Source of the DNA: Candidatus Bathyarchaeota archaeon
Lineage (GTDB): Archaea > Thermoproteota > Bathyarchaeia > Bathyarchaeales > Bathycorpusculaceae
DNA length: 32,000 nt
Assembly (NCBI GenBank): GCA_963838505.1
Contig: CAWIRG010000018.1
Coordinates: 3,147 to 35,146, forward strand
Direction: 5' to 3'
The notes under the pieces were generated by a model, which was given only the letters and a program-made list of their open reading frames with translations, did no database searches and was not told where the DNA came from. This document shows, one piece after another, positions 1 through 32,000 of this stretch. A program made the position numbers and the translations under genes. The stretch's first letter is position 1, and each line of letters opens with the position of its first letter.

Positions 1-97
1 CTTTTCCTGTTTGAGCGTTCTGCAGGGCGGAACTGGCGCCGAGGGAAACCTTGCCGGTTTTCACAGCTGAAGTTATTGCCTTGCCTACATCAATCAT
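1..97 (-). CDS. rpl30e: 50S ribosomal protein L30e, N-terminal fragment; the gene runs off the window start
   Basis: The minus-strand ATG (97..95) overlaps the rpoA TGA stop as ATGA. Hand translation gives MIDVGKAITSAVKTGKVSLGASSALQNAQTGK, which is L30e-like. Its position directly downstream of rpoA is the usual archaeal order. Confidence 0.55.
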   Translation of the reverse strand, partial: MIDVGKAITSAVKTGKVSLGASSALQNAQTGK

Positions 98-3000
98 TTC
101 TTTTTCTCCTTCTTCTCAAAATTTGACATGAACAGCTCGACCAATCCAGTGCCGATCGGTATCGACTGGCCGACTATTACGTTTTCCGTTACTCCAGCGA
201 GCGGGTCACTTTCACCTTTGACAGCGGCTTCAACTATGTTCGGAACTGTTATTTCGAACGCGGCTCTGGCTAGTACACTTGATTTCTTTCCGCTTATGCC
301 ATGTCTGCCTATCTGCTGAACTTCGCCCGTGGAAGTCATCATGTCGGCTACGAGCATCACATGGCGATTGTCAACGTCTAATCCTTGCTCTTCCAGAACG
401 CCTTTAGCCTCATTGACTAGAGCGTTCCTCGAAGCTTCAATGCCGATGGTCTTAGCGATTTCATGGACGTTGTTGGTTGTCGTCCTCGAAGTGTCCACTC
501 CAGGAACTTCCAGAACTTTGGGCAGGTTCGAACCATCAGTATTGATGACCCATTCGCCATGTTCTTCGCTTACCAGCACTCGCTTAATGCCGGGCACACC
601 TTTCACATGGAACACCGATACTTTGCCGAGCATTTTTTTGATGGTTTCTGCTTTCTTAGGTTGTATGCGAATGGTGTTTCCTCTCATCTTTGTGGTGCAG
701 TTGGGTATTTGCAGCCGGTCCTTCAGCTCCTCCACGGCTATCGCACGATCCTCCATCATCGTCTTGTTGAGTTCAATCACGATCTCATCATTCAGGGGAT
801 CTATGTACACTGCCTCGGCCACGTTTTCCAAAGTAGTGAATATTACGTCGCGTGCAACTTTCACTGCGGCATCCCGGCTTTTTCTGTTTTCGGGGCTTAG
901 ATATATCGTCATTACTGGCGTCGAGGGAATTCTTCTTGCATCAACAATTTCAATCAGCCTCGGCAACCCCAGAGTCACGTTCTGCTCCTTGACTCCAGCG
1001 TAGTGGAACGTTCTCAGCGTCATCTGAGTGCCAGGCTCGCCGATTGACTGGGCTGCAACAATGCCGACGGCTTCTCCTGGTTCCATCAGAGCATGTTTGT
1101 AATGCTCTACCGTCAATCTGACTGCTTTCTCAACACTCGAAGTGCTGAGCTTGTGTTTTGTCAAGTTCTGTTCAAGTTCGTCCACCAGAATAGGTGTGAG
1201 TTGTCCTTTAACCTTCTCCAATTCCTTCTTGACGAATTCGGCTGATGCAGGTTTCCCTTTTTCCTTGGCAATTCTGATTTGGTCTACAAGGCGGTTTACG
1301 TTTACAGCTTTTCCATGATCACTCTTTGCCGGATCAACGCCGTCCTCGCCGTACTCGAATTGAATTATGTCGCCAGCCGAGTTTCTGACTGTTCCATCAT
1401 ATTCTAGACGTATGTGTTCGAGCGCGTTGATGAGTCTCCTCTGCATGTAACCGCTCTGCTGGGTGCGAACAGCCGTGTCGACTAGACCTTCTCTTCCGCC
1501 CATCGCATGGAAGAAAAATTCGATGACATTGAGTCCACGCTGATAAGATGCGTAGACAAAACCTCTTGCTTCTGGACGTTGGTCACCTGCCTTGAAGTGG
1601 GGCAAGGCGCGATCCCTGTAGCCACGGAGAATTCTTTTTCCTCGTACGGCCTGTTGTCCGACGCAAGCGCTTATCTGGCCTATGTTTAGGCTGGAACCTC
1701 TTGCGCCTGTCCGCGTCATTACGATTCCCGAGTTTTCCAACGTGAAATCTTCATCAGCTATTTTTCCAGATTCGTCTCTTGCCTTTGCCAGCTCGTTCAT
1801 GACGTATATTTCGAACGAGTCTTCGATTGTTTGGCCAGGAAGCCTCGGCAACGTGCCTTTCCTGTAGTTTTCGATGAACTCTTCGATTTTCTTTTCAATT
1901 CTTTCCATAGTTTTTGCTATTCTGTCCTCCGCCTTAGGGGACAAAACCAGTTCGTCGTATGAGTATGTGAAGCCTCGAATCGAAATGAAAGCCTTTAGCA
2001 TTCGGGTTGTCTTGTTAAGAAATTCTCTTCCTGCTTCTGTTCCGTAATCCTTTATTATCCTGTGAAGAAGACTCTCAGATTGCTCAGCTCCTATTGAACG
2101 CCTGTCTATGACTCCGCTCACCAGTTCACCGTTCTTAACTACCACGTAAGCATCGTGTTGGCAGTCTTCTTCAAGACATTTTACGCATCCCTGACAGACA
2201 TTTGCCTTCAGAACGTAATTCATGTCTTTGGGCAGAAACAAGCTGAAAATGTGTTTCCCACTCCATAACGGCCTGGGAGACTTGATGCTTGGTTCAGGCA
2301 TTGGACCCTCATATTTAGCTGCCAACAACAGCTTGTTGACTTCGTTCAGCGTAAGATAATTCGCTTTTCTCGTTAGAAGGTAGGCAGAGGTTATGAAGTC
2401 ACGTATGGCACCGATGATTGGACCTCCGAACCTTGGAGACAGAATCTGATCCTGAACCTGCATGAGTAGAAGCGCTTCTGTTCTTGCTTCCTCACTTTGC
2501 GGCACGTGCAAGTTCATTTCGTCACCGTCGAAGTCCGCGTTGTATGGCGGGCAAACGCAGAGGTGAAGGCGGAACGTCTTATACGGCAAGACATGCACGT
2601 AATGAGCCATTATTGACATTCTGTGAAGTGATGGCTGACGATTAAAAATGGCGATGTCGCCATTTTTCAGGTGCCTTTCCACTACAAAGCCCAGTTCTAC
2701 GGCTTCAGCTATCTTTTCTCTGTCGACCACAAACTCGAGTCTTATCCGCTTGCCGTCTGGCCTAATTATGTAGAGTGCACCAGGGTACTTTTCAGGTCCG
2801 TTGCTGACGAATTTCCGCATTTCCTCGATGTTCCATTCGGTGACCCTCTCAGGCACAGACAAGCGCATGGCAATTTCGAGAGGAACACCGACTTCGTTTA
2901 TGTCCAGATTCGGATCTGGAGAAATCACTGTTCGAGCCGAGAAATCTACTCTCTTTCCTGAAAGGTTGCTTCTGAATCTTCCTTCCTTCCCCTTCAGCCT

Positions 3001-3915
3001 TTGTGAAAGAGTCTTGAGTGCACGTCCTGAACGGTGTCTTGCCGGAGGTATTCCAGAGGCTTCGTTATTGAAGTACGTTGTCACATGGTATTGCAGAAGC
3101 TCTGACAAGTCTTGAATTATGAGGGTTGGAGCTCCAGCGTCCATGTTTTCCTTAAGCCTCTGGTTAATCCGAATTATGTCCACGAGCTTATGGGTCAAGT
3201 CGTCTTCTGAGCGAATGCCTGATTCAAGCGTTATTGACGGCCGTACGTAAACAGGGGGAACTGGCAGAACTTGAAGAACCATCCATTCTGGCCTTGCAGT
3301 CTCAGGATTGAACCCTAGAACTTGAAGATCTTCGTTAGGTATACGCTCCATTCTCTCCCGAACCATGCTAGGCGTCAGTGGTTCTGAGCCGCTCTCAGGG
3401 ATTTGTTCGCTGAATTTAGTTGGTTTCTCAAAGGTTATTTTGAACTGCACGGCTGCACAGTGGGGACACTGTTTTCTCTTCGTTTCCTGCATAATCGTCT
3501 TGTAGACTTCGTCTGGAACCAGACCTAGGAGTTCTATGGTCTTCTCAATCTTCGCTTGCGCCTTTTTGATGGTTTCATCTGGAAGAAGTATCCGCCCGCA
3601 GTTTCGACAAGTGGACTTGAGAAGGTCGAATATTATCTTTGTGAATTCTATGTGAATTATCGGAACGGCGAGTTCGATGTGACCGAAATGGCCAGGACAG
3701 CGAATAGCTGTGTTCCCGCAGGTTTTGCATCTCTGCCTCGGCTCAAGCGTTCCAAGCCTGCCGTCCATCAGTCCAGCTGTGATTGGCGCCCCGTCCTCAT
3801 CATAAGTGTCGGGCGTTTGGATTTCAGCAACTGAAAGCTTGCGGACATCTTGAGGCGAGAACAGGCCGAAGTTTACCTCGTCTACAACCTTGTTAATTAT
3901 TTCTTCAACTGACAT
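94..3915 (-). CDS. rpoA: DNA-directed RNA polymerase largest subunit, unsplit (A' and A'' equivalents in one 1273-aa ORF)
   Basis: N-terminal zinc motifs are present (CKTCGN..CPGHFGHIEL). The catalytic NADFDGDEMN motif is present. The A''-type trigger-loop region (AAQSIGEPGTQMTLRTFHYAGV) and the C-terminal VTENVIVGQSIPIGTG lie in the same frame with no stop. The length equals A' plus A''. Confidence 0.95.
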   Translation of the reverse strand: MSVEEIINKVVDEVNFGLFSPQDVRKLSVAEIQTPDTYDEDGAPITAGLMDGRLGTLEPRQRCKTCGNTAIRCPGHFGHIELAVPIIHIEFTKIIFDLLKSTCRNCGRILLPDETIKKAQAKIEKTIELLGLVPDEVYKTIMQETKRKQCPHCAAVQFKITFEKPTKFSEQIPESGSEPLTPSMVRERMERIPNEDLQVLGFNPETARPEWMVLQVLPVPPVYVRPSITLESGIRSEDDLTHKLVDIIRINQRLKENMDAGAPTLIIQDLSELLQYHVTTYFNNEASGIPPARHRSGRALKTLSQRLKGKEGRFRSNLSGKRVDFSARTVISPDPNLDINEVGVPLEIAMRLSVPERVTEWNIEEMRKFVSNGPEKYPGALYIIRPDGKRIRLEFVVDREKIAEAVELGFVVERHLKNGDIAIFNRQPSLHRMSIMAHYVHVLPYKTFRLHLCVCPPYNADFDGDEMNLHVPQSEEARTEALLLMQVQDQILSPRFGGPIIGAIRDFITSAYLLTRKANYLTLNEVNKLLLAAKYEGPMPEPSIKSPRPLWSGKHIFSLFLPKDMNYVLKANVCQGCVKCLEEDCQHDAYVVVKNGELVSGVIDRRSIGAEQSESLLHRIIKDYGTEAGREFLNKTTRMLKAFISIRGFTYSYDELVLSPKAEDRIAKTMERIEKKIEEFIENYRKGTLPRLPGQTIEDSFEIYVMNELAKARDESGKIADEDFTLENSGIVMTRTGARGSSLNIGQISACVGQQAVRGKRILRGYRDRALPHFKAGDQRPEARGFVYASYQRGLNVIEFFFHAMGGREGLVDTAVRTQQSGYMQRRLINALEHIRLEYDGTVRNSAGDIIQFEYGEDGVDPAKSDHGKAVNVNRLVDQIRIAKEKGKPASAEFVKKELEKVKGQLTPILVDELEQNLTKHKLSTSSVEKAVRLTVEHYKHALMEPGEAVGIVAAQSIGEPGTQMTLRTFHYAGVKEQNVTLGLPRLIEIVDARRIPSTPVMTIYLSPENRKSRDAAVKVARDVIFTTLENVAEAVYIDPLNDEIVIELNKTMMEDRAIAVEELKDRLQIPNCTTKMRGNTIRIQPKKAETIKKMLGKVSVFHVKGVPGIKRVLVSEEHGEWVINTDGSNLPKVLEVPGVDTSRTTTNNVHEIAKTIGIEASRNALVNEAKGVLEEQGLDVDNRHVMLVADMMTSTGEVQQIGRHGISGKKSSVLARAAFEITVPNIVEAAVKGESDPLAGVTENVIVGQSIPIGTGLVELFMSNFEKKEKKK

Positions 3916-5685
3916 GTTACGCTTTCTCCTTCAGCTTCCAGCTTAGGCGATATACAGAGACTCATCAACTCTTGTAGCAAAAGTTTAAACGCATAGGAGA
4001 CTACTACGGGAGAGACTTTTGATTTGTCTTCACAGAGTTTGCAGACATATTTCCTTTGTTTCATGTCATAGTATGCTATGTGTCCGCAGGTTTCACAAAT
4101 GTAAAGAGTGTATTTATCAGACTCTTCCAACAGTCTGTCTCTTAGATAGCATCGCTGCTCCATGGCCAATTAGGCAGTCGCGTTCCATCTCACCGAACCT
4201 TAGACCTCCACCTCTCGCTCTTCCTTCAGTAGGTTGTCTCGTCAACATTTGAACTTGCCCTCTGGCTCGTGCGTGAATCTTGTCGGCGACCATGTGATGC
4301 AGTTTCTGATAGTGAATTACTCCGACGTAGATGTCCGCAACGAACTTTTCACCTGTCACGCCGTTATAGAAGACTTCGCTGCCAGTGTGGCTGTAAGCCT
4401 AGCTTAACAAGCTCTTTTCTGAGCTGGTCGGGTGTTTCGTTCGCAAAGGGCGTTCCATCAACAGGGCTGCCCCTCATGGAGGCCACTTTTCCAGCAAGTG
4501 ATTCTATGAACTGCCCAACTGTCATCCTTGAAGGAATCGCATGTGGGTTGATTATTATGTCAGGAACAATTCCGTCTTCAGTGAACGGCATGTCTTCTTG
4601 AGGAACTATTAGACCTATGACACCCTTCTGTCCGTGCCTAGAAGCAAACTTGTCACCAAGTTCTGGAATACGTTGATCGCGAACTCTAACTTTTACCAGC
4701 TTGCTCCCTTCTCCCGATTGCGTTATGAATATTGCATCGACGACACCTGTTTCTGAAGGCCTCATGTCTACCGAGGTATCACGCATCGAGGGACCTTTGA
4801 CTTCGAACTCTTTGTATTCTTCAAGAAATCTAGGAGGGCTTATCCTACCGATAAGGACATCGCCGCCTGTAACTGCTGACTCGAGGCCTATTATTCCGTC
4901 GGGTTCAAGCAGCCTATAATACTGTTCTCCTCTGTATCCTCGCGTCCCAGCTTCTGGCAACGTGAACTTGTCTTTCAGTCCGCCCAAGTATTGGCGGCAC
5001 TCAGCTTCATATATCCTGTAGAAGGTTGATCGGCCTAAACCTCTTTCTATCGAGGCTTTGTTGAACACGAGAGCGTCTTCCATGTTGTAGCCTTCGAAGG
5101 AGAGAACAGCCACAACGCAATTCTGGCCTGAAGGTCGGAGCTTGTAGCCCATCGTCTCCATTAAAGCCGTCTCGGCTAATGGGCACCTGTGGGTAATGCA
5201 GGATGTGTGACCTGCGAGTCTACACGTTGCTGAAAGTTTGTCGCGTATACTCCTAAGGCTTGTTTTGCCATCGCGGCTTGGTAAGAATTGCGTGGCGATT
5301 GATTGTGTTCTGCGTAAGGGATGGTTGAGGCGCAAATGCCAAGAATAGTGTATGTTGCGATTTCCAAGTGTGTATGTTCAGCGGCTAGCTCCTCCAAGCG
5401 CAATGCAACATATGCATTCTCCTCTTCTTCAGCGTCCAAATACTCTATGATGCCGTTTTTCACCAAGTCCTCCCATGACCATTCACCTGAAGCTATCTTT
5501 TCAATGTGTTCGGGTTGAAGTTTGGCAACGCCGTTTTCGACGATAATGAGAGGCCGTCTGACCCTTCCCTCGTCACAGTTGACGTATAGCTCTTCTCTTT
5601 CGCCTTGGGCTTTTGGGAAATAAGCCACGTTTACTTCTGTCGATATCTCTCCTCTTCTTCTCCTATCAATAAGCTCTCGGGCCAA
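3897..5685 (-). pseudogene. rpoB: RNA polymerase subunit B, C-terminal (B'-equivalent) portion; reading frame broken by four single-base insertions
   Basis: Four ORF fragments (5176..5685, 4364..5335, 4117..4359, 3897..4169) together give a colinear RpoB C-terminal half. Recognised segments are [28 protein letters not shown] (only in a third frame, 5184..5213), [37 protein letters not shown] and the C-terminal zinc ribbon CETCG..CKLC. Breaks are at about 5214, 5181-5183, 4395-4396 and 4146. Confidence 0.9.
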
Positions 5686-7286
5686 TTAGCTGGCGAACCG
5701 AAATACCCGATTATGTTTCCGTCAACAAAGACTTTTGACCCAGAGAGCTTCAAGGTTTCGTCTGCCTCAAGTACGGGCTGAACGCCAGAACTGAAAAGCA
5801 ACTGCTTGATCTTGTCCGGGTTTACTCCCACTGAGATGGTTGCAGACAAAGCCAGATTCTTGACGAGACCACAGTTTGATCCTTCGGGAGTTTCGTTGGG
5901 GCACAAACGTCCCCAATGGGTTGCGTGAAGGTCTCTTGCTTCAAAGTTGGGTTGACTTCTGCTCAAGGGTGATTGAAGTCTTCGTAGATGACTCAGAGTG
6001 GAGATGTGATTTGTCCTGTCTAGCAGCTGAGTTATGCCGACTCTTCCTCTTCCCCAGTTTCCAGTTGCAAGTGCATGTTGAAATCGTTCAGCGATTATTC
6101 CAGGACGAACTGCTACTGAGACGGTTATTATTGGCCCCTTCACGCCGATGCGTTCAAGCTGGTATTTTATGTCGCGTGTCAGGTTCCTGAATGCTACCCT
6201 GAAAAGGTCAGCTAGTAAGGGACCAGCAAGTCTCAGTCGCTTGTTCTTGAAGTGGTCCTTGTCATCGGTCTTTCGCCTTTCAAGTTGCAGCTCAATTGCT
6301 CTGCAAGCCATTTCACTCAAGAACAATGCCTTGTCCTTTCTGCTCTGATCTGTCCTGCCAATGTGAGGCAGAAAGTTTTTGTCTATTGCGGCCTCTGCTT
6401 TTTGGATTCTGTATTCTTCCACTTGCCCATGAGCAACACGGTTTCCCACGAACAGGATAGCATCTTTGGCATTGTCTACTCCAAGTGCTTTCTCGTAAGA
6501 AGGTTCCAGGCTAGTCTGTATGTCTTTGTCAAGAGAGATTGATTCTGCAATTTCCTTGTCTGATTCCAATCCAAGGGCACGCATCAGTACGATAAACGGA
6601 ATTTCCGACGGAACACCTGGAATTGAAACGTATATTGCTCCGTCAGACTTGATCTTTAACTCTATCCTCGCCCTGAAACCCACCGTCGTCGAAAATATCT
6701 TGGATTGATAAACAGGGGTTATTCCCTTCTCATCAATGTCAACGATGATTCGGTTCGGCGCCAAGTCTTCCATTGCGACTATTACACGTTCTGAACCGTT
6801 GACCACGAAGTAACCTCCTGGGTCATCAGGGTCTTCGCCGCACGCTATCAGTTCCTCTCTAGATAGCTGAGACAAAAAGCAAAGTTTTGATTTAAGCATG
6901 ACAGGGATGTTTCCTATGTAGACGAGTTCGGTGTCCTGTTCCCTCCCATCTATGACAGGGGTCATTTCAAGCGCTACGGGTGCCGCATAAGTTAGATTTC
7001 GAAGTCTCCCTTCCATAGGGTAGATTTCATGTTTTGTACCGTCTACTTCGGTAACGTAGGGTCCTGTTATTCTGGTCTGAGGGTCTATGATCCATATTTG
7101 ACCTAGCTTCACCTTGTAAGGGTTCTCCGGAACCTCTATGGGGATTTCGCCTATCTCATCTATCACTTCTTGAAGGCCACGGTCGATGAACTCATTGTAA
7201 GAATCAAGATGCTGCCGTACCAGGCCCTTATCCTTGAAAAAGGCATCTAGGAGTATACGTGCATTCTCGCTTGACGTTTTATCCAA
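5631..7286 (-). CDS. rpoB: RNA polymerase subunit B, N-terminal (B''-equivalent) portion
   Basis: 551-aa ORF with a TTG start preceded by GGGAG. The N-terminus AFFKDKGLVRQHLDSYNEFI and the later NWGRGRVG, LRRLQSPL and CPNETPEGSNCGLVKNL are RpoB hallmarks. It ends in a 55-nt overlap with the next rpoB fragment. Confidence 0.92.
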   Translation of the reverse strand: MDKTSSENARILLDAFFKDKGLVRQHLDSYNEFIDRGLQEVIDEIGEIPIEVPENPYKVKLGQIWIIDPQTRITGPYVTEVDGTKHEIYPMEGRLRNLTYAAPVALEMTPVIDGREQDTELVYIGNIPVMLKSKLCFLSQLSREELIACGEDPDDPGGYFVVNGSERVIVAMEDLAPNRIIVDIDEKGITPVYQSKIFSTTVGFRARIELKIKSDGAIYVSIPGVPSEIPFIVLMRALGLESDKEIAESISLDKDIQTSLEPSYEKALGVDNAKDAILFVGNRVAHGQVEEYRIQKAEAAIDKNFLPHIGRTDQSRKDKALFLSEMACRAIELQLERRKTDDKDHFKNKRLRLAGPLLADLFRVAFRNLTRDIKYQLERIGVKGPIITVSVAVRPGIIAERFQHALATGNWGRGRVGITQLLDRTNHISTLSHLRRLQSPLSRSQPNFEARDLHATHWGRLCPNETPEGSNCGLVKNLALSATISVGVNPDKIKQLLFSSGVQPVLEADETLKLSGSKVFVDGNIIGYFGSPANWPESLLIGEEEERYRQK

Positions 7287-7410
7287 TCTTGCTCATCTCC
7301 CGCAGCTTCACGTTTCGCTTCAACAGATGATATCGTTTGGATGCGGGTTTATTCAAATTTCAGATTTCCTCCACTTGTTGGGTCATTCCGACTCGAAAAA
7401 GGGTCACCAA

Positions 7411-7418
7411 TATTTAAG
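7411..7418 (-). promoter_or_regulatory. Candidate archaeal TATA box (CTTAAATA on the minus strand) upstream of rpoB
   Basis: The same octamer recurs upstream of oppD (19386..19393) and oppB (22474..22481). Here it lies about 125 nt upstream of the rpoB start. Confidence 0.25.
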
Positions 7419-7588
7419 GAGTTAGAAACGTAACTTCTTAGCTGTCTAATAAACTTTTTGTACTTTGTGACGTTTTCCATTGTTTTCCCCCCGCAGGGGA
7501 ATTCTGAAAGAACTCATGAAAGGAATATTAGCTGCATGCGGAACAAGTCAGTTGGGAGTATCAGTTGGAAGAAAGATTCAAGGCGGCA

Positions 7589-7922
7589 ATGGTCTGGCTC
7601 ATTTTGAACGGGAAGGTTGAGAAGGCTCTGGAGTTGCTTGCTAAGAGATACATGGGTGAAAGCCCCGATTGTTGAGGTTGGTCTGCCGAAGAGAAGCAAG
7701 AGAATTGCCCTAGGATGTTACAACGGCAGGAAAAGAACGATTTCAGTTTTGAACAGTGACACATTGAAAGATCCATTTGTTATTCTGCATGAGTTTTATC
7801 ATCATTTGCGAACGACTGGAGATCTTAAACATCGAGGAACTGAGAAATACGCGGATACCTTCGCGAAGGAATTCATTTCAGCATATACATCAGTGACAAT
7901 TCAGGAAGCAAGAAATCATTAA
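7589..7922 (+). pseudogene. Small HExxH-motif protein (possible zinc-metallopeptidase-like), with a 5' part shifted by one base
   Basis: ORF 7617..7922 contains HEFYHH. The upstream frame (7589..7675, MVWLILNGKVEKALELLAKRY) joins it naturally if one base near 7652 is removed. Confidence 0.4.
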
Positions 7923-7952
7923 TAAGAAAGAGTTGAAAATGTCTACTGTACG

Positions 7953-8075
7953 CAGCGGTAACCAAGCCAGGTCAAAGGTGAAGGACTCAAGATCGGTTTT
8001 GTAGGCTTGAACCAGCCCCTATGAGCCATCCTTTCCCGTAGGGGTTCGCCGGTTCAAATCCGGCCCGCTGCACCA
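7953..8075 (+). tRNA. tRNA-Leu (anticodon CAA) with an intron of about 36 nt (about 7993..8028) and an encoded CCA
   Basis: Acceptor stem GCAGCGG/CCGCTGC. Anticodon stem AAGGA/TCCTT with loop CTCAAGA, interrupted one base 3' of the anticodon. Long variable arm CCCGTAGGGG. T arm GCCGG-TTCAAAT-CCGGC. Discriminator A followed by CCA. Confidence 0.85.
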
Positions 8076-8608
8076 AACTGCAATTGGTTTACTTCAACAA
8101 GGAATTACTAGTCTACTACGGCAACCTAAGAGAAGACACGTGCATGACCGTGTGCATGATTCCACATAGGGTTCAGGAGGAGCAAAGGTGACAGCTATTG
8201 CTGTATTGCAGTTGAACACTCTCAGGAAATCCTTATATTACGATTTACGACGTGGCTTACAAAGCGAACGGTGAAAGAAACATGAAAAAGAAAATTGAAT
8301 TGGACCTAGAGAATAGAGTGCACATTTCCAACGCTGCAATGACACTTGATGATTTCGCCGTCTGCGAAGTCTTAGTTCGCAGAAGGCAGATATAGCGTGG
8401 GCGCTGCGAAGATTCACGCAAGTCTTTTTTGACGTGATGAAGTCGAGCAAACAGCGTCTCAAATGGCTGCTGCAAGAAAGACATTTACATGGTTTTGTTC
8501 GAAGCAGATGAATTCACGAACTGCCATGAAACATGGTCTTTGCTGAGAACGCTGGCGATGAGGCTTCTCGGCGCATGCCAATCCAAGAAAAAGGCAATTT
8601 GCAGGTAA

Positions 8609-9577
8609 ATGCATATATCTCTGCGAAATGTTAGAACTTTGCGCTTGCATATGGTTCAAGGCGAAATCATGATTATTGCAGATAAGATATTGAAGCTGAA
8701 GAAAGAGAAGAACGCAATAATCTTGGCACATAATTATCAAAGGAACGATGTTCAGGAAATCGCAGACTACGTTGGAGACAGCATAGAACTCAGCAGGAAA
8801 GCCATGGAAGAGAAAGACGCAAAAATAATAGTTTTCTCTGCTGTCGATTTCATGGCGGAGTCAGCGGCGATTTTGAACCCTGACAAGAAGGTGCTGCTGC
8901 CAACACTAAGTGCACGATGCCCCATGGCACAGATGCTCACGGTTGAAGAGATAAAGCGATCGAAGATGTGCCACCCCTCTGTGCCAGTAGTTCTCTATGT
9001 AAATACTTTGGCCGCGGCTAAGGCCCACTGCGACATATGCTGCACTTCAGCCAACGCTGTGGATGTGGTAGAATCGCTGGATGCTGAAACGGTGCTTTTC
9101 GGTCCAGACCGCAACCTGGCTGAATATGTTCAGAGGAAAACTGGAAAAACTGTTATTCCCATTCCTGAATGGGGGTTCTGCCCAACGCACTTGCTTTTTC
9201 AAGCTGAAGACATTCACATACTTAAGGCTCAACACCCCGAAGCCAAGGTGATGGTGCATCCTGAATGCACCTTTGAAATGCAGAAGACTGCAGACTTCGT
9301 GGGAAGCACTTCTCAGATGTGCAGGTATGCAAAGGAATGCGAAGCTGAGACTTTTATTGTAGGAACTGAAGAGGGATTACTTCATCGCCTGAGGAAAGAG
9401 AATCCTCGGAAGACGTTTCTTCTGGCGTATGAAGAGGCTGTTTGCCCAACCATGAAGTTGAACACTCTTGACAGGATTTACACGGCGTTGAAAGAAGAGA
9501 AATATGTGATTACCGTTTCTGAACCTATTGCTAAGCAGGCTAGGAAAGCCCTTGAAAGAATGTTTGAACTCAAATAG
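8609..9577 (+). CDS. nadA: Quinolinate synthase NadA; the likely true start is the ATG at 8669 (MIIADKIL)
   Basis: ILAHNYQ, VDFMAESA, CPMA, CTSANA and VHPEC motifs are in the typical NadA order. Length is about 300 aa from 8669. Confidence 0.9.
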   Translation: MHISLRNVRTLRLHMVQGEIMIIADKILKLKKEKNAIILAHNYQRNDVQEIADYVGDSIELSRKAMEEKDAKIIVFSAVDFMAESAAILNPDKKVLLPTLSARCPMAQMLTVEEIKRSKMCHPSVPVVLYVNTLAAAKAHCDICCTSANAVDVVESLDAETVLFGPDRNLAEYVQRKTGKTVIPIPEWGFCPTHLLFQAEDIHILKAQHPEAKVMVHPECTFEMQKTADFVGSTSQMCRYAKECEAETFIVGTEEGLLHRLRKENPRKTFLLAYEEAVCPTMKLNTLDRIYTALKEEKYVITVSEPIAKQARKALERMFELK

Positions 9578-9639
9578 TCGATGCAGTCGCATGGCGCGCA
9601 CGAGCTGAACCTGAGCGGCTTACAGGGGGATCGCAAGGA

Positions 9640-9659
9640 CTCGAGAGCACGAGCTTTTT
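9640..9659 (+). terminator. Hairpin plus T5 tract downstream of nadA
   Basis: CTCG-AGAGCA-CGAG followed by CTTTTT, about 65 nt after the nadA stop. Oligo-T tracts terminate archaeal transcription. Confidence 0.4.
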
Positions 9660-9711
9660 GTGCAAGAAGAGTGAGTGTTGTATTGTATGCTAGTAGTCCA
9701 GTGGTGTTGAA

Positions 9712-10155
9712 TTGGAAATGGAAGATCTGAGAGCCGCAAGAAACCGTCTTGGCGAGAAGGGCTTGACGCTGTGCATCGTAAAGGACAAACAGGTGCTTTT
9801 TGAAACTGCCTCCAATGGGATTTCAGGTTTTCTTACAGCAACTGAAAAACTTGGCGAGCGACTTCACGGAGCTTCTGCGGCGGATAAGGTGGTTGGTAAA
9901 GCGGTCGCGCTTATATGTCTGTACACGGGAATCGAAGCAGTATACGGGTCCGTAATGAGCTGCAGAGCAAGAGAATTGCTGGAGCAGAAGGCCGTTCGAG
10001 CCGAATGGGACTACCTTGTCGAGAACATACTCAGCGACGGTGAACCGACGATTTGCCCATACGAGAGATTAGCAGCGGACATAAGTGATCCTTCGGAAGC
10101 CTACACAAAACTTAAAGCTTTGCAGGATTCTAAGACAGCGCGGATGAAAGAATGA
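9712..10155 (+). CDS. DUF1893 (TM1506-like) domain protein
   Basis: The central ADKVVGKAVAL, the C-terminal CPYE and the length of about 145 aa match my recollection of this family. Its stop overlaps the next start (ATGA). Confidence 0.5.
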   Translation: MEMEDLRAARNRLGEKGLTLCIVKDKQVLFETASNGISGFLTATEKLGERLHGASAADKVVGKAVALICLYTGIEAVYGSVMSCRARELLEQKAVRAEWDYLVENILSDGEPTICPYERLAADISDPSEAYTKLKALQDSKTARMKE

Positions 10156-10577
10156 ACAGAGGATACAACAGCTTCTCGTCTAGAGGAAAGGAAGAGGAAG
10201 GCATTAAACAGAAAAGGATGCCTGAACCCGATGGAGAAAAGGAACAGGGAACGAAAGGCAAGCCTGTTCATGTAACTGATTTGAATTTCAAAGAGCTAAC
10301 CTCGAAACATGCATTAGCGTTAGTTGACTTTTGGGCAGCATGGTGTGGCCCCTGCCAGTCTCTGGCGCCAACGATTGAAGAAGTGGCTAAGGAATACGAA
10401 GGCAGAGTGTTAGTTGGTAAGCTCAACGTTGATGAAAATCCGCAGACAGCAGAGTGTTTTCAGGTGTTCAGTATTCCAACTATGGTGATAACGAAGAAGG
10501 GCAAAGAAGTGGACAGAATAGTTGGATGTGTTCAGAAGAGGAACATCGAAGAGACGTTGGAGAAGCATTTGAAGTAG
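10152..10577 (+). CDS. trxA: Thioredoxin with a charged N-terminal extension (alternative start MPEPDG at 10218)
   Basis: FWAAWCGPC active site, followed by VDENP and SIPT as in the thioredoxin fold. Confidence 0.88.
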   Translation: MNRGYNSFSSRGKEEEGIKQKRMPEPDGEKEQGTKGKPVHVTDLNFKELTSKHALALVDFWAAWCGPCQSLAPTIEEVAKEYEGRVLVGKLNVDENPQTAECFQVFSIPTMVITKKGKEVDRIVGCVQKRNIEETLEKHLK

Positions 10578-10586
10578 GTTTGAAGC

Positions 10587-10715
10587 ATGGATATAAATGA
10601 ACGTCGCGTGGTTGGTGCTTTGCTATTGCTTCTGGGCGTTTCCTTATTAGCCATCGGCCTCTACACAGGCCAGCTGGACACAATTAGAAATCTGCTCAGA
10701 AACGTCTTCCCCTAA
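10587..10715 (+). CDS. Small (42 aa) single-pass membrane protein, hypothetical
   Basis: Hand translation gives MDINERRVVGALLLLLGVSLLAIGLYTGQLDTIRNLLRNVFP. It sits 10 nt after the thioredoxin stop. It is below the ORF-track length cut-off. Confidence 0.3.
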   Translation: MDINERRVVGALLLLLGVSLLAIGLYTGQLDTIRNLLRNVFP

Positions 10716-10779
10716 TCAAGAGCGAGAGAAAAGTTTTAAGCCTGACCAACGTTTTTTAGAATTCTCATTCGCAGGATGT

Positions 10780-11358
10780 GTGAATGTAGACATGAGCCCG
10801 CCAACTATCGAAAGTGAACGTGGAGAAAGCGAGGCCCTTCTGGAAGCAGCTAGACTCATGCTATTAGCTGTGAGAACAGCTCCTAAGACTTTAGGCAAAG
10901 ATGATGTTGTTTCTTTGATTCTTTGTGGAAAGGAAAAGGACGCTATTGCTGACGAAATGGAGGAAATTGCAATTGAAAGGAAGATTGAAGGATTCAAGAG
11001 AGATGCAAAGAACGTTAGGGATTCTAATGCCGTGGTCTTGGTAGGTGTGAGAGGTGACAGAAGCGTCGGCCTGGATTGTGGAGGCTGTGGCCACAGGGGC
11101 TGTCAAGAATTTGATAAATCAGACAAGAAGAGGGGAAATGACTTTTCAGGTCCCACGTGTGTCTTCAAAGCGTTAGACCTGGGAATATCGTTGGGATCGG
11201 CTGCGAAAACAGCGGCCATGCTTGACGTTGACAATCGCATGATGTATCGAGTTGGGACGGCAGCTATGAAAATTGGGCTGTTGCCCGAGGCAACGATTAT
11301 CGTTGGAATCCCCGTTTCAGCCAAAGGCAAAAGCATCTATTTTGACCGCGCCAAATAA
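10780..11358 (+). CDS. DUF2148-type protein with a ferredoxin-like Cys cluster
   Basis: LDCGGCGHRGCQEF cysteine motif, the flanking APKTLGKDD, and the length of about 190 aa fit the DUF2148/COG4739 family as I recall it. Confidence 0.55.
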   Translation: MNVDMSPPTIESERGESEALLEAARLMLLAVRTAPKTLGKDDVVSLILCGKEKDAIADEMEEIAIERKIEGFKRDAKNVRDSNAVVLVGVRGDRSVGLDCGGCGHRGCQEFDKSDKKRGNDFSGPTCVFKALDLGISLGSAAKTAAMLDVDNRMMYRVGTAAMKIGLLPEATIIVGIPVSAKGKSIYFDRAK

Positions 11359-11362
11359 TTCT

Positions 11363-11974
11363 CTAAGTTTGACCCTTCATTTTCTCATACATTTTCTCCA
11401 GCGTCCAACGGATGCTCGACTTGAGCTCCTTCAGTCTGTCAGGATCAACGTTCTTGACCGCTATTTCACGTATGACATCGCCTTCTCGAACAACGCTGTA
11501 ACAGAGGACATCTTCAGGAGACAGTTGTCCAGCTCTGACTAGTTCGCTGTCCCTTTCCTGCATTTTCTGCAAGATTCTTTCTACGAAGAACTGGGCAAAA
11601 GGAGGTGTATTGATATTGAAGTTTTTGTCTTCAGCCAACACCACACGCAGAGAATCTCCGTGCGCATAAAGGTTGGCAAGAAGCTCACCTGCCATGGTTT
11701 GCAATGGAGTGGCGTTCTCATTTTCTTCCATCGATTGGGATTCTGCTGGCTCAAGCTCTCCTTCATTCAAACGTCCTGCTGGCGGCAGTGTTTCAGTTGT
11801 TGTCGGTTCCTTTTTGACTTCGAGACGTCTGAACCCTTTTTCGATGAGAAAAGAGGTGACGATATCAAGCATCGTCTGTGAATCTTTGAGGTCGGAACTC
11901 ATCTGTTCAATCTTGATTTCAAGTTTCTTCTTGAATTCCACGAGCCGCTTCATTCTTTCTGCTTCTTCAGACAA
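11363..11974 (-). CDS. Hypothetical protein with an N-terminal coiled coil and an acidic linker
   Basis: 203-aa ORF with coding-like composition and no recognisable motif. An alternative ATG lies at 11953. Confidence 0.5.
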   Translation of the reverse strand: MSEEAERMKRLVEFKKKLEIKIEQMSSDLKDSQTMLDIVTSFLIEKGFRRLEVKKEPTTTETLPPAGRLNEGELEPAESQSMEENENATPLQTMAGELLANLYAHGDSLRVVLAEDKNFNINTPPFAQFFVERILQKMQERDSELVRAGQLSPEDVLCYSVVREGDVIREIAVKNVDPDRLKELKSSIRWTLEKMYEKMKGQT

Positions 11975-12129
11975 TTTCCATTCCCGAATAATATGTTGCA
12001 GGCCTTCCCTTTATCAACCCTTTGAAATTCGAAGTGACGCTTAAGTCGTCTCGAGCCCGCGCAGATTGCTTGCAACGAGCAGAGAGAAGAGCAGTTATTT
12101 GCGGACACATGTGAGAGAGGGCAGTTTTA

Positions 12130-12627
12130 CTATGCAAGTTCAGGTATTGCGTTGGTGTCAACGGTGATTTTTGAGTTAGAAAAGGAGTGAAGAGGTTGAA
12201 CCATAATTTTGAGTTCGCTTTGAAGGAATGTTTCGAATTCATGAAAGATAGGGCTGTCTGTGTTATTGAGTTTGAGGCACATGTTTTTTCCATTCACTAA
12301 TGGGCTTAGATCAAAGATGGCCACACGCTTTGAATATTCTGGGTCCTCCGTGACTATCTTTAGCAAATCGTCTGAAGGTTCTTCTGAAAAAAGCCAAGCC
12401 ATACGGGAGGATTCAACGACACTGTAGGATACTCCTTTTTGAACCACGCACTTTCTGTTGGAGATTATTGCTTTGAAGGAAGAAGAAGGCACGTTTCTGG
12501 TCCAAAGGAAATTGTGATAGGTATCATTCAACTCTATCCAGTCTTCATGTTCGGAAGCTCTATACCCTTTTGACCTGCAAAAACCTTTGAAGCGCTCGAA
12601 TATTTCCCATACCTTCGGCAAACGCAT
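12130..12627 (-). CDS. Hypothetical protein
   Basis: 165-aa ORF with an ATG start. It is divergent from the Lrp gene and has no recognisable motif. Confidence 0.5.
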   Translation of the reverse strand: MRLPKVWEIFERFKGFCRSKGYRASEHEDWIELNDTYHNFLWTRNVPSSSFKAIISNRKCVVQKGVSYSVVESSRMAWLFSEEPSDDLLKIVTEDPEYSKRVAIFDLSPLVNGKNMCLKLNNTDSPIFHEFETFLQSELKIMVQPLHSFSNSKITVDTNAIPELA

Positions 12628-12847
12628 ATTTCATTCCGCCTGAAACAATCTTCTAGAACAACGTTCTAGTTGGTGGACCGGAGACTTAAACCTTTTTGTC
12701 AACGTTTTCCAAAACAATGAAGCCTAGACAGCCACGTTATTGCAGTTTTGTAGGCATTAGTCGTCGTTTCATATAAATTCTCCGACAGCAACGTGAGCGA
12801 TTTTTCACGAGAAAAGGATGAGTGTGCCCAATGACAAGAAATAAATC

Positions 12848-12863
12848 CTGATATATCTATCAG
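12848..12863 (+). promoter_or_regulatory. Palindrome CTGATA-TATC-TATCAG overlapping an AT-rich TATA-like core upstream of the Lrp gene
   Basis: Perfect 6-bp arms. It lies 25-40 nt upstream of the 12888 start and just before GGAGG (12871..12875). This is a plausible autoregulatory operator or promoter. Confidence 0.3.
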
Positions 12864-12887
12864 AAACAAGGAGGAGAATGAGTACAG

Positions 12888-13412
12888 TTGAAGCTCAAGA
12901 ATAATGCTGTTTCTCTGGATAATACAGACATTGGGATTTTGCAGGAATTGCAGAAGAATTCAAGAGAGACGTATGGAGCCATAGGTAAAAGGCTGGGAAT
13001 AGCTCACTCAACGGTGTATGACAGGGTGAGAAGAATGGAGCAGCAGAAAGTGATTAAGAACTACACGACGATCATAGACGTTGAGAAAATGGGGATAAAA
13101 AACGTTACTGCGATAATGACAGTTTATACAGACCCAAAGGAAACCGAGAAGGTCGCAGAGAAATTGGCGGCTTTGCCACAGGCCCTTGAGGTTTACACGT
13201 CTCTTTCAGAAGAGCTTCTTATAATAGCAAAAGTCATCGCAGCAAGTCAAGAAGACCTGCATGAACTGATAGCTAACCTGATTGCACCATTTCCAGGAGT
13301 TCTGAGAATCCGCACCTCTATCATTACAAAGAAGTTTAAAGAAGCTGAATTTCAGTTTCCTTATCACAAGGAAAAGTTAGCTTTTAATAGAGAAATGGAC
13401 AATAATACGTGA
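12888..13412 (+). CDS. Lrp/AsnC-family transcriptional regulator
   Basis: N-terminal helix-turn-helix (LDNTDIGILQELQKNSRETYGAIGKRLGIAHSTVYDRVRRMEQQKVI) followed by a RAM-like domain. Confidence 0.85.
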   Translation: MKLKNNAVSLDNTDIGILQELQKNSRETYGAIGKRLGIAHSTVYDRVRRMEQQKVIKNYTTIIDVEKMGIKNVTAIMTVYTDPKETEKVAEKLAALPQALEVYTSLSEELLIIAKVIAASQEDLHELIANLIAPFPGVLRIRTSIITKKFKEAEFQFPYHKEKLAFNREMDNNT

Positions 13413-13422
13413 GGAGAAAAGT

Positions 13423-13764
13423 TTGACAGATGGAATAAATTCGAAGATTCTGAGGAACCTTCCTAGAGAAAAAGCCTTCTACTTTTTCACGTCTATCGGC
13501 AACTACACTGGTGAAAGCGCTGCATCCTTGAAGGAATTCATGGAAAAGGTCAACACGGTGAACGTGAAGTCTTTAGAGTTTCATCTTTCTCGTGGGGATT
13601 TTGAAAAATGGATCACGGAGGTCTTGGAGGATAAGAAGTTGGCGTTGGATTTCTGGAGATTGCAGAGGAGCAAGTTGTCTGGCGACAGTATTCGCAGCCA
13701 GCTGTACTTAGCAGTTTCAAGGCGTTACAAGGAATTGGTTGCAAAGCCAAACTTTCCTGCGTGA
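13423..13764 (+). CDS. Conserved-looking hypothetical protein (113 aa)
   Basis: TTG start preceded by GAGGAG. I cannot assign a family with confidence. Confidence 0.5.
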   Translation: MTDGINSKILRNLPREKAFYFFTSIGNYTGESAASLKEFMEKVNTVNVKSLEFHLSRGDFEKWITEVLEDKKLALDFWRLQRSKLSGDSIRSQLYLAVSRRYKELVAKPNFPA

Positions 13765-14706
13765 ACGCAACCCTGCCCCAGGCTCGGTCAGGGCTGGACA
13801 GATTAGCAAACTTGCGGCGCTCAGAAGAGAACTCGATGCAGTAGGTGGTTTTGATTGAGCAATCAGCTGAGATATCGTCAGATTTCCGTTCGATTGCGGA
13901 TAGAATCTCATTCGGCTAATGACAGTAGTCGTGTAAGTGCTGTTGGGGAATGGCTGTCCAGAATAGGCGTGTGGATTTGTACTGCTCACCGAATCATCTA
14001 TTGTCATGTTCTCGTTTAGTAGCATATGCAGAAGATTAAGCGTTTCAGCGTCCGTGTCTCTGGGGATGACAATGTCTGACCAGCCTATGAACGCCTTGGC
14101 TCCTTTGTCTAGAAAGGCCTGAGCTATTTGTTCGCATCCTTGCTTTAGGCTTTGACAACCCATAGCTATGATGATGCTATTTGGAAATCGACCTGCTAAA
14201 TTCTCTATGAAGAGAGATGAGAGGGCAAAGAATTGTTCACCGGGTTTGTAATAGAATTCTCCCACGGTCAAGAGGCCGCTGTTTAATTGTGAAGCGTGTT
14301 TCGGAGCGGAGGATTCGTCGTATTTTTCAGACGTTAAGAGGTCGACGGTAGAATTGTCGCTTCTCAAGGCTGAATGTTCTCTCAATATTATTAAGCCATA
14401 GTTGGAGCTGGCCAAATTGCTGAAAAAGGCAACGTTCAAAGTCTGATTGTAATAGGTGACGTTGAACCCATGATCTTCCATAGTTCGTGTAACGTCGGAC
14501 ACGAATGATGGGTTTGGAAAATCCGCTCCCAGCTGGTCGATTATCGCGGCCGTCAGAGAAAACTTGGCTGCGGGTTGCGTGAAAACGCCTGCGAAGACAA
14601 GACCTAGGATCATTATGAGGACAAGAACTGCAGAGAGTATGATCCAGCGCTTTCCTATGCCTTCCTTTGTCTCTTTCTGGTGTGAATTCTTGGTTTTCCT
14701 AGCCAT
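13717..14706 (-). CDS. N-terminally membrane-anchored extracellular protein, hypothetical
   Basis: MARKTKNSHQKETKEG is followed by one TM segment (WIILSAVLVLIMILGLVFAGVF), then a domain of about 280 aa rich in N-x-S/T sequons. The 3' end overlaps the convergent gene by 48 nt, so the C-terminus is doubtful. Confidence 0.55.
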   Translation of the reverse strand: MARKTKNSHQKETKEGIGKRWIILSAVLVLIMILGLVFAGVFTQPAAKFSLTAAIIDQLGADFPNPSFVSDVTRTMEDHGFNVTYYNQTLNVAFFSNLASSNYGLIILREHSALRSDNSTVDLLTSEKYDESSAPKHASQLNSGLLTVGEFYYKPGEQFFALSSLFIENLAGRFPNSIIIAMGCQSLKQGCEQIAQAFLDKGAKAFIGWSDIVIPRDTDAETLNLLHMLLNENMTIDDSVSSTNPHAYSGQPFPNSTYTTTVISRMRFYPQSNGNLTISQLIAQSKPPTASSSLLSAASLLICPALTEPGAGLRSRRKVWLCNQFLVTP

Positions 14707-15063
14707 CAACAGGCAGACTCCGGAACACAAATAGTTCGCGGCACTTGTATACGAAATATGACTTGACGCGCCCTATTGTTCTTTTCTGTTGAAGAGTCGG
14801 GAATAAGGCTGGCGTTGAGACCGAATTTCGACTTGGAACCTACTCGTCTGTTCATGTTTCTTCAGCGGCGCAGAACATCATGTTCCCATACGTACTATGA
14901 CAGTAGATTTGCAGTGAGGGCTCGCTCTTTGACTTCGAAGCTTTTTGAAATTAGTTATGCAGTTTTTGATCTTCTGTGCGCAGTTGCAGCTCTTCTGTGT
15001 GCTGCGTGGGCATCTGAACGTCTCAGCGAGCAATTCGCGTTAGGCTAATAATCAGGTTCATGG

Positions 15064-15966
15064 GTGACCCTTGACTCACTGGAGAACCGCATACTTGGCC
15101 TATCAATTATTATAGACTGGGCAGGATCGAGTGTTGCCATGATTGTTGAGGCTGTTTTGGCTCAACGTTTATTTCTTAGTCTTTCCCTACAATATTATGG
15201 CGATATCTTGGAAAAAGAAAACTGGGTTGCGTTGGGAGCAGTTCTCATAATCTTGGCCTTGATAACTATGGTGTTTTCAAACGTTTCCTCGGGCACGGAA
15301 AACTACATTCCAAAGGCCAGCGTTGACAATTCACCGTTAGGTTCATCAAATGTCGTCATTTCAGGCAATTTTGAGGCGGGTCAAAACTTCCTTTTCAACT
15401 TTACGAAAGGGCATTTTTGGGGCGTCCAATACGACCAGCAAAACGGGGGGCTTGAACCTGCAGATAATCAGTTCGCCCCGAACGCGACCATACCGCCTTA
15501 CAAAGAAATCTATTTCGGCCTCATTGGCCCTTCAGGTTACAGACTTGAGGTGGGGGTCTATCTCGATGGTGGCGTGGAACCTTATGCTGTAGTTGTCTAT
15601 AACGAAACCGCCGATTTTGCCCTTGCACAATTTACGCCGATTAGTGGGCGGAATCTGACAGAAGACAACGTGGGAATCCAGGGCATAACGAACGCGACCG
15701 GAAACTACACCGTGATAGCGGAAACGATCGCCCCCCCTGTCTATAGAGCTCTTAACATGACTTATGACGTGGTTGCAAACCCATCTGAAAACGTGCTCGC
15801 TGACCCTCCGCTGCAAATGGGCCTGTGGAACGTGGAGACGGGTGAAACGAAGCCATACTTAATACCGGTTGCAACCATGGGCGCGATACTGCTTGTCTCA
15901 GGCGTCGGTTCCGTCGTCTGGGCAGTAAAACCCAGCAGAATATCACGTGGGCATTTGAAGAAGTAA
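15064..15966 (+). CDS. Membrane protein with a sequon-rich extracellular domain and a C-terminal TM anchor, hypothetical
   Basis: GTG start, N-terminal hydrophobic segments, many N-x-S/T sites, and a C-terminal TM (IPVATMGAILLVSGVGSVVWAV) followed by basic residues. Confidence 0.6.
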   Translation: MTLDSLENRILGLSIIIDWAGSSVAMIVEAVLAQRLFLSLSLQYYGDILEKENWVALGAVLIILALITMVFSNVSSGTENYIPKASVDNSPLGSSNVVISGNFEAGQNFLFNFTKGHFWGVQYDQQNGGLEPADNQFAPNATIPPYKEIYFGLIGPSGYRLEVGVYLDGGVEPYAVVVYNETADFALAQFTPISGRNLTEDNVGIQGITNATGNYTVIAETIAPPVYRALNMTYDVVANPSENVLADPPLQMGLWNVETGETKPYLIPVATMGAILLVSGVGSVVWAVKPSRISRGHLKK

Positions 15967-16168
15967 AGTGAAAAAGCAGACCGAACGATTTGTTTTGAAG
16001 AAAACTTTGCGAAAGCATCCAGGCCAGAACCACTAGTGTTCTCTGAAGCGTTAAGATTAACAGATTGAGAAGCGACGCACTGAAGTCTGTTTCATGATGC
16101 TAAGAGTTCATTTTGTAAGCGCGCGCGCTTTAGCCGGTTTCGGCCTTCATTGGAATTCAGCTGTTAGC

Positions 16169-16182
16169 AAAAAAAGAGAAAA
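16169..16182 (-). terminator. Oligo-T terminator after the cohesin-like gene
   Basis: The minus strand reads TTTTCTCTTTTTTT, starting 3 nt after the stop at 16185..16187. Confidence 0.45.
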
Positions 16183-16184
16183 GG

Positions 16185-17268
16185 TTAGTGAAGAAACCTT
16201 CTTTTCCTCAGACCAGTTGCTGCAGCGGTGATTATCAATGTTGCCGTCATTAGCAGTAGCATTAGGCTTGTTGACGGAAATTCTGGAACAGAGTATGTGC
16301 TTGTAAGCACCACGACGTGAGTGCCGTCCGTGAAGTTGAACCATACGTACGAGTTGCTTGAATCAGTAGTTACAGTGCTTGATACGGTAGAGTTGTCCAC
16401 CGTGACATTCCAAGGTCCTGACATGAGAGTCATTGGAACCGTGACATTGCATTCGCCACCAGTGCCCGCGACGCCGTAGGTCGTAGCGTTGAACGTAAAA
16501 GATGCTGGACCGTAGGGGCTGGTTAGATTTTGCCAACCAAGGTCAGCCGGTGCAGTCATATTTGCGTCACTGGCAATTGACACTGCGTAGTTTGCACCAA
16601 AGGCGGTGGCTGTCTCGTTGAAGGGGGTCATGACTAGTCCCTCGTATGTTCCGTTGAAGAGTTGGAAAGGAATCTCGTTCGGCGGGGTTACTGGGTCGGC
16701 AGGTCTGCGAAGGCGATTTGAGCGGACTGGAGGAGAGGGGCGAAGGCTGAGCGATAACTTGGAACGTTAGCACTACGATTGTTCCGTTGCCCGTCCATGG
16801 TCCGGCGGTCGATGCGGCAGCCACTTTGTAGAAGGTAGCGGCTGGGTATGGTCCAGCGCCTGTGATTGGAACCACAGAAGTCTCGTTAAGGTAGAACCCG
16901 GCGCTTTTGCCGTACAGAATGCCCGGTCCTAACAGGACTCCACCTGTTTGTCCGACCATGTCAGTGAGGTGTGTTGCCTCGATCGTACTGTTGTTCCAAG
17001 TCGCATGGACTTCGATGCCTGCTAATCCCTGTGGGACAGTGTTAGTCGTAACATTATACAAGGTGATATTCACGGTGAACGTTTGGCCAATGGCCGGTCC
17101 AGGGCCCATGGTTGTCAGTGAAGGATCGACTGTAATGTAAGACCCCTCGGTCGGGGCCCCCGCTTGAGCTGAAACTTTTGTTACTGTCATTGCTGATGCT
17201 ATTACTGCCAGAGTGAGGATTGAAATTAACATTGCGATATTGTAGATTGTCTTCATTCTTTTCACCAT
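16185..17268 (-). pseudogene. Secreted cohesin-like domain protein with a PEF-CTERM-like sorting tail; two 1-nt deletions interrupt the frame
   Basis: Signal peptide, then GQTFTVNITLYNVT..GLAGIEVHATWN..GNGTIVVLTFQV (cohesin-like pattern). The C-terminus is VPEFPSTSLMLLLMTATLIITAAATGLRKRRF. ORFs 16567..17268 and 16185..16631 are linked through a third frame (APLLQSAQIAFADLP). Breaks are at about 16735-16750 and 16690-16705. Confidence 0.7.
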
Positions 17269-17305
17269 TCTTAACGTACTGACTCATGTATATCTGAGAC
17301 ATCCT

Positions 17306-17313
17306 TTTATAAA
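17306..17313 (-). promoter_or_regulatory. Candidate TATA box (TTTATAAA) for the cohesin-like gene
   Basis: It lies 38-45 nt upstream of the ATG at 17268, in the 112-nt gap after oppF. Confidence 0.3.
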
Positions 17314-17380
17314 TTTTGTCCTTGATAGAAAATTAGGCGGATGCAGGCTTTGTTCATTCTGAGGGGAGCGTGCGTGGCTT

Positions 17381-18373
17381 CTATTGGTTGTAGAGGTGGC
17401 AGGCTACGTAATGTTGTCCGCCAGTGTCTAGCAGCTCGGGCTCTTTTGTTCTGCAGATGTCGCCTATGTAGGAGGGGCATCTGGTGTGGAATCTGCATCC
17501 TGAAGGCGGGTTTATGGGGCTTGGGATTTCGCCTTTTATTACGGCTTCGCTTCTTTTTGCGTTTGGGTCTGGAATTGGAACTGCGATGATAAGAGCTTTC
17601 GTGTACGGGTGAAGTGGTTCGTAGACTACCTTTTCGGCCTCCGACATTTCCACTATTTTTCCTAGGTACATTATGGCTATGCGGTCGCATATGTGTCGCG
17701 CCAGGGCAAGGTCGTGCGTTATGTAAAGGAATGATACGTTGTGTTTTTGGATGAGGTCGAACATTAGGTTGAGCACTTCAGCCCTTATGGAAACGTCTAA
17801 CATTGAAACGGGTTCATCGGCGACTACGAATTCAGGTTCAAGCACTAATGAGCGGGCAAGGGCGACTCGTTGTCTTTGTCCTCCGCTGAGTTCATGTGGG
17901 TATCTGAAGAGGTACTGTTCTGGCGGTGTCATCTTTACTTCTTCAAGTTTCTCCAGCACTTTGTCCTCCACTTGTTTTTCGCTGCTGTAGATTTTGTGTA
18001 TTTTTAGCGGTTCAGAGATGATGTCGTACACTGTGAATCTCGGGTTTAATGATTCATAGGGATCTTGAAAGATCATTTGCATCTGTCTTCTCAGAGTCTT
18101 CATGTCCGTTTGCTCTACGCTGAAGATGTCCTTGCCCTTGAAGAATGCTTTACCCGATGTGGGCTCGATCAAGCGCAAGACGACTCTGCCTGTTGTCGTT
18201 TTGCCGCTTCCGGATTCACCTGCTAGACCGAAGATTTCTTTTTTCTTTATGTCGAAGCTTATGTTGTCGATGGCTTTTACGAAAATCTCGCTTCTCGACG
18301 TTACGGATCTGAAGAAGCCGAGGTTTACTGGAAAATACTTTCGGAGTTTTTCGACTTTTAACAGTTCATCCAT
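17381..18373 (-). CDS. oppF: Oligopeptide/dipeptide ABC transporter ATP-binding protein (OppF/DppF type)
   Basis: Walker A GESGSGKT, signature LSGGQRQR, Walker B FVVADEP, and the C-terminal Cys-rich oligopeptide-type tail (GCRFHTRCP). Confidence 0.9.
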   Translation of the reverse strand: MDELLKVEKLRKYFPVNLGFFRSVTSRSEIFVKAIDNISFDIKKKEIFGLAGESGSGKTTTGRVVLRLIEPTSGKAFFKGKDIFSVEQTDMKTLRRQMQMIFQDPYESLNPRFTVYDIISEPLKIHKIYSSEKQVEDKVLEKLEEVKMTPPEQYLFRYPHELSGGQRQRVALARSLVLEPEFVVADEPVSMLDVSIRAEVLNLMFDLIQKHNVSFLYITHDLALARHICDRIAIMYLGKIVEMSEAEKVVYEPLHPYTKALIIAVPIPDPNAKRSEAVIKGEIPSPINPPSGCRFHTRCPSYIGDICRTKEPELLDTGGQHYVACHLYNQ

Positions 18374-18385
18374 TGATGAGTCGCC

Positions 18386-19354
18386 TCAACTGACGGGGTT
18401 TACGAGATGGCATGATGCGTAGTGATCCTTTTCAGTTTCGATTAGAGCTGGCTGCTTTTTCCTGCAAACTTCCATCGCGTATTTACATCTGGGATTAAAC
18501 CTGCAGCCAGGTGGGGGCTGCGTGAGATCTGGCGGTGAGCCTGGAATCGATACCAACCGCGTCTTCTGTGCTTTTATCGAGGGAAACGCGGACAATAGTC
18601 CTTGGGTGTAGGGATGAAGTGGATCTTTGAATATTTGAATTATGTCACCGAATTCAGCCACTTTTCCCGCGTACACGATTGCAGCCTGTTCACAAGTCTC
18701 GGTAACGATTGACAAATCATGAGAAATGACCATCATTGAAAGGTTCAGTTTCTCTTTAAGCTCTCTAAGGAGCTTGAGTATTTGTGCGGCGATAATGACG
18801 TCGAGAGCGGTGCTGGGTTCATCGCTTATGAGCATCTTCGGGTTACACGCCAAAGCCATCGCTATGCAAGCTCGCTGTTTCATTCCTCCGCTAAATTCAT
18901 GAGGATAGCTACTGGCTCGTGATGGGTCTATCCCTACAAGCTCGAACAATTTCCCGATTCTCTCTTTGGCTTCCCTCCCAGTGACGCCGGGTTCATGAAC
19001 CCTTATTGCTTCAGCTATTTGATCGTCAATCTTGAAAACGGGATTGAGAGCGTTCATAGCTCCTTGAAAAATAAGTGACATGCCACTCCAACGGATGTTT
19101 TTCCGCATATCAGATTCGCTCATTGGCACGAGATCCGTTCCATCGAATATGATTTTGCCTCCCAGGATTCTCGCGTTCCTCGGCAGTATCTTCATCAGTG
19201 TTATTGCTATACTGGTCTTCCCACATCCTGATTCGCCGACGACGCCCAGTCCCTTGCCTCTGTCGACGCTAAAGGTTAGCCCGTCGACAGCTCTTACCCA
19301 ACCTGAAGAGGTGCGATAATACATCTTTAGGTCTTTTACATCCATCAGCGGCAT
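18386..19354 (-). CDS. oppD: Oligopeptide/dipeptide ABC transporter ATP-binding protein (OppD/DppD type)
   Basis: Walker A GESGCGKT, signature FSGGMKQR, Walker B LISDEP, and the C-terminal GCRFNPRC tail. Confidence 0.9.
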   Translation of the reverse strand: MPLMDVKDLKMYYRTSSGWVRAVDGLTFSVDRGKGLGVVGESGCGKTSIAITLMKILPRNARILGGKIIFDGTDLVPMSESDMRKNIRWSGMSLIFQGAMNALNPVFKIDDQIAEAIRVHEPGVTGREAKERIGKLFELVGIDPSRASSYPHEFSGGMKQRACIAMALACNPKMLISDEPSTALDVIIAAQILKLLRELKEKLNLSMMVISHDLSIVTETCEQAAIVYAGKVAEFGDIIQIFKDPLHPYTQGLLSAFPSIKAQKTRLVSIPGSPPDLTQPPPGCRFNPRCKYAMEVCRKKQPALIETEKDHYASCHLVNPVS

Positions 19355-19385
19355 TTAAGGTCTCGAATTAATTCTCGGCACATCG

Positions 19386-19393
19386 TATTTAAG
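19386..19393 (-). promoter_or_regulatory. Candidate TATA box (CTTAAATA) for oppD-oppF
   Basis: It lies 32-39 nt upstream of the oppD ATG. The same octamer occurs at 22474..22481 and 7411..7418. Confidence 0.35.
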
Positions 19394-19497
19394 CTTTAGT
19401 TTGTCGTCTATTTCTAAAATGGATACATCTGAAAAGGCAAAGGCCGCACTGAGAGAAGACTTATATCGTTTAGAGACGGCGACTTGTTTGATGAAGT

Positions 19498-19867
19498 ATG
19501 CGAACTAGGTATCCTGGAAAAAGTGGTAAATTGAATGATCTTCTGGCCGAAGTGGTTCGATTTTTTGAGGCCAAGGGATTCGTGGTTTCTACGGAGAAGA
19601 GAAAGTCACAGACAGTTGTCTCTGTCAAATCTGGTGGACAGGCTGGAGACAAGATTCTGGATGTGCATTTGGAAACCGACGTTGCTGGTTCCTTGATGGT
19701 GATATTTGACAGTTTTGAGGGATCGCCTTTCGTGAGAAACTCTCCTCTTATGTCTGCGTTAGGCGGTGGCTTTTTGACTCTGAGTAGGCTGAAGATTCTC
19801 AGAGATTCTTGATCGCTTAGAGAGGGAATTCTGGGAAATTGTGGATGGATTTATGGTTTCTTCCTAG
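19498..19867 (+). pseudogene. Hypothetical protein on the opposite strand inside the opp cluster; probable +1 insertion near 19800-19806
   Basis: The 104-aa ORF ends at 19812. The next frame continues as ILDRLEREFWEIVDGFMVSS to a stop at 19865..19867, abutting the oppC stop. Confidence 0.4.
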
Positions 19868-19868
19868 T

Positions 19869-21469
19869 CTACCTTTCTCTCAGTCTTGGATTGAGTATTT
19901 CGTCCAAAGCGTAGCCGATTAGAACGAATGAAAGCGACAGAAAGCCGATGCACAAGCCAGGAGGAATCGTCCAGAACCAACTGCTGAAGGCCCCTGTTGC
20001 CACTTGGCCTGCGGTTTCATATTGATGTAAAATTCTTCCCCATGACATGACATCCAATGGTCCGAGGCCGAGCCAGCTGAGAGCGGCTTCGGCCACGATT
20101 GCTCCGGGCACTGCCATTGCCAGCGTAATGTAGACCAATGGAAAGACGTTTGGAATGATGTGTTTCACGATTATGTATCCACGGCCTCCTCCAGCCGATC
20201 TCACAGCTTCTATGAACGAACGCTCTTTGAGCGTCAGCACAGCTGAACGTACGGTCCTTGCAAAGCCCATGAAGCCCAAGACCCCTACCACAATTATTAT
20301 GTTGAGCATAGATTGCCCAAGCACAAACACCAACACTATCGTCAGGGGCAATGAAGGAATTACCAGCAGCATATCGTTGAACCTCATCAGAACCTCGTCC
20401 ACTGCTCCACCTATGTAGCCTGCCGTAAGCCCGACGATTAGACCGATTCCTACGGCAAGAACTGCAGAGACTAGGCCGATAATGAAGGATATTCTTGTTC
20501 CGACGACAAGCTGAGTGAATAGGTCTCTTGCCAGATCATCTGTTCCAAGTAGACCGAAAGAGTTTCCGAACACCATGCAGTTCACGTTGTCCAGATAGAC
20601 TGTCGTGCTTCCATATGCAGTTACGTTACCGGCATATGCCGATTCGTTGCGAGACAATTGAACCGTTATGTCAAAATTGAGGATTCTGGGCTTATTAAAT
20701 ATAACTAACACCGATCAACGCCGTCGTAAACGGGAAGCTGTTGGACACGGTTGCTGGAAGAGGAGCTTTGCCCCCACGGACTCCAAACCCAACTGCCGTT
20801 TTCGACAGCCAGCTGATCAGCGAAGTTGATGGGGAAAACGCGCTTGGTACCCGTTCCAGGAATCTGGTAAGAAAATGCGATGGAAATTGTGACGTTTGCT
20901 TGTTCTGGAGTTTGTGCGTAGGGTGTATCTATGCGGTAACTGTATTCAATTGCAAACTTCGACGGTGACTGCACATACGGATACGAATAGGGAAGGGAAA
21001 TTGTCGCGTTTCCCTCTCGATTAAATGTTATCTGGAGGGATCCTCCTTGAGCATTCGTGCGATCAGCATAAACGTCATAGCTATAGTCTGATCTGTAACC
21101 AACTGTGATTTCGGGGTTTGTAGTTACGTTTTGCCACAGGCTAAGTTTAGAGATATCAGAAAAGGTTGGGTCAGGAGTCACGTATATGTTATTTGTGTAC
21201 GCGCCACCTAGAAGGTATGGGTACCATCCTGGGTAGGTGAGTTGACTCGCGACAGGCATTAAGGGTCCTTTAGGTCCATTAGGTACCGATCCGTCTGCCA
21301 ATGGATCATCCGGCACAAGAACTGGACCTATGATAGCCACTATCGCGAAGAAAACCAGAAGTATAAGGCCCGCTGTTGCCTTTTTGTTCTTGAATATCTT
21401 CTTCATCATACTGTTGAAGCTTTTTATCTGCAAGATTATTTTCTGCACGCGTATAGACACTGTTTTCAC
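19869..21469 (-). pseudogene. oppC: ABC transporter permease (OppC/DppC type) with a very large extracytoplasmic loop after TM1; one 1-nt deletion near 20711-20713
   Basis: ORF 20705..21469 supplies MMKKIFKNKKATAGLILLVFFAIVAIIGP (an OppC-type N-terminus) plus the loop. ORF 19869..20711 supplies GTDDLARDLF, the TM bundle and the C-terminus. The likely real start is the ATG at 21409. Confidence 0.85.
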
Positions 21470-22449
21470 CCGTACTTAACTCGTGGATCAATTAGTCCGT
21501 AGATGATGTCCGAGAGGAAGTTGGCCGCGATCACGCATAAGGCTATTATGAAAAAGAGGGCTTGCATGACGGCAGCGTCTTGCAGCGTTATCGCGCTATA
21601 TATTAGCGTCCCTAAGCCTTGGTATTGGAATACGCTTTCGGTTATTATTGCGCCTGAAAGAACGAAGCCAAATTGAAGCGCCACATTCGTGATTATTGGC
21701 AGAGAAGCATTCTTCAGAATGTGACGGAAAAGCACCGTTCTTTCTTTCACTCCTTTTGCTCTCGCCGTCAACACGTAGTCCTCCGTCATGGTTTCAAGCA
21801 CGCATGCTCGGGTAAGCAGGACGAAGCCTCCGTAGGTAAAAAGGAAAAGAACGATGCTCGGCATAACTAAGTACGCAGCTCTGTCTAGCCAGTAAGCGAC
21901 AAAGCCATAATTCTGGAATAGAGTGTAAGTGCCCTGAACTGGGAGCCAATGAAGCCCGAAACCGAATATCGCCTGAAGTATAAGGCCCATCCAGAAGGTT
22001 GGAAGAGCAAACGTCGCCAGCGAAGTCACTACGATGGCACCGTCAATCGCTTTTCCTCTCTCGTGGGCAGCGTATGCGCCTATCAATATGCCCACAATAA
22101 CTGCGAGAATTGATGAAACCCCCATCAGCAACAACGTGTTGCCGAGACGCGCCATTATTAGGTCAACTACAGCTTGGTGGGAAAAATCGGCGCCGGCTTG
22201 ACCAAAGTTGAACGTCAACATGCTCTTGACGTACGTCGGGAATTTTACGTACCATGGCTGACCTATCCCAAACGCTGCCTTTAGCTTATCAATCTCTGTC
22301 GGCGTTAACCCTGGCCTTCCAAGGAACCTTTCAAGAGGGTTACCTGGCATGGCCTCAAAAATAAAGAAGTTAAGAGCTATCACAGCCAATACCAATATCA
22401 CTGTGTAGATTATACGCTTTACGATATAACCTCTTAGCCCCATACTCAT
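21466..22449 (-). CDS. oppB: ABC transporter permease (OppB/DppB type)
   Basis: 327 aa, with N-terminal GYIVKRIIYTVILVLAVIALNFFIF..PGNP and the EAA-like region TARAKGVKERTVLFRHILKNA. Confidence 0.9.
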   Translation of the reverse strand: MSMGLRGYIVKRIIYTVILVLAVIALNFFIFEAMPGNPLERFLGRPGLTPTEIDKLKAAFGIGQPWYVKFPTYVKSMLTFNFGQAGADFSHQAVVDLIMARLGNTLLLMGVSSILAVIVGILIGAYAAHERGKAIDGAIVVTSLATFALPTFWMGLILQAIFGFGLHWLPVQGTYTLFQNYGFVAYWLDRAAYLVMPSIVLFLFTYGGFVLLTRACVLETMTEDYVLTARAKGVKERTVLFRHILKNASLPIITNVALQFGFVLSGAIITESVFQYQGLGTLIYSAITLQDAAVMQALFFIIALCVIAANFLSDIIYGLIDPRVKYG

Positions 22450-22473
22450 CCCATTTTACAATTCCATCGAATG

Positions 22474-22481
22474 TATTTAAG
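22474..22481 (-). promoter_or_regulatory. Candidate internal TATA box (CTTAAATA) just upstream of oppB
   Basis: It lies 25-32 nt upstream of the oppB ATG (22449), after the T-rich tract that follows oppA. Confidence 0.3.
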
Positions 22482-22531
22482 TCTTGGCTTAAGGAAAACG
22501 AATTGAAAAAATCTTTGCTGCTTCACGAAAC

Positions 22532-22543
22532 AAAAGAAAAAAA
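22532..22543 (-). terminator. T-rich tract (TTTTTTTCTTTT on the minus strand) between oppA and oppB; possible attenuator
   Basis: It lies about 30 nt after the oppA stop. Partial termination after binding-protein genes is a known way to set stoichiometry. Confidence 0.3.
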
Positions 22544-22572
22544 TGGGAAGTTTTGATTTCCCTTGCGAACGT

Positions 22573-22810
22573 TTACGGGTTGATACCCCAAGTGCTGCCG
22601 TAGTTGAGTGCTAGTGTTACTAGGTCGGATAGTCCGACTATGCCTGCTGGTGGTGCAATGTCGCATCCTGGTTCCCAGACGCCTAGGCCGCCGAGTTTGA
22701 ATGGTACTGGTATTGGACTGCCGTAGCCGATTGTTCCGTACGCGTTGGCCAACATCACTAGGTCGGATAAGCCTATCTTGTAGCTTCCGCCTGATGGTAC
22801 TGTGGTACTA
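22573..22810 (-). repeat. Internal duplication encoding KIGLSDLVMLANAYGT and IVGLSDLVTLALNYGS, 46 aa apart
   Basis: TAGGTCGGATA occurs on the plus strand at 22621..22631 and again at 22759..22769, an offset of 138 nt. Each copy encodes GLSDLV..LA.(A/N)YG preceded by a loop (CDIAPPAGIV in copy 2). Confidence 0.6.
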
Positions 22811-24848
22811 GTCCAGTAGTACTTCATGTCTATGTCGCCCTGAGTGATTTTCATCCAGAATTGCGTGTTTGGAACGCATTCTAGACCTGTGTATGCGCCT
22901 GGTGCGCCAGATAGAGTGCCAGGATTGTACTTCCACATGCCTGTGCCTACCCAAGTGTACTGTTCACCGCCCGCGCTTGTTAGCTGCGAGAAAGTGAACG
23001 GGTTGGGGTTTTGTGGTTGTGAGACTGCAATTTCTGATACATCTGCAGCTTGGCCTGGCCAATAGCCGTGGTGGCCAGTTGTGGAACCGCCTCCTGGTGC
23101 ATCTCCTGGGATGGCGATGTATTGGTAGATGTGTTGGGGAATGATGTCAACTGTAGCATCATAGGTCATCCAGAAGCTTGGTGAAGTGAAGTACCAAGAG
23201 ATACAAGTGGGGCTATGGACTGTATAGCCGACAACGAACTGCCAGCCACTCCATGTCCAAGAGTCACCATACGTGTATCCTATCATGCCCGTGTAAATCC
23301 AGTCGTTTACAGTGAACGGTACGCCGTCTGACCAGTTGATGTCACTTCTGAACCAGAACGTAACATTAGCACAGTTGGTGTAGCTGGTGTCTGCTGGTGT
23401 TCCCCACGCGTCTGAAGTGCTTCCGCCTTGTCCGATGTCATTGTACCATCCGGTGAAGTTGCTCAGCTGGTATTTCCAGTCGTACGCCATCCAAGGTTGG
23501 TCGCCGCCAGTTGGGCTCTTAGATGGAGTAGTTGATGTATACGGGTTTGTTGCCATGGGGCCGTTGAATATTCTGTCTACGACTTCGTAGTCCCAGACCC
23601 AGCTGCTGAAGATGGGGTTGATCTGGGTGGGCGGGTTCAGGGTTCCGTATCTGATTGTCATTGGTGCCGTGTACGGCGAGGTCTTGGCGTTCATGAAAGT
23701 GTATTCGAGTGCTGTTGTCAAAGCGTAGCCACGGAAGTTTATTGCGCCGACGACGCCTGTCCTGTAGGCCATGTATGACCTAGAGGTGTACAGCGTCGCG
23801 AACATGGCTTGCTTGACAATTATGTCCTGGCACATCAATGCTGCGGTTTGTGAATCGGAAATGCTGGAAGCGTTTGGATACTCTTGGTATGCCCAGTATG
23901 TCATGTTTGCGTCGTCAATCATGTATGGGTTCGGACCGCCAATGTATATGCCTACCGGGGTGTAGCTTGAGTAGAACTGTAGTGGTTGTGTGCTGAAGCT
24001 CCAGCCTACGGTGGCAATGTCATAGTTTCGTGCATAGAAAACAACGGGGCTGACGAGACCAGAGTTTCCTGTGTGCATAGGCTCAAGAGCGAATCCTAAA
24101 CGGACTAATTCGCCGTAAAGTTGTGTGCCCGCTGCTAGTCTCGGTGCGTGGTCGCTTCTAACGTACACTCTCAGGTTCTCAACTACTTGCCCAGCTTTTG
24201 CGGTTGCTGTTAACGGGTAGTGAATTGTGCCCGAGGGCAACGGAAGCAAACCTTGTATTTGGGTAGCGGTGTCACTTGCATAGGGTGAATTGACAAACCA
24301 GCCGCCGGCGAGTAGAATTTGTATTGCGTGAAGTTCACTGAAGTCCCATGGGTAATTGTTGATCAGGTTGCCGCTTGCATCGTACTTGCTGTCACCGTAG
24401 TTGACCCAGTTGTTGTCAATGGGTCTAACAATTGGGGTGTCGATTCTTGTGCCGAAGCCGTTCAATATTGAACCTGAAATTAAGCTGTCTTTGTCAACGA
24501 GGCATGCGATTGCCTGTCTGAAGTCAGTGTAGTTCATAGCCTTCCTAGTCGAGACCGTGGCGTCAGTAGCGTTGTTGTTAAAGGCAATTCGTAATCGCCC
24601 AAGTCATAGTAGGGCGCAGTTGTTATGGCATGATTGCTATTCACTGACGTCCATTCTGGGTAGGTCAGTGGCCAAGCCATAATGTCAACCTCATTGTTCA
24701 GCAAGCCCGTGAAAAGGGCATCTTGACCAGCGTAGAACTTGTACTGCAATGATTGTGCGAGCGGACCGTTAAGTGCAAAGGTTGGCGATATCATTATTAA
24801 AGTCATCATTAGACTTGCAACAATAGCAACTATTTTTAACAATTTCAT
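22573..24848 (-). pseudogene. oppA: ABC transporter solute-binding protein (family 5, peptide/oligosaccharide type, about 758 aa) with a C-terminal duplicated dockerin-like segment; one 1-nt deletion near 24586-24590
   Basis: ORF 24534..24848 gives the signal peptide MKLLKIVAIVASLMMTLIMISPTFA and the first 90 aa. The frame then continues as IAFNNNATDATVSTRKAMNYTDFRQAIA into ORF 22573..24537. It has the operon position and size of an Opp/Dpp binding protein. Confidence 0.8.
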
Positions 24849-24981
24849 CTCTCTTTTCTCCCTTTAAGTATATTTCAGCAGTAAAGACTCTGTGGTCTAT
24901 GAATATAAGGGTTGCTGAAACATTCTTCCATATGCTTCTCTATGTTTAAGAATGATTCTGCACGTCGTTCACGTTTTATTC

Positions 24982-25971
24982 TCAAGTATCCGACGGCAAC
25001 TGCTCTATCTTTCGTCTCTTCCTCACAAATGGGACGACAACCGCGGCTCCTATGACAATAACAAGCGCAGCTAGAGCGTAGTACAGGAGGTATAGGTGGG
25101 AAGTGACGTCCACCACTGTTACCAATGCGATCAAGCCCGTGACAGTTTTTCCGCCCGTCGTGATAGAAACTTGAAACTCGAAAAATCCAGTCTGATTCGC
25201 CGTCCACTGATACGAGAAGAAGCCTGAACTGTTCAGCGGAACAACCGCTAGGTCTGTCAAGTTTTCGCCAACTTCCCCGTACTCAAGTGTGACACTTGAA
25301 ACAGTGGCGCCTGCAGAACCAGTAACGGCTCCTGTCAGAGTCGTTTGTTCGCCGACGTTAATCACGTCTGGTTTCACAGACAGCGAAACAGGCGTGCCAT
25401 AATCTCCATCTTGAAGTGCGCTGGGAAGGACCTCACCATATTGGCCGCTTACTATGTTGCTGCTCATAAAATACGTTCCATTCGGCTCCGATGAACCTGG
25501 CCTGTACACACCGAGATGAATGTGTGAGGAACCCTCTGACACGACTCTGAAGGTGACGTTCAGCAGGATACCTCCGCCGTTGGCCGCCGCTAGACCAATT
25601 ATGGCCGACGAGTAGGAAACCTGTCCGGTAGGAGGCTGGCTTATGTGATTCTCAGCGGCGTGTGTGACCGAGGCAGTGGGTCCGAAGGATGGCATGAATG
25701 GTCCTTCGACTGCTTGGGTGACGTTGAGCACTGTTGGGTCATAGGTTACGAACACCTGAACGCCTGCAACGTTCAAGTCTGCCAAAACGTTTTCAACGTG
25801 CACGTAGATGGTGAAGTTGCTGTTGATGTCCTGGGTCAGAGTGTCCTGCGGGTCTATGCTCACGACGGGGCCGTTGGCTTGCGTCTGAGCGTGAACGTGT
25901 AAACTCTGCGGGAGGATTATTAAACCCAAGACTACCACGATGAGGAAGAAAGCAGATTTGGCTTTACCCAT
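24982..25971 (-). CDS. Secreted cohesin-like domain protein with a second beta-rich domain and a C-terminal TM anchor
   Basis: Signal peptide, then NSNFTIYVHVENVLADLNVAGVQVFVTYDPTVLNVTQAVEGPF..GGGILLNVTFRVV (cohesin-like pattern). The C-terminal TM LYYALAALVIVIGAAVVVPF is followed by RKRRK. Confidence 0.7.
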   Translation of the reverse strand: MGKAKSAFFLIVVVLGLIILPQSLHVHAQTQANGPVVSIDPQDTLTQDINSNFTIYVHVENVLADLNVAGVQVFVTYDPTVLNVTQAVEGPFMPSFGPTASVTHAAENHISQPPTGQVSYSSAIIGLAAANGGGILLNVTFRVVSEGSSHIHLGVYRPGSSEPNGTYFMSSNIVSGQYGEVLPSALQDGDYGTPVSLSVKPDVINVGEQTTLTGAVTGSAGATVSSVTLEYGEVGENLTDLAVVPLNSSGFFSYQWTANQTGFFEFQVSITTGGKTVTGLIALVTVVDVTSHLYLLYYALAALVIVIGAAVVVPFVRKRRKIEQLPSDT

Positions 25972-26140
25972 CGCCCAGCATCCCTTAAGTTGTCGAAGTC
26001 AACTTTTCACACGGAGAATGCGAATATAAGCTTTTGCGCTCATGTTCAAGATATCCGGTTCTGGCCTTTTCAAATCAAAAGAAAAAACAGGTTCCACCAT
26101 GGAATATTGCCGGAAAAAGTAGAAGATAATTCCAGAAACC

Positions 26141-26147
26141 TTTAAAT
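26141..26147 (+). promoter_or_regulatory. Candidate TATA box (TTTAAAT) for the truncated secreted-protein gene
   Basis: It lies about 55 nt upstream of the ATG at 26199. GGAGAAGGAG lies between them. Confidence 0.3.
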
Positions 26148-26198
26148 CGAGTGCATCACTTAACTAGATACCGCTGAAAAAAGAAGGGAGAAGGAGAA

Positions 26199-26390
26199 AT
26201 GAAACCTATTAAAGTCTTAACTTTGGTTCTCAGCTCTAGTGCTACTCACCGCACCCATAATGGTATACAACCCAGCACATGCAGCACCAATAATAAACTT
26301 TGAAGTCATGAATACTGAAGGTTTTGCAAACATTAACTTCACTGATCCAATTCACGGATTAGGAATACCGAACACCACGCCCTTAAGCAT
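26199..26390 (+). pseudogene. 5' fragment of an archaeal secreted protein, truncated at the compositional junction; also a +1 insertion near 26232
   Basis: MKPIKVLTLVL (frame 0) continues as ALVLLTAPIMVYNPAHA-APIINFEVMNTEGFANINFTDPIHGLGIPNTTP (frame 1). The sequence after about 26390 is GC-rich and non-homologous in character. Confidence 0.5.
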
Positions 26391-26399
26391 TCAGGGTGC

Positions 26400-27960
26400 T
26401 CTTCGCTCTCACCTCCTTGGGTCCTGCTGCCTCGTCATCCGTTGATAACCTTGTGGTCTGCTCTCGGGGTGCGCGTGGGAGTGGGCGCGTGGGTTATCCA
26501 CAGCGGAGCGTTCCGCTCTCGGCGCGCCCATGACCGGGGCCCCTTCCCAGGCCCCCGGGCGCGTCGCAGGCTCGGCTGTGGAGAACCCGACCGTGGCGTT
26601 CGGGCGTGCTTCACGCTGCTACCTTGCGCGCTCGGTTGCGGGACTGCGGGCGCGGCCGCCGCCGCAGCACAATGGTGTCTGGTGGCGTGGTCGTGCGGCG
26701 CTCAGCTTCCTTGGTCTGGTTGCTGCCTTGCGCCACACAGCGGGCAATGGCCCACATGAACCCCACCAGTTCGCGGGCAATGGCGGTGACGATCTTGTTG
26801 CGCTGCTTGTGCTGGGCGCTCAAGTGGTTGAAGCGCGTGCACAGTCGCAGCTGCGCCTTCCAGGCGATGTCACGGATCTCTTTCGACAGCTCCTCCTGGC
26901 GCTTGAGCACGCGCGCACTGATGGCGGGCTGATGCACGTAGGCCCAGGCCGCCTCGCCCAGCACGCGGCGCACGTGCGCGTTGCCGCTCTTGGTGATCGC
27001 CCCCTGGCGGCGGCGCTCCCCGCTGGAGTACTCTGAGGGCACCAGGCCGAGAAAGGCCATGAGGCGGCGCGGCTGGAAACGACTGAGGTCACCCACCTCC
27101 GCCACCACGGTCACCGCCACCACCCACGACACGCCGCGCAGCGCTTGCAACGCATCGACGTACGGCTTGAGCCGCCACGCCACCACCAGTGCCTGGATCT
27201 GGCTGCTGAGCCGTTCGACCCGCCCCTCAGCCTCCTCGATGGCCCCGACATATTCCTCCAGCGTGACCCGCTGCGCCGCATGAGAGAAGCTTTGCGCCGC
27301 CACCCACCGGCGGTGCGCCAGGCTCCACTTCTTCTTGCCCGAGTAGCGCCGCCCGTGGCGTAACATGAACGAGTTCAGTCGCTGCCGTGCCCGGCGCCGA
27401 TTGTGCACCGCGTCCTCGCGCCCCCGCACCAGATCGCGGATCGCCTCATCCTCCGGCTCCGGCACGTAGAGCGCCCGCAGCGCGCCGGCGCGGTGTTGCA
27501 GCGCCAGCGTGCGCGCGTCGCGCCGGTCGGTCTTGACGCGATCCGACGGCCTCTTCGGCACACCGGCCGGCGACACCACCGTGCAGTGCAGACCCCGCTC
27601 TCTGAGGTGGCGGTAGATCACGTAGCCGCACGGTCCGGCCTCATAGACCAAGCGCAGCTCGGCTCCGCATTTCATCAGCTTGTCCACCGCCGTGTCCAGC
27701 GACTGCAGATCCCCGCCGATGCACCCGAAGTGCGCGACCTTGCCGTCGTGCCCCTGCTCGGCCGTGGTGATGTCGATCGACTTTCGGTGTACATCCATCC
27801 CAACAAACATGATACGCTTTTGCATGACCTGCCTCCTTTGCATGTGGCTCTGTGCGGTGGGCCCATCCCGCCGCGTAACCCACGCTGTGCAAGAGGCAGG
27901 TCGCTTCATCAAGTGCAGCCATTATGACTAGGTGGCGTGACTGGCCCATGGCTGGGAGGC
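26400..27960 (-). mobile_element. IS110-family insertion sequence (boundaries approximate)
   Basis: It contains the transposase below. The span of about 1.5 kb is typical for the family, which lacks classical terminal inverted repeats. The left limit coincides with the AT-to-GC switch. Confidence 0.6.
26611..27825 (-). CDS. IS110-family transposase (DEDD-type N-terminal domain plus Transposase_20-type C-terminal domain)
   Basis: MQKRIMFVGMDVHRKSIDI start preceded by AAGGAGG. Also EAGPCGY, VVSPAGVP, TDRRDA, LRGVSWVVAVTVVAEVGDLSRF and GERRRQGAITKSGNAHVRRVL. The ORF-track start at 27912 is an upstream extension. Confidence 0.9.
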   Translation of the reverse strand: MQKRIMFVGMDVHRKSIDITTAEQGHDGKVAHFGCIGGDLQSLDTAVDKLMKCGAELRLVYEAGPCGYVIYRHLRERGLHCTVVSPAGVPKRPSDRVKTDRRDARTLALQHRAGALRALYVPEPEDEAIRDLVRGREDAVHNRRRARQRLNSFMLRHGRRYSGKKKWSLAHRRWVAAQSFSHAAQRVTLEEYVGAIEEAEGRVERLSSQIQALVVAWRLKPYVDALQALRGVSWVVAVTVVAEVGDLSRFQPRRLMAFLGLVPSEYSSGERRRQGAITKSGNAHVRRVLGEAAWAYVHQPAISARVLKRQEELSKEIRDIAWKAQLRLCTRFNHLSAQHKQRNKIVTAIARELVGFMWAIARCVAQGSNQTKEAERRTTTPPDTIVLRRRPRPQSRNRARKVAA

Positions 27961-27971
27961 AGGGTTAGCTG

Positions 27972-28937
27972 ATGGGGTATCATGTCTACGACCTAGCGGA
28001 GTTTTCACTCTCCGCAGTTGGACCGCATAGCTGCTACGTATACCTCTTCTGCCAGGACGGGAGGGTTGCGAACCGGTTCGCAGAGGACATTGGTGAGAAA
28101 GCGGTCTCCATCACGGGGGGCATCGACGGAGTTGATTGGCTGTTCGCTTCAGATCGTCCCACGTGGTTGAGTGCTCACGCCTATTTCTACGCGACAATCT
28201 GCGTCGTTTGCCCTCGCAAGGCAGAGGCCGAGAAGTTCTTGCGAGCCTACAAGCAGTTTCGACATTGGAGCGAACGCGCGGCTAGTTCAAGTGAGCCGGT
28301 GGGTCTCGCACCGACGGCGCCCCTCACGAGGCTGGACAACGTACTTGTTGTGTCCATTCCGCGCACGCACAACCCCGACTTTGCAGGCTTCATGGCTAGC
28401 GGGCTGAACGAGCAGGCACGTGCTCACGATGTGGTGCTGGGCGTATTTGCGAAGATGGTGAAAATGGGACTTGCTCGAGATGCTGCGATCCGCGGAGAAC
28501 CGGACCTTCTCGCCGAGCGCATTCGAGTATTGAGTCACATCGCGACGTACGTGTACGACCATGCGGTCTTGGTCGACACCCTCGGTGGGTCCGTTATCCC
28601 AATTGATGAACAGCGCAAGACTGTATTCGAAGAGGTCCGCGCAGAGTTGGCGGCGGTCAAGAAGGGACTCTCTGCTCTCGGCCAGGGTAAAGACGTACAG
28701 GAACTCATGCACCAACTTCGGGATCTGAACAAGTTGTTGACCGAGGTGGACTGGGGAAAGCGTCCGCTGTCGGTGCAGGCGACTTTGGGTTTCGAAGCGT
28801 TCGGCAACGGTGTAAAGCTCGTCTTCGACTCAAATGGGCTCTCGACAAGCCCACTAACGCGGATTCGGAATTTGCTAAGCTCCTTCCGGGAGCTCCATGA
28901 GCCAGGCGCTGATAAGCGCCACCTAACAAGGCCATGA
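27972..28937 (+). CDS. Hypothetical protein (321 aa), no recognisable family
   Basis: ATG preceded by GGGAGG (27952..27957). It is uninterrupted, and its GC looks lower than in the flanking IS elements. Confidence 0.6.
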   Translation: MGYHVYDLAEFSLSAVGPHSCYVYLFCQDGRVANRFAEDIGEKAVSITGGIDGVDWLFASDRPTWLSAHAYFYATICVVCPRKAEAEKFLRAYKQFRHWSERAASSSEPVGLAPTAPLTRLDNVLVVSIPRTHNPDFAGFMASGLNEQARAHDVVLGVFAKMVKMGLARDAAIRGEPDLLAERIRVLSHIATYVYDHAVLVDTLGGSVIPIDEQRKTVFEEVRAELAAVKKGLSALGQGKDVQELMHQLRDLNKLLTEVDWGKRPLSVQATLGFEAFGNGVKLVFDSNGLSTSPLTRIRNLLSSFRELHEPGADKRHLTRP

Positions 28938-29055
28938 ACCCGCTGGTCGCCGCTTCGCGTCGCCCACGGGTTATGGCTGGCGTTGGGCGGGTCGGCCGAG
29001 CCTGTACGCGTGAGATATGCTATTATCCCCTGGTAGTGGAGGAGCGACGGTCTGA

Positions 29056-29290
29056 ATGCCACGAATCCAGGGTATCCCGGGCCATATCGGTTCTTCTTCA
29101 CGAGCTTCGACTGCAACGAGCCACCACATGTCCACGTGGAGCGCGAGAACAAGACCTGCAAGTTCTGGTTTGAGCCGCTTGGGCTTGCCCGTAATCACGG
29201 TTTCGGGCGCGAGAGTTGAACGTGATTCGTCGCATCATCCAGACGCATCGTGCCGGCATTCTGGAGGCATGGCATGAACACTGCGGCTAG
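29056..29290 (+). pseudogene. DUF4160-family protein, with two 1-nt deletions
   Basis: Hand translation across three frames gives MPRIQGIPG / GPYRFFFTSFDCNEPPHVHVERENKTCKFWFEPLGLARNHGFGRE / ELNVIRRIIQTHRAGILEAWHEHCG. GPYRFFF..EPPHVHV..KFW is the family signature. Breaks are at about 29078-29083 and 29208-29214. Confidence 0.7.
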
Positions 29291-29620
29291 CAGCGATCCC
29301 CGCATCGAGCACGTCCGAGTCACCGAGGACGAGATCATCGCGCAGCTGGTGGATGGCCGGGTGATCAGCGTCCCGCTCGCTTGGTCATGGCGACTGGCCG
29401 AGGCGACCCGGCACAGCGCGCAAACTTCCGGCTGATCGGCACCGGCCAAGGGGTGCACTGGCCTGAGATCGACGAAGACATCAGCGTCGAGGGGATGCTG
29501 CACGGGACCCCGGCGCGCCGCCCAAAGCCGAGAGCCGCAGCGACCGGGCCACGCACGGGCCGCCACGGACCGCCGAACAAGCGCATGCAGCCGCCGCGCA
29601 AGAGAGCCGCGCGCGGCTGA
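29274..29620 (+). pseudogene. DUF2442-family protein, with one 1-nt deletion in a C run (29407-29409)
   Basis: MNTAASSDPRIEHVRVTEDEIIAQLVDGRVISVPLAWSWRLAEAT continues as PAQRANFRLIGTGQGVHWPEIDEDISVEGML in the next frame. Its start overlaps the DUF4160 gene end. Confidence 0.65.
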
Positions 29621-29638
29621 TGCGCACGCCGTTGAGGA

Positions 29639-31391
29639 TGTAGAAAAAGTCCGCGCATCCAGGTAAATCAAGGTCTGGCGGGTGTCGTCACGATGCCCGG
29701 ACGGCTGAGGTGGCTGGGGAGGAGTGGATGGCGCGGTACAAGCCGTACAACCTGAAGCAGGACAAGTGGATTCCGCTGAGCTATGCGGATCAGATCTGCC
29801 CGGCTCGTTCGAGTACGCGCTCAACGAGATCGTCGAAGAGCACCTGGATCTGAGCATGTTCGAGCGGCGCTACCGCAACGATGACACGGGGCGGTTGGCG
29901 TACGACCCAAAGGTGCTGCTCAAGATCGTGCTCTACGGATACTATAAAGGCCTGGTGTCGAGCCGTAAGGTGGAGGAAGCCTGCCGGCGCAACGTGGTGT
30001 TCATGGCGTTGTCGGCGGACACGCGGCCGCACTTCACGACGATCGCCGCGTTCGTGGCGAGCTGGAGCAGGAGATCGTGGAGCTGTTCCGCGATGTGCTG
30101 TTGTACTGCGATGAGCTGGGACTGATCGGCAAAGAGCACTTTGCCATCGACGGCTGCAAGCTGCCCTCGAATGCCTGCAAGCAGTGGAGCGGGACACTCG
30201 AAGAGCTCGCAGACAAGCAGGAGAAGATGGAGCGGGCGGCGCGCCAGATTGTGCGCCGCCACCGCGAGCGCGATGAGGCAGAGAAGCAGGGGCCACAGGG
30301 CGAGCGCGAGCAGAAGAAGCTGGCGACGTATCGGGCCAAGATCGACAAGATCAAGAGCTTTCTGGCCCAGGCCAAGCCGAACATGGGTGCCAGCGGCAAG
30401 GAGCGCAAGAGCAACATCACCGACCCGCAGAGTGCGAAGATGTCGACCGCGCACGGAGTAATCCAGGGGTACAACGGGGTGGCGGTGGTCGACGATATGC
30501 ATCAGGTAGTGGTGCACGCCGAGGCGTACGGCAACGGCCAGGAGCAAGATTGCTCGGGCCGACGATCGAGGGGACACGCCAGAACTTTGCCAGGATCGGC
30601 CACGAGGAGGACATCTTCAAGAAGGCGAAGGTGACGGCGGACAGCGGTTTTCACTCGGCCAAGAGCGTGGAGCAGGTGGTGCAAAGCGGGGTGGATGCGT
30701 ACATTGCCGACGCCAACTATCGGCGCCGCGATGCGGCGTTTGCAAACGTCGGGCGGTTCAAGGAGCGCCACCGCAAGGAGCAGCGTCGGCGCAGTGGTGC
30801 CGAGGAGCGGTGGCGCTTCGGGCCGGAAGATTTCATCTACGACGAGCAGGCGCGCACATGCGTGTGTCCGGCGGGCAAGAAGCTGTATCGGTGCGGCAAG
30901 CTGATCAGACCGGGGGGTACCTCAACGTGCGTTTCAAGGCACCGAAGAGTGCGTGTCGGGGCTGCGTGTTGAGGAGCCAGTGTTTGAAGTACCCTGAGCG
31001 CACGGTGCAGCGTCAGGTGGCGTTCTTTGTCGGGCGAGTGGCGCAGGCGGCGCGGCAGGCGATGGAGGTGATGCGGGAGAAGTTCGACAGTGTGCTGGGG
31101 CGGCTGATCTACGCCAAGCGCATCGGGACGGTGGAGCCGGTGTTCGCGAACCTTCAGAACAAGGGCATGCGTCGCTTCACGTTGCGTGGCCGGCGCAAGG
31201 TGAGCACGCAATGGAAGCTGTTCACGCTGGTGCACAACATCGAGAAGGTCGCCCACGCCAAAGCTGCATGATGCCTGAGCGACGGGCAAAGGGACGGTTT
31301 CTCAGTCACCCGGAACCGCTCGCGGCATGAGCTCCCCACGCCGACCATCACCGGCGCCGCCGCTTGCCAACCACCACCGAGTTTTTCTACA
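29639..31391 (+). mobile_element. IS1182-family insertion sequence (1753 bp) with imperfect terminal inverted repeats
   Basis: The left end is TGTAGAAAAAGTCCG (29639..29653). The reverse complement of the right end is TGTAGAAAAACTCGG (31377..31391), a 13/15 match. They enclose the transposase reading frames. Confidence 0.75.
29728..31271 (+). pseudogene. IS1182-family DDE transposase, frame broken by four 1-nt deletions
   Basis: MARYKPYNLKQDKWIPLSYADQI / LPGSFEYALNEIVEEHLDLSMFERRYRNDDTGRLAYDPKVLLKIVLYGYYKG..HFTTIAAFV / ELEQEIVELFRDVLLYCDELGLIGKEHFAIDGCKLPSNA.. / LLGPTIEG..ADSGFHS.. / GYLNVRFKAPKSACRGCVLRSQC..FANLQNKGMRRFTLRG. Breaks are at about 29796, 30057-30061, 30550 and the G run at 30912-30917. 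Confidence 0.85.
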
Positions 31392-31424
31392 AGCTCGTTG
31401 GCCAGGAGGAAAGAATGAAACTGA

Positions 31425-31600
31425 AGACGGCGACTGTGATCGCAATTGTCGGCTTGGTTCTGAATCTACTCTACAACATGGGGAACGCGATGTTTATGGC
31501 GCGCGCGCATGGCGCATCTCTGCAGTGGCTCGTGAGTACGCTTCTCTTGCATGGCAGTCTGCTCGTCTTTTTCATCGTCCTTTATCGGAGACAAGAATGA
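31425..31600 (+). CDS. Small (58 aa) two-TM membrane protein, hypothetical
   Basis: ATG preceded by AGGAGGAAAGA. Sequence is MKLKTATVIAIVGLVLNLLYNMGNAMFMARAHGASLQWLVSTLLLHGSLLVFFIVLYRRQE. Confidence 0.5.
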
Positions 31601-32000
31601 CGGAGAAGAATGACAATCCTCGCCTGTTGGACGAGATTCTGGAATTGGGAAGCCAACAACCCGCATCGCTGGGCGGGCCACCGACGGCTTCAAAGCCCCC
31701 GCCGGTGTTCGGAACCATTGCGCTCTGCCTGCCTGCGATCGGGCTTCTCATTGCCATCGTCCTTACGTACCTGCTGGACAAACATGGGGGCGATAGCTTT
31801 GCCAGAGGATTTCTTCCACCGTTTGTCGGCAGTTGGGATCTCTCCCAGCCTCGCTGCTGGGCATCTGCGCGTCCATTGTCGCGCTCATCAGACGGGAGCG
31901 GTTGAAAGCTCTCGCGGTCATAGGGCTCTTGTTGAATGGCGTCATCATCGTTCCGACAGGCGTGTTGACATGGATAACGATCGTGAGCCTGGGAACATAA
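31597..32000 (+). pseudogene. Membrane protein, hypothetical; at least one frame break, probably two
   Basis: Its ATG overlaps the upstream TGA (ATGA). MTEKNDNPRLLDEILELG..VFGTIALCLPAIGLLIAIVLTYLL (frame 1) is followed in another frame by LGSLPASLLGICASIVALIRRERLKALAVIGLLLNGVIIVPTGVLTWITIVSLGT, ending at 32000. Confidence 0.4.

Follow-up and report, generated by a model that had tools for sequence, protein, structure and literature searches.

Candidate cohesin-dockerin tethering of the solute-binding protein in a bathyarchaeal Opp/Dpp-class operon

An Opp/Dpp-class operon lies between two cohesin-like genes

The stretch of DNA analysed here (the window, 32,000 nucleotides) comes from an uncultured Bathyarchaeia archaeon and encodes an Opp/Dpp-class ABC importer. 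The gene order on the minus strand is coh1, oppA, oppB, oppC, oppD, oppF and coh2, which confirms the original prediction, made from the sequence of the window, that an opp operon is bracketed by two genes on the same strand (24982..25971 and 16185..17268). The genes of the locus and their neighbours are the following.

24982..25971, minus strand: coh1, a 329-amino-acid type I membrane protein (Pfam Cohesin)
24534..24848, minus strand: oppA N-terminal fragment, with the signal peptide and the first part of the mature protein
22573..24537, minus strand: main part of oppA, separated from the N-terminal fragment by a frameshift near 24585
21466..22449, minus strand: oppB permease, an open reading frame with an orthologue match of 493-540 bits in every operon (phmmer)
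19869..21469, minus strand: oppC permease (Pfam OppC_N and BPD_transp_1), split near 20711
18386..19354, minus strand: oppD ATPase, an open reading frame (phmmer 593-657 bits; ABC_tran and oligo_HPY on orthologues)
17381..18373, minus strand: oppF ATPase, an open reading frame (phmmer 643-674 bits; ABC_tran and oligo_HPY on orthologues)
16185..17268, minus strand: coh2, about 364 amino acids after frameshift repair (reconstruction, orthologues, hhalign, AF2/Foldseek)
19498..19812, plus strand: small conserved open reading frame between oppC and oppD, without a signal peptide
15064..15966, plus strand: conserved accessory membrane protein of 300 amino acids, with orthologues adjoining the operon in relatives
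26200..26395, plus strand: 5' stump of a divergently transcribed gene for a two-cohesin protein (MKPIKVLTLVL...), resembling L007_661 and L002_655

Orthologues of oppB carry a Pfam BPD_transp_1 annotation. OppC, whose orthologues are 506-525 amino acids long, carries an extracytoplasmic insertion of ~235 amino acids between TM1 and TM2. The small open reading frame yields no match in a Pfam search and has orthologues of 122 amino acids in two related operons (L002, L007) and of 158 in a distant one (L027). Nothing significant was found by Pfam for the 300-amino-acid protein, which has TM helices at its N- and C-terminus and an extracytoplasmic domain; its orthologues measure 301, 261 and 223 amino acids in these same three operons, respectively. 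The OppC insertion, the small reverse frame and this bitopic membrane protein are kept with the transporter even at 28% identity of the solute-binding protein (SBP). In related loci the two-cohesin gene is intact beside coh1 and encodes ~650 amino acids with two cohesin domains, whereas the window copy is broken off at ~26395 by DNA of 62-75% GC.

Frameshifts affect oppA, oppC (fragments 20705..21469 and 19869..20711, with one or more shifts near 20711), coh2 (fragments 16567..17268 and 16185..16631, with two shifts within ~60 nucleotides, near 16640-16740) and probably the small open reading frame. Thus, 16185..17268 is a gene as predicted, but not a single open reading frame as it stands. 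Because the essential gene rpoB, which likewise lies in the window, is fragmented too (three overlapping open reading frames), the shifts in oppA, oppC and coh2 are most likely assembly errors. The reconstructed proteins align over their whole length to intact orthologues, with motifs conserved.

The binding protein is circularly permuted and has no anchor of its own

Reconstructed OppA is a family-5 solute-binding protein of 758 amino acids (Pfam SBP_bac_5, 50.6 bits). The 24534..24848 fragment scores 116 bits against an SBP-family HMM, and the intact orthologues P0003, P0004 and P0007 read through the frameshift position. OppA residues 32-286 match SBP_bac_5 profile positions 149-349, and residues 495-520 match positions 18-43, such that the OppA sequence begins near profile position 146-150, proceeds to the canonical C-terminus and continues with the canonical N-terminal part. 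The reversed order recurs in PDB alignments. These alignments indicate that the OppA family is circularly permuted relative to SBP_bac_5, and we found no published description of such a permutation in this SBP family.

At the N-terminus of OppA is a hydrophobic signal with T-F-A at positions -3 to -1.

24774-24848, minus strand: OppA signal peptide

Its hydrophobic core comprises only ~14 residues, followed by S-P-T-F-A, and the motif PTFAVNGPL is conserved in orthologues. A short core with small residues at -3 and -1 is the pattern of a cleaved Sec signal, and the OppA signal peptide is probably cleaved. A TM segment, lipobox or sorting signal was not found in OppA, and a C-terminal TM helix, sought in OppA and 67 relatives, is present in none of them. 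Intact orthologues end at the same ...WGSNP. The predicted combination of an N-terminal signal peptide and no C-terminal anchor therefore holds.

The OppA tail is a degenerate dockerin derivative

In place of an anchor, the original prediction had pointed to two loop-helix segments 46 amino acids apart at the end of OppA, likened to the duplicated F-hand of dockerins. Both segments were located, and their LSDLV cores are spaced by exactly 46 residues.

22576..22821, minus strand: dockerin-like C-terminal module of OppA, last 82 amino acids (hhalign, PDB profile search)
22732-22794, minus strand: tail repeat 1
22594-22665, minus strand: tail repeat 2

Pfam Dockerin_1 does not match the tail, yet hhalign relates it to dockerins of the same lineage, which include three that pass Pfam Dockerin_1, with a probability of 99.2% (E 1.7e-19). 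The only significant match of the tail profile in the PDB is the dockerin 2y3n_B (E 0.004). An AF2 model of low confidence (pLDDT 64) has two helices, and the linker of the module is predicted to be disordered; all nine Foldseek matches of this model are dockerins, none of them significant (best E 0.58). Conservation within OppA is highest in the tail, at 0.69 against 0.58 for the body. The tail window has rank 10 of 653, and those that score higher presumably overlap it, being shifted positions over one and the same segment.

Repeat 1 has lost the Ca2+ ligands at positions 1, 3 and 5, and repeat 2 those at positions 3 and 5. A new conserved motif occupies most of the ligand positions, such that the altered loops are fixed rather than decaying. 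Natural intermediates exist: the second loop is canonical in P0062, while P0045, like many proteins that are not SBPs, pairs a canonical first repeat with a tail-type 'D-I-A-P-P-x-G' second repeat. More broadly, the tail profile retrieves 622 representatives that form a continuum, with tail-type modules at one end, canonical dockerins at the other and hybrids in between. These findings support the assignment of the OppA tail as a degenerate dockerin derivative. Canonical dockerins require Ca2+ for folding, but the OppA module is probably Ca2+-independent. With most of the Ca2+-binding residues gone, the F-hand analogy accordingly describes where the tail comes from but probably does not extend to calcium binding.

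Both flanking proteins are anchored cohesins

The original prediction described the two flanking genes as encoding membrane-anchored, cohesin-like proteins. The parts of coh1 are as follows.

25888-25971, minus strand: signal peptide
about 25528-25830, minus strand: cohesin domain
25024-25095, minus strand: TM helix (residues 293-316)
25009-25023, minus strand: RKRRK, directly after the TM helix

An Ig-like stalk lies between the cohesin domain and the TM helix. The cohesin domain passes the Pfam Cohesin cut-off of 24.1 bits (26.3-29.3 bits), as do orthologues (30.4 and 38.4 bits), and both this domain and the TM/RKRRK anchor are as predicted. Weak Big_7/Big_3_5 matches (Pfam) are found in the stalk of coh1 orthologues. 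Among the 17 full-length orthologues of coh1, one is named a cohesin domain-containing protein of Ca. Bathyarchaeia at NCBI.

The coh2 protein is the more divergent of the two.

about 16744-17133, minus strand: divergent cohesin-like domain
16188-16289, minus strand: C-terminus with VPEF, TM helix and RKRR

It also has a signal peptide and a second beta-sandwich domain after the cohesin-like one, and its 20 orthologues measure 344-380 amino acids. The Pfam Cohesin score (12.6-15.1 bits) falls below the cut-off, but hhalign links coh2 to the coh1 family with a probability of 96.5% (E 8.3e-10). Foldseek matches of its AF2 model (pLDDT 69.6) are 1aoh_A (prob 1.00, rmsd 4.8 A), 5lxv and 2w1n. Profile comparison and model together indicate that coh2 is a cohesin homologous to coh1, even though the expected Pfam match was obtained for coh1 only. 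The proposed PEF-CTERM-like anchor fares similarly: the VPEF-TM-RKRR arrangement is present and all 24 homologues conserve P-E-F without exception, but none of the PEF-CTERM models of NCBIfam reaches its cut-off on coh2.

The gene neighbourhood is conserved in relatives

A survey of related genomes for this neighbourhood, as proposed originally, revealed the complete order coh1-SBP-B-C-D-F-coh2 in four lineages (the window, L002-4, L007/L019 and L011), at OppA identities of 37-55%, the lowest values being 37-38%. At another locus (L014) the genes from SBP through coh2 are present and the start is lost at the contig end. The coh1 gene is directly upstream of a tail-bearing SBP gene in all six independent loci with a visible upstream region, including two (L009, L010) where this pair is kept without adjacent permease genes. 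Further cohesins and canonical dockerins are encoded directly upstream of coh1 in related loci.

In five proteins of relatives (P0005, P0009, P0048, P0062 and one from L009, called as 1405 amino acids), SBP and tail are fused to coh2-type or Pfam cohesin domains. The tail adjoins the coh2-type domain in these fusions, which carry an additional canonical dockerin; this dockerin, rather than the tail, may be their tether. Genomes each encode at least four tail-bearing SBPs, only one of which resides inside the operon. Every family member has the tail module, orphan SBPs without a cohesin within 10 kb included; the tail may thus belong to the architecture of the permuted fold itself.

Proposed docking mechanism and alternative explanations

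The degenerate dockerin tail and the two flanking membrane-anchored cohesins suggest that OppA is probably fastened to the cell surface much as cellulosome components are. OppA would be exported via its cleavable Sec signal and, having no membrane anchor, would be retained by the C-terminal dockerin-derived module, which would bind the cohesin domain of an anchored protein from the same operon. The first candidate partner is coh1, TM-anchored with an Ig-like stalk and always encoded directly upstream of the SBP gene; the second is coh2, with its PEF-CTERM-type anchor. Orphan SBP paralogues with the same tail would probably share docking sites and translocator. The imported substrate may be a peptide or an oligosaccharide. 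All checkable components of the original prediction are borne out: each flank encodes a cohesin, the OppA tail derives from a dockerin, and OppA itself carries no further anchor. Tail docking on an operon-encoded cohesin is the best-supported mechanism, and we consider it about evenly poised between right and wrong, with the partner inferred.

The chief competitor, which we regard as possible though doubtful, is that the tail is a working dockerin derivative with a partner other than coh1 or coh2. The candidates are the OppC insertion, the bitopic protein, the secreted two-cohesin protein and the S-layer. The conservation of the first two, along with the small reverse frame, in distant operons is consistent with this reading, as is the canonical dockerin present besides the tail in the fusion proteins. 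Moreover, the extra cohesins and canonical dockerins upstream of coh1 could pair with coh1 and coh2 in place of the tail. Then coh1 and coh2 would anchor canonical-dockerin proteins of the neighbourhood, for example a ~480-amino-acid cohesin and dockerin adaptor, and the result would be a surface scaffold beside the importer. However, the expected partner of a dockerin homologue is a cohesin fold and the operon encodes two anchored cohesins, coh1 keeps its position even where permease genes are not adjacent, and the OppC insertion exhibits no similarity to cohesins by hhalign (probability <1%).

We judge it unlikely that OppA is instead held by an uncleaved N-terminal signal-anchor and that the flanking cohesins are unrelated surface proteins, with the dockerin-like module either capping the permuted fold structurally or recruiting other secreted proteins to OppA. 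The universal occurrence of the module, the disordered linker and the poor tail model would suit such a role, but the short core and conserved PTFAVNGPL fit a cleaved signal, and both the cohesin fusions and the conserved position of coh1 beside the SBP gene speak for a functional connection. Frameshifts in several genes and the truncated two-cohesin gene could also mean that the locus in this organism is a decaying, non-functional pseudogene cluster. The broken rpoB points to assembly indel errors, and the full-length alignment of the reconstructions makes decay improbable; even if true, it would concern one genome and not the system. Finally, a chance resemblance to dockerins and cohesins, as the Pfam results for the tail and coh2 might suggest, is hardly credible given the hhalign probabilities for both, the dockerin as top PDB match, the coh1 score above the cut-off and the gradation to canonical dockerins.

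Relationship to known systems

Dockerin-containing OppA/NikA and TroA binding proteins occur in ANME archaea, and such pairing was suggested to attach proteins to the cell exterior (Chadwick et al. 2022, PMC9012536). The original prediction, which knew of no description of such docking for ABC importers, therefore put its novelty too strongly. Both cases involve archaeal Opp/Nik-class ABC binding proteins bearing dockerin modules. The ANME report, however, consists of domain annotation of canonical, Pfam-detectable dockerins and names no partner, whereas the module described here escapes Pfam, occurs without exception in a circularly permuted Bathyarchaeia SBP family, and is accompanied by candidate anchored cohesins on both sides of the operon in conserved synteny. 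Non-cellulosomal cohesin and dockerin modules of archaea are also cited there for Archaeoglobus fulgidus (Peer et al. 2009, as cited in PMC9012536).

The cellulosome of Clostridia, whose components attach to anchoring scaffoldins by cohesin-dockerin pairing, likewise combines a secreted protein carrying a C-terminal duplicated loop-helix module with cell-anchored cohesin beta-sandwich proteins that have a stalk and a membrane or cell-wall anchor. Here, in contrast, the cargo is an ABC-transporter binding protein and not an enzyme, the cohesin genes reside inside a transporter operon, and anchoring relies on a TM helix and a PEF-CTERM-type signal in place of SLH domains or sortase signals. The dockerin has also lost most Ca2+ ligands, and its linker is 13-14 residues longer (46 versus about 33 between repeats).

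Some archaeal Opp/Dpp-class binding proteins have a C-terminal TM anchor with a Ser/Thr-rich linker, and the sugar-binding proteins of the Sulfolobus 'bindosome' have prepilin-like signals. These systems also keep a binding protein near its ABC translocator without an outer membrane, but they employ the protein's own covalent or integral anchor or a pilin-like assembly, whereas a separate anchored receptor is proposed here. The locus otherwise resembles the SBP_bac_5 class (PF00496; cluster C OppA/DppA/NikA) in its Pfam match, its OppBCDF-type permeases and its oligo_HPY-tailed ATPases, differing in the circularly permuted domain order of the binding protein.

Organization of the opp locus

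The main genes within positions 16185-25971 of the window all lie on the minus strand, and the gene arrangement in the original prediction was confirmed, although several reading frames had to be corrected for frameshifts.

Genes of the opp locus and the rpoB gene, in window coordinates
24982..25971, minus strand: coh1, a 329-aa predicted membrane-anchored cohesin-type protein
24534..24848 and 22573..24537, minus strand: oppA in two pieces, a family-5 solute-binding protein (SBP)
21466..22449, minus strand: oppB
20705..21469 and 19869..20711, minus strand: oppC in two pieces
19498..19812, plus strand: small ORF between oppC and oppD
18386..19354, minus strand: oppD
17381..18373, minus strand: oppF
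16567..17268 and 16185..16631, minus strand: coh2 in two overlapping ORFs, the second surface protein
4364-7286, minus strand: rpoB in three overlapping ORFs, encoding Rpb2 domains 1-3, then 4-6, then 6

Three-frame translation located frame changes at the junctions of the broken genes. There is a single change in oppA, one or more in oppC, and a pair less than about 60 nt apart in coh2. The reconstructed OppA (758 aa) and coh2 (364 aa) proteins match intact homologues end to end. A rival explanation for the interruptions is that this is a dead locus composed of pseudogenes. However, the essential rpoB gene of the window is likewise broken into three overlapping ORFs, which makes indel errors of the assembly the best reading of the frameshifts.

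The flanking genes encode predicted anchored cohesins

The products of both flanking genes had been described as cohesin-like from their sequence patterns. For coh1, this description was upheld by the Pfam Cohesin family (PF00963), on which the full protein scores 26.3 bits and the domain 29.3 bits, both above the gathering score of 24.1. Its orthologues score 30.4 and 38.4 bits on the same model, and their second domain has weak Ig-like matches. The coh1 protein is arranged as a signal peptide, a cohesin, an Ig-like stalk, a TM helix (residues 293-316) and a terminal RKRRK.

The Pfam model did not recover coh2, as the window protein scores 12.6-15.1 bits (under the 24.1 cut-off), the reconstruction has no Cohesin match, and the better of two rescored orthologues reaches 23.1 bits; another orthologue, P0095, has PF00963 among its precomputed annotations. 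However, comparison of the coh2 family with the coh1 family (a profile of 17 orthologues) by hhalign yields a probability of 96.5% with an E-value of 8.3e-10 over 109 columns. By this profile-profile comparison, coh2 is homologous to bona fide cohesins.

In an AF2 model, coh2 forms a pair of beta domains with a helix at its terminus. The low-rmsd Foldseek matches to this model are all cohesins (1aoh_A, 5lxv_A/C and the cohesin+FN3 structure 2w1n), with E-values of only 0.006-0.02 for a model with a pLDDT of 69.6. The match to 1aoh_A has a probability of 1.00 and an rmsd of 4.8 Å over 155 columns, with a TM-score of 0.52 by target. The top Foldseek ranks are occupied by Als adhesins and pirins, which are also two-domain beta proteins. 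These matches, with rmsd values of 19-20 Å, were discarded as an artefact because the full two-domain coh2 model was searched at once.

C-terminal membrane anchors had also been proposed for both proteins, and are indeed present as the TM helix with RKRRK in coh1 and, in coh2, as a P-E-F motif that is invariant in 24/24 homologues and is followed by a hydrophobic helix and R/K-rich basic residues. In its sequence, the coh2 C-terminus follows the pattern of PEF-CTERM archaeosortase signals. Among the NCBIfam sorting-signal models, only PEFG-CTERM registers on coh2 (11.4 bits, cut-off 25) and none registers on its orthologues; no NCBIfam match to the anchors or whole proteins exceeds its cut-off. 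No archaeosortase gene was found within the window.

OppA carries a putative export signal and no C-terminal anchor

A hydropathy scan of the window OppA and 67 relatives reveals an N-terminal signal in the full-length members. This signal consists of a short hydrophobic core followed by a conserved S-P-T-F-A, an arrangement consistent with cleavage by signal peptidase. Neither the window OppA nor any of the 67 relatives has a C-terminal TM or sorting signal, in agreement with the original prediction, and hydrophobic windows of at least 1.6 are few and internal. Intact OppA orthologues end at the same ...WGSNP stop, and so the possibility of a TM anchor encoded downstream of the OppA stop does not apply.

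The OppA tail resembles a dockerin with altered loops

OppA ends in two tandem loop-helix repeats (..YKIGLSDLVMLANAYGT and ..IVGLSDLVTLALNYGS) that had been likened to those of dockerins. This likeness is not visible to Pfam, which, with the threshold relaxed to E <= 10, assigns the 90-aa tail to no family, Dockerin_1 (PF00404) included. In contrast, hhalign comparison of an alignment of 34 tails with a set of nine canonical dockerins that occur in the same proteins and loci yields a probability of 99.2% (E 1.7e-19, 43% identity, 58 columns); three of these nine reference dockerins were verified with Pfam, at 32-41 bits. When the tail profile was searched against all PDB sequences with hmmsearch, the sole significant match was the dockerin 2y3n_B (E 0.004), with both repeats aligned. 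In an AF2 model of the tail (pLDDT 64), tail residues 18-27 and 64-72 form helices, and the linker between them is disordered. All nine Foldseek matches to this model are dockerin chains, none of them significant because the model of the tail alone is of low confidence.

The tail is found in essentially every full-length SBP relative and is the most conserved stretch of OppA. Its mean column conservation is 0.69, compared with 0.58 in the OppA body, and its 79-residue window ranks 10th among 653; the higher-ranked windows presumably represent this one stretch in overlapping positions.

Residues at the Ca2+ ligand positions (loop positions 1, 3, 5 and 12) are D/N/D/D in the canonical dockerins of the lineage. 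The corresponding residues of the tail are P/G/S/D in repeat 1 and D/A/P/D in repeat 2, which also carries a one-residue insertion. The only ligands that the tail retains are D12 in each repeat and D1 in repeat 2, all invariant, and the replacements at the other ligand positions are nearly invariant themselves. The OppA tail is descended from a dockerin, although it probably no longer binds Ca2+. Intermediate forms are present among the relatives. For example, the tail of the SBP homologue P0062 retains a canonical second loop (DVNGDGAVDLADL), whereas in P0045 and many non-SBP proteins the first repeat is canonical and the second is of the tail type ('ADIAPPYGIIGL.DLVTLA'). A search of 1.84 billion representatives with the tail profile returned 622 matches, which run from SBP tail-type modules through hybrids to ordinary C-terminal dockerins.

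Hybrid dockerins end the non-SBP proteins P0157, P0160, P0161, P0167, P0173, P0175 and P0176, in which a Ca-binding canonical first repeat precedes a second repeat of type ADIAPPYGIIGLTDLVTLAVHYG. Given the many hybrids outside the SBPs, loss of the second Ca loop is a common dockerin variant and is not specific to SBPs.

The SBP family is circularly permuted

Reconstructed OppA matches the Pfam family SBP_bac_5 (PF00496) with 50.6 bits, above the gathering score of 32.4, whereas the frameshifted 654-aa ORF alone scores 28.8 bits. The protein is encoded together with OppBCDF-type permease and ATPase genes. Its order relative to the profile is reversed, such that residues 32-286 correspond to positions 149-349 and residues 495-520 correspond to positions 18-43. 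When OppA is re-permuted by placing residues 394-679 ahead of 28-393, it aligns without a break to positions 18-349. P0007, P0049, P0062 and P0067 share the reversed order, as do five more distant tail-bearing SBPs (P0148, P0154, P0155, P0163 and P0147), and alignments of OppA to the PDB chains 6lzw_A and 7z8e_A show it as well.

Members of the SBP family start near profile position 146-150. At the permutation junction, '...EYTFMNAKTS', the canonical C-terminus, is joined directly to 'MTIRYGTLNPP...', the canonical N-terminus. The dockerin-like module is borne on the new C-terminus, which falls at the canonical '...NP.YW...idkvvf' segment; the part ahead of the tail ends at the middle of canonical domain I. 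By these alignments, the whole SBP family is circularly permuted with respect to SBP_bac_5 and to solved OppA/DppA-type structures. We found no paper on circular permutation of oligopeptide-type SBPs in the searchable literature, and this feature appears to be new.

Conservation of the operon and distribution of the tail

Every fetched locus was scanned with HMMs for coh1 and coh2, for the SBP body and its tail, for dockerin and for OppB/C/D/F. In this survey of related genomes, which had been proposed along with the original prediction, the operon with both cohesin genes recurs. The full coh1-SBP-OppB-OppC-OppD-OppF-coh2 order is present in the related loci L002/L003/L004 (OppA 55% identical), L007=L019 (38%) and L011 (37%). 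Locus L014 contains the genes from the SBP through coh2, its start being lost at a contig end, and loci L009 and L010 carry coh1 directly upstream of a tail-bearing SBP with no permease genes after it. Relatives that bear names belong to Candidatus Bathyarchaeia, and in the GTDB species set the SBP family was found only in three Bathyarchaeia MAGs (SPRUCE 151, SPRUCE 650 and OBJ_0618_130150_48).

Tail-bearing SBPs also exist as paralogues, with at least four each in the genomes SPRUCE 151 and SPRUCE 650, of which one per genome lies within the operon. No cohesin was found within 10 kb of the orphan copies. The three distant branches P0062, P0067 and P0063 comprise two orphans and one operon cut by a contig end. 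Orphan tail-bearing SBPs are located at L012, L015 and L016 (SPRUCE 151), at L013, L017 and L018 (SPRUCE 650), and at L005, L006 and L008. They lie far from transporter and cohesin genes, and some adjoin canonical-dockerin beta-helix or CARDB proteins. The closest homologue of OppA, P0003 (74% identity), was considered as part of an orthologous operon and rejected, since its unrelated neighbourhood marks it as an orphan paralogue.

Some relatives are fusion proteins. In P0005 and P0009, the SBP and its tail are followed by a Gly linker, a coh2-type domain, additional domains and a canonical dockerin. Pfam cohesins are found inside P0009, P0048, P0062 and a protein of L009 (called as 1405 aa). 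Upstream of coh1, related loci encode a secreted two-cohesin protein of ~650 aa and a cohesin+dockerin protein of ~480 aa.

A proposed docking mechanism for OppA

We propose that OppA is secreted and its signal removed, and that its dockerin-derived tail would then bind an anchored cohesin from the same operon, thereby keeping the receptor beside OppBCDF. We regard the chances of this mechanism as about even. The docking interpretation of the original prediction is thus partly supported, in that the modules, the anchors and the synteny hold, whereas the pairing of tail with cohesin is predicted. Of all features of the loci, the adjacency of coh1 to the SBP gene persists most, which makes coh1 the first candidate partner of the tail, and coh2 is the second candidate. 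Because orphan paralogues carry the identical, highly conserved module, several receptors might share cohesin docking sites. More speculatively, the locus could represent a plug-in ABC receptor system, in which a permuted SBP has permanently gained a Ca2+-independent dockerin derivative and scattered, interchangeable paralogues use this single module to dock on membrane-anchored cohesins from both ends of one opp operon, thereby serving one translocator. If so, this would be an archaeal bindosome built from cellulosome parts, with a cohesin-organised receptor set. Everything beyond module identity and synteny at this locus is prediction.

The tail might instead bind another partner, such as the extracytoplasmic insertion of OppC, a conserved bitopic membrane protein encoded beside the operon, or the secreted cohesin proteins. 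The loci do hold other possible cohesin/dockerin pairings, and the canonical dockerin of the fusion proteins may be the true tether. The OppC insertion, however, has no similarity to cohesins, and was rejected as a hidden cohesin when hhalign returned a probability below 1%. Retention by an uncleaved signal is a further rival to docking, against which stand the short hydrophobic core and the conserved S-P-T-F-A that fit cleavage. A chance resemblance of these modules to dockerins and cohesins is excluded by the PDB match of the tail to 2y3n_B and by the hhalign probabilities for the tail and coh2.

Relation to known systems

Attachment through cohesin-dockerin pairs to anchored scaffoldins is textbook knowledge for cellulosomes. 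Where there is no outer membrane, the usual means of retaining SBPs are a lipid anchor, a TM anchor or a permease fusion. In contrast, the proposed tether would be a non-covalent cohesin-dockerin contact, with its receptors encoded in the operon. If true, docking of OppA would add a further anchoring solution and assign the cohesin-dockerin modules of archaea a definite function outside cellulosomes. Several receptors could then share one importer, with consequences for the range of substrates used by Bathyarchaeia, a sediment and peat lineage that is abundant and has hardly been cultured. Both the permuted SBP fold and the dockerin without Ca loops have additional appeal for protein engineering.

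Archaeal cohesin and dockerin modules are known to bind (PMC9012536). The original view that a cohesin-dockerin tether is undescribed for ABC importers was not quite right, as dockerin-bearing archaeal binding proteins have already been noted, without partners or synteny (Chadwick et al. 2022, PMC9012536). Beyond that study, the searchable literature yielded nothing else relevant on dockerins together with solute-binding proteins or with Bathyarchaeia. We found in it no description of anchored cohesin genes bracketing a transporter operon, of a Pfam-invisible dockerin that lacks canonical Ca2+ ligands and is invariant in an SBP, or of a dockerin-like module common to orphan SBP paralogues. These three features appear to be new.

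Accessory genes and window ends

Three accessory features recur with the operon, including in the distant locus L027.

Coordinates of accessory features in the window and in related loci
OppC: window 19869-21469 (-); L002 13393-14952; L007 13553-15073; L027 3802-5667
Small reverse ORF: window 19498-19812 (+); L002 14954-15322; L007 17437-17805; L027 5688-6164
Bitopic membrane protein: window 15064-15966 (+); L002 19122-20027; L007 15322-16107; L027 8184-8855

OppC proteins are 506-621 aa long instead of ~300 aa, owing to a conserved extracytoplasmic insertion of ~235 aa between TM1 and TM2 that is rich in N-x-S/T sites and has no Pfam match. The small reverse ORF (104-158 aa, lacking a signal peptide and a Pfam match) persists even where the SBP of the operon has just 28% identity; the C-terminus of the window copy was probably lost to another frameshift. 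The bitopic membrane protein, which adjoins the operon even in the distant branch, has a TM helix at each end and an extracytoplasmic domain with the motif SGNF..G....FNFT.G.FWG. It is possibly a further component of the transporter surface complex. Loci L002 (4065-4895, minus strand) and L007 (1437-2288, minus strand) also encode a surface protein that contains FxLYD domains and ends in an IPE[YF]-TM-basic signal, a putative second PEF-CTERM-like substrate near the operon.

An Lrp/AsnC-type regulator is encoded a few kb past coh2 in the window (12888-13412, plus strand) and in two related loci (L003 21725-22222 and L007 21790-22290), where it adjoins a DUF5752 gene. Its position near the operon hints at amino-acid-responsive control.

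A divergent gene for a ~650-aa two-cohesin protein starts at 26200 (MKPIKVLTLVL...) and is broken at ~26395, where GC content rises from ~40-50% to 62-75%. The GC-rich remainder of the window (to 32000) contains an IS110-family transposase gene (26611-27912) and ORFs without Pfam matches. This break reflects either a chimeric contig or an insertion of foreign DNA.

At the other end, a single ORF of 1273 aa (94-3915, minus strand) covers Rpb1 domains 1-5, which indicates that the largest subunit of RNA polymerase is in one piece here, whereas most archaea have it divided into A' and A''.

Follow-up and report, generated by a model that had tools for sequence, protein, structure and literature searches.

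A sharp archaeal-to-bacterial junction inside an IS110-family element probably marks a chimeric metagenomic contig

Composition and gene-level taxonomy change abruptly at one point in the window, by which we mean the whole 32,000-nucleotide stretch that we analyzed from a deposited contig of 35,161 bp. Judging from the sequence, we consider it probable that this source contig is chimeric and combines DNA of two organisms from a single sample. The left part (1-26,389) would be chromosome of a Bathyarchaeia-like archaeon and would end inside a gene for a cohesin-family secreted protein. The right part (26,390-32,000) would be mobile-element-rich DNA of a high-GC soil bacterium, starting 1,541 bp into a multi-copy insertion sequence (IS) of the IS110 family, IS1111 group. 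The join, with 26,389 as the last archaeal base and 26,390 as the first IS base, would then connect two unrelated sequences directly at their ends, neither of which is a natural element boundary, and would have no biological function. We favor this reading because the IS and the archaeal gene are both cut internally (at position 1,541 of ~1,813 and at codon ~64 of a 634-aa homologue, respectively) and because there is no integration signature, there is no amelioration, and the relatives of the IS are all bacterial.

The compositional step between 26,389 and 26,390 is real and sharp. In 500-nt bins, GC content stays between 0.40 and 0.56 throughout up to 26,500 and between 0.57 and 0.70 from 26,501 to the window end. 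At finer scale, 60-nt windows rise from ~0.35-0.42 at 26,280-26,380 to 0.63-0.82 by 26,420-26,580. Mean GC is 0.472 for 1-26,389, 0.674 for the IS part, and 0.609 for 27,931-32,000. Tetranucleotide profiles correlate at 0.78-0.88 among archaeal 5.6-kb segments, compared with -0.14 to 0.15 between archaeal segments and the GC-rich part. The original prediction had described an abrupt archaeal-to-bacterial switch and had proposed comparing the tetranucleotides of 1-26,390 with those of the rest; the bins, the 60-nt windows, and a tetranucleotide r of ~0 between the uncorrelated halves all bear it out.

Gene content divides in the same way. Pfam and NCBIfam identified RNA polymerase A'/A'' and subunit B, NadA, and an Opp-type ABC transporter in the archaeal half, and an IS110-family transposase, an IS1182-family transposase (over several frames), DUF2442 (over two frames), and DUF4160 in the GC-rich half, in agreement with the placement first proposed for rpoA/rpoB on one side and for IS110, IS1182, and DUF4160/DUF2442 on the other. 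The RNA polymerase genes (94-7286, minus strand), recognized by their Pfam Rpb1 (1-5) and Rpb2 domains, mark the left part as archaeal chromosome: one open reading frame (ORF) of 1,273 aa covers both A' and A'' (rpoA; 94-3915, minus strand), and rpoB is split over at least three frames (about 3915-7286, minus strand; three-frame translation). The NCBIfam archaeal A', A'', and B equivalogs were matched, A'/A'' above the cut-off. An intron-containing tRNA that had been reported for this half could not be recovered, as neither ARAGORN nor Rfam at its gathering threshold detected a tRNA anywhere in the window, and Rfam found no known RNA family in the window at all.

To the right of the junction lies the 3'-truncated IS (26,390-27,930, minus strand), identified by Pfam, NCBIfam, and alignment of 11 copies. 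Its transposase is intact (404 aa; 26,611-27,825, minus strand), contains DEDD_Tnp_IS110 (PF01548, E 8.8e-15) and Transposase_20 (PF02371, E 1.1e-19), and scores 238.9 bits against NCBIfam transpos_IS110, for which the cut-off is 140. We defined the ends of the element from the 11 independent copies (L083-L086 and L088-L094; 82-98.7% nucleotide identity). All 11 align with the window from 27,932 downward and cease at or before 26,390, and for the eight closest (96-98.7%) the alignment breaks off exactly at 26,390. Past the counterpart of 26,390, all of the copies share ~273 nt more and finish at the same point, ...CAGCCATATCAACG, after which their flanks diverge. The full IS is ~1,813 bp (23-1835 in L083, with the transposase gene at 128-1342), and the window copy comprises positions 1-1,541 and is missing the last ~273 nt; archaeal DNA therefore abuts IS position 1,541 and not an IS terminus. 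Of the right non-coding end, alignment to full-length copies shows that 221 of ~493 nt are kept (26,390-26,610, minus strand). The left end (27,826-27,930, minus strand; 105 nt in full-length copies) is complete, and its terminus at 27,930 adjoins flanking DNA as a true IS end. The original prediction put the junction ~210 nt past the transposase stop, where it expected the element to finish. The distance is nearly right (221 nt by our measurement), but the real right end lies ~493 nt past the stop, and the description of the junction as the edge of the element was mistaken, the 11 copies placing it ~273 nt inside.

Subterminal inverted repeats of 7-17 bp at both ends are expected of the IS1111 group. 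Full-length relatives carry TAGTCATAATGGCTG... on the left and ...CAGCCATATCAACG on the right, with a 7-nt core of ATGGCTG/CAGCCAT. The window copy retains the left subterminal inverted repeat only, the right one having been lost with the missing end. A short left end and a long right end characterize the IS1111 group (PMC11208160), and full-length copies of this element have both (105 nt and ~493 nt). The host range of the IS is bacterial throughout the relatives that we found. The window copy is 98.7% identical to one in L094, a bacterial contig of 62% GC, and the flanks of all 11 other copies are 59-69% GC wherever at least 100 nt of flank are present. In GTDB, the 80 loci that best match the transposase all belong to bacteria, chiefly Vicinamibacterales, other Acidobacteriota, Gemmatimonadota, and Proteobacteria; a plasmid database gave just distant (~65%) IS110 matches. 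The flanks of several copies suggest a semi-conserved target. When the archaeal flank was compared by eye with the usual right-flank motif of the IS, the match came to only four nucleotides (GCTT), consistent with chance.

On the archaeal side, the junction interrupts a gene. The fragment (26,199-26,389, plus strand), identified by direct reading of the sequence and a syntenic N-terminal match, is the 5' portion of a gene for a secreted cohesin-family protein. It starts with an ATG at 26,199 and has one single-base frame break near 26,220. Its ~64 codons specify a signal-peptide-like N-terminus and ~35 mature residues; the original prediction had correctly described a secreted-protein gene cut by the switch, with a somewhat longer mature portion of ~45 residues. 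The frame from this ATG crosses into the GC-rich DNA and reaches a stop at 26,443-26,445. In contig L087, the gene at the syntenic position encodes a 634-aa protein and is divergent from a cohesin gene, which is then followed by an SBP_bac_5 gene. The N-termini of the fragment and of the L087 protein are 42% identical (pairwise E 3e-5), and by this comparison ~570 codons are missing. As a query, the 66-aa fragment shared too few words with database entries, and beyond the L087 N-terminal match it returned no intact orthologue. Three start variants of the fusion ORF (26,239-26,445) were absent from a collection of 15 billion proteins, in which an exact match depends on the gene caller's model. 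The divergent neighbor in the window (24,982-25,971, minus strand; Pfam Cohesin) encodes an archaeal secreted or membrane protein of 329 aa. Its homologues are 45-55% identical, the single one with a taxon name belonging to Candidatus Bathyarchaeia, and an identical copy occurs solely on the 35,161-bp source contig. The closest archaeal relative, P0177, is 87% identical in the substrate-binding protein and lies on a 558,860-bp contig.

Both partners also occur separately in one sequencing run, ERR10755944. The archaeon is represented there by a separate Logan contig, L096, with 99.89% identity to window positions 9,446-13,136. The bacterium is represented by L095, an independent Logan contig that equals window positions 27,903-29,049 with one mismatch, including the left-end junction of the IS. 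Both genomes were thus available for mis-joining, and the breakpoints on both are non-biological. Under this reading, the bacterial path may have stopped within a repeat left unresolved by the assembler and the archaeal path in one of a family of paralogous cohesin genes, and the two ends would then have been linked through a chimeric read or an assembler error. The contig contains assembly errors: the substrate-binding protein gene has a frame break relative to an intact 851-aa orthologue that is 87% identical, and the essential rpoB has frame breaks as well. As a point against the chimera, the archaeal 3.7 kb aligned to L096 has no indels, so the contig is not uniformly poor. Single-base frame breaks in both halves had been noted from the outset as unable to discriminate between the explanations, correctly in our view.

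Further observations count against a chimera. Arbitrary breakpoints in both partners are equally expected from illegitimate (non-homologous) integration, and there is no shared repeat to account for the assembler joining these two ends. The longest k-mer common to both halves is 13 nt, and that between the archaeal half and the full-length IS is 12 nt. The 13-nt limit rules out a repeat-mediated misjoin as the literal mechanism, the IS being multi-copy on the bacterial side only. The original prediction had offered a genuine acquisition and a chimera joined at or next to a repeat without choosing between them; the chimera is now favored, and its placement at a repeat is unsupported. Compared by eye, the nanopore ligation adapter showed no resemblance to the junction.

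The principal alternative is a very recent inter-domain acquisition, in which a co-resident high-GC bacterium was the source of at least 5.6 kb of IS-rich DNA that entered the archaeal chromosome through illegitimate recombination. We regard this as unlikely, and the same low probability attaches to its variants, namely direct non-homologous end joining into the cohesin-family surface-protein gene, or integration followed by trimming through deletion. The presence of both organisms in run ERR10755944 means that donor and recipient were co-located, a blunt, repeat-free junction is what non-homologous integration produces, both gene sets are present on the deposited contig, and a graph-based misjoin lacks a shared k-mer to explain it. 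Against these points, the repeat scan detected no direct repeats, inverted repeats, target-site duplication, or terminal repeat at the junction; no integrase family was found among the Pfam and NCBIfam matches of the scanned ORFs; and no att or tRNA target was found, so that the signature of island integration is missing. Archaeal DNA does not resume within 5.6 kb: GC remains at or above 0.52 as far as the window extends and does not revert to the archaeal composition, the window covering all but up to 3.1 kb of the source contig. To our knowledge, cross-domain transfers this recent are very rare, and we counted this against acquisition.

The content of the GC-rich segment beyond the IS also speaks against acquisition, as it is mobile-element debris with no gene of plausible benefit. 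Homology to L001 (89% at the nucleotide level) begins exactly at 27,929, the start of a bacterial flank module of ~1,014 bp (27,929-28,942, plus strand) that contains a 321-aa ORF of unknown function (27,972-28,937, plus strand). DUF4160 follows at about 29,056-29,290 (plus strand), with two to three single-base deletions compared with L095, which encodes an intact 78-aa version; the alignment to L095 has three 1-nt deletions on the window side. DUF2442 extends over two frames at 29,250-29,620 (plus strand), its halves matching profile positions 2-36 and 35-70. An IS1182-family transposase (DUF772 and DDE_Tnp_1_6; 29,724-31,271, plus strand) is in at least four frame pieces, the N- and C-terminal parts of NCBIfam transpos_IS1182 falling on separate ORFs. 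Amelioration is zero, with 98.7-99.9% identity to bacterial copies. Compared with L095, the segment is a mosaic of 99.9% identity followed by 92%, the changes being mostly synonymous, as expected of a segment undergoing strain-level recombination in bacteria; this suggests recombination within a bacterial population.

Far less probable is that an IS110-family element transposed into the archaeal secreted-protein gene and that the assembler then exited into the flank of a bacterial copy, a repeat-mediated misjoin. The junction does lie in non-coding DNA 221 nt after the transposase stop, about where one would guess a typical IS110 element to finish from its sequence alone, but the alignments to the 11 copies refute the idea: in 11 of 11 comparators the real right end is ~273 nt further on, and the window copy has no right subterminal inverted repeat. 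The bridge RNA of the IS1111 group is predicted to lie in the long right end (PMC11208160). Rfam 15 gave no match on a full-length IS copy. The recombinase of the element could not itself have inserted, in that form, a copy that stops at position 1,541, and no IS copy was found in low-GC or archaeal flanks. Least credible of all is a rearrangement that brought 26 kb of archaeal chromosome into a bacterial genome or plasmid, for which physical linkage in the contig speaks and nothing else, since the 26-kb part holds archaeal core genes (RNA polymerase A and B, NadA, ABC transporter) in homogeneous archaeal composition and matches a separate archaeal contig of the same run.

If the join is an artifact, as we think probable, a public archaeal metagenome-assembled contig includes at least 5.6 kb of bacterial DNA, which should be trimmed because it would lead to overestimates of inter-domain transfer and of IS110 and IS1182 content in Bathyarchaeia-like archaea. 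Setting IS ends from independent copies quickly shows whether transposition can account for a "junction at an IS." A real join would give a rare view of bacterial DNA still un-ameliorated within an archaeal chromosome, inter-domain transfer caught nearly in the act.

Compared with known systems, the element resembles the IS1111 group (Durrant et al. 2024, PMC11208160) in its DEDD_Tnp_IS110 and Transposase_20 domains and in the subterminal inverted repeats of its full-length relatives, and differs in that the window copy is a 3'-truncated remnant without the last ~273 nt and the right subterminal repeat. With bacteria-to-archaea transfer islands, the window shares DNA of foreign composition beside archaeal core genes; unlike them, it has no second archaeal flank up to its end at 32,000, no integrase or att site, and no amelioration, and its content consists of IS remnants and small toxin-antitoxin-like genes near-identical to bacterial copies from the same sample. 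Long-read metagenome assemblies are documented to contain cross-domain chimeric contigs, which are not uncommon there and are marked by sudden shifts in GC and taxonomy (bioRxiv 10.1101/2025.04.22.649783). The chimeras of that study, [quoted passage not shown] were diagnosed by read clipping and coverage, whereas ours is proposed from the sequence; the window matches them in its sudden GC and taxonomy shift, in its combination of two domains from one sample, and in its indel-type frame breaks.

The original prediction described an archaeal left part meeting a GC-rich, bacterial-type right part, and both the composition and the gene content bore this out. The GC fraction per 500-nt bin was 0.40-0.56 up to 26,500 and 0.57-0.70 from 26,501 to the window end, and in 60-nt windows it climbed from ~0.35-0.42 at 26,280-26,380 to 0.63-0.82 by 26,420-26,580; segment values were 0.472 (1-26,389), 0.674 (26,390-27,930), and 0.609 (27,931-32,000). 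Tetranucleotide profiles correlated at 0.78-0.88 among archaeal 5.6-kb segments and at -0.14 to 0.15 with the GC-rich part. The left part encodes archaeal RNA polymerase A′/A″ and subunit B, NadA, an Opp-type ABC transporter, and cohesin-domain proteins, and the right part an IS110-family transposase, a 321-aa ORF without a family match, DUF4160, DUF2442, and an IS1182-family transposase. RNA polymerase A′ and A″ are joined in a single uninterrupted 1,273-aa ORF (94-3915, minus strand), with archaeal equivalogs matching residues 7-883 and 906-1263; some Thermoproteota/TACK lineages typically have rpoA unsplit. A predicted intron-containing tRNA went unconfirmed, as ARAGORN and Rfam (gathering threshold), run in modes not tuned to archaeal introns, returned none in the whole window.

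The switch had been placed at the edge of the IS110 element, which comparison with other copies contradicted. We gathered copies from the contigs of transposase search matches (one 96% identical, several 81-87%) and from other cluster members, giving 11 independent copies of the same IS with nucleotide identities to the window of 98.7% (L094), 96.4-96.8% (L088-L093 and L083), and 83-85% (L084-L086). For the eight closest, the match to the window starts at 27,932/27,931 and stops precisely at 26,390, and the three more distant copies drop out of the BLAST alignment sooner, at 26,454-26,470, a variable region. In a multiple alignment, all comparators keep matching each other for ~273 nt past 26,390, whereas the window does not. 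The left end starts TAGTCATAATGGCTGC in all copies; in the six for which the exact terminal motif could be located, the common right end is ...CTTGACAA(C/G)AG(C/T)CAGCCATATCAACG, with flanks beyond it that differ between copies. Because the comparators share these ends, the full element measures ~1,813 bp (left end 105 nt, transposase 404 aa, right end ~493 nt), with subterminal inverted repeats of core ATGGCTG/CAGCCAT. The window copy (26,390-27,930, minus strand) holds positions 1-1,541 only, and 26,389|26,390 thus falls inside the IS. Full-length copies share the architecture described for the IS110 family's IS1111 group, whose members are predicted to carry a bridge RNA in the right end (PMC11208160). 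The element is an ordinary member of that group, truncated here.

All 80 best transposase loci among GTDB species representatives are bacterial (mainly Vicinamibacterales, other Acidobacteriota, Gemmatimonadota, and Proteobacteria), and the flanks of all 11 other copies, wherever at least 100 nt is present, have 59-69% GC. Several copies (L084, L085, L086, L092, and L094) have in common the right-flank motif nCTTG(C/G)CG(C/A)TGA(G/C)C(G/T)GCCG(C/G)G..., within which lies a short hairpin, GCCGC TGA GCGGC; left flanks tend towards ...(G/C)(T/A)GCCC or ...CACCC endings. These shared motifs suggest that the IS targets REP-like sites semi-specifically, which is known behaviour of IS110/IS1111 elements. 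The closest copy (L094 2690-4081) lies on a 22-kb ENA contig with a 'contig_'-type name, its transposase in two pieces (293 + 167 aa) beside an IS3-family element and phage-integrase genes; here again, the bacterial region is rich in mobile elements and error-prone or decayed.

On the archaeal side, the junction interrupts a gene that starts at ATG 26,199, preceded by a TTTAAAT box and a GGAG-rich stretch. Its product begins MKPIKVLTL..., followed by a hydrophobic core and ...NPAHA|APIINF..., and a single-base frame break interrupts the signal-peptide region near 26,220. The frame enters the IS after ~64 codons and stops 18 codons on, at 26,443-26,445. On another contig, L087, a homologue (55% identical) of the cohesin protein likewise lies between an SBP_bac_5 gene and a divergent gene; the product of the latter is 634 aa long, and its N-terminus (MKPNKVLALVLAFAMLIAPMLIMKPVRAVPI...) aligns with the window fragment (pairwise E 3e-5). 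Given the length of this syntenic homologue, ~90% of the window gene would be missing, an estimate that draws on a distant homologue and synteny rather than a close orthologue.

At the other end of the IS, the boundary is genuine and bacterial. Homology to L001, a soil-metagenome contig lacking the IS, begins exactly at 27,929 (89% nt), and L095, a Logan contig from run ERR10755944, equals window 27,903-29,049 with one mismatch, a stretch that spans the IS/flank junction and includes 27 nt of the IS left end. Together these matches show that on this side the IS sits normally in its bacterial surroundings. Identity to L095 falls sharply at ~29,043, from 99.9% (1 mismatch/1,147 nt) to ~92%, and beyond that point (L095 1147-1434) the substitutions are mostly synonymous by codon reading; this would reflect either a strain-level mosaic, as expected for DNA recombining within a bacterial population, or a second, strain-level assembly switch within the bacterial part. 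The 321-aa ORF is carried on a ~1,014-bp module (27929-28942) that recurs in L001 (337-1349) and in a second soil-metagenome contig, L002 (1-232), at 89% and 78% nt, with both flanks unrelated between the window and these contigs. An inverted repeat bounds the module, (GT)TAGGTGGCGC at the 5′ end and GCGCCACCTAAC near the 3′ end, then ...CATGAACCC, and the IS left end adjoins it exactly; the module is possibly a small mobile cassette, or else a target preferred by IS1111-type elements.

Exact-sequence look-ups placed archaeal proteins (P0121, P0150, P0164, P0175, P0176, and P0178-P0183) and bacterial proteins (P0148 and P0165) of the window on one deposited NCBI/ENA contig of 35,161 bp, 32,000 bp of which form the window. 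The archaeon also occurs as a separate Logan contig, L096 (99.89% to 9,446-13,136, no gaps); because L096 and L095 come from the same run, both organisms were in one sample.

Frame breaks occur in both halves, and we agree with the original prediction that they do not discriminate between transfer and chimera. On the left, rpoB (3915-7286, minus strand) has at least three, especially at 5176-5335 and 5631-5685, including two shifts within ~40 nt near 5,200, one resembling CC → CCC; consensus errors in an essential gene are almost certainly the cause. The gene for the SBP_bac_5/cohesin-type substrate-binding protein (22573-24848, minus strand) is in two pieces (104 + 654 aa), and its 87% identical, 851-aa orthologue on a 558,860-bp contig (P0177) reaches 93 aa past the window protein's C-terminus; for the undamaged archaeal locus, that contig would serve as the best reference. 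On the right, DUF4160 carries three 1-nt deletions relative to L095, DUF2442 occupies two frames, and the reading frame of the IS1182-family transposase is interrupted at three or more points. No indels affect the IS110 copy, the 321-aa ORF, or the 3.7 kb aligned to L096; errors are therefore patchy, and the breaks show that the assembly is imperfect.

The longest k-mer common to both halves is 13 nt, and a scan for repeats detected none, direct or inverted, around the junction, at which two truncated sequences are bluntly fused. A junction of this kind arises in two ways, as an assembly or read chimera or through illegitimate recombination in vivo. We consider a chimeric contig the likely explanation because the GC-rich segment shows no return to archaeal DNA within 5.6 kb, carries no integration machinery, is un-ameliorated, is 98.7-99.9% identical to bacterial copies (one from the same run), contains solely mobile-element remnants, and begins inside a multi-copy repeat, and because such chimeras have precedent. 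Assembly paths typically end in multi-copy repeats; here, a path would have ended in the IS, and the ends would have been bridged by a chimeric read or an assembler error. A very recent, real integration of bacterial DNA in the archaeon would need donor and recipient in one sample, as they are here, and is improbable against these features of the segment. Insertion of the IS into the archaeal gene by transposition is excluded, as archaeal DNA meets the IS at an internal position and the right terminus is missing. No new kind of system is needed to account for these observations, and the finding is best handled as contamination of the archaeal contig. Cross-domain chimeric contigs recur in long-read metagenome assemblies with the same telltale signs (bioRxiv 10.1101/2025.04.22.649783), and the junction fits their description.
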